Virus record (IMG/VR): IMGVR_UViG_3300043466_002653
Location: 1 to 54,275 of that record
From: a virus
Taxonomy: Duplodnaviria > Caudoviricetes
Length of the DNA stretch: 54,275 bases
Strand: one strand, 5' to 3'
In this document: positions 1 through 54,275 of the stretch, in pieces
Layout: each line of letters opens with the position of its first letter
How positions within the stretch are numbered: position 1 is the stretch's first letter
Position numbers and translations under genes: made by a program
Notes under the pieces: model-generated
What the model saw: only the letters and a program-made list of their open reading frames with translations
Told to the model about the DNA's origin: nothing
Databases searched by the model: none

Positions 1-156
1 AAGGTTTGGAAAACTTTCAGAAAGTCAGGGAAAAATTTAGAGTGGTTCGTAATGTATTCTATATGGGGGTTTGGGTATTCTTATTTATCCCCCGCCAAAA
101 AAGCGGGGACTTCGTAATGTCTGATAGTATTATTTTATGCGCTAGTCCGACGGGAT

Positions 157-339
157 CTAGGCAAGAGAACTAAGTAGTGCTATAACCCCTAGTATAACAA
201 ACAAACAACCTAGAGTCAAACCATAAAAGAACTTCTGATTCTGTTTATCTTTTTCAATAGAAGGTTTGTTAGCATGATTAGAAAAACCATCATTAATAAA
301 GTATGGTCCACCGTGCTTTGAGAAATAGTTTCTACCCAT
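157..339 (-). CDS. small membrane protein, hypothetical
   Basis: C-terminal hydrophobic helix (FFYGLTLGCLFVILGVIALL); ATG at 339 lies 6 nt after TATAAT (leaderless). Confidence 0.6.
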   Translation of the reverse strand: MGRNYFSKHGGPYFINDGFSNHANKPSIEKDKQNQKFFYGLTLGCLFVILGVIALLSSLA

Positions 340-507
340 ATAAATATTATAACCCCTATTTGACAAACAAGGTTTGATATGGTATAAGTTCTGGGACTTT
401 TTTTCAAACCATCGTAATAAGATTCTGGGAAATTTTTAGTTAGGTTCGTAATACATCGCTAGGATGCTATAAGGTTTGAAAGGTTTGAAGGTTTGATCCC
501 CTAGGGC

Positions 508-523
508 GCACCCCGAAGGGTGC
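508..523 (-). terminator. stable hairpin (UUCG loop) after the 532-828 gene
   Basis: GCACCC-TTCG-GGGTGC on the minus strand; no clear U-tract. Confidence 0.4.
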
Positions 524-531
524 AGCCAGGT

Positions 532-828
532 TTACTCTTTTTCTCTTTCGCTTTTCTTTTGCTCTACGATTGCGAGCAGGTCATCAAGATTATCAACATC
601 AATGACATCTTCTTCTGTAACTTCCATAGCGTCAAGGAACATAGCAAATGTTTCGTTTACATATTCCTCTGCCATTGGTAGCGGTGTTACTACTCCCGTT
701 GCAATAAACCAAGCAAGGGGCAAGCCCACATCGTTGTATCCAATGAATGGCTTCAGGTCTTCATCATCTCTGAATTCATACCAAAACTGTCCTAAAATAC
801 CACATCTATCTGAAAATTCTACTTCCAT
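532..828 (-). CDS. hypothetical early protein (acidic)
   Basis: 98-aa ORF with GAGAGGA SD, overlapping the upstream gene. Confidence 0.75.
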   Translation of the reverse strand: MEVEFSDRCGILGQFWYEFRDDEDLKPFIGYNDVGLPLAWFIATGVVTPLPMAEEYVNETFAMFLDAMEVTEEDVIDVDNLDDLLAIVEQKKSEREKE

Positions 829-1061
829 AATTCTGTGTAATCCTCTCCTAAGTATCCTGTCATAAGTTTATCATACTCTTCCCCTGCGGTCAAGGCAACT
901 ACTTCAAGTCTTCGTGCTACGATAACTGGGTGGTTTCGTACCAAGTGAAAACCAAGTGCTTCCAAGTTCAATCCCATATCCTCAGTTAGCAGTTTAGCCA
1001 TTCGGTTAGAGTATTGTATTTCTTTAGTGCTTTCGGGTTTCCTACGAACGCTGTAAGCCAT
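819..1061 (-). CDS. hypothetical early protein
   Basis: 80-aa ORF, GAGAGG SD, TTGCGC-17-TATAAT promoter at 1081-1109. Confidence 0.75.
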   Translation of the reverse strand: MAYSVRRKPESTKEIQYSNRMAKLLTEDMGLNLEALGFHLVRNHPVIVARRLEVVALTAGEEYDKLMTGYLGEDYTELWK

Positions 1062-1184
1062 TGTCTACCTCTCTCAATCCATTATACCGTAAAGGACAGG
1101 GAGGCGCAACCCCCACAGACTGCGCCATCCCTATCTTTATTTAGTTAGTCAGCGGGGACCCATCCGCACTGACATTATTAGGCG

Positions 1185-1538
1185 CTAAGCGCTAATAGTT
1201 TGTGGAGCATATGCATTAATAAATGCTTGCCAATCGACTGACTGGTTATCAGTAACAGTCCTGTCTGTGAAATTAATAACTACGGTTTGTTCTCCAAGGT
1301 CCATAGAGCCATGATTATTAATAGCATAAATACCAAACCCTGTCTCATCCAGAATGAAATGCTGAATAAGATGACTAATGATCATCCGTGTTCCATATGA
1401 AGAATCATCCCATCGTGGTTTGGCATGCTGCAGGGCAGCAGCAATGTCCATCTCCCATGAGTCCTGGCCCCAGTGTGAGTAGAGTACTGTAGATGAATCG
1501 GTACCGTCCATAAATACGAAATTAATACGTGCTCCCAT
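1185..1538 (-). CDS. conserved phage hypothetical protein
   Basis: 117-aa ORF with LYSHWG motif; TAATG-coupled to the upstream gene. Confidence 0.75.
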   Translation of the reverse strand: MGARINFVFMDGTDSSTVLYSHWGQDSWEMDIAAALQHAKPRWDDSSYGTRMIISHLIQHFILDETGFGIYAINNHGSMDLGEQTVVINFTDRTVTDNQSVDWQAFINAYAPQTISA

Positions 1539-1879
1539 TAGTTCTCCTCCACATTGTATTCGCCTGTAAAGTCGATAACAATCATACCAACTCGTCCGTC
1601 CTCTGTTATGTCTGCATATACAGGGTAGATTCCGTCACCATATCCCGTGGAAAATGCTACAGCACTCATTCCACCCAATTGGCCAAAGCCTTTACCGCTT
1701 GTTGCATTGCAGGCACCAAGATATCCGTACTCTCCAACTTTTTGTTCGTTACTCTCGTAACTATCTACATCTCTATCCCAGTTTTTCCATTCATCTAAAT
1801 AGCACGGGTCACCAATAATTGCCTGTCCGCTATCTACTGAGAACTCTCCAATAAGTGTTAGGTTATTTGCTTGTATCAT
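1538..1879 (-). CDS. DUF4241-like protein
   Basis: VDSGQ..GDPCY and FSTGYGDGIYPVY motifs. Confidence 0.7.
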   Translation of the reverse strand: MIQANNLTLIGEFSVDSGQAIIGDPCYLDEWKNWDRDVDSYESNEQKVGEYGYLGACNATSGKGFGQLGGMSAVAFSTGYGDGIYPVYADITEDGRVGMIVIDFTGEYNVEEN

Positions 1880-1880
1880 T

Positions 1881-2312
1881 TTACTTCTCCAATCCTACGA
1901 GGGTCATTTCTTCAAGTGTAGCACATTGCGTACATTTTTGCAAATCGTGTTCGTCGAAGGCATCTCTAATAGTATTATCAGGGTCCTCAAACTCTGCTTG
2001 GCAGTTCTCACAATAGAACCAATTAAAACTAACTCTGATTTGAATGTCAGTATTTTCGGGGAATGGAATCTCAGTGATAAAGTATCCCAATCTATTTACA
2101 AATCCCCAGCCGCTCCAGATAAAGGAACCACCATCATCGCCATCCCCATACATCCATATATGATTAGGGTCAGTCTTCTTTACAAAGGCAACTTCATCCC
2201 CATAGGTTTCAAACATCATTCCATCGAAGGAAGCATTCTTATCTATATTATTAGGGATAGGTTTATAAGTGGCTACCCACTCGTCATAGTCAAGTTCAAT
2301 AAAGTTATTCAT
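1881..2312 (-). CDS. hypothetical protein with C-terminal Zn ribbon
   Basis: FETYG and VNRLGYFITE motifs, two CxxC pairs. Confidence 0.75.
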   Translation of the reverse strand: MNNFIELDYDEWVATYKPIPNNIDKNASFDGMMFETYGDEVAFVKKTDPNHIWMYGDGDDGGSFIWSGWGFVNRLGYFITEIPFPENTDIQIRVSFNWFYCENCQAEFEDPDNTIRDAFDEHDLQKCTQCATLEEMTLVGLEK

Positions 2313-2335
2313 TGGGTCCTCTCTTTATACTAAGT

Positions 2336-2611
2336 TTACTCTGTTGACTGTAGGTCTGTCAACTTCATACGGATAATGTCATATGCGTCGATAGCACCAC
2401 ATGCATAGTCATCTGTAGCGGTGTCGCCATCTTCTTCACAGGACTTGCGTACTAAGGTTAGTGCAGATATGCGTTCTTCTACAAAATGAAGAAGGCTTTC
2501 TACAACATCAATGGAGGCACACTCTCCGCAGTATGCTTCATAGTCTTCTTTGTCAGTGTAGGGGATAGACTTACCACATGAGTTACACCATGACTCATCA
2601 TACATTCCCAT
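2336..2611 (-). CDS. hypothetical Zn-finger protein
   Basis: CNSC/CGEC; ATG at 2611 with GGAGA SD. Confidence 0.65.
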   Translation of the reverse strand: MGMYDESWCNSCGKSIPYTDKEDYEAYCGECASIDVVESLLHFVEERISALTLVRKSCEEDGDTATDDYACGAIDAYDIIRMKLTDLQSTE

Positions 2612-2879
2612 TTTTTCTCCTATCGTCAATTGCAAATGCCAGTTGATATGTTAGGCCATACACTTCTACAAGTGCGTCAAGCCTTCCCTCTGCTCGTGTG
2701 CGGTCCATAGACAGCATAGCGTCTGAGTATCCACCGTCTTCTTCCTCAGTAGCAATTTCACTATATTCTTGCTCTGCAAGGAGTATCAGGTTTTTTAGTT
2801 CTCCATGTAGGATATCAGTACCTGATTCCCCCATGTCGATTAGTTTCTGTAGTCTTGGTTCCAGTTGTGTTGTTTCCAT
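2598..2879 (-). CDS. hypothetical early protein
   Basis: 93-aa ORF, leaderless start 6 nt after TATGAT. Confidence 0.7.
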   Translation of the reverse strand: METTQLEPRLQKLIDMGESGTDILHGELKNLILLAEQEYSEIATEEEDGGYSDAMLSMDRTRAEGRLDALVEVYGLTYQLAFAIDDRRKNGNV

Positions 2880-3044
2880 TACTCTATCATACCCTCTGCC
2901 ACTGACAAAAGGTGGCGGGTAGCCAAGACCTGACCGTTTAAATGAATAACAGAATCCCTATCCCCGTCAGGTAGGAGATCATAGTCCTGTTCAAGACTAA
3001 GTAGATGAATCTTTATATATTCTTTGAGTGTGTTTATGTCCATA

Positions 3045-3323
3045 CTATAAAGTATACGGGTTCGTGTTGATTTTTACAACTTCACGGGGTGTGACCTTGC
3101 TCACATCTAAAGAGTCTATGGCTATACCTGTCTGACTCTTAAACTCATCTAACATTTCTATAGTGTCAATGGTTGGAGATACCGTGGCATCTTCCCAAGA
3201 GATTAATGTCACATGGGATGAGGCCTGGCAAATGCAGGCGGGATCAATCTCAGGACTAACACACGCAGTAACCTCTATAAGAGCATCACAGGTATTACAT
3301 ACATAGATATACTTAGTCCACAT
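3045..3323 (-). CDS. hypothetical protein (CxxC..CxC)
   Basis: ORF coupled to the upstream stop (TAATG). Confidence 0.6.
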   Translation of the reverse strand: MWTKYIYVCNTCDALIEVTACVSPEIDPACICQASSHVTLISWEDATVSPTIDTIEMLDEFKSQTGIAIDSLDVSKVTPREVVKINTNPYTL

Positions 3324-3481
3324 TAGTCAAAGTACCCTTCTGCCCATAGTCCATCAAGGAATTCTGTTGCCTTATATAGGTGGTCGTGTAGCCAGGGATC
3401 ATTATTAAAATCAACGGTAGTTATAACAGAATGAATAGCCATGGACATATTATCTAAATCTTCTTTAGTATAGCCTAACAT
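3323..3481 (-). CDS. hypothetical protein
   Basis: Start MLGYTKEDL at 3481, coupled to the upstream stop, GGGAGAG SD. Confidence 0.6.
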   Translation of the reverse strand: MLGYTKEDLDNMSMAIHSVITTVDFNNDPWLHDHLYKATEFLDGLWAEGYFD

Positions 3482-3645
3482 TACTCTCCCCAATATTGTT
3501 GGATAAGCCACATGCATTGATGAAGAGTGCAATCGCAATCTCCACCGTTCATGTTTTCCATAAATTCAAAGTGCGATAGGTTGTCCTCATAAATTTCCAT
3601 TACGAGTTCTGATATTGTGTATGGTTTGTATGTTGTTTGGGTCAT
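3481..3645 (-). CDS. small hypothetical protein (54 aa, not in ORF track)
   Basis: MTQTTYKPYTISELVMEIYED...; leaderless start after the 3652-3680 promoter. Confidence 0.6.
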   Translation of the reverse strand: MTQTTYKPYTISELVMEIYEDNLSHFEFMENMNGGDCDCTLHQCMWLIQQYWGE

Positions 3646-3651
3646 GTATTA

Positions 3652-3680
3652 ATCATAGCATTTTAGGGGATAAATGTCAA
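3652..3680 (-). promoter_or_regulatory. sigmaA-type promoter
   Basis: TTGACA-17 nt-(TGC)TATGAT. Confidence 0.8.
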
Positions 3681-3781
3681 CTATCGTAATCAAAAAATGT
3701 GGGAAATGTTATTTGATCATCTTAATAGATATTATCAAAAATGTCAAATGGTACAAAACGGACATGCCCCTAGGCGATTTG

Positions 3782-3855
3782 CGAAGTGTACGGGACTTGA
3801 ACCCGTGATCTCTACCGTGACAGGGTAGCGCATTCACCAACTATGCTAACACTCC
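3782..3855 (-). tRNA. tRNA-Asp (GTC)
   Basis: Cloverleaf: acceptor GGAGTGT/ACACTTC, D arm GCAT/ATGC, anticodon arm CTACC-CTGTCAC-GGTAG, T arm ACGGG-TTCAAGT-CCCGT, discriminator G; CCA not encoded. Confidence 0.95.
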
Positions 3856-3859
3856 ATGC

Positions 3860-3886
3860 GAGCAGTTTTCAATCATGCTCAGGATT
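3860..3886 (-). ncRNA. repeated H-type pseudoknot motif, copy 1
   Basis: AATC-CT-GAGCA-T-GATT-GAAAAC-TGCTC. Confidence 0.7.
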
Positions 3887-3892
3887 TTTTTG

Positions 3893-4909
3893 TTATGCTA
3901 AAGACATAACATTTTGCACAACTTTTAGCAAACGATTTTTTTCTGCATTGATAGCAGGGTCAAAACCACTTGCAGATGCAAGGATTGACTCGTTAGAACC
4001 ACCACGAGCAGAACGGTACCAGTCAAGGCGTTCTGTAAGTGCATTGAAAGCACCCCACGCATTACCAGCAATCATACCATTGAACTCGCCTGTGTAAATA
4101 TCATTTACCATGTCGATTTTATTTTCCCATTTCTTGAAAGCACCCTTAGAGTCTTTTTCAGGCTTAGGATATGAGGCGAGCAAAATGTCATTGAATGACT
4201 TAGCACTTACCTCTTTTTCAATCATAGCCTTTGCCATGATGTCGAATTCGTCCATGTACTTATTAGCCATGCCAAGAGTTTCACGAGCAATCGCAACTTT
4301 ACCAGATGCGGTCTGAGTGTGACGAATCTTGAATGATTGCTTGATGCCATTCTTTTTCTTGATTGAACCAAGAGCAAGATTGAGAGTGTTAGCGCATACA
4401 ACACGAACAGGTGTAATGCTTGCTTGAATTGCAATCGAACCGTCATGTGATGTGTTGATGAGCAAATAAGTTTTGACCTTATCTGCAACACCTGAAGGGT
4501 CAAGAATTGTTTCACGCTCTAATGCAAGAGCACCGAATACAACACGACCACCCTTGATAGAGCCAGCGGTTTCCCAACGACCACCACCGTCAAGGATATT
4601 ATCACCGAATGAGAATAAATCTTCATTCTGCATTACATGGTAACGCTCACCCACGACACCAAGAATGTCGGTCTGAGAATTATCTGTAGGGTTAGTGCGA
4701 AGAACATACTGATAGTTCTTGTCGCTTGTGAGATGTGTAGGGGTTTCCAAATCTTCCAGACGAACATTCCAACCATTGAGGCTTGCTGCCTCTAACATTT
4801 CTGAGGTTGATTTTTCTTCTGTAAATACGGTACCCAATCCATGCCAAGCGGGTTCACGGAAAGATGCGAATGATGCCTTGCCGTTTTGTGTTTCGATGTC
4901 ATGTGCCAT
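3893..4909 (-). CDS. DUF932/DUF945 (TIGR03299-like) phage protein
   Basis: PAWHGLG, WETAGSIKGG, SHDGS, TPVRVVCANTL, IRHT and WGAFNALTE motifs. Confidence 0.9.
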   Translation of the reverse strand: MAHDIETQNGKASFASFREPAWHGLGTVFTEEKSTSEMLEAASLNGWNVRLEDLETPTHLTSDKNYQYVLRTNPTDNSQTDILGVVGERYHVMQNEDLFSFGDNILDGGGRWETAGSIKGGRVVFGALALERETILDPSGVADKVKTYLLINTSHDGSIAIQASITPVRVVCANTLNLALGSIKKKNGIKQSFKIRHTQTASGKVAIARETLGMANKYMDEFDIMAKAMIEKEVSAKSFNDILLASYPKPEKDSKGAFKKWENKIDMVNDIYTGEFNGMIAGNAWGAFNALTERLDWYRSARGGSNESILASASGFDPAINAEKNRLLKVVQNVMSLA

Positions 4910-4941
4910 GAGTTATTTTCCTTTTCTGTTGTTGAATTCTA

Positions 4942-4970
4942 AGTATAGCAGGACGGACTGACATATGCAA
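4942..4970 (-). promoter_or_regulatory. early promoter, TGTCAG class
   Basis: TTGCAT-A-TGTCAG-N7-TGC-TATACT. Confidence 0.8.
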
Positions 4971-5057
4971 ATCAAGATAGTTAGGCATAGACAAATTGGA
5001 CAATTTCCAGCGTGATCTTAATCACACATCTTAAATGGGCGTGTCGGCTTGACAAAG

Positions 5058-5066
5058 TTATCCACA
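5058..5066 (+). promoter_or_regulatory. DnaA box
   Basis: Perfect TTATCCACA in an intergenic spacer. Confidence 0.6.
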
Positions 5067-5094
5067 GGCCCCCTAGGAAATTTCAATAAAGAAT

Positions 5095-5123
5095 GAGCAG
5101 TTTACGTGGCCATGCTCAGGGCC
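5095..5123 (-). ncRNA. repeated pseudoknot motif, copy 2
   Basis: GGCC-CT-GAGCA-T-GGCC-ACGTAAAC-TGCTC. Confidence 0.7.
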
Positions 5124-5169
5124 CTTACCCAGTTTAGAGACTTTTGGTATGTCTATTAGTAGCCCCCTA

Positions 5170-5598
5170 CTAAAAATCAATTCTATCAACTGTAGCGCTA
5201 AGCCAAGTGATGTTGTCAGAATTATATGACACTGATTCAAAATCAATATCATTTATAATTGATTCTGTATCTTCGTCGTGAGGTACCTGCAGTGTTAGGT
5301 TGTAAGTTACAGTAACTTCAACTTCAACTTCTTGTATTAGTTCAAATCCGCAGATATTAGAAATTGCTTCGGCTTGTGATTCTGTTATATCTCCGTCGCG
5401 CAATTCGGAAAGAGTCCACTCTTGCATGTCGTTACGCATTTTGTTTATCTCTCCAGCGGTTGCATAGTCACGCTGTGTGATACGCTGAATGTGCTCATCT
5501 TTACTTTTGACTATTTCTTCAAGATTAGTAATTTGTCCTTGAAGAAATTCTGTTGTTGCAGTTATTACTGTTGGATATGATGTTTCCATGCGGTCCAT
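5170..5598 (-). CDS. hypothetical early protein
   Basis: 142-aa ORF, AGAAAGAGG SD, own promoter at 5630-5658. Confidence 0.75.
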   Translation of the reverse strand: MDRMETSYPTVITATTEFLQGQITNLEEIVKSKDEHIQRITQRDYATAGEINKMRNDMQEWTLSELRDGDITESQAEAISNICGFELIQEVEVEVTVTYNLTLQVPHDEDTESIINDIDFESVSYNSDNITWLSATVDRIDF

Positions 5599-5659
5599 AG
5601 GGGCCTCTTTCTATTTGTTGGTTAGTATAATTATATCGCGGGGTACTGACAAATGCCAG

Positions 5660-6157
5660 TTACCAAGATGATGAATAGTAGAATGATAGATTATCTACTT
5701 CAGGTAAAGCAAAGATACGCTTCAACTGAGTAACGGTACTTTCTAAATCTCTCCAATACCATTCATCAATATCTGTGCCACCAAAGAAAAATCCTGCTTG
5801 TGGTGGTAGTAGTGTTGGGTCCTTGGATTCAAGTGCGTGTTCACAGATAACCATTAGTTCTGTTAGTTTATCTTGTGGAACATAGTACTCACCGCAGTTG
5901 TCCTCACCCTTTTGAATATTAGTAACAAACCAGTTATGTATCTGATTAGCCTTGCGCCAATAGGCACAGGTAACCTCTACGGTTGCTCCATAAATATCTG
6001 TAGCAACATCCGTGAGTTGAGTCAACTCTAATAGGTCATTGAATTTTGGATAGACGGCTTCGGGTGAGTTGTAAGATAACTCATCATTGGACTGTAGCGC
6101 TTTCCAGTTTATTTTTTCTAAGTGCTTTCGTGCGTTGAGATACATATCTAATCCCAT
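5660..6157 (-). CDS. conserved phage hypothetical protein (MGLDMY / YWRKANQIHNWF family)
   Basis: Characteristic N-terminus, GFFFG motif and YYSSSW end. Confidence 0.85.
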   Translation of the reverse strand: MGLDMYLNARKHLEKINWKALQSNDELSYNSPEAVYPKFNDLLELTQLTDVATDIYGATVEVTCAYWRKANQIHNWFVTNIQKGEDNCGEYYVPQDKLTELMVICEHALESKDPTLLPPQAGFFFGGTDIDEWYWRDLESTVTQLKRIFALPEVDNLSFYYSSSW

Positions 6158-6184
6158 TGGGGCTCCTTCTTGTTGTTTATACTA

Positions 6185-6213
6185 AGTATAACAGGGGGGT
6201 CTGACAAATGCAA
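6185..6213 (-). promoter_or_regulatory. early promoter, TGTCAG class
   Basis: TTGCAT-T-TGTCAG-ACCCCCC-TGT-TATACT. Confidence 0.8.
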
Positions 6214-6225
6214 TTCCCTTGCGGG

Positions 6226-6252
6226 GAGCCTTTTTGGATCATACTCAGGATC
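6226..6252 (-). ncRNA. repeated pseudoknot motif, copy 3
   Basis: GATC-CT-GAGTA-T-GATC-CAAAAA-GGCTC. Confidence 0.6.
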
Positions 6253-6310
6253 ATCATCTCAGGCATACCCACGCATCATGGCCTGGGGCTTAGCAGAGAT
6301 GAAACTTAGT

Positions 6311-6337
6311 AAGCAGTTTAGCGACATACTCAGGTCG
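6311..6337 (-). ncRNA. repeated pseudoknot motif, copy 4
   Basis: CGAC-CT-GAGTA-T-GTCG-CTAAAC-TGCTT (G-U pairs in stem 2). Confidence 0.7.
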
Positions 6338-6376
6338 TTTATTCCCGTGTACCTCAATTAGAGGTGTATAGGAAAG

Positions 6377-6799
6377 TTATAGGTAACGGGCTACCGCTTG
6401 ATAAGTTGATGTGGAAACTGTTTCCTCATCTGTCATCTTTAGGATACGAATTGCGTTGCCAATTTCCTCTTTTTGGTTATTGTATTCGTGCTTGTGGATT
6501 GTATCAAAATCCTTCTCAGGCTCAGCAGGGAAATTAGAATCACTACCGACAATATCAAAATCAACATTGAGAGTCTTGTTCCATGAACGATAGTTCGTTC
6601 TGATGTTCTCAGCCTTTGAGAAATGGGCAATAGCATAGTTTGCTAATTCTGTCTGCCATGCCTTGTATGCTTCTTGATACTTTGCTTCTTTTGCTTCTTG
6701 TGATACAAAGTCAAGTTCTAACTTATTTAGTGATTGTGTGAGTGCGTCAATTACACGCTGAGTAGGTATTTTTACTGAGATTGCTTTTCCTCTTGCCAT
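6377..6799 (-). CDS. hypothetical early protein
   Basis: 140-aa ORF, helical N-terminal half. Confidence 0.8.
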   Translation of the reverse strand: MARGKAISVKIPTQRVIDALTQSLNKLELDFVSQEAKEAKYQEAYKAWQTELANYAIAHFSKAENIRTNYRSWNKTLNVDFDIVGSDSNFPAEPEKDFDTIHKHEYNNQKEEIGNAIRILKMTDEETVSTSTYQAVARYL

Positions 6800-6846
6800 C
6801 TGTTTTTCTCTTTTCTGTTGTGGGATATTTGTTAGGGGGTTGTGTT

Positions 6847-6873
6847 GAGCAGTTTTGTATCATGCTCAGGATA
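6847..6873 (-). ncRNA. repeated pseudoknot motif, copy 5
   Basis: TATC-CT-GAGCA-T-GATA-CAAAAC-TGCTC. Confidence 0.7.
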
Positions 6874-6897
6874 GTTGCTTTAGCGTTATTGCTAAAC

Positions 6898-7062
6898 TTA
6901 CTTTGCCGTCCAAGTTGTGTAACGGGCTGAACCATTTACATCTAACTTGACTCGTACATTACCATTAGCCTGTGGTGTGATTTCTTGGATTGTTCCAGTT
7001 ACCTTTGACTTCTGAGTTGTGTAGAGGTCGCCGACCTTGTATGTTGCTGTTGCTACTGACAT
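6898..7062 (-). CDS. small beta-rich protein (54 aa, not in ORF track)
   Basis: MSVATATYKVGDLYTTQKSKVTGTIQEITPQANGNVRVKLDVNGSARYTTWTAK; TTGACA-18-TATACT promoter at 7106-7135. Confidence 0.7.
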   Translation of the reverse strand: MSVATATYKVGDLYTTQKSKVTGTIQEITPQANGNVRVKLDVNGSARYTTWTAK

Positions 7063-7408
7063 TATTTTCTCTTTTCTGTTTAGTGGTTATTTTTTCTTAT
7101 ACCTAAGTATAACATTTTGTAGATAAAAATGTCAAATTGGAATCTGACATTTCTCACATACTGAGATTACTTTGGGGTCTTGATTTATGTTACGCTATTT
7201 AGTTATAGTATAATTTTAGCAGAAAAATGTCATAAATGCAAATCCTGGGGGGGTTCTGGGGTGTGACCTTAATTACATCTTAAAGGCGTGTCTAAACTTG
7301 ACAAATCAACATTTTTGCCCTAGGGCCCCTTAGTTACAAGGGACTTGCAAAAATAGAATATAAAAATATTGCAGTTAGAAATAAAATAATTACATCACCC
7401 ATTACATC

Positions 7409-8149
7409 TCATTTCTTAGTCGCAGAAAAAACTATGTCTGCTTTAGAGTATACACACAATGAGCAAGAAACGCAAGCCGAGCCATTAGTTGAGATAAGTG
7501 GAATTTGCTTATTGTTTTCAGGACACTTAGCGCCAGGTCTTCCCGTTAGTGCTTTCATGTCTGCCTGGCCTATTTCAAAATTCTTGGCAAGGTATGCTAA
7601 CTTTATGCCGTGATCCATTTTGAGTTCAATACCCTCATCCTTATTCTCGCTATCAGTAGAATAGTATAGTGAGAGATTAGGTTGGTCTTTTAGCATAAGT
7701 GCTGCAGACTTTACACGAGTGTATACCCAGAATTGAACATCACGGTAATCCATGATTACTTGCTTCCATGCATAGGCATATGTATCATTGAAGAAGTCAC
7801 CGTCCCAGTGAATACGGAATAGCATAGGTGCGTCTTTCTTTGCACAATCTTTGATAAAATCTACTATCATTTCTTTTAGTAGTGCGACCATAGTTTCATA
7901 GTCTGCGTCTTTTAGCAAGGCCCAGTTATGGAGCAGATTAGTTTTTACTCCTGGGAATATCTTTTCCAATTTGCCTGCGTAGCAAACAGTTTCGCAGATA
8001 GACGTTGCACCAGGACATGAATAGGCCTTTCCTGCAGGTAGTCCGAAGGTATTGGCAATTGCGGCTTGCTTTCCATTTTTTGTGACAAGGTTAGCCACCT
8101 TTCTATCGTTGGAGCGTTTTAGTTTTAGAGTAATTGTATTAGTAGTCAA
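7409..8149 (-). CDS. GP88-like Fe-S/radical-SAM-like phage protein
   Basis: FGLPAG..CPGATSICETVCYA, FRIHWDGDF, FWVYTR and C-terminal CxxCxxC; TTG start uncertain. Confidence 0.75.
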   Translation of the reverse strand: MTTNTITLKLKRSNDRKVANLVTKNGKQAAIANTFGLPAGKAYSCPGATSICETVCYAGKLEKIFPGVKTNLLHNWALLKDADYETMVALLKEMIVDFIKDCAKKDAPMLFRIHWDGDFFNDTYAYAWKQVIMDYRDVQFWVYTRVKSAALMLKDQPNLSLYYSTDSENKDEGIELKMDHGIKLAYLAKNFEIGQADMKALTGRPGAKCPENNKQIPLISTNGSACVSCSLCVYSKADIVFSATKK

Positions 8150-8327
8150 GTCCGAGGCTCATTTCTAATGCGATATCTTCATTATAGGTTGCAGACATTT
8201 CTTCAAGTACGCAATGGGTGCATTTTTCTTCATACTCATCTACTGAGTTTTCTTTACATTCAGGGCAGGTTGTTGCATAGTATTCGTCATAGTTTTCGTC
8301 ATAGAATTCATCTGCGATATTTCCCAT
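8139..8327 (-). CDS. small Zn-ribbon protein
   Basis: CPEC/CTHC, GGAGA SD, promoter at 8358-8379. Confidence 0.65.
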   Translation of the reverse strand: MGNIADEFYDENYDEYYATTCPECKENSVDEYEEKCTHCVLEEMSATYNEDIALEMSLGLDY

Positions 8328-8523
8328 GGGGCTATTCTCCTTTTTGTTGATATTTCAATTGTAGCATTTGGGTCTGACATTTCTTACGGTTGTAAGTTTT
8401 TTTAGAGGGCACAGAAGATGCAGCGTTGCTACGGCGTAATTCCATAAGCCTACGTAATTCCTCTGGATTTTTCTTCATAGAATAATCTTAGCATACATGG
8501 ATAAAAAATGTCAAATCTTAAAA

Positions 8524-8539
8524 TGTGATAAATCTCACA
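8524..8539. promoter_or_regulatory. CRP/GlxR-type site
   Basis: Perfect TGTGA-TAAATC-TCACA preceded by AAA. Confidence 0.75.
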
Positions 8540-8603
8540 CCGACACGCTAGGTAAATTGCCTAGGCATTTTTGTGCGGGGAAGCACACAAAAAATACTTT
8601 TAT

Positions 8604-8849
8604 TTATTCTTCTTCATGTTCTACGAATACATATAACTTGAATACATGTTCGTAGTTACATTCAAATACATCTTCCTCACCATATTCATTACGATAAGTA
8701 ATTGTATAATTATCTCCAGTAGAATCATCTACAATTGATATTACATCAACAATAGAGCCTTCAATCTCTACGAGATCATCTTCCATTAGTTGTGCTGGCG
8801 TGAGTAAATCTGCATATACCAATTCCATAAGGTTTATTGTATCAGACAT
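8604..8849 (-). CDS. hypothetical acidic protein
   Basis: 81-aa ORF in an operon. Confidence 0.65.
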   Translation of the reverse strand: MSDTINLMELVYADLLTPAQLMEDDLVEIEGSIVDVISIVDDSTGDNYTITYRNEYGEEDVFECNYEHVFKLYVFVEHEEE

Positions 8850-8993
8850 TTAGATCCCTTCATTGTCAAAATCAAGTAAGACTTCATTACAGTTTTCGCA
8901 TTCAATTGCGATATTTTGCTGGTCACCATAGATAGCAACATCTAAGGAATGTCCGTAGTGATCTGCTAATTCGTTATAGGTTTGTACGCTCAT
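8850..8993 (-). CDS. small hypothetical protein (47 aa, HxxH/CxxC)
   Basis: MSVQTYNELADHYGHSLDVAIYGDQQNIAIECENCNEVLLDFDNEGI, coupled to both neighbours. Confidence 0.6.
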   Translation of the reverse strand: MSVQTYNELADHYGHSLDVAIYGDQQNIAIECENCNEVLLDFDNEGI

Positions 8994-9277
8994 TAGTCCT
9001 CCCATTCAGGAAGCCAAAATTCCAAGTGGTGTTGTTCAATAATAGCCCTTGCAGGTGCTTGCGTACTTCCACGATATAGAATCTGAAAGTCACCAACCTT
9101 TGGCATGTCAATCATGCGGTCATAGTCCTCATCATAGTATGCGTCAATTGCTTCAATGCAAGGGGCTACCATTTCTGCGGGTACGGGAGGATAGTGATTA
9201 CCCTTCAAGTGATATAGAATCTGAGTTTCTAAGTCCAATACTGTATCCTGTATTCCTAACGCTGTTACACTTCCCAT
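8993..9277 (-). CDS. hypothetical protein
   Basis: HLKGNHYPPVP motif; ATG at 9277 with GAGGAG SD. Confidence 0.7.
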   Translation of the reverse strand: MGSVTALGIQDTVLDLETQILYHLKGNHYPPVPAEMVAPCIEAIDAYYDEDYDRMIDMPKVGDFQILYRGSTQAPARAIIEQHHLEFWLPEWED

Positions 9278-9431
9278 TATTCGTTCTCCTCTGATTCGTC
9301 TACCCATTCTACATATTCGTCATTATCTATTTCCATTAGGTTGGTATAGATTATTAGTTGTCCATAGTTATCCTGTTGTATATCATAGTCTGGCGCTATC
9401 TTTGCAAGTGCCGTTCTGAATTCATATCCGT

Positions 9432-9647
9432 TCATACTTTTACTACAACCCTTCCGTCACGATAAAATAATTTAGTATACATTTTGCCTGTTGGCGTTGA
9501 GATATTGACTGTTCGATATTCGTTAGCCATTCCCCAGTCGGTGAATCGGAAAAAACTTTCCCATGCACCAAACTCATTTTCATAGCGTTGTGTCCAATGA
9601 GGAGCGTGTCCGTCATATGCACTTGTTACTGCGTATTCGTATTCCAT
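9432..9647 (-). CDS. hypothetical protein
   Basis: 71-aa ORF, GAGG SD. Confidence 0.65.
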   Translation of the reverse strand: MEYEYAVTSAYDGHAPHWTQRYENEFGAWESFFRFTDWGMANEYRTVNISTPTGKMYTKLFYRDGRVVVKV

Positions 9648-9950
9648 TAGTTAGCCTCTTTCGTTGTAAATAATGCGCCTTCATTTAGTAAGCCCAATTC
9701 AATATTGAATAATTCATCGGGTGTTGCAGACTCTAAGTCTACCCACCCTGCACCGTCTTTGTCAATTCTAAATATCTCTATATATCCCATTATTGTTCCT
9801 CACAATTCTTTGTATAATCAAACTCACAATAGTAACAACCCATGAATTCTAAGTGTTCTTCACAATAGTACTTGAATTGACTTTCATCGCAACAAAAAAA
9901 CTGTTCATCTGATACTTCATAGAATTCTGTTTTATCAATTATATTCAACA

Positions 9951-10166
9951 TTATTCACTTACCTTTACTGCTACTGTGCGATAGGTTCTGCGACCAAAAT
10001 TATTGTATCCGCTATTAGGTGCAACCTCTACAAGATAAGTTTCGCAACCTTGATACCATATACCCTTTGGGTGTTTTTCTGCTGAGGTTATCTCACCTTG
10101 CAGAGTGCGTGAGTTGTAATTTGTTCCTATGAGTAGGTCTTGTATTGTATATACATTTGCTGACAT
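9951..10166 (-). CDS. hypothetical protein
   Basis: 71-aa ORF, GAAAGAGG SD, promoter at 10200-10221. Confidence 0.7.
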   Translation of the reverse strand: MSANVYTIQDLLIGTNYNSRTLQGEITSAEKHPKGIWYQGCETYLVEVAPNSGYNNFGRRTYRTVAVKVSE

Positions 10167-10269
10167 TTGCCAACCTCTTTCTTTTTGTTTATATAAATAA
10201 TCTTAGCATATGCGACTGACATTTTCACATTACTTGCCAGTAATTCCACATAGTAAGACGCTCAAACTC

Positions 10270-10285
10270 TGTGAGAAAAATCACA
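10270..10285. promoter_or_regulatory. CRP/GlxR-type site
   Basis: Perfect TGTGA-GAAAAA-TCACA. Confidence 0.75.
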
Positions 10286-10297
10286 TTCAACGTAAGG

Positions 10298-10318
10298 TTA
10301 TCCACAGCCTGTGGACGA
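10298..10318. promoter_or_regulatory. inverted DnaA box pair
   Basis: TTATCCACA-gcc-TGTGGACGA. Confidence 0.6.
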
Positions 10319-10347
10319 CACGCTAGATGATCGCCTAGCGAAAATTT

Positions 10348-10375
10348 GAGCAGTTTGAAATCTTGCTCAGGATTT
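10348..10375 (-). ncRNA. repeated pseudoknot motif, copy 6
   Basis: AAATC-CT-GAGCA-A-GATTT-CAAAC-TGCTC. Confidence 0.7.
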
Positions 10376-10386
10376 ATTTTTATTTT

Positions 10387-10572
10387 TTATTTTTCTGCAA
10401 GTTCTTGTATATAACATGCATTTTTGAAAGTCATTGGATTGAATCTTGGATTGTCAGATAAAAACATATCTGAAAAATCATAGACCAAATCCTCAAAAGC
10501 AAATTTTTCAATTAGACTTGAATAATTGCTTAGAATTTCAGCAGTTGCGACATAGTCTTTTCGTGTCATCAT
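10387..10572 (-). CDS. conserved phage hypothetical protein
   Basis: MTRKDY...DNPRFN..F..AC motif. Confidence 0.75.
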   Translation of the reverse strand: MMTRKDYVATAEILSNYSSLIEKFAFEDLVYDFSDMFLSDNPRFNPMTFKNACYIQELAEK

Positions 10573-10573
10573 T

Positions 10574-10780
10574 TTATTTTGCCACCTTTAGAATTGCGTA
10601 TGAGCCATTTTTATTTATTTCATCTATAGCAGGCTGAATCATTGGTGCAAGCAATTCTTTTAGCATACCTTCAAGCAATTCAATACGCATTGACTCTGAG
10701 ATAGCCATAAGTTGTTTCCCTACTGGGTGAGTTTCGTCTACTTCTGTGATGAACTTTAGATTGTGTTCTACTTTTACCAT
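10574..10780 (-). CDS. hypothetical protein
   Basis: ATG at 10780 with AAAGGA SD. Confidence 0.65.
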   Translation of the reverse strand: MVKVEHNLKFITEVDETHPVGKQLMAISESMRIELLEGMLKELLAPMIQPAIDEINKNGSYAILKVAK

Positions 10781-10921
10781 TTTTATCTGTCCTTTGTTAG
10801 TTGTTTGTTTTTGAAAGTTGCACACATTGGCATTGTGTTATATTTATTGTATCAGTACCGACTGACACGATAGCAAGGGTATCGCAATTATCGCATATCC
10901 ACATTCCCGCAATCTGTTGCA

Positions 10922-11107
10922 TTATAGAGTTGCCTTTCCTCTAAGTGTTCCACGAACGCCGAGAGCGTCGCAAGATACTTTTACCGCAACGCCTACAGGG
11001 AGTTGAGTTGGATAAGTTGAGATGAATTGAGCAACCGCACCTTTTGAGGGCATGTCAATCTTTTTTGTTGAACCTGAAAAGGTTTCAAGGATTATAGTGT
11101 AAGTCAT
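10922..11107 (-). CDS. hypothetical protein, paralog of 11808-11984
   Basis: TFSGSTK...VSCDALGVRG. Confidence 0.75.
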   Translation of the reverse strand: MTYTIILETFSGSTKKIDMPSKGAVAQFISTYPTQLPVGVAVKVSCDALGVRGTLRGKATL

Positions 11108-11217
11108 TTAGTGACTTCCTTTCGTAGTTTGTTTATATTATCTATTATAGCATTTTGGACTGACAATATCAAATCCAAATTCGGACATTTAGGACATTAG
11201 GAATGTGACGTTGGTCA

Positions 11218-11397
11218 CTATCGAGAGATAGTCCATTTTGACCACATATCCATACGGTCACCGTCAAATTCTAACCAAAATCTTTCGATATTAGTTTCGC
11301 ATACCTCACAAAAGGTATATTGCTCATCTCTTACATTTGAGATAGCAGGGATATGAGGTGTATGTTCTTGACATACTGTAGTTTTTAGTGAATTCAT
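11218..11397 (-). CDS. small Cys-containing protein, paralog of 13162-13347 (not in ORF track)
   Basis: MNSLKTTVCQEHTPHIPAISN..DEQYTFCEVCETNIERF..WSKW. Confidence 0.75.
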   Translation of the reverse strand: MNSLKTTVCQEHTPHIPAISNVRDEQYTFCEVCETNIERFWLEFDGDRMDMWSKWTISR

Positions 11398-11508
11398 TTT
11401 GAATTCCTTTCTTTATTGATAACCTTTATCAATTTTCTTTATACGAGAAGTATAGCATAAAAATGTCAAAAAGTCAAATCGACACGCCGTAAATCAGGGG
11501 AATAATCG

Positions 11509-11552
11509 TGTGATTCGTATCACATTAGTTATGCACATCACCCTGTGGATAA
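11509..11552. promoter_or_regulatory. CRP-type site plus inverted DnaA box pair
   Basis: TGTGA-TTCGTA-TCACA (11509-11524); TTATGCACA (11529-11537) and TGTGGATAA (11544-11552). Confidence 0.7.
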
Positions 11553-11807
11553 CTTTTGCCTAGCGTTTTTCATTCGCCTTTCACGAATAAAAAAGATCCA
11601 CTTAGTAAGCAAATCATAGAGAACCAAAACAATGCGCTACCGCTTGAAAAAAAGTTATTCATTAAATATCAAATCCTAAAAAATAAAATAAAAAATTAAA
11701 TAACATTATTAGTGAAAGAATATTATTTTCAATCACCGCTGGATCTGTTGCACTATCTAACCAAGTTAAATATTCGTTAATGCTTTCGATTAGTCCGTGT
11801 ATGTTCA

Positions 11808-11984
11808 TTATTTGTTTCCTTTCAAGTGACCTGATATTCCAAGGGCATCGCAAGATACCTGCAACACTACTGATTTAGGTAGTGCATTACTGAGTGCGCT
11901 CATGTACATAGCGACATCTAACGGGGTATTGAAAGGCATAGCCTTAGTGCTACCATTGAAGGTAGTTAGTTTTAGTGTTATCAT
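11808..11984 (-). CDS. hypothetical protein, paralog of 10922-11107 (not in ORF track)
   Basis: MITLKLTTFNGSTKAMP...VSCDALGISGHLKGNK. Confidence 0.75.
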   Translation of the reverse strand: MITLKLTTFNGSTKAMPFNTPLDVAMYMSALSNALPKSVVLQVSCDALGISGHLKGNK

Positions 11985-12130
11985 TATTTAGACTCCTCTA
12001 CATGAAACGCATTGAATTTAGCGATTTCGTTTTCGCTAAGTGGGTATAGTGATTTGTTTAGAGCGAATACCGCTCTCATCTCATCTTCTGCCTCTACGAC
12101 ATAAGATATAAGCACATTATATTTATTCAT
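11984..12130 (-). CDS. small hypothetical protein (48 aa)
   Basis: MNKYNVLISYVVEAEDE..., TAATG-coupled at both ends. Confidence 0.6.
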   Translation of the reverse strand: MNKYNVLISYVVEAEDEMRAVFALNKSLYPLSENEIAKFNAFHVEESK

Positions 12131-12294
12131 TATTTTACTCCTTTATATAAAAAGTCCCAAGCCTTACGGCAAATTAGTATGCTTTCGCAATTATCACAAC
12201 AGATAGAGCCGTGAGGGTTTAGGTTTATATCATATGCATCTACATATGCTATTGTGTTTCCGCAAACGGAATCAAGTGGATAGAGTGTGCTCAT
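12130..12294 (-). CDS. small Cys-rich protein, paralog of 12998-13162 (not in ORF track)
   Basis: LDSVCG...NLNPHGSICCDNCESILICRKAWDFLYKGVK. Confidence 0.75.
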   Translation of the reverse strand: MSTLYPLDSVCGNTIAYVDAYDINLNPHGSICCDNCESILICRKAWDFLYKGVK

Positions 12295-12533
12295 TAGTTA
12301 GCACCTTTCTTTAGTACGGACATGATAGCGACATATCGCTGAGCGATTATTACCGCTTTAGGATTCAGGGTAGAGTTGAATCTACCTTGTGAATAGTCGC
12401 TTGGGTATTTGTTAGCAATACGCTGAGCGATACGAGTAGGGAGAACATTGGTAGGGCGTGGAGAGTATCCACCTGCCTCTAAACCAAATTCGAGGGCAAT
12501 ATCCTTGCGGATACTTTCGTTATAGTGAGTCAT
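12294..12533 (-). CDS. hypothetical protein
   Basis: 79-aa ORF, AGAAAGGAG SD, promoter at 12588-12609. Confidence 0.7.
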   Translation of the reverse strand: MTHYNESIRKDIALEFGLEAGGYSPRPTNVLPTRIAQRIANKYPSDYSQGRFNSTLNPKAVIIAQRYVAIMSVLKKGAN

Positions 12534-12643
12534 ATTTGACTCCTTTCTTTAGCGGAATTCTTTACCGCTTGTTTTCTTTATATATACATTATAGCAGGGG
12601 GGTCTGACATATTGAGGGGTACAAATTATACTAAAACGGACAT

Positions 12644-12675
12644 TGTGAGATTAGTCACATGAGATGTAGGTCACA
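12644..12675. promoter_or_regulatory. tandem CRP-type sites
   Basis: TGTGA-GATTAG-TCACA directly followed by TGAGA-TGTAGG-TCACA. Confidence 0.7.
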
Positions 12676-12800
12676 TTTTCCAGGGGAATTATAACATTTA
12701 CATAACAATATTAAAACTATCGGTGTGTCGACTTGACACGAGCCCTAGTAGATCACCTAGCAAATTTTGCATAGTGTTTAGTTATGCAAAACTTTTTTAT

Positions 12801-12998
12801 TTATCTTTTTATCATTTCTTTTGCATTTTCTAAAATAGATAATTGTTCACGAAACGATTTTGCAATTTCGTTTTGTTGTTCTTCTGTAAGTGTTGTCCAC
12901 ACATAACCAAGAAGATAGTGTGTGCCACTATCAGCATTGCCATAGCGAATTTCTGTAGACATTTTGCGAATGTCTGCAAGTAGTTGCATATCTTTCAT
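12801..12998 (-). CDS. hypothetical protein
   Basis: ATG at 12998 with AAGGAG SD. Confidence 0.65.
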   Translation of the reverse strand: MKDMQLLADIRKMSTEIRYGNADSGTHYLLGYVWTTLTEEQQNEIAKSFREQLSILENAKEMIKR

Positions 12999-13162
12999 TA
13001 TTTTACTCCTTTGTATAAAAAATCCCATGCCTTACGGCAGATTAAAATTGAGCGACAGTTATCGCAACAGATAGACCCGTTAGGGTTGAGGTTGAAGTCA
13101 TATGAATCAACGAATGTATGTGTCTTTCCACATACTGAATCAAGACGAATTAGTGTAGTCAT
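12998..13162 (-). CDS. small Cys-rich protein, paralog of 12130-12294
   Basis: LDSVCG...GSICCDNCRSILICRKAWDFLYKGVK. Confidence 0.75.
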   Translation of the reverse strand: MTTLIRLDSVCGKTHTFVDSYDFNLNPNGSICCDNCRSILICRKAWDFLYKGVK

Positions 13163-13347
13163 TATTCTGATACCTTCCATTTAGACCATGGAGCATATGG
13201 GTTTGACGAATCAGCCCAACGCTCGATATTTTGTTCACACTCTGTGCAGAATGTGAATTGCTCATCGAAACACATATTGTATGTGTTAGAGATAGCGGAC
13301 ATTTGAGGTGTATGCGTTTCGCATACTATTGTATTTAGTGAATTCAT
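13162..13347 (-). CDS. small Cys-containing protein, paralog of 11218-11397
   Basis: MNSLNTIVCETHTP..AISN..DEQFTFCTECEQNIERW..WSKW; AGAAAGGAA SD. Confidence 0.75.
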   Translation of the reverse strand: MNSLNTIVCETHTPQMSAISNTYNMCFDEQFTFCTECEQNIERWADSSNPYAPWSKWKVSE

Positions 13348-13363
13348 GTTGAATTCCTTTCTA

Positions 13364-13567
13364 TTAGTTAAAGTGATAGTTGCAGATATTAGTTTCTGCA
13401 TTGTTGATAAGGACAAGGTGAGATGAAACAGGAGATGTGCAATCTGCAATCTCACACTTTCCACCTAAATATGAATCGTGGATATCGCAACCATATCCAT
13501 CGCAATATGAATCTTCACACTCAATAGACCAATCGGCTTGAGGTGTTATGTCAATTAGTGAAGTCAT
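13364..13567 (-). CDS. small Cys/His-rich protein
   Basis: 67 aa, six Cys, AGAAAGGAAG SD, promoter at 13623-13644. Confidence 0.65.
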   Translation of the reverse strand: MTSLIDITPQADWSIECEDSYCDGYGCDIHDSYLGGKCEIADCTSPVSSHLVLINNAETNICNYHFN

Positions 13568-13974
13568 TTTGACTTCCTTTCTTTAGTTAGGTTTACTTCT
13601 TTTTCAACCTTCTATATATAGAAGTATAGCAGGGGGGTCTGACATCTACTGAGCGGTAACTATGACAAAACGGACATTTTGATTTGTGATGTACGCCACA
13701 AATTATGACAAGGCTCTGACCTGCACTTATAGGGCGGGGGTCGAATGTGATGTACGCCACAGGGTGGGCTGTAGTGTATAACAATTTGATAACTTTTATG
13801 CGGGTACTGGCGTGTCGACTTGACAAAATCGCTAGGAGATATGTGCTCACTATATTTTTTAGGTTTTATATACATAAACACGTATCATACATCTGAACAA
13901 ATTATTCAGATTTTAGGCTATTTGGGTTTTACAAAATTTTTCAGATTTTCCACGGGATAGGGTATAATAGATCT

Positions 13975-14181
13975 ATGGGAATATTAGAAAACTTCGAAAA
14001 CGCCTGGGATATAGAATTACAAGAGAAACCAGAGTATGAATCAAAACCTATGCCAGTTACTGACAATATGGGTAGAGAAGTATTTTGGGAAGATATGGGA
14101 AGACCAGAAGGTGGATGGACAAAAGGTATTGCCTCCTATGATGCTTCGACTGTAGATTTATTTTTAAAGGCTCAAGAATGA
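13975..14181 (+). CDS. hypothetical protein
   Basis: Leaderless start 6 nt after TATAAT. Confidence 0.7.
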   Translation: MGILENFENAWDIELQEKPEYESKPMPVTDNMGREVFWEDMGRPEGGWTKGIASYDASTVDLFLKAQE

Positions 14182-14345
14182 ATAAAGAAGAGATTTTAAC
14201 TCCAGAGCAAGCACAAGCGGTTTATTTATTTCAGATTGAACAAAAACTAAGGTTTGTTATTGCAAAGCAAATTGAAGAAAAATTCCACGGTAAATATCAT
14301 AACGAATCACATGAAATAGCACAATTCATTCGTTATACATCTTAA
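14178..14345 (+). CDS. small hypothetical protein (55 aa, not in ORF track)
   Basis: MNKEEILTPEQAQAVYLFQIEQKLRF..., ATGA overlap with the upstream gene. Confidence 0.6.
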   Translation: MNKEEILTPEQAQAVYLFQIEQKLRFVIAKQIEEKFHGKYHNESHEIAQFIRYTS

Positions 14346-14527
14346 ACAATGACTCCACTATCTTGCAACTTATCATATATATTTGACATCATAAAACTAA
14401 GGCTTGGCTGACTCTGATCAATACTATTTTTTAACTGCTCTTCATCCATTCCAGCCTGAAGACCTAATGCAATGTTATCTGCATTGATGCTTTCTAACAT
14501 AATTGCTACTGCTTCTTCTTTTGTCAT
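14342..14527 (-). CDS. hypothetical protein
   Basis: 61-aa ORF, GGTGA SD. Confidence 0.65.
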   Translation of the reverse strand: MTKEEAVAIMLESINADNIALGLQAGMDEEQLKNSIDQSQPSLSFMMSNIYDKLQDSGVIV

Positions 14528-14531
14528 TTGA

Positions 14532-14735
14532 TCACCATTTCTCTATTGGACATTTTGCTTCTAATAATGTGGTTTTTAATTTCATAAAACATCCACACTT
14601 CCTACATTTCTGAAGTGATTTTTTAAACCACTCACATTCATTACAAATTTTTAGGCGGGACTCAATGAGTTCACGATTTGATCTTGGTTGATTAGGATCA
14701 AACAAATCACCAAAGGAAACATCACTCAATTCCAC
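14532..14735 (-). CDS. Cys-rich DUF6171-like protein
   Basis: R..IC..C...C..CGCFM..K.......CP..KW; start uncertain. Confidence 0.7.
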   Translation of the reverse strand: MELSDVSFGDLFDPNQPRSNRELIESRLKICNECEWFKKSLQKCRKCGCFMKLKTTLLEAKCPIEKW

Positions 14736-15496
14736 TCCACCTCTTGATCATATGTAACCGAATACTCTCCTCCGAATATCTCAGCATATGACACTATATC
14801 TCTATTATACCTGATAACGGTGTTGATACCTACTTTATCGCACATGTACTTCATACCCTGGACTAATGGCTCAAAACTCATCTCCTGGTCTTCTAAGGCC
14901 TTATTTAGGGTATTCAGGTAACGTTCCTTGCCGTATCTTTTAGATGTAAATGATTGATCAATATAATCAAACCTTGCTTGTACATCATTTGCTTTTGCAA
15001 TGTCCGAATTGTCTGTTATATACTTTACTGCCAAATGCTCCATCCGTTTAGACCAATTTCGCATGTTGTCGCTGTACTTCTCCATATTCTTTAGAGTTGA
15101 ATCAGCAAAAGCCATGCGTATAAGGTCTTGTTCGGAGGTTTGAACCTCTGTTGCGAAACTTATCAAAAAGGCGGTTGCGTATGGGAACTTGTCAGTATAT
15201 GTCGTCACGCCGAAGTGCACATTTGGATTAAACGACTCGATTGACATATTATCATCAAGTAAGCGCATATGATTTCCGAGAGATACATACTCTTCTCGAT
15301 TCATATCACAGTCAACGAATAGACAATCTTCTGCATTGATCCCGTCGGCCAAACATAAAATATTTTTATCGTATGAACCTACTATTTTCGAACCGTTAAA
15401 ACGCTCTAATAATTTTGCGGTCATAAAACCATCCATGTCGGGGGATATAATTAAATTTTTGGAATGCTCAAGTGTTTCGAGTATGGCTGTTTTCAT
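14726..15496 (-). CDS. hypothetical protein, possible DHH-like phosphoesterase
   Basis: IISPDMDG (DHH motif I-like), FVDCD and GNH motifs. Confidence 0.55.
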   Translation of the reverse strand: MKTAILETLEHSKNLIISPDMDGFMTAKLLERFNGSKIVGSYDKNILCLADGINAEDCLFVDCDMNREEYVSLGNHMRLLDDNMSIESFNPNVHFGVTTYTDKFPYATAFLISFATEVQTSEQDLIRMAFADSTLKNMEKYSDNMRNWSKRMEHLAVKYITDNSDIAKANDVQARFDYIDQSFTSKRYGKERYLNTLNKALEDQEMSFEPLVQGMKYMCDKVGINTVIRYNRDIVSYAEIFGGEYSVTYDQEVEWN

Positions 15497-15528
15497 TTTT
15501 CGAATATACCCCTTATAATAATCTTATT

Positions 15529-15801
15529 ATGACAGTACAAGATTGGGCTTCCCTTATAGTAGCCATCTTAACAATTGTATCATCAATCGCCTTTGGAATC
15601 AAATGGCTTGTCAAACATTATTTAAGCGAACTTAAAGCCAATGGTGGCTCAAGTGTCAAAGATCAAATTAATAGACTAGAACTTCGCATTAATGAAGCAG
15701 ATATTAGTCGAAATCAGATGAAAGAAGATCACAAAGTTATGAAGGCTAAACTTGATCACATGTACGATATATTAATTGAATTTATTTCTAGATCTAAATA
15801 A
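15529..15801 (+). CDS. membrane protein with coiled coil, possible holin
   Basis: One N-terminal TM helix, NGGSS and heptad repeats. Confidence 0.55.
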   Translation: MTVQDWASLIVAILTIVSSIAFGIKWLVKHYLSELKANGGSSVKDQINRLELRINEADISRNQMKEDHKVMKAKLDHMYDILIEFISRSK

Positions 15802-15999
15802 CTCTATATACTATATATAAGATATCTTGTAAATACAAACCTTAAAGATAGTTCTTTTTTCTTATATATTTTAAGTATACACTATCCGACATCCTGACTA
15901 TTAAGACTTATTATGACAAAACGGACATTATCTATTATAACAATTTGATAACTTTAAATATAACTGTCCAAATTGTACCTATATGATATACTTTAAGTT

Positions 16000-16055
16000 G
16001 ACTAGTACTCTGGTTTGTCTTTCATACCCACCAGCCTGAGTACTAGTCTTTTTTT
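16000..16055 (+). ncRNA. candidate small hairpin RNA or terminator
   Basis: GACTAGTACTC...GAGTACTAGTC plus T7, directly after the TGATATACT promoter (15984-15992). Confidence 0.45.
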
Positions 16056-16074
16056 ATGGTATAATCTAAGTATT

Positions 16075-16455
16075 ATGAATCCGTGTTCACCTGAAATATT
16101 TGGAGCAGACCCAGCCAGAATCAAATGGCAAATTGTTAGAGGAGATACCTCTCCGCTTCGCATTGAATTTTTAGAAGATGACGAAGAAACATATTTTGAT
16201 ACCTCTGATTGGACCTTTGAGGCTACTACTTATGATCCTCAGTCTGATTTTCTTGATTCCCTGGAAGTTACGGCAGGAGAAGGATATGTAGATATTATGG
16301 CTCCAGCATCTATTACTGAATTTTGGGGTACTGGATTTAAGTCAGTTGTAACAGAATTAACATTTGACCTTCAAGTAACTATTGATGGAGAAACAATCTG
16401 GACACCTTTGATTGGAACCATTTCTGTACTTGGAGATGTTACAGGTAGCCTATAA
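16075..16455 (+). CDS. BppU-like tail/baseplate adaptor domain protein
   Basis: WQIVRGDT...FDLQVT...GTISVLGDVT; paralogs at 19187 and 28971. Confidence 0.65.
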   Translation: MNPCSPEIFGADPARIKWQIVRGDTSPLRIEFLEDDEETYFDTSDWTFEATTYDPQSDFLDSLEVTAGEGYVDIMAPASITEFWGTGFKSVVTELTFDLQVTIDGETIWTPLIGTISVLGDVTGSL

Positions 16456-16553
16456 TGGCAGTAGTAAAAGTTACAACTCCAAGACCTGAGTTGCCACCAG
16501 TAATTAGAATCAAGAATAAAATATTTAAAATAAATAAGTGATACAATTTAGGA

Positions 16554-16829
16554 ATGACTTTACACGCCCACACAACCCTGAGCAATACAACTGCTACTCG
16601 CCTAAGTCCAAACGGACTTCACTCTGGAATGGATATTACCATTCAAAATATACACGAATCTGCTTACGTATACGTTGGTGGAGAAGGAGTCACTGCATCT
16701 GATTATGGATATCGCATTGCTCCAGGTGCAGCATTTTCTATTGAACTACCTGGACAAGATGCACTTTATGCAATCTCAACTGTTAATAGTTCAAAGGTTG
16801 CAATTCTACAAACAGGGCTTGAAGGATAA
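16554..16829 (+). CDS. small beta-sandwich virion protein
   Basis: ITIQN..VYVGG..V...YGYRI.PG motif; leaderless start. Confidence 0.65.
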   Translation: MTLHAHTTLSNTTATRLSPNGLHSGMDITIQNIHESAYVYVGGEGVTASDYGYRIAPGAAFSIELPGQDALYAISTVNSSKVAILQTGLEG

Positions 16830-18427
16830 TGGCACGGTTTACTACAACAGGTGGTAGCGGAGACGGAACACCAGGAGCACCAGGTGCCGATGGCGCTGAC
16901 GGAGCAGATGCTCTTTGGAATTATACTGGAGAGTATAGCGGTGGAGCATCATATGCCGTTGGAGATCTTGCAACTTATGACGGACAACTTTGGTATCGTG
17001 TTGGTGCAAATGGCGGAAATGTTGGAGATACTCCTTCACCAGGATTTTGGAATTTACTTGCAGCAAAGGGTACAGATGGAACAAACGGTTCTAGCGGACT
17101 TGTATACTTAGGAAACTATGTCTCAGGCAATGGATACATTACAGATCTTGCAGTTGTAAGAGGAAGCGACAATAACTTATACATTGCAAAAGCAAATGGT
17201 GGTTTAGCAGATCCAGTTGGTAATACTGCAGAGTGGGATATCTTCTCTACTAACACAGGTGGCGGAACTGCAAACATTGCTGACTTTGTATTTACAAATG
17301 TTGACGAAACAAATAGTTCAATTACTGTCACTGGCAACAAAGAATTAACAATTCAATCAGGGTCTTCTGAAGACTTGAATGTTCATGCAGGAGACGACTT
17401 GTGGCTTACTGCGGACGATAACATACTTGTCCAAGCAAACGACGAGTTAAATCTCAGGTCTCATGACTCTACGACCATAATCACAAACTATGTCGACCAA
17501 GGTAACGCACAGTACGAGTGGCAATTTGGCTTACAGGGATACTTAACACTTCCTGGTGGCGGGGAAATTATTAATTCGCCAGATTCTTCGGGAGATGGTA
17601 GTGGATATTCAACGCTACAACTAGATCCAGATAATACTCTTCAGACTGATCAATACATAATCATTGACCCTACCGCTCCAGATCACATTCATGTTCGTGC
17701 TGGCGGAACCCCAGATAACTCTTATGCAGACCTATTTCTTGGGGCGGAATTAAATAACGTTCAAGTATCTGATCAAAGCAGAGAAGTTACAGTTCATACA
17801 AGAGGGGAAGACACTACCTATTCTGCACTTAACGTAAATTATGCAAGTGGTGAATCTTTTGTTTTAAGTATGGCCACAGAAATTGTTGAAGGAGATTCTG
17901 TAATTGTTAATGATATCTCTTATCCGATTGCGAATTTAGTTTTAAATAGCCCAACTGAAGGCTTGCAAACTTTAACAGTAACTGGAGTAACCTTTACTTC
18001 AAATCAAACCTATAACTTTGTCCGTATTTCAACTAACTCTAATTCCTGGCATTTTAGATCAGATGGAACTCTTGTTGGACCAGAAATGGGTCTCACAGTT
18101 TTTGGTCTATTAAATTCAGACAATGATGATCTTGGTCTATATGCTAACGATGCAGATATAATTTTACAAGCCGCTTCTGGAAAAGTAGATATTATTGCAC
18201 CTGAAGTTAACATTGTCTCAAGTGTAGTGCCATCATCATTCAACATTAATACTTATCTTGGTGCTACAGTTAATAGCAATAGGACTTCAACTTATGCCGC
18301 CGAGGACAAGGTTGTTGCAACCCTTGGAGATTTACCAACGGGAGCAACAGGAACATTTGAAACTCCAGACAGTAAATTAGTTACAGTTACTAATGGAATC
18401 ATTACTGCTATAGATCCACTGACTTAA
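16829..18427 (+). CDS. tail fibre/spike protein
   Basis: Short Gly-X-Y stretch, W..Y..GD carbohydrate-binding-like repeats, W.F..DG.L..P fibre motifs. Confidence 0.7.
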   Translation: MARFTTTGGSGDGTPGAPGADGADGADALWNYTGEYSGGASYAVGDLATYDGQLWYRVGANGGNVGDTPSPGFWNLLAAKGTDGTNGSSGLVYLGNYVSGNGYITDLAVVRGSDNNLYIAKANGGLADPVGNTAEWDIFSTNTGGGTANIADFVFTNVDETNSSITVTGNKELTIQSGSSEDLNVHAGDDLWLTADDNILVQANDELNLRSHDSTTIITNYVDQGNAQYEWQFGLQGYLTLPGGGEIINSPDSSGDGSGYSTLQLDPDNTLQTDQYIIIDPTAPDHIHVRAGGTPDNSYADLFLGAELNNVQVSDQSREVTVHTRGEDTTYSALNVNYASGESFVLSMATEIVEGDSVIVNDISYPIANLVLNSPTEGLQTLTVTGVTFTSNQTYNFVRISTNSNSWHFRSDGTLVGPEMGLTVFGLLNSDNDDLGLYANDADIILQAASGKVDIIAPEVNIVSSVVPSSFNINTYLGATVNSNRTSTYAAEDKVVATLGDLPTGATGTFETPDSKLVTVTNGIITAIDPLT

Positions 18428-18447
18428 TACCGTGAGATAATGGCATT

Positions 18448-19179
18448 ATGGCTACTTCTAAGTCTATGGACTTCCCCAATGCAAAAAAATCAAGTTATGC
18501 TGCACAAGTAGAACAAAGTCAAGCATCTGGTAACTCAGATAGTAGTCTTTCATTTATTCCACTACCTGGTCCAGCAGGTCCACAAGGGCCAACAGGTAAA
18601 GATGGGAAAGATGGTAAAACAGGACCACAAGGACCAGAAGGAAAACAAGGACTAAGAGGAGAAAGAGGTTTTCCAGGTAAAGATGGAGAAAGTTCTTTAT
18701 CCTCTTCAGGCCAGCAGTCAGGTTGGGCTTCATATAAAAATATGCCTACCAAACCAACAAAACTTGGAATATCACAAGGAGATGATGGCTGGGTAACTCT
18801 TGTTTTAGACACAAAAGAACAAACTCAAAATGAAAAATATCTTCCTAAAGGCTGTAGCAGTCTTTGGAATAGCCATCAAAGAGCCCTAAACTTCCACGGT
18901 ATTAAAGAAGGCTCACAGGTATTCATAACATACAATATTGACCTAACCACATACAATTCAAACACTGAGGTTTGGTTAAGAACATATTTTGCAAGTAATG
19001 ATCAAGAATTTGTACAGTTTGTAGGCTCTTTTAAATATCAAAACACTTATAGCCTTTCAGTTACCCAAAACATATTTATAGAGAACACGTCTATGTGGGG
19101 CAATGGGGCAGTTCCTCAAATTAGAACAGACTTTGACTCATCTGTAATTTTCAATTCTGTATATGTCAGCGTGGTATAA
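18448..19179 (+). CDS. collagen-repeat virion protein
   Basis: [41 protein letters not shown]. Confidence 0.8.
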
Positions 19180-19186
19180 TAAAACT

Positions 19187-20050
19187 ATGGCATTTCCAGG
19201 CGAATTAAATATAAATTATTATAAGGGCGACACCCATGAGTTTAAGGTATACCCTCAAAAAACAGACGGATCTATTTTTCAATTAGATGGCTATAGCAAT
19301 GCCACATTTAAAATTGCCGAGATTAGAGGTGCAGCAGGTGTTGCAGATCAAATTACTGGAAGCGCAATAATCTCAACAGATGGAACATATATAACTTGTG
19401 CTATTACTCCAGAAAATGGTGCTGTTATGGATTCAGATACAACCTATGTTTATGACGTTCAGATTTATAGGCAGGGCTCAAACACCTATGATTATGTGTT
19501 TACGCTATTGACTGGATCTATTTCAGTAACAGATGATGTAACCCAAGACATAGGAGATCTTAATAGAGCAATTCCAACATATAGGGTTATTTATCATAAT
19601 ACTAATGCAACAGATGGCGTTATTCCAGTAGATATAAATAAGTACCTTCCAAACCAAAATGTTGTTGTTGCAAACAATGGGACACTTACAAGGGTAGGAT
19701 ACACTTTTGGCGGATGGACAAAGTTTGCAGATAATTCAGGAACTGTTTACCTTGCAGGAGATATTATTCCAGTTAGTGCAGACATAAAACTTTATCCTAA
19801 GTGGCTACCACCAACAGTTACTTACAATAATCAAAGTGCAACAACAAGCCAAATTGGAGGATCAACATCATATATTCCTCAATCAGCAATTTTATCAATT
19901 CCAACAACAGCACCAATTAGAACAGGTTATGTATTTGGTGGATGGTTTACTGGACCAGCAGGTTCTGGAGTACAGGTTACAAATAATTCTTATACTCCTT
20001 TATCTCCATATGATCCAGTTACACTTTATGCTAAGTGGACGGTAGAATGA
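19187..20050 (+). CDS. BppU-like domain plus two InlB-B (Listeria/Bacteroides) repeats
   Basis: YYKGDT N-domain; two RxGYxFGGW...LYxKW repeats. Confidence 0.75.
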   Translation: MAFPGELNINYYKGDTHEFKVYPQKTDGSIFQLDGYSNATFKIAEIRGAAGVADQITGSAIISTDGTYITCAITPENGAVMDSDTTYVYDVQIYRQGSNTYDYVFTLLTGSISVTDDVTQDIGDLNRAIPTYRVIYHNTNATDGVIPVDINKYLPNQNVVVANNGTLTRVGYTFGGWTKFADNSGTVYLAGDIIPVSADIKLYPKWLPPTVTYNNQSATTSQIGGSTSYIPQSAILSIPTTAPIRTGYVFGGWFTGPAGSGVQVTNNSYTPLSPYDPVTLYAKWTVE

Positions 20051-20634
20051 CAAATATATTTGTATCATCTGATGACGTTAAAGTAATTGGTGGTACAGCC
20101 AATGTTAATGTTGAAGTAGATTTTGGTCCACAAGGAGATAGAGGAAACCTTTTTCTTGTAGGATATGGAAACCCAAACACAGTATCACATTCTGTTACAT
20201 TACAACTTCTTGACTTATATATTAATGTTCAAGCAACTGACGAAGATTACTTAGTTATGTATCAGTACCAAAGTGTTGCTGGTGTTAATACTTGGGTAGA
20301 GACAGCAACATTGATGACAGATAAGTTTAGTGTTATCCGAGAGGTTGCTTTTACAAATGGAACAACAACAAATGAAGTTGATTTCAAGATATCTAATATT
20401 GCTCCATTAAGTCTTATAGGTGGTCTAACAGCAGAAAACTTTAACATCCAATGCACCTTTTCTGATCCAGAAAATCCTATTGCACACTCTATTACAGTTA
20501 AGCCTTTAGCATTTCAAGTAGGAACTGGTGACCAGATTCTTCCAGTTGATATAAATGCCGTTGAATTTTCAGAAGGAAGTTGGGTTGGTCTGAATAGGAC
20601 AGTATATATTCATTTCCTAATTACGGTGGTATAA
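20047..20634 (+). CDS. virion/tail protein
   Basis: DFGPQGDRG motif; in a structural operon. Confidence 0.6.
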   Translation: MTNIFVSSDDVKVIGGTANVNVEVDFGPQGDRGNLFLVGYGNPNTVSHSVTLQLLDLYINVQATDEDYLVMYQYQSVAGVNTWVETATLMTDKFSVIREVAFTNGTTTNEVDFKISNIAPLSLIGGLTAENFNIQCTFSDPENPIAHSITVKPLAFQVGTGDQILPVDINAVEFSEGSWVGLNRTVYIHFLITVV

Positions 20635-20653
20635 TTTAAAATGGTGATATCTA

Positions 20654-21439
20654 ATGGCTGCTGAATTTATTGATGATACGGAAACTGGTTCTGGTTTATA
20701 CCCAACCAAGATTCCTGGCTATGCCGATGCAGCAGATATTCAAGAGGCATTAAGACTCTATCACTATGGATCAACCACTATTCCAACTACAAGTGATTTA
20801 AATGGAACAGCAACAAGCATAAATACAAAATCCGTTGCAGGACATCTTAAAAGTTTAGCCAATGCAGACTCTACACATGCTGCACTAACACTAAATGTCC
20901 ACGGTATTGCAAACACAGCAAGTTTAGCAACAGAAACATATGTAACTGATGCTATTAATAATATCACTGATGGATATTCAGTACTTGCTGGAGACGGTAT
21001 TGATTGGAATGCAGACACTGACCAATTTGATATTGCAGATTCTATTTTGTTGGTATCCCCTAAAGAAAAAATAAACATATCAGCAACTGCTGCAACTGGA
21101 ACACTAAATATTGATACAATTACATCATCTTTTAATGTAATAACATCTAATGCCACTGGGAACTACACTATAAATGTTAGAGGTGACTCAACAAATACCC
21201 TGAATTCTTTAATGCAAATTGGAGATTCTATTACAGTTGTTTTTGAATCACCAAACGGTTCAACGGCATATTACGCTACTGGATATACTATTGACGGTAA
21301 CTCAGTTACTCCTAAATGGCTGGGTGGAACAGCCCCTAGCGCAGGAAATATTAATGCGACAGATGTATACATGTTGCAAATTAGAAAAATTTCCAATGCC
21401 ACGTTTACATGTCTAGCATCTCAGTCTAAGTTTGCTTAG
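20654..21439 (+). CDS. tail fibre-related protein
   Basis: VHGIA and GIDWNADTD modules shared with the 33937 gene; KWLGGTAP C-domain. Confidence 0.7.
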
Positions 21440-21456
21440 TTTATAAAGGGAAACCC

Positions 21457-22875
21457 ATGAGTCCTTTATTCCGTAACTATAGCGTAATAGGAATATTTCT
21501 TTCAAGCGATATACCAACACCAACACCAACACCAACACCAACACCAACGCCTACTCCAACTCCAACACCGACCCCAACTCCCACACCAACACCTACTCCA
21601 ACACCAACCCCTACACCTACTCCTACACCAACACCAACACCTACACCAACACCGACCCCTACACCAACACCAGCGTATGATGGTGGAATATGTTCTGCTT
21701 CAGATGTAACAAGTGGAGTTTCTGGATGTAATGTTATAGGAGATTGTTCTGCAATAGGAAGCCAGGGAGGATGTTTCCTTGTTCCATCAGGTGGTTCTGT
21801 TTCTTTGACTGGAAATACTTTAGAAGGAAGTACAATAACAGCAACTACGCTTGGTTGGAGTTCTATACCAACCTCTTATAATGTATTTATTACTGTTACT
21901 AGAAATGGTACTGTGCCAACAGCATTAAGCGAAGTTGTTGCTTCTTCAGCAGGATCTAACTCTGTTACAGCAACTATAGAAACAATTGTTGGACAAGCAC
22001 CTAAATACAGAGCATTTGCTACTGCTACTAACTCTACAGGAACATCTACTCCTGCTGTTATATCACCAGAAATAATTACAGCAACAGCAACCCCTACCCC
22101 AACACCAACTCCAACACCGACCCCTACACCAACACCAACACCTACTCCAACACCTACTCCAACACCAACACCTACACCAACACCGACCCCTACACCAACA
22201 CCAGCGTATGATGGTGGAATATGTTCTGCTTCAGATGTTTCTAACGGAGTTTCTGGATGTACTCAGTCTGGAGTTTCTTGTTCTGTACAAGGAAGCCAAG
22301 CAGGTTGCTTTGTTCCTCCTCCTGCTCCATCAGGCGGATCTGTTTCTTTGACTGGAGATAGCGTAGTAGGAAGTACTATCACAGCAAGTACATCTGGTTG
22401 GGCAAACACACCAACGTCTTACAACGTATTTATTACAGTTTCTAGAACTGGAAGTGCCCCTGGTCCAACAAGCGAACTTGTTGCTTCTTCAGCAGGATCT
22501 GCTTCTGTTACAGCAACCATAGAAGCAATTGTTGGACAAGCCCCTATATACAGAGCCTTTGCTACTGCAACAAATAGTACAGGAACATCTAGCCAAGTTT
22601 CTTCTGGTACAATTACAGCAACGGCACCTCCTCCGTTCTTCCCTCCGTTCTTCCCACCTTTCTTCCCACCATACTTTGCCCCAGCACCTACACCAACGCC
22701 TACCCCAACACCTACACCAACGCCTACCCCAACACCTACACCAACGCCTACCCCGACACCAACGCCAGTTGCACCTACAACATATCAATGCTCTGGCGCT
22801 GATGTTTCAATGGGAGTTCCTGGGTGTAGTTTTATAAACGCTTGTTCTGCTTTTGGAAGCAAGGGACCATGTTAA
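21457..22875 (+). CDS. Pro/Thr-repeat protein with Cys-rich and Ig-like domains
   Basis: (PT)26, (PT)18 and (PT)13 tracts, PPFF repeat, duplicated domains. Confidence 0.8.
21514..21672 (+). repeat. (Pro-Thr)n coding tandem repeat
   Basis: CCN-ACN hexamers; further tracts at 22090-22203 and 22687-22767. Confidence 0.95.
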
Positions 22876-22931
22876 TTAAAAAAGTAGAAAGTTTTGCCAA
22901 ATCATGATAGAATATATACAGAGGAGATAAA

Positions 22932-23384
22932 ATGATTACAGATATAGAAATAACTTTTAACCCAGGTACTAGTGAGCCAGGTGGCGCACCCTTAGCCTTT
23001 GTAATTGAAGAAGATGTATTATATACAATTCCTGCGAGCAAACTTGGAGCAGATCTATTTTTAGATTTTACCGATGCCACAGACATATCTGATAATTTTC
23101 CAGAAAATGACGGTATAACAATTAAGTTTATGAATAATGAAGTAGAACTTGAAACCTTGCATACATCAGAGTATTTTGGTTCAATAATATTAAGCAATCC
23201 CAAAGTTATAAACCTAGTAAATCATAAAAGAGGATATGCTACTGGCGAGCCTGCTAAATTTATAGATAATGAATTTTATGTACTAGATGGAAGAAGTAAT
23301 GATAGTCTATCGGACTGGACCAGTTACAATATGAAAGAAGATGGTTACCAGTGCGAAGGAACCCGTTGTGGTTGCAAAAAGTAG
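22932..23384 (+). CDS. hypothetical protein
   Basis: 150 aa, GAGGAG SD, TGATAGAAT promoter. Confidence 0.7.
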   Translation: MITDIEITFNPGTSEPGGAPLAFVIEEDVLYTIPASKLGADLFLDFTDATDISDNFPENDGITIKFMNNEVELETLHTSEYFGSIILSNPKVINLVNHKRGYATGEPAKFIDNEFYVLDGRSNDSLSDWTSYNMKEDGYQCEGTRCGCKK

Positions 23385-23601
23385 ATGGGAATTATATAAA
23401 GAAAAAAATGGAGTAACTCCATTAGATATGTTAAACCCCAATACAAAACGTGTGTCTGATGAAGATGCAAAAACAAGGTTTGACATTTGCAAGGCTTGCC
23501 CAGAATTAATAAAATTAACTTCACAATGTAAACAATGTGGGTGCTTTATGAAGGTTAAGACACAACTTGAAAAAGCAATATGCCCCATTGGAAAATGGTA
23601 G
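23368..23601 (+). CDS. Cys-rich DUF6171-like protein (paralog of 14532-14735)
   Basis: ICKAC..CKQCGCFMKVK..CPIGKW; GTG start after GAAGGA. Confidence 0.7.
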   Translation: MVAKSRWELYKEKNGVTPLDMLNPNTKRVSDEDAKTRFDICKACPELIKLTSQCKQCGCFMKVKTQLEKAICPIGKW

Positions 23602-23604
23602 ACA

Positions 23605-24207
23605 ATGATAAAAGAAGAAATAGCGCCAGGAATAGTTGTATATAGTAATGTAATTCCTGACAGTGAAACACTATATGCTGATATTGAAGAAGGTGCTTTT
23701 TCAGCAAAAATTAGTTGGGCAGCAGCAGGAGTCAAAGAATATTCTGATGCAAAAGTAAATACTAAAACAAGAGATACAAGTACAATAGGTGTTAATTATT
23801 TAGGTAATGTTAAAGATGTCTCACTAGTTAATAATGTTAAAGAATTATTTTTTACTAATTTAAATAATATGTTTTTTGAAAATTTTGATCCAATAGAAAA
23901 AGACTACATGGCAACATATGGAATATTTTCAGAGTGGCATGATTCTTATGGTATTTTAAAGTATGGAGAAGGTCAGCAATTTACTAACCATATAGATGAT
24001 CACCCTTCATATCATAGAAGAGTTTCTACTGTATATTATTTAAATGATAATTATACTGGTGGAGAAATTAACTTTCCCCGCTTTAATATTACCTTTAAGC
24101 CAAAGGCTAATCAAATGATAATATTTCCTTCAACATATGTTTATAATCATTCTGTGTCTCCAGTTATTGAAGGCGAAAGGTACGCTGTAGTCAGTTGGTT
24201 AAAATGA
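23605..24207 (+). CDS. 2OG-Fe(II) oxygenase, prolyl 4-hydroxylase-like
   Basis: HIDD, YLNDNYTGGEINF, FPS, HSV and RY motifs. Confidence 0.9.
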   Translation: MIKEEIAPGIVVYSNVIPDSETLYADIEEGAFSAKISWAAAGVKEYSDAKVNTKTRDTSTIGVNYLGNVKDVSLVNNVKELFFTNLNNMFFENFDPIEKDYMATYGIFSEWHDSYGILKYGEGQQFTNHIDDHPSYHRRVSTVYYLNDNYTGGEINFPRFNITFKPKANQMIIFPSTYVYNHSVSPVIEGERYAVVSWLK

Positions 24208-24770
24208 AAGATCCATTATTGGTTGATAATGTTTTAAATACAAAAGACTATGAAAGTTTTATTAATGCTGTTTTAAATCCAAAAAATTTTGAATATCAAG
24301 AAGGATTTTCAAGATATGTGGTGTCAGACAACAACCTTCCAATATTACAAGAAATAGCAGAAAAACTTATACCTGTTGCAAGAGAGGCATTTGGAAGTCA
24401 CACACTACTTCCTACGTATACATTATTTGCACATTATGAAGGAAAAGATCCTGCTCCAAGTCTTTACAAGCACAAAGACGACAATGCTTGCACCTATACA
24501 CTTGACATGTGTGTTTATCAGACTGAGCCGTGGGATTTATGGGTAGAAAATAAAAAGTATACACTTTATCCAAATCAAGCACTGGCCTACTATGGAAATG
24601 ATCAATTACATTGGCGTGAAAAATTTCCTAATCCAGGATTACAACATGTTGCTATGACATTCTTTCATTTTGCAGAGCCAGATCATTGGTATTTTACTAA
24701 AGGACCAAACTATTTGCAAGTCATTAGAAAAGAAATAACAGAAGATCAATGGGAGGATAATATAAAATGA
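24204..24770 (+). CDS. 2OG-Fe(II) oxygenase-like protein
   Basis: LYKHKD...HWRE...FFHF. Confidence 0.75.
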   Translation: MKDPLLVDNVLNTKDYESFINAVLNPKNFEYQEGFSRYVVSDNNLPILQEIAEKLIPVAREAFGSHTLLPTYTLFAHYEGKDPAPSLYKHKDDNACTYTLDMCVYQTEPWDLWVENKKYTLYPNQALAYYGNDQLHWREKFPNPGLQHVAMTFFHFAEPDHWYFTKGPNYLQVIRKEITEDQWEDNIK

Positions 24771-25786
24771 AGCCTATATTCTTTCAACTTTGGAATGCTG
24801 GATTGTTTAATCAAGTTTTAAGTTTAGAACTAGCAGTAGGTATTGCTCACGAAACCAAGCAACCAACAATTGTTCATTTTTTTTGTCATGACCCAAACAG
24901 AAATATATATATCTCTACTCCAAGCATACACTTTAATGATCAAAGAAATAATTTTACAGATCGTTCTTTTAAAAACAACCCTCATCTTTTAGACTTGTTT
25001 GATATTGATACAGACCTAGTCATTGTTAATGAAAAAATAAACTCATTTAAACAAGAAGAGTTTGTTATAGATGAGTTAGCAACAAAGTATTATTATAGTA
25101 AAGAGTTAGAAGTAACAGATGATGAATTATTGTTTGCAGAAGGCAGAGAAAGGCTTACTTTTGACAAAAGCATACATTTAAAAGGCACCCTAGGAGTTTA
25201 CTCAAGATTTTTTTATAACAGAAGTCCTGAGTTAAACAAAGCAATATCTTCAGTTAGGCCTAAGAAAGTTTATAGAGACTTGGCTAAAAAAATATCAGCA
25301 TCTCTTGGTAGTTTTCAAGGAATGCATTTAAGATTATCAGATCATGCTGTAAGTGTAGATTATCACAAAGAGGAAATAGTAAATGACTGGATAACTAAAT
25401 ATGAAAGCAATGGCCTTCCTATTGTTTTGTCTACAGACGAACCAAGTCACCCATTGGTAAATAAAAATAAGCATAGATTCATTTTATTAGATGAATATAT
25501 AGTTAATAATTTTAGAGATGACTTTATGTCTCTACCGTTTCAAGATGAAGTAGTCTTTGGTCTTATTTGTAACTTGGTCTTGCATGACTCAGTAAATTTT
25601 GTAGGAAAATCTGGTACCACCTATACATCATACATTCACAGAAACAGGAATCAAAAAGGTATTGAAACCTGGGATTTTTTTGATAGCCCACAGCAAGCAA
25701 AAGGACAACCATACTCTTGGAATGATTATCCCAGACCAAATGATCAAAAAATGTGGTGGAGAGAGTGGCCAGAATCAAAATGTTAA
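24767..25786 (+). CDS. protein O-fucosyltransferase-like glycosyltransferase (O-FucT fold)
   Basis: AGLFNQ, GMHLRLSD, STDE and FVGKSGTTYT motifs. Confidence 0.75.
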   Translation: MKPIFFQLWNAGLFNQVLSLELAVGIAHETKQPTIVHFFCHDPNRNIYISTPSIHFNDQRNNFTDRSFKNNPHLLDLFDIDTDLVIVNEKINSFKQEEFVIDELATKYYYSKELEVTDDELLFAEGRERLTFDKSIHLKGTLGVYSRFFYNRSPELNKAISSVRPKKVYRDLAKKISASLGSFQGMHLRLSDHAVSVDYHKEEIVNDWITKYESNGLPIVLSTDEPSHPLVNKNKHRFILLDEYIVNNFRDDFMSLPFQDEVVFGLICNLVLHDSVNFVGKSGTTYTSYIHRNRNQKGIETWDFFDSPQQAKGQPYSWNDYPRPNDQKMWWREWPESKC

Positions 25787-26724
25787 AAAACAAAGTAATT
25801 ATAAATGCTTGGACAGGCCGATTTGGAAATAGAATGCACGAGTATGCATTTGCTAAAACATATGCACATAAAAACAATATGGATGTTGAACTTTTATCAA
25901 AATGGGAAGGCTCTGTAATGTTTAAAAATGCAACGGAACCTTTAATAGAGTTTGCAGAGTTACGAGAATATTTAAAAGATGGCTGGAGACCAAGACAGGA
26001 AAGAGAGAATGAAACATTAAAATATTATCCAGGATCTATATATTGGAATGGGAATTGGCAACCAGCAGACCCATACAAAAACAATAACTGTACAATAATA
26101 ACAAATGACACTAATGCATATCAAGAATCTATATTTGATCAAATGGAACTATCATACATAAAACATATTTTTGAATTAAGTGATTTAGTAAAAGAGTCTA
26201 ATACTTATAAGTATTGGGAATCAAAAGCAGGAACTTATGATGTTGCTCATCTTCGTAGAGGAGACATTGCGGACGCTAACTACAATTTAAATAATGATCA
26301 AGGATATTCCGTAGTCTCAAAAGATTCTTATTTTTCTGCTTTTGAAAAATTTGGTTATGACAAAAATAATATTGAATGGATATCGGATGATCACACAAAA
26401 AAATGGCATCCAGATAGACCAGATATGGTTTTTCTACCATGGTCTTATCCAGAAGGTGCTCAGTTTGACAAAAATATAATCTTTGATTTTCTTGATGATT
26501 GGTTAAAAATGTATTTTGCCAGAACAATATTTAGAGGAAATAGTAGTTTTTCTTTTTGGGCAGGATTGCTATCTCCAACAGCCAATGTTTATTCTCCAAT
26601 AATTGATAAACAACTAATATATGGTCGTAATGGACTTACAGAAGAAATTAATTTAGAATTTACAGAAGGTAATGAAAACCATTGGATGTATTCCGATACA
26701 CCAAGAAAGATAAGGATACGATGA
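25780..26724 (+). CDS. GT11 alpha-1,2-fucosyltransferase-like
   Basis: GRFGNRM, HLRRGD and NSSFSFWAGLL motifs. Confidence 0.85.
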   Translation: MLKNKVIINAWTGRFGNRMHEYAFAKTYAHKNNMDVELLSKWEGSVMFKNATEPLIEFAELREYLKDGWRPRQERENETLKYYPGSIYWNGNWQPADPYKNNNCTIITNDTNAYQESIFDQMELSYIKHIFELSDLVKESNTYKYWESKAGTYDVAHLRRGDIADANYNLNNDQGYSVVSKDSYFSAFEKFGYDKNNIEWISDDHTKKWHPDRPDMVFLPWSYPEGAQFDKNIIFDFLDDWLKMYFARTIFRGNSSFSFWAGLLSPTANVYSPIIDKQLIYGRNGLTEEINLEFTEGNENHWMYSDTPRKIRIR

Positions 26725-27752
26725 AAACAGCATTAGTTTTAGGAGCAGGTGGTTTTATAGGAAGCCATATGGTAAAGCGTTTAAAGTCAGAAGGATACTG
26801 GGTCAGAGGCGTTGATTTAAAACATCCAGATTTTTCTGAAACTCAGGCAGATGAGTTTATTGAAAGAGATCTATCTGTCTATGAAAATGTTGAAAAAGCA
26901 ATTCAGTTTAAGGGGCATTTTGGTAATTTTTATTCAGAAATACCATACAAATTAATAACAACATTTGATGAAATATATCAGTTTGCAGCAGACATGGGTG
27001 GTGCTGGATATATTTTTACTGGAGAAAATGATTCTCAGATTATGGAAAACTCTGCACTTATAAACCTTAATTTACTTAGGGCTCAATCAAGACTAAACGC
27101 AAAATATGATATTAACAAAACCAAGATATTCTATTCAAGTTCTGCTTGTATGTATCCTGATTACAAGCAGTTAGATGTTAGTAATCCTGGACTTAAGGAG
27201 TCTGATGCATACCCTGCAGATCCTGACAGCGAGTATGGCTGGGAAAAACTATTTAGTGAAAGAATGTTTTTAGCGTTTAATAGAAACAACAAGATCCCAG
27301 TAGCCATTGCCAGATATCATAATATTTATGGACCAGAAGGAACTTGGGATGGTGGAAAAGAAAAGGCTCCTGCTGCAATGTGTCGAAAAGTTATACAAGC
27401 AGATGGCTTTATAGAAATTTGGGGGGATGGAGAACAAACCCGATCATTCCTATATATAGATGAATGCATAGAGGCAACAAGAAGGCTTATGAAATCCGAC
27501 TTTTCTGGACCTGTTAATATTGGGTCTGAGGAAATGGTTACTATTAATCAGTTAGTAGACATTGCTTGCAGTATTGAGGGCAAGGTTTTAAGCAAGATGC
27601 ACATTCCTGGACCTTTAGGAGTTAGAGGCAGAAATTCTAATAACGACCTGGTCAGAGAAAAGTTAGGATGGGATTATTCTATGTCTCTTAAAGATGGAAT
27701 TAAAAAAACTTATAACTGGATACTTCAGGAAACAAAAAAGAACCCCTCCTAA
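26721..27752 (+). CDS. GDP-mannose 3,5-epimerase-like NAD-dependent epimerase
   Basis: GAGGFIG, AADMGGAGYI, SSACMYP, YGWEK, GGKEKAPAA.CRK and GVRGRNS motifs. Confidence 0.9.
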   Translation: MKTALVLGAGGFIGSHMVKRLKSEGYWVRGVDLKHPDFSETQADEFIERDLSVYENVEKAIQFKGHFGNFYSEIPYKLITTFDEIYQFAADMGGAGYIFTGENDSQIMENSALINLNLLRAQSRLNAKYDINKTKIFYSSSACMYPDYKQLDVSNPGLKESDAYPADPDSEYGWEKLFSERMFLAFNRNNKIPVAIARYHNIYGPEGTWDGGKEKAPAAMCRKVIQADGFIEIWGDGEQTRSFLYIDECIEATRRLMKSDFSGPVNIGSEEMVTINQLVDIACSIEGKVLSKMHIPGPLGVRGRNSNNDLVREKLGWDYSMSLKDGIKKTYNWILQETKKNPS

Positions 27753-27759
27753 GAGGGGT
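27742..27759. terminator. bidirectional terminator
   Basis: ACCCCTC-CTAA-GAGGGGT between convergent genes. Confidence 0.7.
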
Positions 27760-27773
27760 CCTAATTTTATATA

Positions 27774-28337
27774 TTATTTAGGAAATTTAGCCATCCAAGT
27801 TTTAGTCCTTGGAGTGATGCCCTTCCATGAAGACCAGTCGTCTCCACCGTTACTCATATAGTATGCAATCTCTGCATTCTTGACGGGATTGAAAAGGTCA
27901 GCGTTAGAGTCAAGATCAAATTTTGTTCTACGATCAGGACCAAGGGAATCAATCATATTAATTTGGAACATTCCATAAGACGAGTCACCAGTCTTATGAT
28001 TACCATTAAAAGCCAGTGGTCGCCCATTAGACTCCTTTTTAGCAACTGCCCAAGCGACTACAAGGTCTTTACCCTTGAAGCCTACTAAGGACAGAAGTTC
28101 CTTTAGTTCTAAATCAGTCAGAGAAACTTTATTTTCAAAACTCTCCAACTTTTTAGCCTTAGAAACCAAAAAAACCTCTTTCGAGGCGATTTCTACTGTT
28201 TGAGCCTGTTTCAGGCTAAGGTTATTTTTCGTACTTATTTCTGGAGCAGCATTAGCAGCATTAGAAAATACACTGATAAGTGCCACGATACTGAGTGTGC
28301 TAATGATCTCTTTGTTTCTTTCGATAAATTTAATCAT
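27774..28337 (-). CDS. secreted lytic transglycosylase / lysozyme-like protein
   Basis: Signal peptide ending ANA; AVAKKESNG, SYGMFQIN, NA.IA and WSSW motifs; AAGGAGG SD. Confidence 0.85.
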   Translation of the reverse strand: MIKFIERNKEIISTLSIVALISVFSNAANAAPEISTKNNLSLKQAQTVEIASKEVFLVSKAKKLESFENKVSLTDLELKELLSLVGFKGKDLVVAWAVAKKESNGRPLAFNGNHKTGDSSYGMFQINMIDSLGPDRRTKFDLDSNADLFNPVKNAEIAYYMSNGGDDWSSWKGITPRTKTWMAKFPK

Positions 28338-28439
28338 AGTTTCCTCCTTAGAAAACAATAACACCCTGATAGGTGTCTACTGACAAGTATAACATGATTT
28401 TCGGCTAAAAGTCAAATTTGGGTGTATAATTATTTTATT

Positions 28440-28958
28440 ATGACTACATATGACTTTTCTGCAACGGGAGTTAAATATCCCCTGGAAACATCACCAGTAA
28501 ATGTACACGGAGATTTCAAGAAATTAGCAGAATCTCTTGATGCAATTCTACCAGCATATGGCGTATCATATTTTCAGATTAATGTAAAAAATAATAGCGG
28601 GGCTTCAATAAGTGCTGGAGTGCCAGTATATGCAACAGGCTATTCAGCAAAAACCACAATAGCAAAAGCCCTTCCATCTACATCGTCTCCAATATTAGGA
28701 TTATTAAAAAACACTACAGCAAACGGATTTGATGGAGTAGTAGTTGTTGCTGGAGTTATGGAAGGTTTAAATACTTCAAGTTTTGTTGCAGGACAGGTTT
28801 TGTATGTTGGAGAATCTGGAGGTTTAACAAATGTTAGACCAAGCACAGGATCAGCAGCAGTCGGAATTTGTGCATATGCAAATAATACAAATGGAATTGT
28901 AATAGTAGAAGCAAAAGGAAACGGTACCTGGGGAGCACTCAGAGACGGTTTGTCGTGA
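28440..28958 (+). CDS. virion structural protein
   Basis: NNSG.SI.AG.PVY and GQVLYV..GGLT motifs. Confidence 0.65.
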   Translation: MTTYDFSATGVKYPLETSPVNVHGDFKKLAESLDAILPAYGVSYFQINVKNNSGASISAGVPVYATGYSAKTTIAKALPSTSSPILGLLKNTTANGFDGVVVVAGVMEGLNTSSFVAGQVLYVGESGGLTNVRPSTGSAAVGICAYANNTNGIVIVEAKGNGTWGALRDGLS

Positions 28959-28970
28959 TATAATAATATT

Positions 28971-29381
28971 ATGGCAACTCTTAGAGGATCTCAAACATCA
29001 TATGATATAGGCAATAAACCTCCTACAGTTATTTGGACTGTAGTTCGTGGAGATACTTCTGGATTTAAGGTTTATGTAACAGACGATGCCAAGCAGCCTT
29101 TGATTCTAAAAGGTGCGGGATCTGACTGGGATATTGCCATGAAGATTAAAAGACCTACCTCAACCCCTGGAATTATTACAGACAACGCAACAACAATCAT
29201 GGCACTTTACCCAGTTGCAGATGAGGATGACCTGGTTGGAGAATTTACAGTTTGGCTTACAGCAGAAGAATCTAATGTTTTGCAGACAGGAGACATCTTT
29301 GATATTCAAGTTAGCGATCCTACAAGAGTCTGGACAGTTGCTCAGGGTAGCATGAAGATCCTTGAAGATGTAACAGATTAA
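28971..29381 (+). CDS. BppU-like adaptor protein
   Basis: WTVVRGDT...FDIQV...EDVT. Confidence 0.65.
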   Translation: MATLRGSQTSYDIGNKPPTVIWTVVRGDTSGFKVYVTDDAKQPLILKGAGSDWDIAMKIKRPTSTPGIITDNATTIMALYPVADEDDLVGEFTVWLTAEESNVLQTGDIFDIQVSDPTRVWTVAQGSMKILEDVTD

Positions 29382-29605
29382 TGGCAACAGCAGTAATCCT
29401 TGACAATCTAAAAAATAAAACAGAGAGAATCTTTCCAATAGATTATCCAGAAGTTCAAATAGAAGACTTTACAAGAAAAACAGTTATAACAGAGGTTTTA
29501 CCGTTTAGGGTTAAGTTTAGTGCAATACAAATACAGGCTATTGGTTTGGGAAATACCCCAGCAATTCCGCTTCAAGTAATTGGCTATAGCAACTATATTC
29601 TCTAA
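29381..29605 (+). CDS. hypothetical structural protein
   Basis: TAATG-coupled 74-aa ORF. Confidence 0.65.
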   Translation: MATAVILDNLKNKTERIFPIDYPEVQIEDFTRKTVITEVLPFRVKFSAIQIQAIGLGNTPAIPLQVIGYSNYIL

Positions 29606-29638
29606 TAAGATTATTAAAAGGGGTGTTATAATTACAGC

Positions 29639-30085
29639 ATGGCTAAGATATCAATCGCAAATGTAAAGAATCTGTTTCAAACAGGTGACAGACCTACTCA
29701 AGCAGACTATGTTGATTTAATTGATACTGCAACTGCTCAAGCAACAGATCTGGGTTCAGCAGGTAACAATGAAACTACAATCAATGGTCTTGAGACCGCA
29801 ACTGTTATTGATGACTTTGATGCAACAGTTTGGCGTATGGTGAAGTATATTATTTCAATAGCAAAAACTTCAGCAGGGGACAACAAGTTCTACGCAACTG
29901 AATTAACAATTCTCGTTGACGGTACAGATGTATCTGTTAGCGAATATGGAACAATCGACACGAATGGGAATATTGGCACCATTAATGTCTCTCGCACTGG
30001 AAATACCGTGGCTATTACAGTCACTCCAGATCCTGCGATAAGGCCAGTCACTGTACGTTACGCACGTATAGGACTTAAGGCATAA
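29639..30085 (+). CDS. tail fibre-associated protein
   Basis: FQTGDRPT..DY.DLID N-terminus; SEYG domain also seen at the C-terminus of the 30102 gene. Confidence 0.7.
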   Translation: MAKISIANVKNLFQTGDRPTQADYVDLIDTATAQATDLGSAGNNETTINGLETATVIDDFDATVWRMVKYIISIAKTSAGDNKFYATELTILVDGTDVSVSEYGTIDTNGNIGTINVSRTGNTVAITVTPDPAIRPVTVRYARIGLKA

Positions 30086-30101
30086 CTAAGGAGATATAAA
30101 A

Positions 30102-33100
30102 ATGGCAACAGTAAATAAAGATTTTAAGATTAAGCAAGGACTGATTGTTGAAGGATCAACAGCAACAGTAGCAGGCAATGACATTCTTACGAAGAATGAA
30201 GCATCAGATAACTACATCATTGATCTTATTGGTGGAGAAACACTAATCACATCTGTTGAATCAACACAGATGGAAGTTGTTTCTGGCGAACTAAATATTA
30301 AATCAGGTGTATTTGATGCATCAGGTGCAGCAGCATCAGCCCAGTCTGCAGCAGAATCAACTGCTTCAGGATATGTAACAACACACGCAAACCTTACAGA
30401 AGCCCATGGCGCAACAGGTGCGGTAGTTGGAACAACCAACACACAAACACTAACTAACAAGACTTTAACTTCTCCAGTAATTAATACACCTACTGGAATT
30501 ACAAAGTCAGATGTAGGACTTGCAAATGTTGATAATACTTCAGATGCCAATAAGCCAGTTTCAACCGCTACACAGACAGCATTAGACCTTAAGGCGAATC
30601 TTAATTCACCAACATTTACAGGAACAGTAACACTGCCTGCAAACACAATTTCACAATCAATGATGGCCGATGACTCAGTTGGAACTAATGAAATTGGTGG
30701 TCTTGCAGTAACAACTGCAAAGATTGCTGATGCAGCAGTTACATCAGGTAAACTTGCTACATCTCTTGACTTGGCTGGAACACCTACTGCTCCTACAGCA
30801 ACTGCAGGAACAAACAGCACTCAGATTGCAACAACTGCATACGCAGACGCAGCAGTAGCAGCACTTGTAGGTGGAGCACCCGATCTTCTAAATACTCTTA
30901 ATGAGTTGGCAGCAGCACTTGATGATAATCCAGATGTTATTGGTGATCTTCAAGATATTGCAGCAGGAAAGCAAGATACATTAACTGCAGGCGATAACAT
31001 TGACATTACAGGAGCAACAATTTCTGTAACTGGTCTTGTAGCAGCAGATATCTCTGATTTTGGTTCAGCATCACAAACAGCAAATATCGGATACTACGAT
31101 CCAGCAGGCTCAGCAGAGACAGCACAAGAAAATGCTGAAAACTATGCAGATGGGCTTGCAGTTAACTATGATGCAGCAGGTTCTGCTTCAACAGCACAGA
31201 CTAATGCTGAATCTTTTGCTACAAATGCAATTAATGCTCTTGACACAGACGACATTGAAGAAGGAGCGGCACAATACTTTACAGATGTTCGTGCTAAGTC
31301 TTCAGCAGCAGATCTTTTGACTGGTGCAAATCTTACAAACATTACAATTACAGGAACAGGATCAGGACTTACTATCACTGCAGAAAACGGTGTAGCAGGT
31401 TCTACAACAACTGACCTTTCAGAAGGTACAAACCTTTACTTTACAGACGAAAGAGCACAAGATGCCATTGGAAACAATGTTGGAACTGGTCTTTCCTATA
31501 ATAATACAACAGGTGCAGTATCTGTAACAGAAAATACTTATGATGCATATGGTTCAGCATCAACTGTAGCAGGAAATCTTTCAAATCATACAAGCGCAAC
31601 AGAAGCACACGGTGCAACTGGAGCGGTAGTAGGAACAACAAATACTCAAACACTTACAAATAAGACATTGACAAGCCCAACTCTTACAACTCCAGATCTT
31701 GGCGTTGCTACTGCTACATCTATTAACAGTACAACGATTCCATCATCAAAGACTCTTGTTGTAACAACAGATAAGTTAAACGTACTTGCAGCAACAAGTT
31801 CATCAGAACTTGCTGGTATCATCTCTGATGAAACTGGTACTGGAGCACTTGTTTTTGCTGATACCCCAACACTTGTAACACCAATTATTGGTGCTGCAAC
31901 TGGTACATCCCTTGAACTTTCATCAAACGATCTTGATGTTGGTTCTCAGTCTGCTGGATTAAGAATATCAGACGGCTACGTAAACCCAATGGCCGTATTC
32001 TCTATGGATGCAGATGATGATTACGCACAAGTAGTAATTAAGAACACTGGCAATGGCGTAAATTCTTCTTCTGATATCCAAGCATACTCAGATAATGGTA
32101 ATGATACCACTGGTGGTTGGATTGACATGGGTATTACTTCAAGCAACTTTGCTGATGCAAGTTTTACAATCACTGGCAAAAATGATGGTTATATCTTTAT
32201 GGAAGCCCCTGAAAGTACAACTGGTAATGGAGATCTTGTTCTTGCTACTGGTGCCAACGGTGCACAAAACAGAATTGTTTTTGCTGCTGGAGGACTTTCT
32301 TCAGATAATACACAAATGACAATTACACCAGATGAGTCTGTAAGAATTGTTATTGATACCGCTTCAACATCACCATCAACTGGTGCTCTTGTTGTAGATG
32401 GTGGCGTTGGTATTCAAGGTGACGTTAATATTCAAGGTAACATCACATTTGGTGGTGCAGGAACAAGCCTTACAACTGAAAACTTAGCAGTTACAGATCC
32501 ACTCATCTTTGTTGGTGATGGAAATGCATCAGATGCTGTCGATATGGGTCTTATTGCAGAATACAAAGAGTCCTCTACTACAAAATACGCAGGTATTGTT
32601 CGTGATGCCAGTGATGGAGTATTTAAACTTTTTGAAGATGCAACAACAAAACCTACTTCAACTGTAAACTTTTCTGAGGCTGGTTTAGGATATGGAGATC
32701 TACGGGTAGATGAAATTACCGCAGCATCTGCAGTTATAACTAATATAACAATTGGAACAGTTGATCAAACTGAGATTGCTCACCTAAATGGCGTAACTTC
32801 AGCAATTCAAACTCAATTAGATGATAAGTCAACTGCCTCAAAAACAGAAACACTTACAAATAAAACAATTGATGGTGCAAATAACACTATTACAAATGTT
32901 GCTATAAGCACAGGAGTATCAGGTCTTGGAACTGGCGTAGCAACATTCCTTGCAACACCATCTTCTGCAAATCTTGCATCAGCAGTAACTGATGAGACAG
33001 GAACAGGCGCATTAGTATTTGCTAATACACCAACTCTTGTAACTCCAGAACTTGGAGCCGCAACTGGAACAAGCATTGCTTTCCCAGATGCTTTAGTTGG

Positions 33101-33401
33101 ATCTGCAACTGGAACAGCAGGAACATCAGCAACAACAATTGATACATGGTCAGCAACTACATACTCTGCTGCTAAATATTTTGTCCAAATGAAAAAGGAC
33201 AATGATATTGAAGTAATTGAAATGCTTGTTGCAGTAGATGGAAACAACAACGTTTATGTTACAGAATATGGTAATGTTGTAAGCAACGTAGAACTTGGAA
33301 CAACAAATGCCGTTTATAGCGGTGGAAATGTTCTTCTTCAAGTAACTGCTGCTGCAGCAGGAACAAGCGTTAAGGTTTCAAAAACATATATTGAAGCATA
33401 A
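30102..33401 (+). CDS. long tail fibre protein
   Basis: TQTLTNKTLT, VGLANVDNTSD, PTAPTA..NSTQIATTA, LNTLNELAAAL, NLYFTDERA and DETGTGALVFA modules. Confidence 0.85.
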   Translation: MATVNKDFKIKQGLIVEGSTATVAGNDILTKNEASDNYIIDLIGGETLITSVESTQMEVVSGELNIKSGVFDASGAAASAQSAAESTASGYVTTHANLTEAHGATGAVVGTTNTQTLTNKTLTSPVINTPTGITKSDVGLANVDNTSDANKPVSTATQTALDLKANLNSPTFTGTVTLPANTISQSMMADDSVGTNEIGGLAVTTAKIADAAVTSGKLATSLDLAGTPTAPTATAGTNSTQIATTAYADAAVAALVGGAPDLLNTLNELAAALDDNPDVIGDLQDIAAGKQDTLTAGDNIDITGATISVTGLVAADISDFGSASQTANIGYYDPAGSAETAQENAENYADGLAVNYDAAGSASTAQTNAESFATNAINALDTDDIEEGAAQYFTDVRAKSSAADLLTGANLTNITITGTGSGLTITAENGVAGSTTTDLSEGTNLYFTDERAQDAIGNNVGTGLSYNNTTGAVSVTENTYDAYGSASTVAGNLSNHTSATEAHGATGAVVGTTNTQTLTNKTLTSPTLTTPDLGVATATSINSTTIPSSKTLVVTTDKLNVLAATSSSELAGIISDETGTGALVFADTPTLVTPIIGAATGTSLELSSNDLDVGSQSAGLRISDGYVNPMAVFSMDADDDYAQVVIKNTGNGVNSSSDIQAYSDNGNDTTGGWIDMGITSSNFADASFTITGKNDGYIFMEAPESTTGNGDLVLATGANGAQNRIVFAAGGLSSDNTQMTITPDESVRIVIDTASTSPSTGALVVDGGVGIQGDVNIQGNITFGGAGTSLTTENLAVTDPLIFVGDGNASDAVDMGLIAEYKESSTTKYAGIVRDASDGVFKLFEDATTKPTSTVNFSEAGLGYGDLRVDEITAASAVITNITIGTVDQTEIAHLNGVTSAIQTQLDDKSTASKTETLTNKTIDGANNTITNVAISTGVSGLGTGVATFLATPSSANLASAVTDETGTGALVFANTPTLVTPELGAATGTSIAFPDALVGSATGTAGTSATTIDTWSATTYSAAKYFVQMKKDNDIEVIEMLVAVDGNNNVYVTEYGNVVSNVELGTTNAVYSGGNVLLQVTAAAAGTSVKVSKTYIEA

Positions 33402-33426
33402 AAAAATAAAAAGTAGGGGGTAAGAA

Positions 33427-33882
33427 ATGGCAACAGAGAACAGAGACTTTAAAGTCAAGAATGGACTAGTCGTAGCAAGTGGCGGTACATTCGGCGGGAC
33501 AGTGGTAGTAGGAACTCCTACAGAAAACTCTCACGCAGCAACTAAGGCATATGTAGATTCAGTAACTGGGTCTATGGCTGTAGGATCAACTGCCCCTGCT
33601 TCACCAACTAATGGAACACAGTGGTTGGATACTTCAACAAACAGAGTAAACTTTTATTATGATGGTTCTTGGTATACCCAAGCAACTATTGATGATGCAA
33701 GTAATCTTCCACAGCATATTCACGATACAGCAATTGATGGAACTGGTTTCATAGTATCTCAGTTCTACGATGGTGCAACATTCAATAGCCCACAGGGTGC
33801 AGGTTTAGATGCTGGAGGTCCAAGTACATCAACTTGGACAGTAGTATTTGATGGCGGAAGTGCAGTAGATAACTTCAATTAA
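33427..33882 (+). CDS. tail fibre-associated protein
   Basis: DFKVKNGL N-terminus as in the 30102 gene; HAATKAYVD and W.DT motifs. Confidence 0.7.
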   Translation: MATENRDFKVKNGLVVASGGTFGGTVVVGTPTENSHAATKAYVDSVTGSMAVGSTAPASPTNGTQWLDTSTNRVNFYYDGSWYTQATIDDASNLPQHIHDTAIDGTGFIVSQFYDGATFNSPQGAGLDAGGPSTSTWTVVFDGGSAVDNFN

Positions 33883-33936
33883 AAAGGGGTTATAATAAGA
33901 TAGTAAATGGGCAGCACCCATAAGGAGAAATAAAAT

Positions 33937-35214
33937 ATGGCAACAAGAATGCAACAGCGTAGAGGTACTGCAGCACAATGGACTGCAGCAAACCCAACTT
34001 TAGCAGCAGGCGAAATCGGTTTTGAGACAGATACAAACAAGTTTAAAATGGGTAACGGTTCTTCAAACTGGGTTGCGCTAACATATTTTGCTAATAACTC
34101 AGCATTAACAGACCTCCTTACAGGATCCCCAGAGGCACTAAATACCTTGGATGAAATTGCAGCAGCAATTAATGATGATCCAGCATTTTTCACAACAATA
34201 GCAACAAACTTATCAACTCATGCATCTGATACAACATCTATTCATGGAATTACAGATACAGCGCTACTTGCAACACAGTCATATGTTGCAGATCAAATTG
34301 CTTCAGTAACAGGAGACTATTCAACTCTTGCTGGTGTAGGAATTGACTGGAATGCTGATACAGATGCGTTTGATATTGCTAATACTGTAGCAACTACAGC
34401 AAATATAACTGATCATAACGCCGATACAACAGCAGTTCACGGTATTGCAGATACTTCACTTCTTGCAACTACAGCAAATGTATCAACTGCTCAAACTGCA
34501 GCAGAGACTACAGCATCTGGATATGTAACAACACATAATTCAGCAACAACAAATGTTCACGGAATTGCAGATACTGCAGTATTAGTTACAACAACTGGAA
34601 CACAAACTTTAACAAATAAAACAATTACATCTCCTGTAGGAATTACAAAGACAGATGTAGGCCTTGGAAGTGTTGATAATACAGCAGATGCAGATAAGCC
34701 AGTTTCAACTGCACAGGCTACAGCAATTTCAACTGCTAAAACAGAGGCTATTGCAGATGCAACCGCTCAGGTAACTGCAGTTCTTGATAGTGCTCCAGCA
34801 GCACTAAATACTCTTAATGAACTTGCTGCAGCACTTGGCGACGACGCTGATTTTGCAGGAACAATAACAACAAGTCTTGGATTAAAGGTAGACTCACTAA
34901 CACCAATTAGTGCAAAGACAGCATCATATACACTTTCATCATTAACTGAAAGAGATGATTTAATTGAAATGTATTCAGCATCAGCAGGAATAACTCTTTC
35001 AATCCCAACAGATGCTACATTAGATTATCCAATTGGAACATCTATTGATATTCTTCAAACTGGAGCAGGACAGGTAACAATCGCAGCGGTTACACCTGGA
35101 ACTACAACAGTTAACTCAACACCTGGCTTAAAACTTCGTGCACAATGGTCATCTGCAACTCTCTTTAAGAGAGCAGCAAATACATGGGTTGTCTACGGCG
35201 ACTTGACAGCGTAA
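33937..35214 (+). CDS. tail fibre with Mtd/hyaluronidase-type N-terminal domain
   Basis: RRGTAAQW..ANPTLAAGEIGFETDT.KFK.G.G; C-terminal WVVYGDL. Confidence 0.85.
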   Translation: MATRMQQRRGTAAQWTAANPTLAAGEIGFETDTNKFKMGNGSSNWVALTYFANNSALTDLLTGSPEALNTLDEIAAAINDDPAFFTTIATNLSTHASDTTSIHGITDTALLATQSYVADQIASVTGDYSTLAGVGIDWNADTDAFDIANTVATTANITDHNADTTAVHGIADTSLLATTANVSTAQTAAETTASGYVTTHNSATTNVHGIADTAVLVTTTGTQTLTNKTITSPVGITKTDVGLGSVDNTADADKPVSTAQATAISTAKTEAIADATAQVTAVLDSAPAALNTLNELAAALGDDADFAGTITTSLGLKVDSLTPISAKTASYTLSSLTERDDLIEMYSASAGITLSIPTDATLDYPIGTSIDILQTGAGQVTIAAVTPGTTTVNSTPGLKLRAQWSSATLFKRAANTWVVYGDLTA

Positions 35215-35246
35215 TACAAAATTCAATAAGAAACTAGGAGAATAAC

Positions 35247-36545
35247 ATGGCAGCAGGAAAAAAAGCAGGTAGAAAGTCTCAAGCGTCTAACGACTTCTTA
35301 GAGCCTTTAGCACCAACAGGTGCTACAGCAACAAACGTAGGAACAGCAAGAGCCTTTAATAATGGTTCAGCAACCGTTTCTTTCTCTCTACCAGCACTTT
35401 CTCCAGCAGCCACATCCTTTACAGCCACATCTTCTCCTGGAGGATACACTGCAACTGGCGCTAGTTCACCACTTACAGTAACTGGTCTTCAATCTAATAC
35501 TGCATATACATTTACAGTAACAGCAACAAATGCTGCAGGAACATCCGCTGCTTCAGCAGCATCTGCTTCAATTACTGCAACAACAGTTCCAGCAACACCT
35601 TCAGCACCAACTGTAACTACACAGGTTAATCAGGATAACGTTTCTTGGTCTGCCCCAGCAACTGGTGGATCTGCAATTACTGGATATACTTGGGCATCTT
35701 CTGATGGCAAGGGTGCAACAGTAGGATCAGCAGTAATAACTGCTGCAGTTACACAAGAAGGCGGAACTGCTCAGACCTATACTGTTTATGCAACAAATGC
35801 TAATGGTAACTCTGCAGTATCTCCAGCATCTAACTCTGTTACCACTACCCCACCATTCTTCCCACCGTTCTTTCCACCGTTCTTTCCGTTCTTTCCACCA
35901 TTCTTCCCACCATTCTTTCCGTTCTTCCCATTCTTTCCACCATTTTTCCCACCATTCTTTCCACCTTTCTTTCCACCATTCTTCCCATTCTTCCCATTCT
36001 TCCCACCTTTCTTCCCACCATACTTCCCATTCTTTCCTAACTTTTATGGAAACCTTGGTTGTATTGAAGCAGAGACTGAGTTACTTACTCCAACTGGTTT
36101 AGTTAAGGCTAAAGATCTTCAAATTGGAGATACAGTCTACTCAATAGACCTAAATGAGATGGGTCCAGACGAAGAAGACACATACATGCTATGGAGTTCA
36201 AACTCCTTAACAGCAAAAACTGCAGGATACGTAGAGGCTACAATTACAAACATTAGTCTTTCTGTTAAAGACAAGGTAGTATTCTTTAATAATAATAGAT
36301 CAGCCTCGTACTCTCTTACACAGCCAATCTTTATTAAAGACGCAGAAGGTACGTTTGGAATGAAAATTTCTTACGACATATGTGTTGGAGATACGCTAAT
36401 CAAAATACTTGCTGATGGATCAATAACAGAAGAGTTGGTAATCCGTATAGGATACACAGAACTTCCAGAAATATCAACTTACGCTATCTCTGTTGAACCG
36501 TATGACTGGTTTATCGCTGGTGGATTCTTAGTTCACAATAAGTAA
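35247..36545 (+). CDS. FN3 - (PPFF)n - Hint domain protein
   Basis: Two FN3 domains (GLQSNTAYTFTVTATN), 63-aa Pro/Phe tract, C-terminal Hint domain. Confidence 0.85.
   Translation: MAAGKKAGRKSQASNDFLEPLAPTGATATNVGTARAFNNGSATVSFSLPALSPAATSFTATSSPGGYTATGASSPLTVTGLQSNTAYTFTVTATNAAGTSAASAASASITATTVPATPSAPTVTTQVNQDNVSWSAPATGGSAITGYTWASSDGKGATVGSAVITAAVTQEGGTAQTYTVYATNANGNSAVSPASNSVTTTPPFFPPFFPPFFPFFPPFFPPFFPFFPFFPPFFPPFFPPFFPPFFPFFPFFPPFFPPYFPFFPNFYGNLGCIEAETELLTPTGLVKAKDLQIGDTVYSIDLNEMGPDEEDTYMLWSSNSLTAKTAGYVEATITNISLSVKDKVVFFNNNRSASYSLTQPIFIKDAEGTFGMKISYDICVGDTLIKILADGSITEELVIRIGYTELPEISTYAISVEPYDWFIAGGFLVHNK
35850..36038 (+). repeat. Pro-Phe coding repeat (PPFF/PFF)
   Basis: 63 codons encoding only P, F and one Y. 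Confidence 0.95.
36060..36539 (+). other. Hint (Hedgehog/intein-like) autoprocessing domain
   Basis: Begins G|CIEAETELLTPTG..AKDLQIGDTV, ends FIAGGFLVHN followed by one Lys. Confidence 0.85.
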
Positions 36546-36553
36546 TAAAAGAT

Positions 36554-36589
36554 AATACCCCCTTAAAGAAAAATCTAAAAGGGGGTATT
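36554..36589 (+). terminator. intrinsic terminator
   Basis: AATACCCCCTT...AAGGGGGTATT followed by a T-rich tract. Confidence 0.7.
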
Positions 36590-36639
36590 TCTTTTTCATA
36601 AAATATGGTATCATTAGTTATAGAGAAAAAAGGGACAAC

Positions 36640-37380
36640 ATGAATTATCATACTTTGCCAGAAGCAAATATTAACGATGAAAACTCTAACCACTGGTTTA
36701 CAAAAGATAGATCAGAAACAGCATCAAACAGAATTCCTAATAGACAACTAGATGAAAATATTGTTGTTGAAAATCTTGGACTAGGTTTGCATGTCTACCA
36801 TGATACATTTTCTTTAGATGATGCCAACAGATATATAGAAACTCTTGAGTCAAATTTAGGAAAAAATGGAAAATATAGTTGGTCAGAAGCACAAGTAACA
36901 AACTCTTCAACGCCAATTAAAAAGGCAAGAGACTGCGTAGACTTTAAATATAAACAAGAAAATTTAGGGCCTAAAAATGATACTAATTCAGAATTAATAG
37001 ATTTGCACGAAGAAATATATCAAAAACTTAAGTATTGCATTGATGATTATGCAAAGTACTGGGGTATCAATGTAGTATATTATGAGGCCTTTAACTTTGT
37101 TAAGTATGAAGGAGAAGGCACACACTTTAATATTCATGCAGACCATGGACCAGCCTACAACTGTACAGTGTCTGCTGTAATATATATCAACGATGATTAT
37201 AAAGGCGGGGATTTAAAATTCCCACGATTAGACAATCTTATTATTAAACCAAGAGTAGGAGATATAGCGGTATTTCCATCAAACTATATTTATGAACATG
37301 CCTCACTACCAATGGAGTCAGGAACAAAGTACTGTGTAGTTGTTATGACAGATATTAATGAGATAGGTCATAAGAAATGA
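36640..37380 (+). CDS. 2OG-Fe(II) oxygenase, P4H-like
   Basis: HAD, YINDDYKGG, FPSN, HAS and KY motifs. Confidence 0.9.
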   Translation: MNYHTLPEANINDENSNHWFTKDRSETASNRIPNRQLDENIVVENLGLGLHVYHDTFSLDDANRYIETLESNLGKNGKYSWSEAQVTNSSTPIKKARDCVDFKYKQENLGPKNDTNSELIDLHEEIYQKLKYCIDDYAKYWGINVVYYEAFNFVKYEGEGTHFNIHADHGPAYNCTVSAVIYINDDYKGGDLKFPRLDNLIIKPRVGDIAVFPSNYIYEHASLPMESGTKYCVVVMTDINEIGHKK

Positions 37381-38153
37381 GCATAAAATCTAATCTTGTT
37401 ATTTTTAAATCATACAGACCATGGCTAAATAAAAAAAGTTTATCTATTCCAGAACCAACACAGAATGTAATTCCTGAGTGGTATAAAGATGCAGATAGAT
37501 TTGCAAAAATGCCAAATGGAGAATATTGGAAAGCAACAAAAGAAGTTTGTCCATTTCCAAAAGAAGGAACAACAGATGATTTTGGTAAAATTCCTACATG
37601 GAAAGCATGTCCAGCAATCCTGGATGCATTTACAACAGGATATATATTTAAAACCCCATGCGATTTAATATTTTTTAAAAACAGTCAGGGAGTTATTAAT
37701 GTTAAAATTGAAGATGAAAAATATAAAGATTTTTGTACTCAAAGGCCTCCAATGCCACAGTTTGAACATCCCAAAGGATATTATCAAAACCATTTTGCCT
37801 GGAATTCAATTTGGGGTTTAGAGTTACCAGAAGGCTATAGCACATTGCTTATGACCCCAATGAATAGGTTTGATCTTCCTTTTTTAAATACTACTGGTGT
37901 CGTTGATTCTGATAAAGTCCATCTACTTGGAAGTTTTCCATTTTTTATTGTAGATGGATGGGAAGGAACTATTCCAGCAGGAACACCATATATGCAAGCA
38001 CTTCCATTTAAAAGAGAAAACTGGGAACATCAAATAGACATCCTGGATCAGTCTAAAATTTATGATAAAGTTAATAATAACGTAAAGTTTTACCGTCAGC
38101 CTGACGGCGGGGTATATAAAAATAAAATTTGGTCAAGAAGAGAATATAGATAG
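37377..38153 (+). CDS. hypothetical protein, DUF6065-related
   Basis: IPEWYK, KACPAILDAFTTGY and GTPYMQALPFKRE motifs. Confidence 0.6.
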   Translation: MSIKSNLVIFKSYRPWLNKKSLSIPEPTQNVIPEWYKDADRFAKMPNGEYWKATKEVCPFPKEGTTDDFGKIPTWKACPAILDAFTTGYIFKTPCDLIFFKNSQGVINVKIEDEKYKDFCTQRPPMPQFEHPKGYYQNHFAWNSIWGLELPEGYSTLLMTPMNRFDLPFLNTTGVVDSDKVHLLGSFPFFIVDGWEGTIPAGTPYMQALPFKRENWEHQIDILDQSKIYDKVNNNVKFYRQPDGGVYKNKIWSRREYR

Positions 38154-38162
38154 GGATAAACT

Positions 38163-38819
38163 ATGCAAACATGGACAGAAAAACAAGACCTTGGCAATGG
38201 AATCTTTTGCTACAAGGGAGTAATTAAAAAAGAGATTGATGTTATAGGTAGGATTGAATCCAACCTCAAACCAGTAGGAGATACATCTGGATATGCATGG
38301 CAACCAGCGTATGTTGGTTATCAGCAATTAATGCCAGAATACCGTGACTGCAATGATTTTAAGTTTAAAAAAACAGATATAGAAAATGATAAAAGCAAGA
38401 TTAGTCTAAACCTTCAGTCTTTGTGGCAAGACTTGTATGATGTTAAACTGCCTGCGGTTGAAGACTACTCAAGAATGTATAATATTAATAATTTAAAGTA
38501 CTGGGAGGCGTTTAACTTTATTAAGTACGGCCCAGGACAACACTTTATGGAACATCATGATCACGGATTTTCATATAACTGTACTCTTTCTTTGGTTGCA
38601 TATCCGAATGATGACTACGAAGGAGGAGAACTTTTCTTTAGATTACAAAATCTAAAAGTTAAAGCAGATGCTGGAGATCTTTTTATTTTTCCATCAAACT
38701 TTATGTATCCTCATCAAGCAATGCCAGTGACTTCTGGAACCAAGTACTCTATTGTTACTATGTTAGATTATAGTAAAAAGTTCCACACTCAAGAAATGTA
38801 TAATGCAGAGGCCGACTAA
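38163..38819 (+). CDS. 2OG-Fe(II) oxygenase, P4H-like
   Basis: HHD, NDDYEGGELFF, FPSN, HQA and KY motifs. Confidence 0.9.
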   Translation: MQTWTEKQDLGNGIFCYKGVIKKEIDVIGRIESNLKPVGDTSGYAWQPAYVGYQQLMPEYRDCNDFKFKKTDIENDKSKISLNLQSLWQDLYDVKLPAVEDYSRMYNINNLKYWEAFNFIKYGPGQHFMEHHDHGFSYNCTLSLVAYPNDDYEGGELFFRLQNLKVKADAGDLFIFPSNFMYPHQAMPVTSGTKYSIVTMLDYSKKFHTQEMYNAEAD

Positions 38820-39547
38820 TGTTTAAAATTTCAGTTGAAAAAACACAAGGATGTTCTTTTGTTGTTCAACCAATGTCAATAAAAAGAGATTGGATGGAAG
38901 AAACATCAGAAGGGCATGCATATAGATGTTTTCCAGTAACACAATCAAACGTTATTGGTTGGAGCCTTTCTTGTATTAATGATATAGAGTTTATCTGGGA
39001 CGGTATTAATGATCAAAGCCCAGACCACATTGATATAATAAAAGCACCTGAAGGATCTTACGAAGGAAGAGGTCAATCATCTATTAGTTTTCATACTGGT
39101 TTAATTTTTAGAACTGAAGAAGAAGTTAGTCTTTTTACCATAAACCCTGTAAACTATTTTAGTGATGATTTTGAAACAATGTCTAACCTAATCAGCACAT
39201 CATTCTACGACAATCCACTTCCACTAGCAATTAAGGCAAGAAAAGCAAATGAAAAAATAACAATAAAGGCTGGAACACCAATAGCAACAATAATTCCAAT
39301 ATCTTTGACTAACTTAAATAATAGTACAATAGAAATTGTTGATTATAAAGATCCAGATAGATCAAGAATTGAGTCAAATATTGCTTATGGAGAAGCAGCC
39401 CAAGTTGTTAATTCTTCTGGTCAGTGGACAGATTGGTATAGAGATGCAGTAAATGAAAAACAAGAGTCTTTGGGTAGCCATGAAGTAAAAGTTTTAAAAC
39501 TTAAAGTAGAAGATAATACTAAAAATAGATTGGGTGGTATAATTTAA
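38819..39547 (+). CDS. DUF6065-like protein
   Basis: RDWMEET...HAYRCFPVTQSNVIGW; GTPIATIIP. Confidence 0.65.
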   Translation: MFKISVEKTQGCSFVVQPMSIKRDWMEETSEGHAYRCFPVTQSNVIGWSLSCINDIEFIWDGINDQSPDHIDIIKAPEGSYEGRGQSSISFHTGLIFRTEEEVSLFTINPVNYFSDDFETMSNLISTSFYDNPLPLAIKARKANEKITIKAGTPIATIIPISLTNLNNSTIEIVDYKDPDRSRIESNIAYGEAAQVVNSSGQWTDWYRDAVNEKQESLGSHEVKVLKLKVEDNTKNRLGGII

Positions 39548-39549
39548 AC

Positions 39550-40221
39550 ATGAACAACTTAGACAATGTAGTGGTTAGAAAACCTTCAATGACTCCTTCT
39601 GGATGGTTTGGAGATAGCAAAGACATGATCGTTGAGTTAGAAAACTTTATGACTCAAGAAGAGATGGACTTTTTAGAAAAGGCTGCAAAATCTTTAACTA
39701 TTTGGGACGTAACACAAAGCCATGTAAACGAAAATGGAACAGTTGTTTATGATTCAGATTATTGGAAAGACAGAGTTGCTACTCAACCAACATTAGATAA
39801 AAATGATCCCTCTATATCTCCAATAATCGCTGGATTATTTAAAAGACTAAAGCCAATAATTGAAGAATTTTATAAAGTAGAGGTCACCCCAACTGGAACA
39901 ACTATTGTCAAATGGCTTCCAGGACAATTTCAAAGACCTCACGCAGACAAAGAACTGCATGATGGACCAGATGCTGGATTACCAAACGACTTTCCAAACT
40001 ATGACCTATCAAGTTTATTTTATTTAAATGAAGACTATGAGGGTGGAGAACTATATTTTCCTCTACAGGGAGTACAGTTTAAACCTAAAAAGGGTGCTGC
40101 TTATTTTTTCCCAGGAGACAAAAACTATATTCACGGAGTAACAGAAATAAAAAGTGGATTAAGGTTTACATGCCCTTTCTTTTGGGAAATTACAAAGCAC
40201 ACTGGAGACAGGAAGCCATAA
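39550..40221 (+). CDS. 2OG-Fe(II) oxygenase, P4H-like
   Basis: HAD, YLNEDYEGGELYF, HGV and RF motifs. Confidence 0.9.
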   Translation: MNNLDNVVVRKPSMTPSGWFGDSKDMIVELENFMTQEEMDFLEKAAKSLTIWDVTQSHVNENGTVVYDSDYWKDRVATQPTLDKNDPSISPIIAGLFKRLKPIIEEFYKVEVTPTGTTIVKWLPGQFQRPHADKELHDGPDAGLPNDFPNYDLSSLFYLNEDYEGGELYFPLQGVQFKPKKGAAYFFPGDKNYIHGVTEIKSGLRFTCPFFWEITKHTGDRKP

Positions 40222-40222
40222 A

Positions 40223-41095
40223 ATGACTAATAAAAATCTTGAAGCAGTAGAAATATATCCTAATATTATTGTATATAAGAATATGTTTAAAGATATTTCA
40301 AAGTCATACAAAGTTTTAACAGATTCTTTAATTGAGACAGAAGATAGGGTTTTTAGTCCTTGGACACAATGGTCTATTTTTGGAGACTACCTAAATCCAA
40401 TAGTTCCTATTTTTTCTATGTCAGAAAAGTTTGGAAATTTAAAAAATATAGAAACAACCACACAAGTTCAAGAAGATCAAAAAAACTTTGCTATTGAAAT
40501 GATGGAAAACTTTCATTTAGTTACAGAAGACTATATTAAAACCTACGGCATTGATGTAGACTTAAATGCAACATCTATTAATGAATTAGGTGAGACGGTT
40601 CCTACTTGGAGATGGACTGGTGGAACAATTGGAAAATACCATGTAAGTAATGAAACTGAAAAACATGGTATGAGATATCACTCAGATTATATGCCAGAAC
40701 AAGGACAAGCCCCAGGATACAAATTTATAATAACCTGTACAATTTACTTTAATGATGACTATGAGGGTGGAGAGGTTGACTTTGTTATGGGAGATAAACT
40801 TGTAAAGTACAAGCCAGAAGCAGGAGACCTTTTAGTTTTTCCATCAGGGCATCCAGAATATCTTACAGAAGAAGGAAAGCCTTACCTTCACGGAGTAATG
40901 CCCTCATATAATAAAAATAAATTTTTATCAAGAATGTATTGGCAAAAATACCAAAGTGGAACAGATGAGTGGTATAAAAAAGAAAAAGAATTTGGCAAAG
41001 AAACTTGGCTTGAAATGCAACCAGAACTAGAAAAAGAATTTAGAAAAAAGTACCCACAAAGATCTGAAATAGAAAATGGAGTAAGACTGTCATGA
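40223..41095 (+). CDS. 2OG-Fe(II) oxygenase, P4H-like
   Basis: HSD, YFNDDYEGGE, FPS, HGV and KF motifs. Confidence 0.9.
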   Translation: MTNKNLEAVEIYPNIIVYKNMFKDISKSYKVLTDSLIETEDRVFSPWTQWSIFGDYLNPIVPIFSMSEKFGNLKNIETTTQVQEDQKNFAIEMMENFHLVTEDYIKTYGIDVDLNATSINELGETVPTWRWTGGTIGKYHVSNETEKHGMRYHSDYMPEQGQAPGYKFIITCTIYFNDDYEGGEVDFVMGDKLVKYKPEAGDLLVFPSGHPEYLTEEGKPYLHGVMPSYNKNKFLSRMYWQKYQSGTDEWYKKEKEFGKETWLEMQPELEKEFRKKYPQRSEIENGVRLS

Positions 41096-41847
41096 ATCTA
41101 AATAATAAAAAAAGATTAACAAAAGATATAGTAGTTTATGAAAACTTTATAAGCAAAGAAAATTGTGTAAAAATGATACAGGCTTTAGATGCTCAAGCAA
41201 ATAATGGTGGAATTACCTGGATGCCTATTTCATTCTATGAGTCATACTCTTCCATATTGCCACAAGATAATGATCAAGAATTAATCGATGCTGGATTATC
41301 TCCTACTATTTTTTCAGATATTGAAAAAATAATGCCAGAAGCAATTGCTTCAGTACACGATCTTGACCCAAAAACAATTTCTAAGATTGGATACCATACA
41401 CAAAAGTGGGAACCAGGAGCGTATGCAAGAGTGCACTCAGATAATACAGATGCTGAAGGAAAGTCTGGAGCATTTACAAGAAGTCGATACGCTGGATTTC
41501 TTTACTTAAATGATGACTTTGAAGGTGGTCTATTAAAGTTTCCAGATCAAAACATAGAGATTAAGCCACAAGTTGGAATGCTTGCTGTTTTTGACGGGGG
41601 ATTTAATAATATGCATGAAGTATCATTGATTGAAAGTGGAGTAAGATACACCATAGGATCTTTCTGGGATGACAGAGAAGAGTCTGATTATCCACAAGAA
41701 TTAAGAGATGCTTGGGCAGCAGAAATGAAAGAGACAAGAGCGCAACAAGAAATTGAAAGAGCAGAGTGGCAAGACCTGCTTAAGCAAGGCTGGAAATTAG
41801 ATGCAGATGGAAAAAAGTATAAGATAGAAGATGGTAAAAATGATTGA
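41092..41847 (+). CDS. 2OG-Fe(II) oxygenase, P4H-like
   Basis: HSD, YLNDDFEGG, HEV and RY motifs. Confidence 0.9.
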   Translation: MNLNNKKRLTKDIVVYENFISKENCVKMIQALDAQANNGGITWMPISFYESYSSILPQDNDQELIDAGLSPTIFSDIEKIMPEAIASVHDLDPKTISKIGYHTQKWEPGAYARVHSDNTDAEGKSGAFTRSRYAGFLYLNDDFEGGLLKFPDQNIEIKPQVGMLAVFDGGFNNMHEVSLIESGVRYTIGSFWDDREESDYPQELRDAWAAEMKETRAQQEIERAEWQDLLKQGWKLDADGKKYKIEDGKND

Positions 41848-42499
41848 ATCTTTTAAGAAGCAGTTGTTTGATAAAGGTTATTCTATTGAAGAAATTACTC
41901 CCCAATTAATATCTGTTGAAAACTTTTTATCAAAAGAGCAGTTAGAAGATTTTGCTAGTATTATAAATAATACTTCACAAGAAGATTGGGAAGTAGAATA
42001 TCATGCTAATTTAGCAAAATTTTGTATAGAAAAGTTTGGAAGAAGCGACGTAGATAATTTAGTTGCAGAAGGAAAATTTGAAATTACTCAAAACTGGAAA
42101 GATAAAAATTTTAATATAAGTAAACAACCTGTCATTAAACCACTCTATAAAGGTTTAAACTCAATGGTAGTAAGTTCAGATCCAGAACTTCATTTAAGTG
42201 GACTGGCAACAATTCAAAGAATGCAACATGGGGTAGAGTTAAAATCACATACGGACCAACACACAGACCCATCTATTAGATATGCTACAATTATTTATCT
42301 AAATGATGATTATGTAGATGGTGAACTGTTTTTTCCAAAGTTAGGTATAGAATTAAAACCTAAAGCAGGAACGCTAGTATTTTTTCCAGGCAATGAAGAA
42401 TACGAACATGGAGTTAAACATGTAGGAGAAGGACAGATTAGATATGTTCTTGTTGGCTTTATTAAAGAAAAAGATCACTACAAAAAGAATAAGTACTAG
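41840..42499 (+). CDS. 2OG-Fe(II) oxygenase, P4H-like
   Basis: HTD, YLNDDYVDGELFF, HGV and RY motifs. Confidence 0.9.
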   Translation: MIESFKKQLFDKGYSIEEITPQLISVENFLSKEQLEDFASIINNTSQEDWEVEYHANLAKFCIEKFGRSDVDNLVAEGKFEITQNWKDKNFNISKQPVIKPLYKGLNSMVVSSDPELHLSGLATIQRMQHGVELKSHTDQHTDPSIRYATIIYLNDDYVDGELFFPKLGIELKPKAGTLVFFPGNEEYEHGVKHVGEGQIRYVLVGFIKEKDHYKKNKY

Positions 42500-42509
42500 G
42501 GGGAATAAA

Positions 42510-43244
42510 ATGAATAAAGAAATATTAGATCCAAAGGTTTACTATTACACAGATGCAATAGATAACTTTGATAAGTTTCAAAGCACCTTAAAAGAATTAG
42601 ATTCTCTTGAGTCAAGTAATGAGTTTGGTGTAAACATTTGGAATCCTTGGACATCTTCTAACGATAAAACTTTTATTTATGGTGAGACAAAAACATTTGA
42701 TATTAATTCAATAGGCAGAGTAAGTGGAGAAGTTGGAGAAAAAAGCAAATATATTTACGATGCAATAACAACTACTCTTTATAATGTTTGTAAAGATTAT
42801 GCCACATCACTTGGAGACTTTGATGAGCCAAGACTTTTTCCAACTTTTAATATAAAAAAATACAATACTGGAATGGGCATGGGCGCACACTTTGATCAAT
42901 TAGATGGAGATAAAACTTTAAGGTATTCTCTTGTAATGTATTTAAATGATGATTGCGAAGGCGGAGAAATATCTTTTCAATTAAAAGATTATGATGGTGG
43001 TTGGACAAGCGCAGATGGATTTTCTAAGGGAGTTGCACCAGCAGTAGATTTAGATTATGATGTATCTGTTGCAAATGGAGCAATTGATTTTGGACTAAAG
43101 CCAAAAGCAAATAGCGTTATTATATTTCCAGCATTTCCTCCATACTTTCATACAGCACATATTGTAAAGTCTGGTTTTAAATATATGGTACCTGGACATT
43201 GGATTCATAATGGAATGGATCTTAACAAATCTCAGGGTATGTAA
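42510..43244 (+). CDS. 2OG-Fe(II) oxygenase, P4H-like
   Basis: HFD, YLNDDCEGGE, FPA, HTA and KY motifs. Confidence 0.9.
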   Translation: MNKEILDPKVYYYTDAIDNFDKFQSTLKELDSLESSNEFGVNIWNPWTSSNDKTFIYGETKTFDINSIGRVSGEVGEKSKYIYDAITTTLYNVCKDYATSLGDFDEPRLFPTFNIKKYNTGMGMGAHFDQLDGDKTLRYSLVMYLNDDCEGGEISFQLKDYDGGWTSADGFSKGVAPAVDLDYDVSVANGAIDFGLKPKANSVIIFPAFPPYFHTAHIVKSGFKYMVPGHWIHNGMDLNKSQGM

Positions 43245-43913
43245 ATGAAAACAGCAATAGTCACAGGAGCCAGTAAAGGGGTTGGCTATGCAACAGTCAA
43301 ACTTTTATCTGAAAATGGATATAGGGTTATTGCTGTTTCAAGAGACCTGTCTAAAGTATCAAACCTGATTAGCGATAGTGTTGAAGTCTATCAAATGGAT
43401 ATAACCAATGCTAGTGAAATTAAACAATTCTATGATAAGTATAGTGATATAACTTTAGACCTGCTAGTAAATAACGCTGGTGGTGGTGCTGGTCCAACAT
43501 ACATTATAAATGAGACAATGGACAACTTTAGAAGAGCATATGATATAAACGTCACTGGCCCCATGTATCTTTCTCAATTGTTTGTGCCTTCCATGAAGAA
43601 GTCTGACTCTGCTACAATTATTTTTATAACATCTCTATGTGGCAAAATTCCATTTAGAGGTGGAGGAAACTATAGTAATGCAAAAAGAGGAGAGATGGCA
43701 TTGATAGATACTATGAGAATGGAGTTTCCAGAGTATGGGGTCAAAGTAACAGAAATTTGTCCAGGTACTATAGATACTCAAACTGAAAAGAAAGAAAATG
43801 CCCTAACTGCAGAAGATCTTGCAGAGTCCATTAGGTGGGTTGGATCTCTTCCAAAACATTTGAATATAAATCATTTAGAATTAAGTCATATAAATAATAG
43901 TAAGTTTAATTAG
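43245..43913 (+). CDS. short-chain dehydrogenase/reductase (SDR)
   Basis: TGASKGVG, NNAG and YSNAK motifs. Confidence 0.9.
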   Translation: MKTAIVTGASKGVGYATVKLLSENGYRVIAVSRDLSKVSNLISDSVEVYQMDITNASEIKQFYDKYSDITLDLLVNNAGGGAGPTYIINETMDNFRRAYDINVTGPMYLSQLFVPSMKKSDSATIIFITSLCGKIPFRGGGNYSNAKRGEMALIDTMRMEFPEYGVKVTEICPGTIDTQTEKKENALTAEDLAESIRWVGSLPKHLNINHLELSHINNSKFN

Positions 43914-43919
43914 GAAAAT

Positions 43920-44486
43920 ATGAAAATAAATAAACTCCACGAAGATGTGTATGAAGTAGAAGAGTTCTTAACAGAACAAGAACTTTTTGATGTTTATGCC
44001 ATAATTAACAATACTCCAGAAGAAGATTGGTTTGATAAATCAGCCAAAGACCAAAACAATACTCCAGATTTTTGGTATGGAAAAAACCTATACTTTACGT
44101 CGGCAAATGTTTTTGATTCTATAAATGATAAAATGAGAAATCTTTTTGAGTCATACTCTTATTATCCTGATAAAACACATCTTCAAAGATATAAAAAGGG
44201 GGATTTTATTAAACATCATGCAGATCAATGGATTCCAGATCTTCCATACTATATAGGCTATGGCTTTTGTTTATATTATAACAACGACTATTCTGGCGGT
44301 GAATTAGACTATCCAGATTTAAAAATTACAATTAAGCCAAAAGCAAATGCACTATATATTCATGGAGGACACATAGTTCATGGATCACTTCCAGTACTAG
44401 ATGATACAATAAGATACTTCTCAACTGTGTTTATACGCGGAACAGAAGAATCTCCAACCATACTAAAGAGAGAGTTGTTTAAATAA
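43920..44486 (+). CDS. 2OG-Fe(II) oxygenase, P4H-like
   Basis: HAD, YNNDYSGGEL, HGS and RY motifs. Confidence 0.85.
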   Translation: MKINKLHEDVYEVEEFLTEQELFDVYAIINNTPEEDWFDKSAKDQNNTPDFWYGKNLYFTSANVFDSINDKMRNLFESYSYYPDKTHLQRYKKGDFIKHHADQWIPDLPYYIGYGFCLYYNNDYSGGELDYPDLKITIKPKANALYIHGGHIVHGSLPVLDDTIRYFSTVFIRGTEESPTILKRELFK

Positions 44487-45064
44487 TGCATAACAAAACA
44501 CATCAAGAGCAGTTTATAATTGATATCTTAGGTAAAAAGAAAAATGGATATTATGTAGAATTAGGTGCAGCACACTATAGCAATGGTAATAATACTTTTT
44601 TGTTAGAGCAAGAGTATGATTGGACTGGAGTATCATTTGAAATAGTTGATTCAATGAGAGATGAGTTTAACGCTAATAGAAAAAATCCTTGCATGGGTGA
44701 TGCACTTTCTTTTAACTATGTCGACTATTTTGAAAAAAATAACTTTCCAAAGCAGATTGATTTTTTACAATTAGACATAGATGCTGGGTATGACAATTAT
44801 GGAAGACCAGTTGGAAATAGCCATTGGACACTTCAAGGATTAATAGCAATACCACTAAACACTTATAGATTTACTTTAATTACTTTTGAGCATGATGCAA
44901 ATATGTATTGGAGAAATGATTCAATTAGAGATGCACAAAGAGAAATTTTAGATTCTTTTGGATATTCATTAGTTCATAGATCTTTTCATGAAGATTGGTG
45001 GGTTGATTCAAGAGTTATTGGCCACGGGGAATATAGAGACTATCTACACTGGCAAACTTTGTAA
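44486..45064 (+). CDS. FkbM-family methyltransferase
   Basis: GYYVELGA, NNTFLLE..W.GVSFE, IDFLQLDID, ITFEH and EDWWV motifs. Confidence 0.8.
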   Translation: MHNKTHQEQFIIDILGKKKNGYYVELGAAHYSNGNNTFLLEQEYDWTGVSFEIVDSMRDEFNANRKNPCMGDALSFNYVDYFEKNNFPKQIDFLQLDIDAGYDNYGRPVGNSHWTLQGLIAIPLNTYRFTLITFEHDANMYWRNDSIRDAQREILDSFGYSLVHRSFHEDWWVDSRVIGHGEYRDYLHWQTL

Positions 45065-45155
45065 AGATTAAATCTATACATTATGTGGAGAGTTTTGCTT
45101 TTTATAAAACTCTGCTATACTTAAGACTTATTCCGTTTTTGAAAGGACGAAACAC

Positions 45156-47186
45156 ATGTCAGATTTTTTTAGTTTTAAACTCCCAGAGGACTTTGTAGAA
45201 AAGTATAAATCTCAGGAAAGCCCATTTGGTTTTAAAGATGCAGCAGAAAACTCACTTGGAGAGATTACTTTTATTCGTACATATTCTCGTATGAAAGAGG
45301 ATGGAACTAAAGAGCGTTGGCACGAAGTTTGTCGTCGAGTAATTGAGGGTATGTATTCAGTTCAAAAGAATCATGCTAAAGAAAACCGTTTACCATGGAA
45401 TGACTATAAGGCTCAGAAGTCAGCACAAGAAGCATTCCAAAGAATGTTTGAATTGAAATGGACTCCACCAGGTCGCGGTATGTGGGCATTTGGAACTCCT
45501 ATGACTATGGAGAAGAAGAACTCAGCAGCACTACAAAACTGTGCAATGGTATCAACTAAGGACCTTGACAAGAACGATCCAGGAGCCCTATTTGCTTGGG
45601 TTATGGATGCATTAATGCTTGGCATTGGTGTAGGGTTTGACACAGTAGGACAGGATAAGAATTTCTCAATTTATACTCCAACAGAACCAGAACAGGTCTT
45701 TGAAATCCCAGACACTCGTGAAGGATGGGTTGAGTCAGTGAGAGTTTTGATTAATTCATATCTCAGGCCAAACCAGAGTATTCAGAAGTTTAACTATGAT
45801 TTGATCAGACCTCTTGGAGCCCCCATTAAGGGCTTTGGAGGCGTTGCATCAGGACCCGCACCTCTTATCAAGTTGCACGACCAGATAGACCGTGTAATCG
45901 GCTCCAGAGGCGGAGAAACACTAGATTCTCGTGCCATTGTAGACCTTGTAAACCTAATTGGTACCTGCGTGGTATCAGGTAACGTAAGACGCTCAGCAAC
46001 ACTTGCTTTGGGAACTGCTGGGGATGAAACATTCATGAATCTTAAGAACTCAGAGATGTTCCCAGAAAGAAACTCATTTGATCCAGAAAACCCAGGTTGG
46101 GCATGGATGTCTAACAATTCTATTTCAGCAGAAGTAGGAACAAAGTATGAAGATTATGTAGATTTAATTACAGAAAATGGAGAACCAGGTTTTATCTGGC
46201 TTGATGTTGCTCGTAATTATGGAAGACTAAAGGATGCGCCAGACGGTAAAGATTATCGTGTGATGGGATTTAATCCATGTGCAGAGCAGCCATTGGAGTC
46301 ATACGAACTATGTACACTTGTAGAAGTGCACTTAAATCGTCATGATTCTAAGGAAGACTTTCTGCGTACCCTGAAGTTTGCATACCTTTATGGAAAGACT
46401 GTAACACTTGTTCCAACACACTGGCCACAAACAAACGGTATCATGCAACGTAATCGTCGTATTGGTACATCACTTACTGGCATTGCATCATTTGCAGATC
46501 AAAAAGGATTGCCAATTGTTCGTGAGTGGATGGACGAGGGCTACAATAAGATCCGTCACTATGATCACCAATATTCAGAATGGCTTTGTGTTCGTGAATC
46601 AATTCGTGTAACAACTGTTAAGCCATCAGGATCAGTTTCAATTCTTTCTGGTGCAACTCCTGGAGTTCACTGGGGACCTGGAGGAAACTTCTTTCTTCGT
46701 GCCGTTCGATTTGGAACTACAGATCCAATGCTTCATCTTTTCAAAGCAGCGGGGTATACAATTGAAGATGACGTAGTATCAGCAAATACATCAGTAGTTT
46801 ACTTCCCAATCAAGTCAGGTCATCCAAGATCTGAAAAAGATGTAACACTATTTGAAAAGATTGCTCTTGCTGCAACTGCTCAAAAGTATTGGTCCGACAA
46901 TGGTGTTTCTGTAACACTTTCATTTGACAAAGAAACAGAGTCAAAGCATGTTGTTCCAGCACTGCACATGTACGAGGGACAACTAAAAGCAGTGTCTTTC
47001 CTACCAATGGGAAATCACACATATCCACAACAGCCATATACTCAAATTACTGAGGAACAGTATGAATCCTATATTGGAAAGTTGAAGCATATTGATTTTG
47101 CTGCTATTTATGATGGAGCAGAAAACCTTGAGGCTCAAGGGGAAATGTACTGCACAACAGATTATTGTGAGATAAAAATCAAGTAG
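45156..47186 (+). CDS. nrdJ: class II (AdoCbl-dependent) ribonucleotide reductase, monomeric RTPR type
   Basis: PPGRG, LQNC, GNVRRSA, NPCAEQ, TTVKPSG and C-terminal CTTDYC. Confidence 0.93.
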   Translation: MSDFFSFKLPEDFVEKYKSQESPFGFKDAAENSLGEITFIRTYSRMKEDGTKERWHEVCRRVIEGMYSVQKNHAKENRLPWNDYKAQKSAQEAFQRMFELKWTPPGRGMWAFGTPMTMEKKNSAALQNCAMVSTKDLDKNDPGALFAWVMDALMLGIGVGFDTVGQDKNFSIYTPTEPEQVFEIPDTREGWVESVRVLINSYLRPNQSIQKFNYDLIRPLGAPIKGFGGVASGPAPLIKLHDQIDRVIGSRGGETLDSRAIVDLVNLIGTCVVSGNVRRSATLALGTAGDETFMNLKNSEMFPERNSFDPENPGWAWMSNNSISAEVGTKYEDYVDLITENGEPGFIWLDVARNYGRLKDAPDGKDYRVMGFNPCAEQPLESYELCTLVEVHLNRHDSKEDFLRTLKFAYLYGKTVTLVPTHWPQTNGIMQRNRRIGTSLTGIASFADQKGLPIVREWMDEGYNKIRHYDHQYSEWLCVRESIRVTTVKPSGSVSILSGATPGVHWGPGGNFFLRAVRFGTTDPMLHLFKAAGYTIEDDVVSANTSVVYFPIKSGHPRSEKDVTLFEKIALAATAQKYWSDNGVSVTLSFDKETESKHVVPALHMYEGQLKAVSFLPMGNHTYPQQPYTQITEEQYESYIGKLKHIDFAAIYDGAENLEAQGEMYCTTDYCEIKIK

Positions 47187-47209
47187 TCGTGTGGTAAAAT
47201 AGACTTATA

Positions 47210-50200
47210 ATGTCTAATCCATCAAACCTATATGCAGAAAAAATATATGCAGAGCACCCAATTGCTTTATGGTCTCTGGACGATAAGGCTGACTATATAA
47301 GTTTGATAGATGAGTCTGATCGTAATATTAACTTGTGGACTATAACAAATGGAACCTCAAGTACGTATACAACATCTGACGAGCCATTCCCCGATAGCCA
47401 AACAACAAAAATCACAGGGGCTTTAACAGATAATGACTTTGGTCAGATAGTCTGCATAAGTAATGACATTGCAAACTTTTCAAATTTAAATCAAGATTTA
47501 TCGACATTTTCTATAGGTGGATTTTTTAATTCAATAAGTGTCTATACATCTAGTTTTGAAATAGGCTATGAGTATTATGACACAACATCTGGAAGCACAA
47601 TACAAAGACTAAAAACTTACACAACATCTGTTCAAAATAGATGGTTTTTTATATCAGAAACTTTTGATATTCCAGAAGATAACACACAGTTTAGAATTGT
47701 TATAAAAATTAACTATATTGGCGGAGCATCTAACGTAGAAGACTATGAGTTTTTAGTAAATGGTATTACTGTTGGACAATGGTGTGAAGAGTTTAATTCA
47801 TCTTCTCTTGGTGTTCAAAAGATTTCACTTCCTTCAACTATTGCGCTACCTGAATCTTTTGCAATTCAAGCAGATGCATATGGTCTTCAAGAAAACAAAG
47901 GTTACTATCTAGTTAATGATGATAGTCTTATGGCAAAGAACACAGGAATTCCACTTGTATATGGTGCATCAAATTTAACAAAACTTTTGCCAAATGGAAC
48001 AATGCCATCTGTTATTATTCCAGGTCTTGGATTTTTATCTGAGGCTGGTCAGTATAAAGAATATACTTTAGAAGCATGGATGAGAATTAACTCAGACTCA
48101 ATTACAAAGAAAAGAATTGTTGGTCCAATTGCATCTACAGATGGTTTGTATGTTGAAGGACCATTCCTTGTTTTAAAAATTGGTAATAATTCTGGTGCCT
48201 ATTATATTGGTGAATGGACCAGACCAATGCTTATTCATATTCGTTTTTCAGAAAACAACTCTTCATTACTTATTAATGGAGAAGAAGTTATATCTTTAAA
48301 CTATATTGGATCTACTTTAGAATTTCCATCAAAGTTAAACTCATCTGCTAAAGACCAAGACTGGATAGGATTTTATGCATACGAAGATGTTTCTCCAATA
48401 GAGATTGACTGTGTTGCAATATACACATATCAAGTTCCAACTATTCTTGCTAAAAAAAGATTTGTATATGGTCAAGGGGTTGAATTTCCAGAGGGTATAA
48501 ATCAAGCCTATAGTGGCTCATCAATATATATAGACTACCCTTTTGCAGACTACACTAATAATTATTCATACCCGAACATAGGAAAATGGAGTCAGGCAGT
48601 TGTTGACAACCTAAGTGTTGAAAATAATCTTTTATGCACTCCAGACTACAAACTGCCAGAAATAGTTTTAGGATCTTCAAACATTAATCAGTTATATTCT
48701 GATCTTGGAGAGATTCAAGACGAGCCAGACAAGTTCTTTTCCTTTGACTCTGTTACAAGCGGATACATGTATTTTGATAATCTAAACTTTTTAAATCAGA
48801 GGATTAGATCTTTTTATGGTTCTTTTAAATTTTTAGAAGAGCCAACGCAAACACAGATTTTGTTTAGAGTAGAGTCAGAAAATTCTTCAGACTACTTTGA
48901 AATATCAACAATTGATAGTGACATTATTTACTCATTAAAGTATGGATCAGAACCCTCACAAACTCTTGCAACATTTTCTTGGTCTGGAACAGATCCATTT
49001 ACTGGCATAGCATTAGAAGAAATTTTTTCTGTTGGATTAGATATTGATAAAGCATCTAAATATTTTGGTGGAAACGTTGCATCATTTTTTGGTAATATAA
49101 ATACACTAAAGTTTTACATAGGCGGAAAGTCAAATCTAACACAAACCTTTACTGGCAAAATTTATAAGGTTGGTTTTTGCACAGAAAGAAATCATAAAAA
49201 GATTGAATCATTATTTAATGAACGAGGAATTCCTGTAAATGATGAAAACGTTTTTGAATTATATTCAAATACTATAGATGTAGCCTATAATTCTACAGAC
49301 GATTATTTTGGAAATAATAATGCAGAGTGGGATCAATTAATTGATTCAGGAGCAGTAGATTCTTATCCTGTTGATGGGTTCCAAGTTCATACTGCAAGTT
49401 ACACATTATCTCCAGCATCCTATTTTGACAGTTACACTCTTGATATAGACATCCAGGGATATTGGGAAGACTACATTCCACTAACATATTTTTCTCAATT
49501 TGTTAAAGATGAAAAAAACAATTCCTACTACGACTTTGACTTGATTCAATTTAATATTAACTATCCAGCACCATCAAACTTTGTTGAAGAGGAGCAGACA
49601 GGTAATTGGACATATAGAGAATTATTAGATCAGTATAATCTCCCAGTACAAAGAACTTATGAGTCTTTAGATAATCAACTATTTACGGGGTACTTAGATT
49701 ATAATGATTTAAAAAATAAAGCGTACAAAAACTATAAGTACGATACTTCAAACTCTTTAGTCAAGTCTTATGTAACATTTCAATATGTTCAAAATGGGGC
49801 AAACCTTTTAGAGTCAAACTTTATTAATATAGAAAAACCATCTAACGATTCTATTGTTGTTCCAGGAGATAACTGGATGAATACGAAATATGAAGTTGTA
49901 AACAATATGATCCTTTATCCTCCAAAAGATGTCGGAATACAAGACCTTGCTCTTGTTACACATTTAGACTTTAATGTAAAAGGAATTATAAATAACAAGG
50001 TTAAAATTAGAAACCTTGAGTATGCTTCTCAAGCATTTAACTCAACATCACCAAATCCAATTGGCACAAGATTTGGAAATGAAATCTATCCATACAAAAA
50101 GTCTGGATTCTATTATGACTATAAAGAAAGAAATCCTTTTTCAATTTATAAGGGAAGTTCTCCATACCTATATTTAACAAGATATACTGGAATAGAATTA

Positions 50201-50920
50201 AAGGGTACATACGATTCATCAGTTAACCGTGGACTGGCTATTCCAATTAATAAAGAGATGTCTAGTAACTATAAAGTTATGGCTATGCAGATAGCAATAA
50301 GATATGATCAGGATGCATTTCCATACGCACCAACAGAAATATTTGAGATTCAATCAAGGAATAATCATATAAAGTTTTATATGGTAGCCATTCACCCAAG
50401 TGGAGAACGAGCAAAGATTTATGCTATAAATGTAAAAACTGGTAAATTAGAAGATGGTATAGGATTTTACTGGAATGGAAAAGTTGTTAAAGAGCCAGTC
50501 ATAACTATAAAAGAGTGGGGATTCTTAGGAATATCCTTTCCAAACTTATTAGATTTTAGTTCTAGAGTTGGATCAATTAATCTAAATGGACCGATAACGT
50601 TTAATGCAATATCCTACTATCAATCAACAAACTTGCAAGAGGTTCAAAAGGTAGACTTTAGACCGTGGTTTGGAGTTAAGTACTCTCTCCCAGTTACCCT
50701 TGAATGGGATTACTGGAAAACATCTCCATTTGTGTGGGATGGGGTTTTGATTTTGTCTTCAACAAGTTATTATGGAGTAGACCCTTCAACAATCTACAAG
50801 AGTTATACAGGAACCAATAAGATTATTATTGATACTGATAAGGTATTTACGGTTAATGGGTATGAATATACTGTCTATAAAGGTATTACTTCGAAACAAA
50901 TAACGGCTAATGCTGTCTAA
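47210..50920 (+). CDS. large virion structural protein with LamG-like region
   Basis: 1236 aa; PIALWSLD and YTLEAWMRI motifs; next to head genes. Confidence 0.6.
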   Translation: MSNPSNLYAEKIYAEHPIALWSLDDKADYISLIDESDRNINLWTITNGTSSTYTTSDEPFPDSQTTKITGALTDNDFGQIVCISNDIANFSNLNQDLSTFSIGGFFNSISVYTSSFEIGYEYYDTTSGSTIQRLKTYTTSVQNRWFFISETFDIPEDNTQFRIVIKINYIGGASNVEDYEFLVNGITVGQWCEEFNSSSLGVQKISLPSTIALPESFAIQADAYGLQENKGYYLVNDDSLMAKNTGIPLVYGASNLTKLLPNGTMPSVIIPGLGFLSEAGQYKEYTLEAWMRINSDSITKKRIVGPIASTDGLYVEGPFLVLKIGNNSGAYYIGEWTRPMLIHIRFSENNSSLLINGEEVISLNYIGSTLEFPSKLNSSAKDQDWIGFYAYEDVSPIEIDCVAIYTYQVPTILAKKRFVYGQGVEFPEGINQAYSGSSIYIDYPFADYTNNYSYPNIGKWSQAVVDNLSVENNLLCTPDYKLPEIVLGSSNINQLYSDLGEIQDEPDKFFSFDSVTSGYMYFDNLNFLNQRIRSFYGSFKFLEEPTQTQILFRVESENSSDYFEISTIDSDIIYSLKYGSEPSQTLATFSWSGTDPFTGIALEEIFSVGLDIDKASKYFGGNVASFFGNINTLKFYIGGKSNLTQTFTGKIYKVGFCTERNHKKIESLFNERGIPVNDENVFELYSNTIDVAYNSTDDYFGNNNAEWDQLIDSGAVDSYPVDGFQVHTASYTLSPASYFDSYTLDIDIQGYWEDYIPLTYFSQFVKDEKNNSYYDFDLIQFNINYPAPSNFVEEEQTGNWTYRELLDQYNLPVQRTYESLDNQLFTGYLDYNDLKNKAYKNYKYDTSNSLVKSYVTFQYVQNGANLLESNFINIEKPSNDSIVVPGDNWMNTKYEVVNNMILYPPKDVGIQDLALVTHLDFNVKGIINNKVKIRNLEYASQAFNSTSPNPIGTRFGNEIYPYKKSGFYYDYKERNPFSIYKGSSPYLYLTRYTGIELKGTYDSSVNRGLAIPINKEMSSNYKVMAMQIAIRYDQDAFPYAPTEIFEIQSRNNHIKFYMVAIHPSGERAKIYAINVKTGKLEDGIGFYWNGKVVKEPVITIKEWGFLGISFPNLLDFSSRVGSINLNGPITFNAISYYQSTNLQEVQKVDFRPWFGVKYSLPVTLEWDYWKTSPFVWDGVLILSSTSYYGVDPSTIYKSYTGTNKIIIDTDKVFTVNGYEYTVYKGITSKQITANAV

Positions 50921-50938
50921 TGTGGTATACTTGTTGAT

Positions 50939-51343
50939 ATGAATCCTAAAGATCCAACTAAAAAGAAGAAGCAATTGCCCAGAATGAAAGGGCAAGTGGG
51001 TGAGTCCCGTGCAAGAATTATTGAAAAGCACTATGACTGGGGCCTATATGTATACAAAAAGGCTAACGGTAAATGGTTTACAGATGGAACTGGTTCTATT
51101 TTAAACATTGAATCAATGAAAGGCGACATCTTTCAGATATCTAAACTTAAAGAAGCAGCAAAATATTACGGGGATGAAGGAGATGGAGAATGCATCTTCG
51201 TACCAGGTCTAACAAGAATCTCAGAAGAAGAGTACTCTGAGCAAAAGCAAAGATTAGCAGAGGGATTGATTCCTTCAATGAACGACCTTGGAGCAGTACA
51301 AGCAGCCAAGGACACTATTGCAAAGTATGGAAGTGATGACTAA
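50939..51343 (+). CDS. conserved hypothetical protein upstream of portal
   Basis: 134 aa, leaderless start after TGGTATACT, TAATG-coupled to portal. Confidence 0.75.
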   Translation: MNPKDPTKKKKQLPRMKGQVGESRARIIEKHYDWGLYVYKKANGKWFTDGTGSILNIESMKGDIFQISKLKEAAKYYGDEGDGECIFVPGLTRISEEEYSEQKQRLAEGLIPSMNDLGAVQAAKDTIAKYGSDD

Positions 51344-52950
51344 TGAGTGAAGAAAAAGAATTTTTTATTAGAGCAAAGACAGATACGCCATTGCCAGAAG
51401 ATGATACATTTACAAAACAAGATCCATTCAACCAGACATGGGATGTAATTAAAGAACTTCAGGGCTTAGATGCTAACTTTAAAAGAAGAACATCTCGCAT
51501 TGTAAAGGGAGAAGCCACACCAGCATACATTGACAGTTCAAGAGCAGAAAGCACAGGACGTGACGGAGCAAAGTCTAAAGAGATTAACTCAGGAACAGTT
51601 TTTAGAAATGCTTACGGTTTATTTGATGTTATCACACCACCGTGGAATTTATACGAACTCGCAGGTTTCTATGACACATCATTTGCTAACCATGCAGCGA
51701 TTGATGCAAAAGTTGAAAATATTGTAGGCCTTGGATATGAATTTAAGGTTTCTAAAAGAACTATGCTCAAGTTAGAAGCATCAGAACCAAAGACAGCAGA
51801 GAATGCACGTAAAAGAATTGAAAGAGCCAAAATTGAACTAAGTGATTGGCTAGAGTCATTAAATACAGAAGACTCTTTTACTACAACTATGGAAAAAGTT
51901 TTTACTGATTTACAGGCAACAGGAAATGGCTATCTTGAAGTAGGAAGAACAGTTCGTGGAGACATTGGATATGTTGGTCATATTCCATCTACAACAATGC
52001 GTGTACGTCGTCTTCGTGATGGGTTTGTCCAAGTAATTGCAAACAAAGTAGTTTACTTCCGTAACTTTGGAGCAACTAATCCAAATCCACTTGGAACAGA
52101 TGCACGTCCAAATGAGATTATTCATTTTAAAGAATACTCACCACTAAATACTTTTTATGGAGTACCAGATATTATGTCTGCAATTGGATCACTTCATGGA
52201 GATCAACTTGCATCACAATATAATATTGACTACTTCCAGAATAAGGCAACACCAAGGTATGTTGTAACGCTTAAGGGTGCAAAGTTATCTGCTGAGGCAG
52301 AAGATAAAATGTTTAGGTTCTTGCAGACTGGTCTAAAAGGACAAAACCACAGAACCCTTTATATACCACTTCCTGGAGATTCAGATACCAACAAGGTAGA
52401 GTTCAAGATGGATCCTGTAGAGAATGGAATTCAAGAGGCATCATTTAAAGAGTATCGTAAACAAAACAGAGATGATATTCTTGTTGCTCATCAGGTTCCT
52501 TTATCTAAGATTGGTGGAGGCGATGCTTCTGCAATCGCTGCTGCTCTTGCACAAGACAGAACGTTTAAAGAGCAGGTTGCAAGGCCAGCCCAAAGAAATC
52601 TTGAAAAAATGATCAACAAGATTGTAAAAGAAAAAACAGATATTTTAGATTTTAAGTTTAATGAACTTACACTTACAGATGAAATTTCTCAATCACAGAT
52701 CATTGAAAGACTTGTCAAGACACAGGTTATGATGCCAAATGAAGGTAGAGAACTTCTTGGTCTTCCACAGATTGAAGGAGGAAACGAACCCTTTGACCCA
52801 AAGCCAGAACAAGCAGCAAATGACAATGCAAGTAGGGCACGGGACACAGAAAGAACTAATAACCAATCTGATGGATCAGCCACAGTAAGTGGAAGAAATC
52901 CAAAGGGCGAAGGAAGAAAATTTGATGACCTGTCCGATTTGTCCATATAG
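51343..52950 (+). CDS. phage portal protein
   Basis: HAAIDAKVENIVGLG, TGNGYLEV, EIIHFK, FYGVPD, YFQNKATP, AHQVP and PNEGR..LGLP motifs. Confidence 0.9.
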   Translation: MSEEKEFFIRAKTDTPLPEDDTFTKQDPFNQTWDVIKELQGLDANFKRRTSRIVKGEATPAYIDSSRAESTGRDGAKSKEINSGTVFRNAYGLFDVITPPWNLYELAGFYDTSFANHAAIDAKVENIVGLGYEFKVSKRTMLKLEASEPKTAENARKRIERAKIELSDWLESLNTEDSFTTTMEKVFTDLQATGNGYLEVGRTVRGDIGYVGHIPSTTMRVRRLRDGFVQVIANKVVYFRNFGATNPNPLGTDARPNEIIHFKEYSPLNTFYGVPDIMSAIGSLHGDQLASQYNIDYFQNKATPRYVVTLKGAKLSAEAEDKMFRFLQTGLKGQNHRTLYIPLPGDSDTNKVEFKMDPVENGIQEASFKEYRKQNRDDILVAHQVPLSKIGGGDASAIAAALAQDRTFKEQVARPAQRNLEKMINKIVKEKTDILDFKFNELTLTDEISQSQIIERLVKTQVMMPNEGRELLGLPQIEGGNEPFDPKPEQAANDNASRARDTERTNNQSDGSATVSGRNPKGEGRKFDDLSDLSI

Positions 52951-52988
52951 TGATACTTTAATAAAAAAGGGTATATAATATAATAACC

Positions 52989-54275
52989 ATGATTATCTCA
53001 AAAGCAAATTGGAATACGGATGGCGATAACTTACGCCTATCTATGCCTTTCAGTAAGGTAGATAAAGAGCGACGAATCGTCTCAGGTTTTGCATCACTTG
53101 ACAACATTGACAAGCAAGATGATATTGTAACAGCAGAAGCATCTCTGGCAGCCTTTGCAAAGTTTCGTGGGAACATTAGAGAAATGCACCAACCAGTAGC
53201 AGTTGGTAAGATGGTTAACTTTAAAGAAGATAAGTATTTCGATCCAGAATCAAAAAAGTTTTATAAAGGTGTTTTTGTATCTGCATATGTTTCAAAGGGT
53301 GCACAAGATACTTGGGAAAAAGTTTTAGACGGTACGTTGACTGGTTTTTCAATCGGCGGAAGAATGAATAAGTGGGATGACGCATACGATGAAAAGTCAG
53401 ATACACAAATTAGAGTTATTAAAGAATATGATTTAGTTGAGTTGAGTCTTGTAGATTCCCCAGCAAATCAGTTTGCAAATATTGTATCTGTTGAAAAAGT
53501 AGATGGAGTAGATGTATTTAAAGGTGACTCAACAGTCCTAGAAAATGTTTTTTACGATAAAGCAAATGGAATAGTTTTAGCATCTGAAAATGATTCAGAA
53601 CTTAGCCCAGTAACTGGTGAACAGATGGAAAATATAGGTTTCGTTGAAAAGACAGATAACGAAAAAGTAACAATGATAAAATTCTTAGTTGATAGTGCTA
53701 AAGGCATTAATACTTCTAAGATTAACAAGGAGGTAAGTCCTATGACAGAAAATACAAACGCAGTTGCAGAAGTTATTGAAACAGAAGCATCGGTAGAAGT
53801 AACAAAGTCAGAGGTCGCTCCAGAGGTTGATGCAGTAGTTGAAACAACTACAGAAGATGTTGTTAAGGCTGATGAAGCCCCAGCATCTGAAGAGATTGCA
53901 AAGTCTGAAGAGACCCCTGCAGTTGACGTAGTTGAAGAAGTTATAGAAGTATCTAAATCAGATGAAGCAGTTGTTGACTCAGATGCTGAAATCAAGAACA
54001 CTCTAGAATCAGCCTTTAGCGATCTAGTTTCAAAGGTCAACTCTTTGCAGGCAGAAGTAGAAATGCTTAAGTCTTCAAAGGTAGATATTGAAACAGCAAA
54101 AAGTTCATTTGAAGCAGTTGCAAAAGATATTGCAACAGTATCAAGTGAATTCAATGAATTTGGTAAGCGTGTGGAACTTGTAGAGCAAGACACTGCTTTC
54201 CGAAAGTCTGGCGATCTCGGCGAGATAGTACAGAATCAACCTGAAACGGTTGAAAAATCCCTATGGGGCGGTAGT
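52989..54275 (+). CDS. HK97-family prohead protease fused to scaffold (partial; runs off the window, so absent from the ORF track)
   Basis: Open frame from ATG 52989: RIVSGFAS, REMHQ, GFSIGG and ELSLVDSPAN, then an acidic coiled region. Confidence 0.9.
   Translation, partial: MIISKANWNTDGDNLRLSMPFSKVDKERRIVSGFASLDNIDKQDDIVTAEASLAAFAKFRGNIREMHQPVAVGKMVNFKEDKYFDPESKKFYKGVFVSAYVSKGAQDTWEKVLDGTLTGFSIGGRMNKWDDAYDEKSDTQIRVIKEYDLVELSLVDSPANQFANIVSVEKVDGVDVFKGDSTVLENVFYDKANGIVLASENDSELSPVTGEQMENIGFVEKTDNEKVTMIKFLVDSAKGINTSKINKEVSPMTENTNAVAEVIETEASVEVTKSEVAPEVDAVVETTTEDVVKADEAPASEEIAKSEETPAVDVVEEVIEVSKSDEAVVDSDAEIKNTLESAFSDLVSKVNSLQAEVEMLKSSKVDIETAKSSFEAVAKDIATVSSEFNEFGKRVELVEQDTAFRKSGDLGEIVQNQPETVEKSLWGGS

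Follow-up and report, generated by a model that had tools for sequence, protein, structure and literature searches.

Spacers in a leftward small-gene cluster of an uncultured lake phage as candidate host-regulator-dependent early promoters

According to PMC8635444, the promoter motif of the actinobacterial DNA-damage activator PafBC reads tGTCgg(N10)tA(N3)T, its 5' part spanning -23 to -28, with no -35 element; PMC11804915 states that PafBC activity requires ssDNA, a dependence that weighs against PafBC-driven promoters early in infection as preferred below. Streptomyces phage Wakanda is a cultured relative, with a very different host, of the uncultured, abundant lake phage of about 110 kb described here. 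Wakanda contains a single gene-free region of 1.4 kb in which CGGACAT repeats lie beside DnaA boxes, which fits a phage-lineage or origin role of both motifs. It lacks PafBC-type and CRP arrays (one match at the N10 spacing, no perfect CRP site), a difference that counts against the explanation preferred below.

The PafBC-type pattern used, TGTC[AG]G-N10-TAnnnT (a 22-mer), occurs twelve times in the window, that is, the whole stretch of 54,275 nucleotides analysed, and eleven of these sites, between 2886 and 13644, are co-oriented with the genes; neighbouring spacings give 0–4 matches. Across 199 loci (198 related phage loci and the window; 2.6 Mb) the N10 spacing yields 1718 matches vs 52 for N8, 31 for N9 and 18 for N11. 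A -35 element is usually missing from the phage promoters of this layout: across a non-redundant set of 407, the commonest base at any position of the -35 region reaches at most 44%. However, several of the phage promoters retain a -35-like TTGCAT hexamer, unlike the described PafBC class, and this too speaks against the preferred explanation. A second kind of promoter is near-consensus for sigma-A (TTGACA, 17–18 nt, TAnnnT, TG extension). Transcription starts were set by rule at 7 nt past the -10 element, and the transcript from the 22-mer that ends 7 nt before the ATG at 2879 may, judging by sequence, be leaderless. Promoters were absent from the initial annotation of the region; eleven of them are PafBC-type.

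Nine spacers, measured from gene stop to gene start, total 2,207 nt, or 4% of the window. They are best explained as control regions separating operons in a cluster of small genes that is transcribed leftward and is probably early, the hairpin in each spacer closing one operon and the promoter opening the next. On the minus strand, which is the coding strand of the cluster, each spacer runs from terminator through distal sites and a phased CRP palindrome to the promoter, the finer order being mostly terminator, CTAG, DnaA box, GCGTGTC, CRP, GGACAT, promoter. The varying order of parts noted initially is therefore only partly borne out. Nor does each spacer combine the same parts, since none is universal: by reading of the spacer sequences, a CRP-like palindrome is present in eight of nine (perfect in four), CTAG in eight, a GCGTGTC-type element in seven (one a GTGTGTC variant), GGACAT in five, a DnaA box in three and ATAAC-N6-ATAAC in two. 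Sites are few per spacer and not arrayed, and every spacer with sites has a co-oriented promoter. DUF4241 is the sole Pfam match among 20 small early ORFs, the other 19 having no family.

Table 1. Promoters, regulator-type sites and terminator-like hairpins in the window (CRP and TGTCC centres relative to the inferred start).
Feature	Position	Strand	Remarks
PafBC-type 22-mer	2886..2907	-	TGTCAGTGG...TATGAT; ends 7 nt before ATG
PafBC-type promoter of DUF932 gene, spacer 2	4942..4963	-	TTGCAT -35-like hexamer
PafBC-type 22-mer	5630..5651	-	upstream of ORF 5170-5598
PafBC-type promoter	6185..6206	-	upstream of ORF 5660-6157; TTGCAT -35-like hexamer
PafBC-type promoter	8358..8379	-	upstream of ORF 8139-8327; no upstream modules
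PafBC-type promoter, spacer 5	10200..10221	-	
PafBC-type 22-mer	10846..10867	-	within operon, upstream of ORF 10574-10825
PafBC-type promoter, spacer 6	11144..11165	-	
PafBC-type promoter, spacer 8	12588..12609	-	TGTCAG-N10-TATAAT; no -35 match
PafBC-type promoter, spacer 9	13623..13644	-	TGTCAG-N10-TATACT; no -35 match
Two sigma-A-type promoters, spacer 1	3652..3747	-	3652-3680 and 3719-3747
Sigma-A-type promoter, spacer 3	7106..7135	-	TTGACA-18-TATACT
Second candidate promoter, spacer 3	7213-7242	-	TTTGCA-18-TAAAAT
Sigma-A-type promoter, spacer 4	8485..8514	-	TTGACA-18-TAAGAT, TG extension
Sigma-A-type promoter, spacer 7	11449..11477	-	TTGACT-17-TATACT, TG extension; GCGTGTCG abuts -35
CRP palindrome, 1 mismatch	5011..5026	.	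centre ~ -83.5
CRP-like palindrome, 1 mismatch, spacer 3	7262..7277	.	
CRP palindrome, perfect	8524..8539	.	centre ~ -53.5
CRP palindrome, perfect	10270..10285	.	centre ~ -84.5
CRP palindrome, 1 mismatch	11204..11219	.	centre ~ -74.5
CRP palindrome, perfect	11509..11524	.	centre ~ -74.5
CRP palindrome, perfect, abutting 1-mismatch copy	12644..12675	.	perfect 12644-12659, centre ~ -70.5; copy 12660-12675
Two identical 1-mismatch CRP palindromes	13685-13700, 13746-13761	.	centres ~ -137.5, -76.5 respectively (minus-strand reading)
GCGTGTCG then CTTGACAA	5039..5055	+	minus-strand reading TTGTCAAG-N-CGACACGC
GCGTGTC...CTTGACAA module	7286..7304	+	
GCGTGTCG	8541..8548	-	joined to a CTAG
GCGTGTCG	10316..10323	-	joined to a CTAG
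GCGTGTCG	11480..11487	-	~ -45, just upstream of -35
GCGTGTCGACTTGACAA module	13810..13826	+	reverse complement holds 17-mer of at least 119 viral contigs
DnaA box TTATCCACA, perfect	5058..5066	+	
DnaA box, perfect	10298..10306	+	followed by inverted partial copy
DnaA box pair	11529..11552	.	TTATGCACA (+); perfect box on minus strand, 11544-11552
CGGACAT	3759..3765	+	minus-strand ATGTCCG, ~ -50; within 19-mer common to Wakanda
CGGACAT + GGACAT direct repeat	11182..11197	+	period 9; TGTCC centres ~ -57, -48
CGGACAT	12637..12643	+	TGTCC centre ~ -59
CGGACAT	13671..13677	+	TGTCC centre ~ -58
ATAAC-N6-ATAAC	12691..12706	+	second copy 13778-13793; possibly degenerate DnaA boxes
Terminator-like hairpin	8565..8597	-	flanked by A and U runs; z -4.2
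Terminator-like hairpin	11566..11594	-	z -2.9
Terminator-like hairpin	12762..12794	-	z -3.7

The motifs lie where the initial annotation had placed them and are far above chance. Compared with the mean of 1000 dinucleotide shuffles of the nine spacers, the observed counts are 4 vs 0.00 for TGTGA-N6-TCACA (10 vs 0.10 with up to one mismatch), 3 vs 0.02 for the DnaA box, 5 vs 0.05 for CGTGTCG, 4 vs 0.16 for CGGACAT, 14 vs 2.2 for CCTAG, 3 vs 0.03 for CTAG-N8-9-CTAG and 2 vs 0.01 for ATAAC-N6-ATAAC. None of the shuffles reached the observed count for any long form; short forms are weaker, being matched in 4 (GACAC), 38 (GGACA) and 12 (bare CTAG) of the 1000. These figures are post hoc because the motifs were picked after the sequence had been read. 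An unbiased 8-mer count in 780 non-redundant promoter-upstream regions of relatives served as an independent check: the leading words are GACACGCC (113 regions vs 0.7 expected), TTATCCAC (93 vs 3.9), AATGTCCG (86 vs 2.2), TTGTCAAG (60 vs 2.9) and CRP half-sites. Of the 12 sites in the whole window that match the CRP palindrome at 9 or more of 10 bases, the spacers hold 11; they also hold three of the four perfect DnaA boxes of the window and six of its seven GCGTGTC elements. Confinement to the small-gene region is also seen in the 118 kb record of a complete relative (G001), where all five perfect CRP sites and six of nine PafBC-type 22-mers fall within 110.7–118 kb plus 0.7–3.3 kb.

Many of the sites had been judged too far upstream, or wrongly oriented, for simple promoter control, a view that the CRP geometry does not support. 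Of the eight CRP sites mapped in the window, seven are centred between -53.5 and -84.5, and the centres in relatives form a 10-bp ladder (-54.5, -64.5, -74.5, -84.5). Within 1 bp of its steps, which amounts to 12 of the 111 positions scanned, fall the modal centres of 46 of 63 downstream-gene families: 9 at -54.5/-53.5, 12 at -64.5, 17 at -75.5 to -73.5 and 8 at -85.5 to -83.5. An off-ladder site at -69.5 in six families runs against the preferred explanation. The ladder indicates activator geometry, beyond the needs of any decoy. Of the initial suggestion of a decoy or sensor, the sensor half is upheld, the decoy half unsupported. The claim that the motifs rather than their flanks are selected is upheld by orthologous spacers of relatives, which exchange modules. 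Among 110 unique regions upstream of DUF932 orthologues, 102 keep the 22-mer and 85 the CRP site with at most one mismatch, and the distal modules vary.

The presumed host clade is low-GC Actinomycetota, and an actinobacterial host, as initially proposed, agrees with the WhiB encoded in all four complete relatives. The candidate host family (31 genomes of small freshwater Actinomycetota, 1.0–2.2 Mb) was reached via one Actinomycetota MAG holding a mis-binned phage contig; the same phage gene is also present in MAGs assigned to six further phyla or classes, which counts against this host assignment. The family has PafBC, adjacent WYL ORF pairs being found in 28 of the 31 genomes, and its CRP has the Mycobacterium recognition helix, with the HTH stretch GASRETVNKALADFA identical to PDB chain 3i54 (E 6e-79). 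The description of the motifs as host-regulator sites agrees with their match to the CRP consensus of this family, to oriC-type DnaA boxes, to GGCGTGTC at recA and to the ATGTCCG repeat. Boxes of the form TTATCCACA flank dnaA at oriC, some in tandem. WTGTCAG-N10-TAnnnT occurs 105 times vs 73 in the control, in TGTCAGTGG, TGTCAGACC and TGTCAGCCC variants that the phage shares, and a LexA-box-like palindrome follows two of 12 inspected sites. GCGTGTC lies upstream of recA in six of seven host regions, with PafBC geometry in three, and 15 of 20 host GGCGTGTCG sites are not covered by an open frame of at least 450 nt. The proposed tie of GGCGTGTC/GACAC to cell division is not borne out, the host copies being located at recA, at the rpsL operon and at a small conserved gene. 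For ATGTCCNNNNTGYCC the counts are 32 vs 14 in the control, and 12 of these 32 have the phage form ATGTCCG[AT]TTTG[TC]CC. This 15-mer is found in 9 of 31 family genomes vs 9 of 301 in a phylum-wide sample (8 of 300 when G005 is left out; the matches include the unpublished G263). Ten ATGTCCG-repeat loci were inspected: in five the repeat precedes an ECF sigma gene and in two a rhodopsin gene (actinorhodopsin). Against the preferred explanation, the family has no surplus of CRP palindromes (perfect form in 2 of 31 genomes vs 6 of 31 in the control; GTGA-N6-TCAC 233 vs 815), and the 9-mer CGACACGCC shows no genome-wide enrichment (139 vs 130).

The explanation that we prefer, with confidence somewhat better than even, is that the spacers are host-regulator-dependent early promoters with input from host RNA polymerase, sigma-A, PafBC, CRP and DnaA. 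Host RNA polymerase with sigma-A would transcribe the region, ssDNA-activated PafBC would adapt sigma to the -26 element, and initiation would be stimulated by CRP at -54 to -85 and modulated by DnaA plus two further host factors. Upstream of both kinds of promoter lie CRP/GlxR palindromes on one helix face, oriC-type DnaA boxes, the GGCGTGTCG element and a direct repeat of ATGTCCG near -60 and -50. Since the spacers are built from sites that the actinobacterial host also uses, the phage probably couples its first genes to host state instead of acting only as a sink for host proteins, and early expression would follow the DNA-damage, energy and replication state of the cell.

That some or all motifs are read by phage-encoded proteins instead, such as an early DNA-binding protein at the -26 element, comparable to T4 MotA at the MotA box, or an initiator on CGGACAT iterons beside origin DnaA boxes, appears unlikely. 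A novel binder could hide among the small early ORFs lacking a Pfam family, and the CGGACAT arrangement and a 19-mer in that region recur in Wakanda despite its very different host; the flat genome-wide count of CGACACGCC in the host family points the same way. Yet the same words stand in host control regions (recA, rpsL operon, ECF sigma, rhodopsin) on large chromosomal contigs, the host family owns TGTCAG-N10-TAnnnT promoters, some adjoining LexA-box-like palindromes, and the CRP and DnaA consensus is that of host proteins. Moreover, Pfam searches of the four complete relatives found neither HTH_Crp_2 nor cNMP_binding at E <= 0.1, and neither WYL nor Sigma70_r4 above the family cut-off (G001 has one sub-threshold match to each: E 0.027, 11.8 bits, and E 0.018, 12.2 bits).

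We consider it decidedly improbable that the sites mainly sequester host CRP, DnaA, PafBC and other regulators, an effect that would grow with phage replication and could operate alongside promoter control. The site numbers are suggestive: 54 kb of phage carries five perfect CRP palindromes and 29 of 31 candidate host genomes none, GTGA-N6-TCAC occurs about 5 times per Mb in host genomes (233 in about 44.6 Mb) vs 5 times in 2.2 kb of spacer, and G001 has eight perfect DnaA boxes vs 5–22 per host genome. In addition, a perfect CRP site at 3090, the distal GGCGTGTCG elements and the distal DnaA boxes keep no fixed promoter distance. A sponge, however, would not need the 10-bp register of CRP sites with the -10 element; each spacer with sites also has its co-oriented promoter, and the few sites per spacer form no array. 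Titration may occur as a side effect, given that the perfect CRP sites of the phage outnumber those of any searched host genome. Highly improbable is a reading in which the shared modules serve chiefly as substrates for recombination, or are copies of one promoter cassette, the mosaic pattern being a product of shuffling and the distal motifs lacking an independent regulatory role: orthologous spacers do differ by whole modules, and a 17-mer module recurs unchanged in at least 119 viral contigs, but among the spacers of the window the motifs are kept and the sequence between them is not, the motifs match independent host elements, and the CRP sites are phased.

Comparison of the nine spacers between the small early minus-strand genes with 1000 dinucleotide shuffles of the same 2,207 nt bears out the initial annotation on one point, namely that their motifs are enriched over shuffled sequence, the long forms beating every shuffle. 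None of the 1000 shuffles reached the observed counts of the CRP palindrome (4 perfect copies, or 10 if one mismatch is allowed), the perfect DnaA box TTATCCACA (3), CGTGTCG (5), CGGACAT (4), CCTAG (14), paired CTAG (3) or ATAAC-N6-ATAAC (2); the 5-mers GACAC and GGACA show mild enrichment only, 4 and 38 of the 1000 shuffles, respectively, having reached their counts. The spacers hold 11 of the 12 CRP-like palindromes TGTGA-N6-TCACA of the whole window (5 perfect and 7 with one mismatch), three of its four perfect DnaA boxes and six of its seven GCGTGTC sites. The further claim of a common set of parts in every spacer went too far; on reading of the sequence, there is a CRP-like palindrome in eight of nine spacers, CTAG in eight, a GCGTGTC-type site in seven, GGACAT in five, a DnaA box in three and the ATAAC repeat in two. 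Since these motifs had been picked from the window sequence itself, an unbiased 8-mer check was run on 780 non-redundant promoter-upstream regions from 199 loci (198 related phage loci and the window, 2.6 Mb). The most over-represented 8-mers are GACACGCC, TTATCCAC, AATGTCCG, TTGTCAAG and CRP half-sites, all counts over relatives, here and below, being taken on phylogenetically non-independent sequences.

As the genes are on the minus strand, the spacers are to be read on that strand. Their order begins with the stop codon of the upstream gene, a hairpin flanked by A and U runs, a CTAG-bearing GC-rich stretch and, optionally, DnaA boxes, continues with GCGTGTCG, by itself or in the form TTGTCAAG-N-CGACACGCC, then a CRP palindrome or two and often ATGTCCG, and ends with the promoter and a ribosome-binding site rich in purines before the start codon. 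Folding supports the inter-operon hairpins in three of the six regions tried (z from -2.9 to -4.2); a consensus terminator scan missed them. By our own arithmetic, CTAG occurs 57 times in the whole window versus about 190 expected from base composition, and 11 of the 57 copies lie inside the 2.2 kb of spacers; in the relatives its position is taken by other GC-rich palindromes (CCCGGG, CACGTG). A further conserved element, CCTGAGCA-N8-10-AAACTGCTC, is present in four copies, each right after a stop codon and one of them immediately before the tRNA-Asp gene. Folding of two copies gave no more than a weak 6-bp hairpin (z of -2.4 and +0.4), and the element may be a processing or termination signal. 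AAACTGCT is likewise enriched in the relatives.

Coordinates of features in the window and, in the last line, in Streptomyces phage Wakanda
Feature	Position	Strand	Remarks
PafBC-type 22-mer	2879-2907	minus	22-mer stops 7 nt short of the ATG at 2879
tRNA-Asp (GTC), single	3781-3855	minus	between DUF932 gene and spacer 1
DUF932 protein gene	3893-4909		422 relatives in the viral collection
CCTGAGCA-N8-10-AAACTGCTC, conserved	3860-3883, 5095-5120, 6847-6870, 10348-10371	minus	24-26 nt
Two CRP-like 16-mers, spacer 9	within 13685-13761		identical, 61 bp apart, flanks different
Eleven back-to-back ORFs, 188-290 aa	36640-45064	plus	between tail-fibre region and ribonucleotide reductase gene
Wakanda motif region	L306 (Wakanda stretch) 18930-19070; record about 118.9-119.1 kb		CGGACAT repeats, GACAC, inverted and tandem DnaA boxes

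Two kinds of promoter are found in the window, TGTCAG-N10-TAnnnT and six sequences near the sigma-A consensus with a TG extension. The PafBC-type 22-mer (TGTC[AG]G-N10-TAnnnT) occurs 12 times, 11 of these being on the minus strand, co-oriented with the genes, between 2886 and 13644. Its spacing is narrowly defined, with 12 occurrences at N10 in the window versus 0-4 at N8, N9, N11 and N12, and 1718 at N10 in the 2.6 Mb of related loci versus 52 (N8), 31 (N9), 18 (N11) and 97 (N12); a scrambled-core control over the related loci gave no spacing peak. When the transcription start is placed by rule, 7 nt after the -10 element, TGTC[AG]G falls at -28 to -23. In PMC8635444, the PafBC-dependent promoter motif is tGTCgg(N10)tA(N3)T with an invariant GTC, with the 5' part at -23 to -28 and no -35 element, and PafBC is placed between sigma-A region 4 and the DNA, a mode called 'sigma adaptation'. 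Across the -35 region of 407 non-redundant TGTCAG-class promoters of the phage group the commonest base reaches at most 44% at any position, and -32 to -29 is A-rich. Some promoters, among them that of the DUF932 gene and the one at 6185-6206, retain a TTGCAT where a -35 would lie, at a distance of 17 nt, and may be hybrids. In sequence and register, the phage TGTCAG promoters fit the PafBC-dependent (RecA-NDp) class of Actinobacteria, with which they share the 22-nt layout, the GTC-bearing element at -28 to -23 and the sigma-A -10 element; the usual lack of a -35 element may be common to both as well. The candidate host family owns PafBC and promoters of such form. They differ from the cellular promoters in that 11 copies stand in one gene cluster of a virulent-looking phage, position 5 is mostly A (TGTCAG), some carry the -35-like TTGCAT and phased CRP sites are added. 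The 22-mer before the ATG at 2879 leaves so little room that its transcript may be leaderless.

Among 110 unique sequences upstream of DUF932 orthologues, the 22-mer is kept in 102, a CRP site that is perfect or one mismatch off in 85 (perfect in 47), ATGTCC in 62, GACACGC in 22 and a perfect DnaA box in 56, at least two boxes being present in 33, often as TTATCCACAGGTTATCCACA. These motifs form 13 combinations at one orthologous position, which indicates that modules are exchanged while the core promoter stays. In one complete relative (G001), all five perfect CRP sites and six of nine PafBC-type 22-mers lie within 110.7-118 kb and 0.7-3.3 kb; the motifs are confined to the small-gene region.

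The CRP sites are phased relative to these promoters. Eight mapped centres in the window are at -53.5, -70.5, -74.5 (twice), -76.5, -83.5, -84.5 and -137.5; the spacers hold three further one-mismatch sites (7143, 7262 and 12660). Core CRP palindromes in the relatives number 174 in the 407 TGTCAG-class regions versus 29 in 373 sigma-A-type regions. Grouping of 1669 TGTCAG-class promoters by downstream coding sequence gave 192 clusters, 63 of which have a CRP site, an imperfect grouping in that 805 of the 1669 promoters fall in one cluster; single-linkage clustering by upstream words was abandoned, as it lumped 524 of 563 promoters together. Modal centres are at -54.5/-53.5 in 9 clusters, -64.5 in 12, -75.5 to -73.5 in 17 and -85.5 to -83.5 in 8, so that 46 of 63 clusters lie within 1 bp of -54.5, -64.5, -74.5 or -84.5, a ladder covering 12 of the 111 scanned positions; an off-ladder class at -69.5 accounts for six clusters. 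A 10-bp ladder is the pattern produced by face-of-the-helix activation, and it contradicts the initial annotation, which held many sites to be too distant or wrongly oriented for simple promoter control. Upstream TGTGA-N6-TCACA in steps of about 10 bp is likewise a feature of class I CRP promoters (E. coli lac-type) and of the CRP/GlxR regulons of Mycobacterium and Corynebacterium. The E. coli class I centres are -61.5, -71.5, -82.5 and -92.5, compared with which the phage centres are about 3 bp further upstream; the phage sites differ from known CRP promoters also in serving PafBC-type promoters and in the off-phase class at -69.5. The two spacer 9 sites, identical within unlike flanks, point to a site that was duplicated or selected on its own.

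The phage itself is represented by a whole IMG/VR record of 54,275 bp (38% GC, completeness rating 49%), in which small minus-strand ORFs fill 1 to about 15.5 kb and plus-strand genes follow from 16.8 kb, the family-matched ones including a tail-fibre protein, ribonucleotide reductase (RNR) and a portal protein. Of 20 small early ORFs compared with Pfam, a single one gave a match (DUF4241). The portal and GP88-family proteins are 46-53% identical to those of Streptomyces phages (about 130 kb) and mycobacteriophages, and the genes for RNR, a large protein and the portal have the same order in the window and in Streptomyces phage Wakanda (Stanwilliamsviridae); megablast of 3000-14000 against cultured phages gave no match. 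WhiB, a mark of actinophages, is encoded in all four complete relatives examined. The lineage is widespread, with 422 DUF932 relatives in the viral collection, some on 108-118 kb records rated 99-100% complete, and 24 lake or freshwater DNA runs containing at least 88% of the words sampled from 3600-13599, no RNA run being listed among the 24. The tRNA is the sole Rfam match in the window; 34 tRNAs are annotated in Wakanda.

A search with the RNR gene yielded ten loci in metagenome-assembled genomes (MAGs) with 83-96% identity to the phage gene; they hold the phage gene itself and not a host homologue, and were taken as phage contigs binned into MAGs. The labels of these MAGs (Chitinophagaceae, Flavobacterium, Bifidobacterium, Gammaproteobacteria, Luteolibacter, Actinomycetota, Acidimicrobiaceae, Beijerinckiaceae and Paceibacteria) spread the phage lineage over bins of at least seven unrelated phyla or classes, probably through contamination of the bins. 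The RNR gene was therefore rejected as a host pointer, since phage contigs in MAGs of many phyla carry by themselves no host signal. The same search provided, as entry point, one Actinomycetota MAG of 1.5 Mb, which led to its family, and 31 genomes of the latter (1.0-2.2 Mb) were searched. The stretches inspected have 44-56% GC and include rhodopsin genes, and we infer an acI/Nanopelagicales-like group. The 39-kb Planktophila phages of PMC10202952 do not resemble the present phage in size or GC content.

Adjacent pairs of WYL ORFs (about 280-376 aa) are present in 28 of the 31 genomes and are presumably PafB and PafC, which would make the adaptor available in the candidate host. WTGTCAG-N10-TAnnnT occurs 105 times in the family versus 73 for the control; many of the host sites read TGTCAGTGG, TGTCAGACC or TGTCAGCCC, like the phage, and 2 of 12 inspected are directly followed by a LexA-box-like palindrome. 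The candidate-host CRP (233 aa) has cNMP_binding and HTH_Crp_2 domains, and among solved structures it comes closest to chains 3i54 and 3d0s of the Crp/Fnr family (E 6e-79), the CRP of Mycobacterium tuberculosis. Its stretch GASRETVNKALADFA is identical to the helix-turn-helix of PDB 3i54 in the printed alignment, the recognition helix being the same as in Mycobacterium CRP. The perfect palindrome is found in 2 of the 31 genomes, once in each, versus 6 of 31 for the control, and GTGA-N6-TCAC is 3.5-fold rarer than its reversed control (233 versus 815); these genomes may avoid stray CRP sites, or codon use may account for the deficit. As the palindrome is not enriched in the family, host sites must be few or degenerate; the phage sites are unusually perfect.

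The three perfect DnaA boxes of the spacers are of host oriC type. In the 31 genomes, TTATCCACA occurs 297 times versus 212 for the control, and in the two genomes inspected clusters of boxes flank dnaA, some in tandem and 10 bp apart. In the phage relatives the boxes are distal, broadly placed and in both orientations. E. coli datA, the lambda pR boxes and the P1 origin are DnaA-box clusters that regulate or titrate DnaA, and they resemble the phage arrangement in their perfect TTATCCACA boxes, often tandem or inverted; the phage differs from these clusters in that a spacer has 1-3 boxes, which vary in orientation and in their distance from the early promoter downstream and may serve regulation, an origin or titration.

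The GCGTGTC element has preferred places in the relatives, with peaks at -45 and, for the reverse complement, at -53, both spanning about -53 to -39, other copies being distal. The 9-mer GGCGTGTCG is not enriched in the host family overall (139 versus 130 for the control); in six host genomes 15 of 20 copies lie outside any open frame of at least 450 nt. GCGTGTC is upstream of recA in six of seven host regions, two of the seven having been assigned by the shared leader alone; three show the exact PafBC geometry and all seven a LexA-box-like palindrome. Other GGCGTGTCG copies precede a promoter-like sequence, some 40 nt ahead of its -35; in the one genome followed further, the next genes are, by eye, rpsL, rpsG and fusA. 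More copies precede a small conserved gene, these host-side identities (rpsL, recA leaders, small conserved gene) coming from reading of translations. A location upstream of rRNA operons was considered and rejected, as Rfam returned nothing and the downstream genes resemble, by eye, rpsL, rpsG and fusA; of two stretches taken beside such sites, the one from genome G008 was on the wrong side. The GGCGTGTCG sites of the window were also rejected as PafBC promoters in their own right, none having TAnnnT after N10 by eye. The 9-mer CGACACGCC contains GACAC, the core of the WhiA motif; its inspected host copies are at recA, the rpsL operon and the small conserved gene, and none at a recognisable division gene.

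ATGTCCG peaks in the relatives at -61, -52 and -68/-69, with a period of about 9. In the host family ATGTCCNNNNTGYCC has 32 matches versus 14 for the control, 12 of the 32 having the phage form ATGTCCG[AT]TTTG[TC]CC. Of ten inspected host ATGTCCG loci, five precede an ECF-type sigma gene by about 100-130 nt and two precede a rhodopsin gene by about 200 nt. Pfam confirmed a single locus of either kind, the others being judged by eye; NCBIfam gave the host ECF sigma no name beyond the superfamily. The ATGTCCG 15-mer is present in 9 of 31 family genomes versus 9 of 301 in a phylum-wide sample (control 5; 8 of 300 when the genome G005 is left out, and one match in the unpublished genome G263). Being commoner in the family than in the phylum, it ties the phage vocabulary to this clade. 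A role as -35 element of an ECF promoter was rejected, since by eye no shared -10 follows the copies at the host sigma and rhodopsin genes and in the phage.

Best supported is the reading of the spacers as early promoters that are probably wired into host regulators. What the sequence itself shows are PafBC-type core promoters, phased CRP sites, oriC-type DnaA boxes and two further host elements. ssDNA activates PafBC according to PMC11804915, and host PafBC so activated would adapt sigma-A to the -26 element, CRP assisting initiation from -54 to -85 and DnaA with two unnamed host factors modulating it. In this scheme the promoters of sigma-A consensus would be the earliest, and those of PafBC type would follow when ssDNA becomes available. 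A more far-reaching version, which we regard as unlikely, is that a globally abundant lineage of lake actinophages runs its early programme through host PafBC sigma adaptation, gives each operon its own mix of host inputs and strips regulators by its replicating DNA. The inputs would be cAMP-CRP, DnaA, an GGCGTGTCG-binding factor also acting at recA and rpsL, and a factor of the ECF-sigma and actinorhodopsin loci; as the host is nearly without perfect sites, replicating phage DNA would strip these regulators from the chromosome. If true, the phage reads the DNA damage, energy or light, and replication state of a streamlined host.

Titration of host regulators by the spacers, as a side effect, is possible also within promoter control, perfect CRP sites numbering 5 per 54-kb window versus 0-1 per host genome. 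The phasing of the CRP sites and their invariable link to a promoter do not, however, require a sponge role. As the main purpose of the sites, the decoy proposed by the initial annotation is unlikely: the excess of phage over host CRP sites would allow it, but the CRP sites are phased to co-oriented promoters, with a promoter in every site-bearing spacer. Alternatively, a phage-encoded protein might read the motifs, above all CGGACAT and the DnaA boxes, to which we give a low probability. Wakanda has a gene-free region of 1.4 kb, with four CGGACAT in 90 bp and three perfect DnaA boxes, that shares an identical 19-mer with 3750-3768 of the window and looks like an origin or a lineage-specific or master control region; PafBC-type and CRP arrays are absent from Wakanda (one match at N10, no perfect CRP site). 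In the four complete relatives HTH_Crp_2 and cNMP_binding had no match at E <= 0.1, and WYL and Sigma70_r4 none above the family cut-off, G001 having one sub-threshold match to each of the latter two. Cluster A mycobacteriophages offer a further parallel in their stoperators, a short motif repeated across many intergenic gaps of an actinophage. That motif is a single asymmetric site to which a repressor encoded by the phage binds, whereas the present phage has several distinct motifs matching host elements.

PafBC promoters are a cellular DNA-damage device, and among the titles and abstracts listed in a literature search none reports phage early promoters built on it and coupled to CRP sites. 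A 2025 paper on pafBC and mycobacteriophage resistance, cited in PMC12848934, may bear on them. A phage parallel is the T4 middle promoter, cited in PMC8635444, where a MotA box replaces the -35 element through 'sigma appropriation' by AsiA and MotA; in both classes an element near -30 or -26 takes the place of the -35 and would be linked by an adaptor to sigma region 4. T4 supplies its own adaptors, whereas in the present phage no candidate adaptor was found and the host adaptor fits the sequence. The likely hosts are dominant freshwater Actinomycetota that are hard to culture, so that the phage spacers offer a compact catalogue of their key cis-elements, including GGCGTGTCG and the ATGTCCG repeat.

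Two host-family stretches contain repeats. In a 15-kb contig of one MAG (L288; G025:C20, about 5650-5760), at least six TTTGTCC/TTTGCCC repeats with 9-10 bp spacing form an array that ends in the 15-mer ATGTCCGTTTTGTCC, and this contig may belong to a mobile element or to a further phage that uses this site. In the other (L285; G011:C1, about 325014-325061), a 33-bp unit with ATGTCCGATTTGCCC stands in about three tandem copies upstream of a host ORF.

Follow-up and report, generated by a model that had tools for sequence, protein, structure and literature searches.

The window, that is, the whole analysed stretch of 54,275 nucleotides of the Caudoviricetes record IMGVR_UViG_3300043466_002653, carries on its minus strand six copies of an H-type pseudoknot of about 28 nt, five of them canonical and one degenerate. 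Covariation of both stems over more than 200 homologues supports the proposal of the first-pass annotation that the element is a compact H-type pseudoknot at the RNA level, formed on the gene strand. The best explanation of its function, to be held tentatively and at somewhat less than even confidence, is that of a cis-acting cap shielding the 3' end of the upstream message after downstream cleavage. The analysis establishes the fold of the motif, its strand, its placement rules and its neighbours; its resistance to exonucleases, and the direction from which these would approach, are inferred.

The pattern CTGAGYAW-N4-12-AAACTGCTY has five matches in the window, at 3860, 5095, 6311, 6847 and 10348 and on the minus strand only, and the full pattern gave no match in 100 dinucleotide-preserving shuffles of the window. 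The half-site CCTGAGYAWG matches six times, the extra match lying at 6240-6249, compared with a shuffle mean of 0.33. When a covariance model (R1), built from homologues outside the window, was used to scan it with filters off, only the same six copies appeared, all confined to the early-gene block. Their scores were 45.9, 44.4, 44.3, 43.8, 28.3 and 19.2 bits (E <= 0.0014); the next match had E = 0.1. The six minus-strand pseudoknots of the first-pass annotation were thus borne out, together with all six stem 1 (S1) sequences, with the correction that one copy is degenerate.

Copy A (3859..3886, minus strand; 43.8 bits) has S1 AAUC/GAUU, loop C-UGAGCA-U, loop 3 (L3) GAAAAC and stem 2 3' strand (S2') UGCUC(G). 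It follows the 3' end of a DUF932/phrog_1221 gene (3893..4909, minus strand), starting 6 nt 3' of its stop codon, and its S2' ends 4 nt 5' of the 5' end of a tRNA-Asp (GUC; 3781..3855, minus strand; 68.7 bits). The same order of motif and tRNA was seen in 15 further loci, and in 16 of 104 stop-proximal cases the gene before the motif belongs to the DUF932/phrog_1221 family. Copy B (5094..5123, minus strand; S1 GGCC/GGCC; 28.3 bits) has the L3 ACGUAAAC, 2 nt above the usual length; it starts 46 nt 3' of the stop codon of ORF 5170-5598, and a 185-nt gap with promoter-like sites lies downstream. Copy D (6310..6337, minus strand; S1 CGAC/GUCG; 44.3 bits) starts 39 nt 3' of the stop codon of ORF 6377-6799. 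The degenerate copy C (6225..6252, minus strand; S1 GAUC/GAUC; 19.2 bits) comes 57 nt after copy D, just 5' of a promoter-like site (6207-6179) and an ATG at 6157. Its S2 keeps four pairs of five (GAGU/GCUC, one of them U-G), and its tail, AAAAGGCUC, also recurs at other loci. Copy E (6846..6873, minus strand; S1 UAUC/GAUA; 45.9 bits) starts 24 nt 3' of the stop codon of a 54-aa ORF (6898-7062), its S2' ending 47 nt 5' of an ATG at 6799. Copy F (10347..10375, minus strand; 44.4 bits), in which S1 has 5 bp (AAAUC/GAUUU), starts 11 nt 3' of the stop codon of ORF 10387-10572 and is followed by a 178-nt gap. As had been noticed at first reading, all six copies lie between genes, with no terminator U-tract after them.

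In the family as a whole, S1 consists of 3-4 bp with an invariant C-G closing pair; the 4-5 bp given in the first-pass annotation is reduced accordingly, the fifth pair being at chance level. A single C makes up loop 1; S2, in which UGAGYA pairs with UGCUCA, is 5-6 bp long; one base, A or U, forms the junction between the stems; and the A-rich loop 3 has AAAC at its end. By analogy with other compact pseudoknots, loop 3 would lie in the minor groove of S1. Of the CU once read as unpaired before S2, only the C is loop 1; the U, the invariant U9, usually pairs with the base after S2 (U-A or U-G in 66 of 80 sequences), which is A in 70% of copies, and this pair brings S2 to as many as 6 bp. Stacked together, S2 and S1 make a quasi-continuous helix of 9-10 bp. 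In the unfiltered set of 172 unique copies, the first S1 pair is Watson-Crick in all 172, the second in 170 and the third in 169, and pairs 2 and 3 show 4 to 6 pair types. A scan without the S2 constraint found S2 fully paired in 205 of 216 matches; 18 of these 205 have non-canonical compensated S2 sequences, together spanning all five positions. Nine of the ten pairs in an 80-sequence alignment have changed on both sides, i.e. by double compensatory substitution, and 96.1% of its cells are paired; shuffles gave 79.3%, and none of 500 reached the observed value. The U-G wobbles of S2 occur on the gene strand only, with U-G at pair 13-27 in 46 of the 172 unique copies. Copy D illustrates this within the window, in agreement with the earlier reading: its two G-U pairs (GAGUA/UGCUU) become A-C mismatches on the opposite strand.

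The first-pass annotation had not recognised the family, and the Rfam comparison it advised, carried out against Rfam 15, returned no matching family; the literature searched contained no description of the motif. The family is large, and both of its stems covary; members were found on at least 119 viral contigs, on about 95 contigs from prokaryotic genomes or MAGs, and in two cultured phages. Carriers include a Patience-like mycobacteriophage, a T7-like Paracoccus phage (Autographiviridae), phages from lakes, and contigs that binning assigns to many phyla. No protein family recurs as a neighbour in more than 21 of 195 loci. Carriers so varied, with no common neighbour protein, suggest that the motif is host-independent.

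Placement is consistent. The motif is co-oriented with neighbouring ORFs in 140 of 144 copies and lies inside a same-strand ORF in only 4 of 144. Among 217 copies with an upstream ORF, the start is less than 4 nt from the stop codon in 2, at 4 nt in 5, at 5 nt in 17 and at 6 nt, the commonest distance, in 22, after which the numbers decay; 117 copies lie within 20 nt. The motif stands within 30 nt upstream of 16 of 84 first or solitary tRNAs, with a spacing of 4-13 nt, and upstream of none of the 27 tRNAs preceded by another tRNA; the 60 nt downstream of tRNAs held no copy. Counted from the motif, a tRNA 5' end lies 4-13 nt past it in 15 of 144 viral copies, and 7 nt past it at locus L027. Because of the stop-codon spacing and the restriction to first tRNAs, the motif is taken to belong to the upstream ORF. 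At several loci a type III hammerhead or a DUF2800 RNA abuts the motif. The hammerheads (Rfam matches of 41.2 bits at L166 and 19.9 bits at L013; L008 and L160 read by eye) begin one or two bases after it, and a hand parse puts their cleavage about 6-13 nt 3' of the motif.

As a 3' cap, the motif would be transcribed within polycistronic early transcripts of the phage and fold into its compact pseudoknot, marking and shielding the end of the message of the upstream cistron to which it belongs. The transcript would be cut a few bases 3' of the motif, whether by RNase P at a tRNA, by a type III hammerhead or by ordinary endonucleases. This would make the knot the very 3' terminus of the RNA, its short tail offering 3'-5' exonucleases too little to engage, and the upstream coding RNA would survive. 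Of four roles among which the first-pass annotation had not chosen, exonuclease block fits this context best, a protein-binding or processing element is possible, and put/nut-like antitermination is disfavoured. Several observations count against the cap. A long upstream ORF is more than 40 nt away in 83 of the 217 copies, most copies have no recognisable downstream cleavage site, and many have the next ORF at 20-40 nt. Classical terminator hairpins, which would already protect the 3' end, lie 15-30 nt downstream of several copies (L144, L147, L155, L159 and L102). In nested folds each stem alone is weak (-2 to -6.7 kcal/mol), and the loops and S2 are near-invariant in sequence, beyond the needs of a plain stability element. 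Moreover, ribosome footprints in compact genomes could by themselves account for the minimum distances that separate the motif from the stop codon and from the following start codon.

A coremin-like roadblock to machines moving 5' to 3' (for example RNase J-type exonucleases, ribosomes that slide or scan, or Rho) is an unlikely alternative, in which the downstream RNA (tRNA, ribozyme or next cistron) would be protected or insulated instead of the upstream message. The structured RNAs directly downstream of the motif (tRNA, hammerhead, DUF2800 RNA) agree with it. Frameshifter pseudoknots are usually reinforced against 5'-side unwinding by an A-rich loop 3 that lies over a short S1, and the motif has such a loop. 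To our knowledge, beta- and gammaproteobacteria, to which some contigs were binned, lack RNase J; this objection is weak, binning of phage contigs being unreliable. Type III hammerhead cleavage would part the knot from the RNA downstream, and the absence of the motif after or between tRNAs is hard to reconcile with a protective role, since those RNAs would need equal protection. In its architecture and some of its letters the motif is like the Watson-Crick variant of coremin, a plant-virus motif (PMC10321173, PMC10520033). Coremin is reported to stall both Xrn1 and ribosomes that are scanning, and to promote frameshifting (PMC10520033, PMC10321173, PMC6546385). Coremin is the closest sequence look-alike and, as described there, blocks 5'-to-3' and not 3'-to-5' enzymes, which also speaks against the 3' cap. 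Its loop rule in the same accounts, YGAD or YGNNAD, is nevertheless broken, the second loop base of the motif being an invariant U. The second hairpin that coremin is there described as requiring for Xrn1 resistance (PMC10520033, PMC10321173) is not enriched after the motif, being present in 26 of 229 copies against 23-42 at control offsets.

The near-invariant sequence in phages of many phyla suggests a universal partner, and the motif might be recognised by a conserved enzyme or protein, an explanation we regard as rather improbable. It could mimic a tRNA acceptor minihelix recruiting RNase P, RNase Z or the CCA-adding enzyme, or be the target of an endoribonuclease or an RNA-binding protein by which early transcripts are segmented or regulated. 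The link to tRNA genes, the frequent A after S2, the stacked helix, and ACC after S2 in 24 of 132 copies (ACCA in 13 of 132), well above base-composition expectation, are in its favour. The A is more simply explained by pairing with U9, though, and ACC is found in only 18% of copies and derives in part from hammerhead stem III. The acceptor/T arm of tRNA has 12 bp, more than the stacked helix of the motif. In addition, no phage protein co-occurs nearby beyond the 21 of 195 loci already given, and tRNA-adjacent copies number only 16 of about 230.

An action on the terminating ribosome, by readthrough, frameshift or a block to re-initiation, is improbable to a further degree. The stop-to-S1 distance, with its minimum of 4-5 nt and mode of 6 nt, is the same as that of the spacer in known frameshift and readthrough pseudoknots; with a ribosome on the stop codon, the knot would sit at its mRNA entrance. 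Yet the next stop comes before or within the motif in 60 (frame 0), 59 (-1) and 82 (+1) of 103 stop-proximal copies, with median extensions of 8, 5 and 3 codons, so early that no extended product would be made; the 83 copies far from a long ORF, and copies B, D and E at 24-46 nt from the stop codon, do not fit either. That the motif is a very small self-cleaving ribozyme is very doubtful. Its wide distribution without dependence on a protein partner, its highly conserved nucleotides together with covarying stems, and neighbourhoods overlapping those of hammerhead ribozymes would suit one, but we know of no natural self-cleaving class that is not far larger than about 28 nt. A ribozyme would also be redundant beside a directly following hammerhead or RNase P site; compensated changes are tolerated at all S2 positions, and no Rfam ribozyme family matched. 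Least credible is a DNA-level or transcription signal (promoter, terminator, antiterminator, operator, nick or origin site), for which the confinement to the early-gene block and the promoter-like sites after copies B and C could be cited, but interleaved covarying stems with strand-specific G-U pairs are unlike a duplex DNA site, tRNAs 4-13 nt downstream and ORFs 20-40 nt downstream must be co-transcribed through the motif, no U-tract occurs (downstream T is 36-42% of bases), and carriers include phages with sigma-70-like promoters as well as a T7-like phage. A put/nut-like or terminator role is disfavoured by the Autographiviridae carrier and by tRNAs too close to leave room for a promoter.

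Comparison with known systems places the motif among several small viral and cellular RNAs. Coremin (xrRNA-C) and its Watson-Crick variant (xrRNA-WCC), of beny-, cucumo- and other RNA viruses, share several features with it: the hairpin is very short and has a C-G closing pair, GAG in its loop pairs with CUC further downstream, and the A-rich spacer, about 6 nt long, includes AAAC or AAA. Also common to them are untranslated or intergenic sites in viral RNAs, and action without proteins, which for our motif is a candidate property. The motif differs in its 8-nt loop with an invariant CU start that breaks the loop rule, in an S2 of 5-6 bp rather than 3 bp, and in having no obligatory second hairpin. 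It also occurs in DNA phages of prokaryotes, hosts without Xrn1, under placement rules tied to the upstream ORF.

Luteovirus- and enamovirus-type frameshifters are compact H-type pseudoknots of about 26-30 nt whose loop 1 is 1-2 nt long and whose junction is one base. The motif is similar in size, short loop 1, single junction base, A-rich loop 3 over a short S1 and spacing from the ribosomal A-site codon, but it stands after a stop codon and not inside an ORF, with no slippery site or extended reading frame. The preQ1-I riboswitch aptamer is likewise a small H-type pseudoknot, of roughly 34 nt, in which hairpin-loop bases pair with a tail past an A-rich stretch. The searched Rfam library includes it (RF00522), with no match to the motif, whose 1-nt junction leaves no ligand pocket of the preQ1-I kind and whose many copies per genome follow stop codons instead of preceding queuosine genes. 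The GP20-b RNA motif (RF03003) is also an orphan, phage-associated small RNA; it had no match in the window at E <= 10 and none in the Rfam scans.

REP hairpins, terminator hairpins and T7 RNase III-processed intercistronic hairpins are the 3' stabilisers of bacteria and phages. Like the motif, they are intercistronic or 3'-UTR structures, and they define and protect the upstream cistron end in polycistronic RNA, the role for which the motif is a candidate. They are simple, thermodynamically strong hairpins without cross-phylum sequence conservation, whereas the motif is a weak-looking pseudoknot of conserved sequence. In MALAT1 and MEN-beta, a triple-helix element forms the 3' end immediately 5' of a tRNA-like RNA cut by RNase P. 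The motif is similarly a compact A-rich element a few bases 5' of an RNase P site, would remain at the 3' end of the upstream RNA, and may, by analogy, be stabilised by tertiary contacts. The fold is an H-type pseudoknot instead of a U-rich internal loop forming a triplex with an A-tail, and the downstream partner is a real tRNA instead of a tRNA-like RNA.

The motif is an H-type RNA pseudoknot of about 28 nt, formed by two interleaved helices, each with covariation. Stem 1 (S1) was assessed in 172 unique copies of the 23-nt class among the matches listed, without an S1 filter. The first three pairs are Watson-Crick in 172, 170 and 169 of these copies, with UA 85, AU 64 and CG 20 at the second pair and GC 97, AU 35, CG 22 and UA 15 at the third. 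A fourth pair is formed in 131 of the 172 (115 Watson-Crick and 16 G-U); the fifth is at chance level. Stem 2 (S2) was assessed by an S2-agnostic scan, in which only the S1 hairpin, the CU start and the fixed AAAC were required. All five S2 pairs were present in 205 of 216 matches, 187 with the canonical sequence and 18 with other, fully compensated sequences. These variants (AAGCA/UGCUU, GGGUA/UACCC, GGACA/UGUCC, AGACA/UGUCU, AGGCA/UGCCU, GGGCG/CGCCC and GAGUA/UACUC) jointly alter all five positions on both sides. The other 11 matches are not fully paired in S2, and some of them are probably chance occurrences.

A formal covariation analysis was conducted on 80 sequences, consisting of the 18 S2 variants, 58 sequences from the top of an earlier list, and four copies of the window. 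Both-side changes were found in 9 of 10 pairs, and none of 500 shuffles reached the observed covariation score. Paired cells amounted to 96.1% against 79.3% in shuffles, with 0 of 500 shuffles as high, a figure flattered by the 18 variant rows, which had been picked for pairing; the unselected pairing figures are the 172-copy S1 count and the S2-agnostic scan. When partner columns were slid, pairing fell to 23-38%. In the same 80 sequences the invariant U after the first C of the loop pairs with the base that follows S2 (U-A in 56, U-G in 10), and nested folding chooses the 6-bp S2. The refined model has an S1 of 3-4 bp, a loop 1 of one C, an S2 of 5-6 bp, a junction of one base (A or U, rarely C), and a loop 3 of 2-3 variable bases followed by the invariant AAAC. 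Taken singly, both stems are weak (-2 to -6.7 kcal/mol). The strand-specific wobble pairing claimed in the first-pass annotation extends to the wider family: U-G occurs at position 13-27 in 46 of the 172 copies, and because the opposite strand has an A-C mismatch there, this points to a gene-strand motif that acts as RNA (or as single-stranded DNA).

In the window, an exact search for CTGAGYAW-N4-12-AAACTGCTY gave five matches, all on the minus strand, at 3860, 5095, 6311, 6847 and 10348, and the full pattern had a match in 0 of 100 dinucleotide-preserving shuffles. The first half-site matched six times in the window, including 6240-6249, against a shuffle mean of 0.33. The first-pass annotation had described six fully paired copies and had proposed a covariance model as a check. 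Such a model (R1), built from homologues elsewhere plus four window copies and applied unfiltered to the full window, recovered exactly six sites (45.9 to 19.2 bits, E <= 0.0014; next match E = 0.1). The number of copies stands, and the S1 pairs first listed agree with a direct reading of the sequence, but the copy at 6223-6255, the sixth, is degenerate: with the tail AAAAGGCUC it retains four S2 pairs. The tail AAAAGGCUC in place of AAACUGCUC, with the same cut in S2, is also found at the motif-bearing loci L012, L043 (twice), L066, L077, L090 and L111; because the variant was seen again in nine copies elsewhere, it is regarded as a subtype and not as debris. All six window copies lie between ORFs within the minus-strand block of small ORFs, in sense orientation, and no terminator-like site overlaps any of them, in line with the earlier description of intercistronic elements lacking a terminator U-tract. 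The copy at 3859-3886 lies 6 nt past the stop codon of a DUF932 gene, and 4 nt separate its end from a downstream tRNA-Asp. This phage tRNA gene (window 3781-3782 and downstream) does not encode its 3' CCA; G, C and A follow the acceptor stem.

The window is a viral contig of IMG/VR with an estimated completeness of 49%, from a tailed phage whose portal protein, tail fibres and ribonucleotide reductase are encoded on the plus strand. The first 16,000 positions are taken up by a block of small ORFs on the minus strand, served by strong sigma-70-like promoters. Three near-consensus promoters of this type head the early block on the minus strand, at 11172-11144, 7135-7106 and 3680-3652, each with 11 of 12 matches and a TG extension, which points to reading by a host RNA polymerase that would use TTGACA/TATAAT promoters. 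The window DNA is present in 24 metagenome runs from lakes or fresh water, and no run among these is recorded as RNA. No close relative among cultured phages was found by near and distant BLAST of the region. The G+C content of this lake phage is 33-41%, yet its portal protein is closest, among cultured phages, to those of phages of about 130 kb that infect high-G+C Streptomyces (46-48% identity). A 9-mer resembling a DnaA box, TTATCCACA, occurs exactly four times in the window, at 5058-5066, 10298-10306, 11544-11552 and 41688-41696. Three of the four are in early intergenic gaps, and two are just downstream of the motif copies at 5094-5123 and 10347-10375; pairs of this box after the motif also occur at the related loci L009, L010 and L016. 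With up to one mismatch, DnaA boxes are not significantly enriched in the window (17 against a shuffle mean of 21).

The motif is widespread beyond this phage. At least 119 viral contigs matched the pattern. Chance matches are to be expected in a large collection, so S1 pairing, which the search pattern leaves unconstrained, was used as the discriminator. An S1 of at least three consecutive pairs adjoining the loop was present in 126 of the 143 viral matches listed, against a calculated chance level of about 5%, and in 101 of 101 among the matches listed with the commonest spacing (23 nt). A stricter pattern matched at least 118 prokaryotic genome contigs; among the 123 matches listed, 95 had an S1 of at least 3 bp, and those without it look like chance matches in G+C-rich coding DNA. 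The good genome-contig matches were assigned to Saccharibacteria, Firmicutes, Cyanobacteria, Bacteroidota, Proteobacteria, Aminicenantes and one Methanobrevibacter MAG, assignments that are soft because the binning of phage contigs is unreliable. Two cultured phages carry the motif: Mycobacterium phage Labelle (Patiencevirus), at 56445-56467 of ON108649, where the stop codon of gene 85 precedes it by 6 nt, and Paracoccus phage ParMal1 (Autographiviridae), at 25303-25325 of OQ376858, where it lies between two coding sequences. Among the literature matches listed for the Patience-phage group there was no RNA-seq paper.

The family had been called unrecognised, and this agrees with Rfam 15, in which it has no match. 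Over the whole window only the tRNA was above the gathering threshold, and a search of 6200-6900 at E <= 10 gave only three chance-level matches, none on the motif. GP20-b (RF03003) gave no match. Searches of full-text literature turned up no account of the motif, and it may be listed in the supplements of motif-discovery papers (e.g. PMC5737381). By type, the motif was rated among the compact viral H-type pseudoknots or cis-acting message-end elements. Even without a function, it constitutes a large, strongly covarying family that is missing from Rfam.

The position of the motif relative to genes is well defined. In 140 of the 144 viral copies listed, ORF sequence on the same strand outweighs that on the opposite strand nearby, and only 4 sit within an ORF (60 codons or longer) on their own strand. 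Upstream ORFs of this minimum length are present within 400 nt in 217 of the 228 non-redundant copies listed. In these 217, the gap between stop codon and S1 has a hard lower edge, with 2 copies below 4 nt, 5 at 4, 17 at 5 and 22 at 6, followed by a decay. Taken to the first loop base, the gap is 9 nt in 27 copies, which is its minimum apart from 2 shorter cases. On the other side, the next start codon is rarely nearer than 19-20 nt (5th and 10th percentiles). Both lower limits, towards the stop and towards the start codon, fit ribosome footprints: the knot stays immediately outside the space taken up by a ribosome terminating upstream or by the next one to initiate. The first base after the motif is an A in 70% of copies, pyrimidines occupy the two positions after it, and G is under-represented over roughly 8 nt; the T content downstream is 36-42%. 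In stop-proximal cases the upstream genes are diverse and mostly of unknown function, with DUF932/phrog_1221 in 16 of 104 and a few anti-restriction, SSB or exonuclease genes. Any one neighbouring protein family occurs at 21 of the 195 loci at most.

Structured RNAs often begin a few nucleotides downstream. In 15 of the 144 viral copies listed, a same-strand tRNA follows the motif at 4-13 nt (Asp 12, including that of the window, Arg 2 and Ser 1), and none of the 144 has a tRNA within 60 nt before it. Rfam adds one further locus, L027, with a tRNA at 7 nt. Over all loci, the motif lies within 30 nt upstream of 16 of 84 first or solitary tRNAs, compared with 0 of 27 tRNAs that follow another tRNA. 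On the viral contig L006, two tRNAs and an 81-nt stretch scoring 61.4 bits to the tmRNA model RF00023 occur at 1934-2540 (plus strand), about 250-800 nt downstream of a motif copy. DUF2800 RNAs (RF02960) start 2 nt after the motif at two loci, L035:285-445 (plus strand, 160 bits) and L203:5432-5592 (plus strand, 156 bits). Terminator-like hairpins with U-tracts follow some copies at 15-30 nt. At L029, about 9985-10030 (plus strand), an 8-nt insertion separates the loop from the 3' strand of S1 in a second motif-like copy; with this insertion an alternative CUGAG/CUCAG hairpin can form.

At four loci, in phage-like contigs, a type III hammerhead starts within the first two bases after the motif. 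At L166 (minus strand) Rfam places hammerheads at 7271-7325 and 7541-7595; the one adjoining the motif scores 41.2 bits (E = 1e-5), under the gathering score of 48.5 bits, and the second, nearby, scores 50.5 bits and is the sole one to reach it. The L013 hammerhead (2549-2593, minus strand) is a weak Rfam match at 19.9 bits, and those of L008 (about 13773-13840, plus strand) and L160 (downstream of 7456, minus strand) were read by eye. A hand parse of the stems would put cleavage 6-13 nt past the motif. With a core regular expression, a hammerhead was found within 120 nt downstream in 3 of the 144 viral copies listed, 2 of them convincing; two further cases, L160 and L166, come from the genome contigs. 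The association is real but rare.

The order of these elements, always ORF then motif and never tRNA then motif, points to an element of the upstream, translated cistron. The simplest reading, which is held tentatively and at slightly under even chances, is that of a 3'-end cap. At the loci that are informative, the transcript would be cut 4-13 nt from the motif, by RNase P at the tRNA 5' end or by hammerhead scission; the knot would then stand at the extreme 3' end of the upstream message, and the remaining tail would be too short for 3'-5' exonucleases. Several observations speak against such a cap. The stems are weak, yet the conservation is far above the needs of a stability element; some copies precede terminators that could already protect the end; most copies have no visible cleavage site downstream; and coremin (xrRNA-C of RNA viruses), the nearest look-alike, stops enzymes of the 5'-3' direction.

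The first rival, a coremin-like 5'-3' roadblock, is unlikely. The motif may work like coremin, with which it shares a C-G-closed mini-hairpin, a GAG/CUC stem from loop to spacer and an A-rich spacer (PMC10520033, PMC10321173). Coremin has a second hairpin directly after the spacer that is required for Xrn1 resistance. No enrichment of such a hairpin was found 0-3 nt after the motif (26 of 229 copies, against 23-42 of 229 at control offsets). A recognition site for a conserved enzyme, for example a tRNA-processing enzyme, is rather improbable. A tRNA-like minihelix stacks about 12 bp and closes with a discriminator base and CCA; the stacked helix of the motif measures 9-10 bp, and the A after S2 is extended to ACC in 24 and to ACCA in 13 of 132 copies.

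An effect on ribosome termination has a slight chance. S1 lies within 20 nt of the stop codon in 117 of 217 copies and beyond 40 nt in 83. Recoding by frameshift or readthrough is rejected, since in frames 0, -1 and +1 another stop is reached before the end of the motif in 60, 59 and 82 of the 103 copies close to a stop codon. That the knot itself is a ribozyme is very improbable. A DNA or transcription signal is hardly credible: a duplex-DNA site is ruled out by the two interleaved covarying stems and the strand-specific wobbles, an efficient or intrinsic terminator by the tRNAs (4-13 nt) and ORFs co-transcribed just downstream and by the lack of a U-tract or overlapping terminator, and a promoter was rejected along with them. 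The antitermination role among the candidates of the first-pass annotation fails in its polymerase-specific form, as the motif occurs in a T7-like phage as well as in phages whose promoters are sigma-70-like.

If the 3'-end reading is correct and the knot defines or protects message ends, a widespread, undescribed layer of post-transcriptional control would exist in phage early expression. Phage tRNA genes and hammerheads would be tied to mRNA 3'-end formation, giving those ribozymes a concrete job, and a 28-nt, host-independent RNA stabiliser or insulator part would be available for synthetic biology. A bolder and doubtful proposal is that the motif represents the first RNA class in the prokaryotic virosphere to resist exoribonucleases independently of protein, a knot of about 28 nt that sets and protects mRNA ends together with RNase P or hammerhead cleavage in phages of many phyla and some archaeal viruses. 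A direct test is feasible because two cultured phages carry the motif.

Known systems resemble the motif in part. The hairpin-1 loop of coremin follows YGAD or YGNNAD (PMC10520033), and the motif loop, CUGAGYAW, departs from this rule: its second base is U without exception in two sets of aligned copies (101 of 101 and 80 of 80). Since both the loop rule and the second hairpin, which define coremin, fail here, the motif is not a member of that family. As in the Watson-Crick variant, xrRNA-WCC, S2 is a GAG...CUC helix, here covarying at all five positions, but it has 5-6 bp instead of 3 bp. The exoribonuclease-resistant class, if true, would be a bacterial equivalent of viral xrRNAs, and likewise of the MALAT1 triple helix with its tRNA-like RNA. 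In structure, the motif comes near the frameshifter knots of luteovirus type and the preQ1-I aptamer. The closest functional analogue we take to be MALAT1, in which a triple helix is followed by an RNase P site.

Follow-up and report, generated by a model that had tools for sequence, protein, structure and literature searches.

A BIL-like Hint domain behind a Pro/Phe tract at the C-terminus of a phage fibre-module protein

The established kinds of Hint domain are inteins, Hedgehog processing domains and the BIL or pretoxin modules of bacteria, and in inteins the histidine of block B strains the scissile bond. Among phage tailspikes and fibres, domains of the Peptidase S74 type act as self-cleaving, C-terminal intramolecular chaperones. 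Alteromonas phage fibres have been described as carrying "transient chaperone caps" (PMC10579305). In one account the bacterial intein-like domains have no +1 nucleophile and yield cleaved products for the most part (PMC7664689), and according to one review the A-type BILs cleave and cannot ligate (PMC7765530). The A-type BIL work itself (Amitai 2003, Dassa 2004, Aranko 2013) is taken here as given in these two sources (PMC7664689, PMC7765530). The BIL2 domain of Tetrahymena is reported to form an isopeptide with the ε-amine of lysine and so to conjugate its N-terminal flank to other proteins without E1/E2/E3 enzymes (PMC8616854).

The gene analysed here lies in a 54,275-nucleotide stretch of DNA from a virus of the Caudoviricetes (IMG/VR record IMGVR_UViG_3300043466_002653; the window). 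With a probability of roughly 0.6, and by homology, its product is best explained as a fibre-module protein that carries a BIL-type, self-removing Hint cap.

Architecture of the gene and its product

The open reading frame, from an ATG start, encodes 432 residues, and the opposite strand of 35247..36545 holds no comparable frame. A conserved N-terminal peptide is followed by two FN3 domains, a Pro/Phe tract, a short linker, the Hint domain and a single lysine before the stop (Table 1). The anatomy put forward in the sequence-only reading, namely Cys1, a terminal His-Asn with a lone Lys behind it, a G|C junction and a tract of 63 residues, agrees in every point with the translation. No PHROGs family was found for the complete protein, and Pfam gave no match of the Peptidase S74 type anywhere in it at E<=0.01.

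Table 1. Positions in the window of the gene, of the parts of its product and of two associated features.
Feature	Position	Strand	Detail or basis
Whole gene, 432 codons plus stop	35247..36545	+	FN3 x2, Pro/Phe tract, Hint
Conserved N-terminal peptide, residues 1-23, MAAGKK...NDFLEPLAP	35247..35315	+	orthologue alignment consensus
FN3 domain 1, about residues 24-110	35316..35576	+	Pfam fn3; pLDDT > 90
FN3 domain 2, about residues 115-200	35589..35846	+	model match to tandem FN3 pairs
Pro/Phe tract, residues 202-264	35850..36038	+	PPFF x10, PFF x6, PPYF x1
Linker NFYGNLG, residues 265-271	36039..36059	+	supplies Gly271 at -1 of the predicted scissile bond
Hint (BIL-like) domain, Cys272 to Asn431, 160 residues	36060..36539	+	profile, AlphaFold, Foldseek, column counts
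Hint Cys1 (Cys272)	36060..36062	+	directly after Gly271
Family-invariant Asn348 of Hint	36288..36290	+	column counts
Hint block B, Ser356-Leu-Thr-Gln359	36312..36323	+	column counts
Hint terminal His430-Asn431	36534..36539	+	
Lys432 at +1, alone behind the Hint domain	36540..36542	+	then stop
Terminator-like hairpin, then U-rich run	36546..36600	+	RNA fold; directly 3' of the stop codon
Second, short Pro/Phe tract, 17 residues	22627..22677	+	inside PT-repeat, cysteine-module protein 21457..22875

The N-terminal peptide follows the consensus ..K..G..S...NDFL.P.AP in the orthologue alignment, with residues 12-16 forming a short helix in the full-length model, and is possibly a docking segment, a candidate partner being the C-terminal "...YGDLTA" domain of the upstream fibre (33937..35214). 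Pfam recognises the first FN3 domain at residues 36-106 (fn3, PF00041; E 6.4e-8, 33.1 bits against a cutoff of 25). The second, at residues 111-201 in this comparison, scores 15.8 bits, below the same cutoff, and solved tandem FN3 pairs, such as neogenin FN5-FN6 and titin, match the full-length model over some 200 columns. The peptide and the two FN3 domains together would make up the constant body of the protein.

The Hint domain and its conserved residues

When the protein was compared with Pfam as a single sequence, the only Hint-related match was to Intein_splicing (E 0.017), at 15.4 bits where 35.8 is the cutoff; no Hint family reached its cutoff, and phmmer with the Hint part against the PDB gave chance-level matches only. 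With the profile of a 34-member family the best PDB match was the BIL domain of C. thermocellum (2LWY; E 7.8e-14), followed by the KlbA intein and other inteins, and when the members were taken one by one Pfam found Intein_splicing in 17 of the 34 and PT-HINT in four. The AlphaFold model of the Hint part (pLDDT 94.8, pTM 0.89) matched 55 solved chains in Foldseek at E<=0.001. The chains listed are all inteins, BILs or Hedgehog, with Tetrahymena BIL2 (6y75), inteins, 2LWY and Hedgehog 1at0 in the lead; matches in BFVD have TM (query) values of 0.84-0.90. While the single sequence alone would be insufficient, the family profile and the predicted fold settle the assignment, and by these two measures the C-terminal domain is a genuine intein-like (Hint) domain of the HINT superfamily.

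Among family matches that cover the N-terminal end of the domain position 1 is cysteine in 81 of 82, the lone exception being a one-residue register slip. Across 130 rows aligned with MAFFT the same position holds Cys in 92, Ser in two, another residue in six and a gap in 30 (Cys in 92 of 100 non-gap rows). This near-invariance supports the assignment of Cys1 as an active nucleophile. The family representatives share less than 50% mutual identity. Block B has Ser or Thr in 128 of the 130 rows, while its histidine position is Gln in 72, His in 52 and Glu in six; here Ser356-Leu-Thr-Gln359 stands in place of Thr-x-x-His, and the profile alignment sets the motif on the T-F-D-H of 2LWY. Asn348, eight residues ahead of block B, is found in all 130 rows; 96 retain His430 and 93 retain Asn431. 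A terminal His-Asn is present in 98 of the 135 family matches that cover the C-terminal end. In these 98 the +1 residue is Lys in 64, Leu in seven, Ala in five, Tyr and Arg in four each and others in the rest, with Ser and Thr once each, and Lys occupies either +1 or +2 in 89. Exactly one residue follows the Asn in 46 of them, the Hint domain being the extreme C-terminus. The proteins that carry the domain are otherwise unrelated, ranging from 280 to 1000 residues with different N-terminal parts, and regularly contain Pro/aromatic repeats: in the 30 residues upstream of the Hint domain the median fraction of P+F+Y+W is 0.53, reaching at least 0.5 in 48 of 79.

The glutamine in block B would suit a tip that does not cleave, in which the Hint fold persists at the C-terminus as a stable domain for binding or structure and its catalytic look is a relic. 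Consistent with this, orthologues of the protein alternate the Hint domain with clearly non-catalytic end modules, and two family members (L054 and L056) have Ser at position 1 and lack the His-Asn. A relic would not, however, retain Cys1, the Ser/Thr of block B, the His-Asn and the lysine at +1 or +2 at the frequencies given above among representatives so divergent, and we consider a non-cleaving tip improbable. The preferred reading of a self-removing cap has the same substitution counted against it, since Gln359, like the Gln of the other rows among the 72, is assumed to be compatible with activity.

The lysine invites a more specific proposal. Of 21 forms without the His-Asn, which mostly end ...VIS/VIA and may be one clade, 18 have a Lys among the 10 residues that precede Cys1, the figure for comparison being 3 of 50; these counts ignore kinship. 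P0053 and P0098, for example, end ...VIS and have an FK..K motif upstream. A lysine next to the active site might act as a built-in acceptor, with the Gly271 thioester passing to the ε-amine of Lys432 while this is still attached, or to its α-amine after cyclisation of Asn431. We put this forward tentatively and think it rather unlikely; the A-type BIL precedent, of cleavage for the most part or of no ligation, would make ligation to lysine a minor route. If it did occur, the mature fibre protein would have a lysine-capped, possibly isopeptide-linked, Pro/Phe tail, and in relatives without the His-Asn, where a Lys stands 3-9 residues ahead of Cys1, the C-terminus would be closed into a small lactam ring. 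This would amount to a new, enzyme-free tailoring of virion protein ends by phages, in which lysine capping may act together with the adjoining array of collagen-type prolyl/lysyl-hydroxylase-like enzymes. The complementary placement of the lysine in the two forms offers a sharp and cheap discriminator between ligation and cleavage.

The acceptor could instead lie outside the protein. The Hint domain on the assembled virion would then be a latent, one-shot thioester generator that hands the new C-terminus, Gly271, to an external amine or hydroxyl. With a second virion protein or the cell wall of the host as recipient, the result would be a covalent link that goes beyond plain cleavage in the manner of Hedgehog or BUBL. 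The lysine-conjugating BIL2 of Tetrahymena is among the best fold matches, and the gene occupies the variable end of the fibre module that faces the host, where end modules swap like receptor-binding tips. Hedgehog, too, is described as sharing the first step when it attaches cholesterol (PMC7664689). On the other hand, the protein stops one residue past the Asn and has no adduct-recognition region, transfer to an outside nucleophile needs no conservation of the His-Asn, and the position of the conserved lysine, next to the active site, points to a partner inside the protein rather than outside it. Taken together we regard conjugation to an outside partner as distinctly unlikely.

Genomic context, end-module exchange and the Pro/Phe tract

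The gene is the last of the tail-fibre module. The phage, which is uncultured, belongs to a lineage widespread in lakes, the portal of which most resembles those of Streptomyces phages; a megablast search of cultured phages with 33000-39000 found nothing. An orthologue is present in all 80 related viral loci, with tail-fibre homologues upstream in 76. The orthologues retain the two FN3 domains and the tract and exchange the end module. The 60 complete unique orthologues end in a Cys-rich tail (26), a short tail (17), a Hint domain (eight), the tract (six) or something else (three), and the type of end changes at least 16 times on the FN3 tree of 61 labelled orthologues. As the Hint domain is absent from 52 of the 60, it is not required for the basic role of the protein and could be a passenger.

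Another reading is that a selfish or decaying element of the mini-intein type entered the gene near its 3' end and is tolerated by virtue of self-removal, without a role for the phage. The Hint domain is indeed scattered among the orthologues, nine Hint rows needing seven changes on the FN3 tree where shuffling gives 8.6 on average (23 of 500 shuffles were as low), and its G+C content of 0.36 is below the 0.45 of the FN3 part, though the whole downstream region is likewise low in G+C. Against such an insert, the 160-residue domain has neither a homing endonuclease nor a +1 nucleophile, and there is no conserved insertion site in the host protein, the flank being a tract of low complexity. Its regular pairing with Pro/aromatic repeats on unrelated proteins of 280-1000 residues argues for a functional cassette, and a purely selfish element would seem very improbable.

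The hairpin that follows the stop codon folds at -22.4 kcal/mol (z -5.57; none of 200 shuffles as good) and with its U-rich run forms a terminator-like end to the fibre transcription unit; a pattern scan lists the stem on the minus strand only. Part of the gene is covered by contigs from RNA libraries, which show neither the ends nor the level of a transcript. Pieces from one metatranscriptome (X18) lie over 35276-36314 with 1-16 differences, one of them bridging the junction between tract and Hint domain, and a contig from another (X20) covers 36023-36315; both may be DNA carry-over.

The tract comprises exactly 63 residues, 33 Phe, 29 Pro and one Tyr, in repeat units that vary in synonymous codon use (Phe: TTC 24, TTT 9; Pro: CCA 22, CCG 4, CCT 3). 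The sequence-only reading had allowed that it might be an artefact of assembly. This can be ruled out, as five other viral contigs (L082-L086) have a tract identical letter for letter at the protein level and contigs from two other lake-water runs (X4 and X6) tile 35181-36700 exactly, with no differences among the pieces listed. The PPFF motif had also been said to be reused in the PT protein, and the short tract is found exactly there. The roles then proposed for the tract, as a self-assembling tip or a membrane contact, gained no support from the monomer model of the full-length protein, where it is unstructured (pLDDT 40-53, no secondary structure), a result compatible with a polyproline-type or an oligomeric form. 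A homotrimer prediction with three copies of residues 190-271 scored 0.00 against a mark of 0.42 in a run without controls, a score that weighs neither for nor against self-association. The length of the tract varies from 42 to 187 residues among the orthologues, and in those without a Hint domain it also acts as a spacer, with other end modules behind it. It would seem likely that the tract is a flexible, very hydrophobic spacer or tail.

Directly downstream of the gene lies a tandem array of prolyl/lysyl-hydroxylase-like oxygenases, among them 36640..37380 and 38163..38819. Compared with solved structures, the oxygenases give weak matches at best, to Bacillus prolyl 4-hydroxylase (E 1.4e-4 and 1.3e-3) and to LH3, the procollagen lysyl hydroxylase (E about 1e-3). 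An oxygenase-like frame shares the locus with 74 of 83 Hint frames and is present in 71 of the 80 orthologous loci, which reflects synteny within one lineage. In loci with FGFTP-type repeats (L090-L094 and L100) such a frame is absent, or a single one lies about 8 kb away, except that L100 has a 62-residue Hint fragment at the edge of the locus, 630 bp from an oxygenase-like frame. The Pro/Phe tail is a candidate substrate of the array. The role of phage oxygenase arrays of this kind is given as open since their description in cyanophage Syn9 (PMC2938197). The terminator-like hairpin separates the fibre unit from the array, and this counts against hydroxylation of the tail.

Predicted processing and comparison with known systems

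In the self-removing cap that we favour, the Hint domain would fold and Cys272 would attack the carbonyl of Gly271 in an N-S acyl shift. Once the thioester was resolved the 160-residue domain, of roughly 17.9 kDa, would leave, and the mature protein would end in a Pro/Phe tail, resembling its many Hint-less orthologues. His430-Asn431 and the conserved Lys432 would be expected to take part. Cyclisation of the Asn may free Lys432, which would then be joined to Gly271, either by a BIL-type ligation without a side-chain nucleophile or by an isopeptide as in Tetrahymena BIL2; alternatively, Lys432 may merely assist hydrolysis. If N-terminal cleavage were all that mattered, the strict retention of His-Asn-Lys would be left unexplained. 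The view taken from the letters of this one gene, that normal splicing is precluded and that N-terminal cleavage or transfer to a nucleophile takes its place, fits both the closest relatives, BIL domains and BIL2, and the near-invariant Cys1; its autoprocessing part stands as a prediction, to which the Gln359 of block B is less favourable.

A large phage-borne Hint subfamily that caps the Pro/aromatic tails of fibre-module proteins is apparently undescribed in the literature searched. If the cap cleaves as predicted, it would provide a new route of phage fibre maturation and, for protein-ligation work, a source of compact thioester generators of 160 residues with a C-terminal flank of one residue.

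The nearest counterparts in phages are database entries. A protein of phage NCTB (LT598654), named "putative phage tail protein, contains intein domain", has a C-terminal Hint domain that is 28% identical by tblastn over 99% of the domain, and UniProt entries of uncultured Caudovirales ("Hint domain containing", "Fibronectin type III", "PASTA_pknB domain containing") likewise have a C-terminal Hint domain in the tail region. Both sets bear automatic names only, the literature searched having given no functional description of them, and the phage literature found under "Hint domain", for phiCbK and CBB, concerns terminase or RNR inteins only. The S74-type domains and the Alteromonas caps resemble the Hint cap in function alone, as C-terminal fibre modules missing from the mature fibre, the fold and the chemistry being unrelated.

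Class 1 inteins have Cys, Ser or Thr at +1 followed by a C-extein and insert at conserved sites, whereas here Lys432 alone follows Asn431, the flank is variable and of low complexity, and Hint-less alleles end differently. With Hedgehog and Hog domains (1AT0, 6TYY) the phage domain shares its position C-terminal to a released cargo, a mechanism for which the first acyl shift suffices and a TM (target) of 0.79-0.80, but it lacks the sterol-recognition region, has a terminal His-Asn and is 12% identical. The BIL2 of the Tetrahymena BUBL locus (6Y75, 6TMM) is the top Foldseek match (E 1.3e-7) and sets the precedent for a lysine acceptor. That locus, however, is eukaryotic and polyubiquitin-like, with ubiquitin-like domains on both sides and zinc-dependent activation, while here the N-terminal flank is the Pro/Phe tract, the sole C-terminal flanking residue is Lys and the identity is 14-16%.

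The A-type BIL domains, represented by 2LWY, have in common with the phage domain the Hint fold (TM about 0.67-0.79, yet 18% identity in the structural alignment), Cys1 and the C-terminal His-Asn, and in both there is no Cys, Ser or Thr at +1 and no endonuclease. They are sited in variable parts of non-conserved surface proteins, and the phage domain occurs in a comparably hypervariable setting, with the at least 16 changes of end module and hosts that differ in their N-terminal parts. It departs from them in being at the extreme C-terminus of a phage fibre-module protein with a "C-extein" of a single residue, and in the Lys after the His-Asn, the frequent Gln in place of the block B His, the invariant Asn348 and the Pro/aromatic repeat upstream.

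Anatomy of the gene and authenticity of the tract

The Hint-bearing protein opens with a conserved N-terminal peptide (35247-35315) that may be a docking segment. Its first FN3 domain, residues 36-106, is above the Pfam fn3 cutoff (E 6.4e-8), and a second beta-sandwich at about residues 115-200 scores 15.8 bits against the same family, below cutoff. The full-length AlphaFold model (mean pLDDT 84.3) has two domains with pLDDT above 90, and among solved structures it aligns best, over about 200 columns, with FN3 domains paired in tandem, for instance those of neogenin (FN5-FN6) and titin. The tract that follows is unstructured in this monomer model. It is built of PPFF (ten units), PFF (six) and PPYF (one), with Phe encoded by TTC (24) or TTT (9) and Pro by CCA (22), CCG (4) or CCT (3). 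The units vary mainly by synonymous codons, which argues that the repeat is maintained at the protein level. Two open frames overlapping the tract, 35788-36102 on the plus strand in another frame (104 aa, His/Ser-rich) and 35845-36030 on the minus strand (61 aa, Gly/Arg/Met-rich), are by-products of the repeat and not genes. The end domain terminates in His430-Asn431, after which come only Lys432 (36540-36542) and the stop codon.

Features of the Hint gene and its surroundings, in window positions
Feature	Position	Strand	Detail
Tail-fibre protein	30102..33401		PHROGs/Pfam
Tail-fibre protein	33937..35214		PHROGs/Pfam; Mtd_N-type start, E 3.4e-15; C-terminus ...VVYGDLTA
FN3-tract-Hint ORF	35247..36545	+	432 residues
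Pro/Phe tract	35850-36038	+	residues 202-264; 33 Phe, 29 Pro, 1 Tyr
Linker	between tract and Cys272	+	NFYGNLG
Cys272	36060-36062	+	first residue of the 160-residue end domain
PF13640 (prolyl-hydroxylase-type) 2OG-Fe(II) oxygenases	36640, 38163, 39550, 40223, 41092, 41831, 42444		Pfam
DUF6065 protein	38819		inside oxygenase array, 36640-45064
Short-chain dehydrogenase	43245		inside oxygenase array

The possibility, raised in the sequence-only reading, that the tract is an assembly artefact is ruled out, since it recurs unchanged in other contigs and in other lake-water runs. The protein sequence of tract and linker is identical in five other viral contigs (L082-L086) whose Hint part is 93-99% identical, and slightly altered versions are found in two more (L015 and L087). 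Two more lake-water runs (X4 and X6) have Logan contigs that tile 35181-36700, and the pieces listed are free of differences. The repeat is broken into short pieces there, the usual behaviour of repeats in a de Bruijn graph, and the high summed depth across it stems from the tracts of other phages. Contigs over parts of the gene are also present in two metatranscriptome runs, one of them bridging the tract/Hint junction, which shows presence in the RNA library and not proven transcription.

The sequence-only reading also placed a shorter PPFF tract at 22627-22677, where it is indeed located. The protein carrying it (21457-22875, 472 aa) combines a module bearing cysteine, present three times, with long linkers of (PT)n type, and an Ig-like stretch comes after each of the first two modules; the tract lies between the second Ig-like stretch and the last PT linker. 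From this placement, PPFF and PT would seem to be interchangeable as linkers.

A Hint domain of the bacterial intein-like type

The end-domain sequence alone falls under every Pfam Hint cutoff. An exhaustive phmmer search gave 197 cluster representatives at E<=1e-3, including 48 at E<=1e-10, and a profile built from 34 of them (A1) matches best the bacterial intein-like (BIL) domain of C. thermocellum, 2LWY (E 7.8e-14), with the KlbA intein next (1.6e-10) and numerous further inteins behind it. Scanned singly with Pfam, 17 of the 34 members match Intein_splicing and 4 match PT-HINT. The AlphaFold model of the domain built with A1 (pLDDT 94.8, pTM 0.89) retrieves 55 solved chains with Foldseek at E<=0.001. 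Tetrahymena BIL2 (6y75, 1.3e-7) heads them, together with inteins, 2LWY and Hedgehog (1at0/6tyy), and TM reaches 0.80. The end domain is thus a genuine Hint domain, and a BIL-like one.

Position 1 is Cys in 81 of the 82 family matches that cover the N-end, the sole exception (P0002) being a one-residue register slip; the same column of a 130-row MAFFT alignment holds Cys in 92 rows, Ser in 2, other residues in 6 and a gap in 30. Block B, [Ser/Thr]-x-x-[Gln/His], opens with Ser or Thr in 128 of 130 rows and closes with Gln (72), His (52) or Glu (6); in the window protein it reads Ser356-Leu-Thr-Gln359, glutamine replacing the usual histidine. Asn348 of the 'FN' motif is invariant (130/130). The 30 residues upstream of the domain are rich in Pro and aromatic residues, with a median P+F+Y+W fraction of 0.53 and a fraction of at least 0.5 in 48 of 79 members; those that deviate mostly carry large domains past His-Asn-Lys.

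The terminal His-Asn is present in 98 of the 135 matches covering the C-end, the other 37 ending in VIS (12), VIA (5), VVS (3) and others. Past the Asn, 46 of the 98 have exactly one residue, 26 have 2-6, 16 have 7-30 and 10 have more than 30. Lysine occupies +1, directly after the Asn, in 64 of the 98; counting +2 as well brings this to 89, and counting up to +3 to 92. Forms without His-Asn instead carry a lysine at most 10 residues before Cys1, mostly as an F-K...K motif (18/21, against 3/50 His-Asn forms; Fisher p 4.8e-11, kinship ignored). Because a Hint fold brings its two junctions together at the active site, the lysine would adjoin the predicted thioester in both groups. This complementary placement, together with the strict keeping of His-Asn-Lys, suggests that the lysine either becomes joined to Gly271 or has a catalytic role.

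Several members (P0029, P0033, P0040, P0046, P0054, P0067, P0100 and L045:2603-3907) have a short conserved tail past His-Asn-Lys, K-x-x-F-(Q/H)-G-P-T-x-x-D, which, if such forms ligate, would amount to a true mini C-extein.

Exchangeable ends and the gene neighbourhood

The window, a viral record of 54,275 bases, is rated about 49% complete by CheckV, and its portal is 46-48% identical to those of large Streptomyces phages, from which we infer a probable actinobacterial host. In 80 related loci, homologues of the two fibre genes lie upstream of the FN3-tract gene 62 and 76 times, and oxygenase-gene homologues lie downstream in 54-71. A strong hairpin with a U-run directly past the stop codon (-22.4 kcal/mol, z -5.57) indicates that the gene closes the fibre unit.

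The orthologues (82 ORFs, 64 unique sequences, 60 of these complete) all keep the FN3 pair and a tract, which spans 42-187 residues, but their end is variable. The unique complete proteins end in a cysteine-rich tail (26), a short tail often containing lysine (17), a Hint domain (8) or another module (3), or stop within the tract (6). Mapped on a 65-row tree of the FN3 part, the end type has switched 16 times or more, and the nine Hint rows require 7 changes where shuffling gives 8.6 on average. Position 1 is Cys or Ser in all 8 unique Hint orthologues. Two variants at the same gene position, L054:7995-9374 and L056:7995-9323, have Ser at position 1 and lack the terminal His-Asn; these may act through an N-O shift or be inactive. 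The cysteine-rich end has 20-45 residues with 6-9 cysteines (L008, L017, L023, L025, L029, L064 and others; for example ...SYCWQACPSCCGSCGC) and could possibly be a disulfide knot or a metal site.

The same Hint cap also terminates long (~730-1000 aa) non-FN3 proteins in a second set of loci. Some related phages encode two Hint-capped proteins in one locus: L095 has two FN3 forms, and L099, L104, L113, L115, L123 and L138 pair a ~430-aa FN3 form with one of ~850-920 aa without FN3 similarity. In L099 and L115 the ...IPWFGPP|CVEENTL junction is near-identical in both proteins.

Downstream of the gene, seven genes within 36640-43244 exceed the PF13640 cutoff, with a weak eighth at 43920; ORFs 37377 and 44486 of the array match no Pfam family. 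The two oxygenase genes nearest the Hint gene match best a Bacillus prolyl 4-hydroxylase and procollagen lysyl hydroxylase LH3, both weakly (E 1e-4 to 3e-3). Phages with dioxygenase genes in tandem have been on record since Syn9, with no known substrate (PMC2938197), and action of the present array on the Pro/Phe tract is a lead rather than a finding. The pre-Hint repeat is FGFTP- or FNFTP-like, not PFF-like, in L090-L094, L100, L106-L107, L148 and L152-L155. Oxygenase-like ORFs are absent from the L106 and L148 loci; in L090-L094 and L100 they are absent or a single one lies ~8 kb from the full-length Hint ORF. The nearest is 0.6-8 kb away in L107, L153, L154 and L155, and 9 bp from the Hint ORF in L152.

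Proposed processing and relation to known systems

The closest characterised relatives, BIL domains without a +1 nucleophile, give mainly N- and C-cleaved products (PMC7664689). Transfer of the thioester to a lysine epsilon-amine is reported for Tetrahymena BIL2 (PMC8616854). A-type BILs cleave and do not ligate according to the review PMC7765530, so by that precedent ligation would be at best a minor route. Given these cleavage-dominated precedents, the Hint domain is most likely a self-removing cap. By analogy, Cys272 would make a thioester at Gly271, the Hint domain would then depart, and the mature protein would terminate in a Pro/Phe tail, as in the Hint-less orthologues with short, often lysine-bearing ends. 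This tail may serve as a spacer, as a sticky element or as a substrate for hydroxylases.

Searches of the full-text literature turned up no publication about Pro/Phe fibre proteins with a Hint cap, and database members of the family carry automatic names only. The feature is real: a BIL-like Hint domain that occurs in a new context and has hallmarks of its own.
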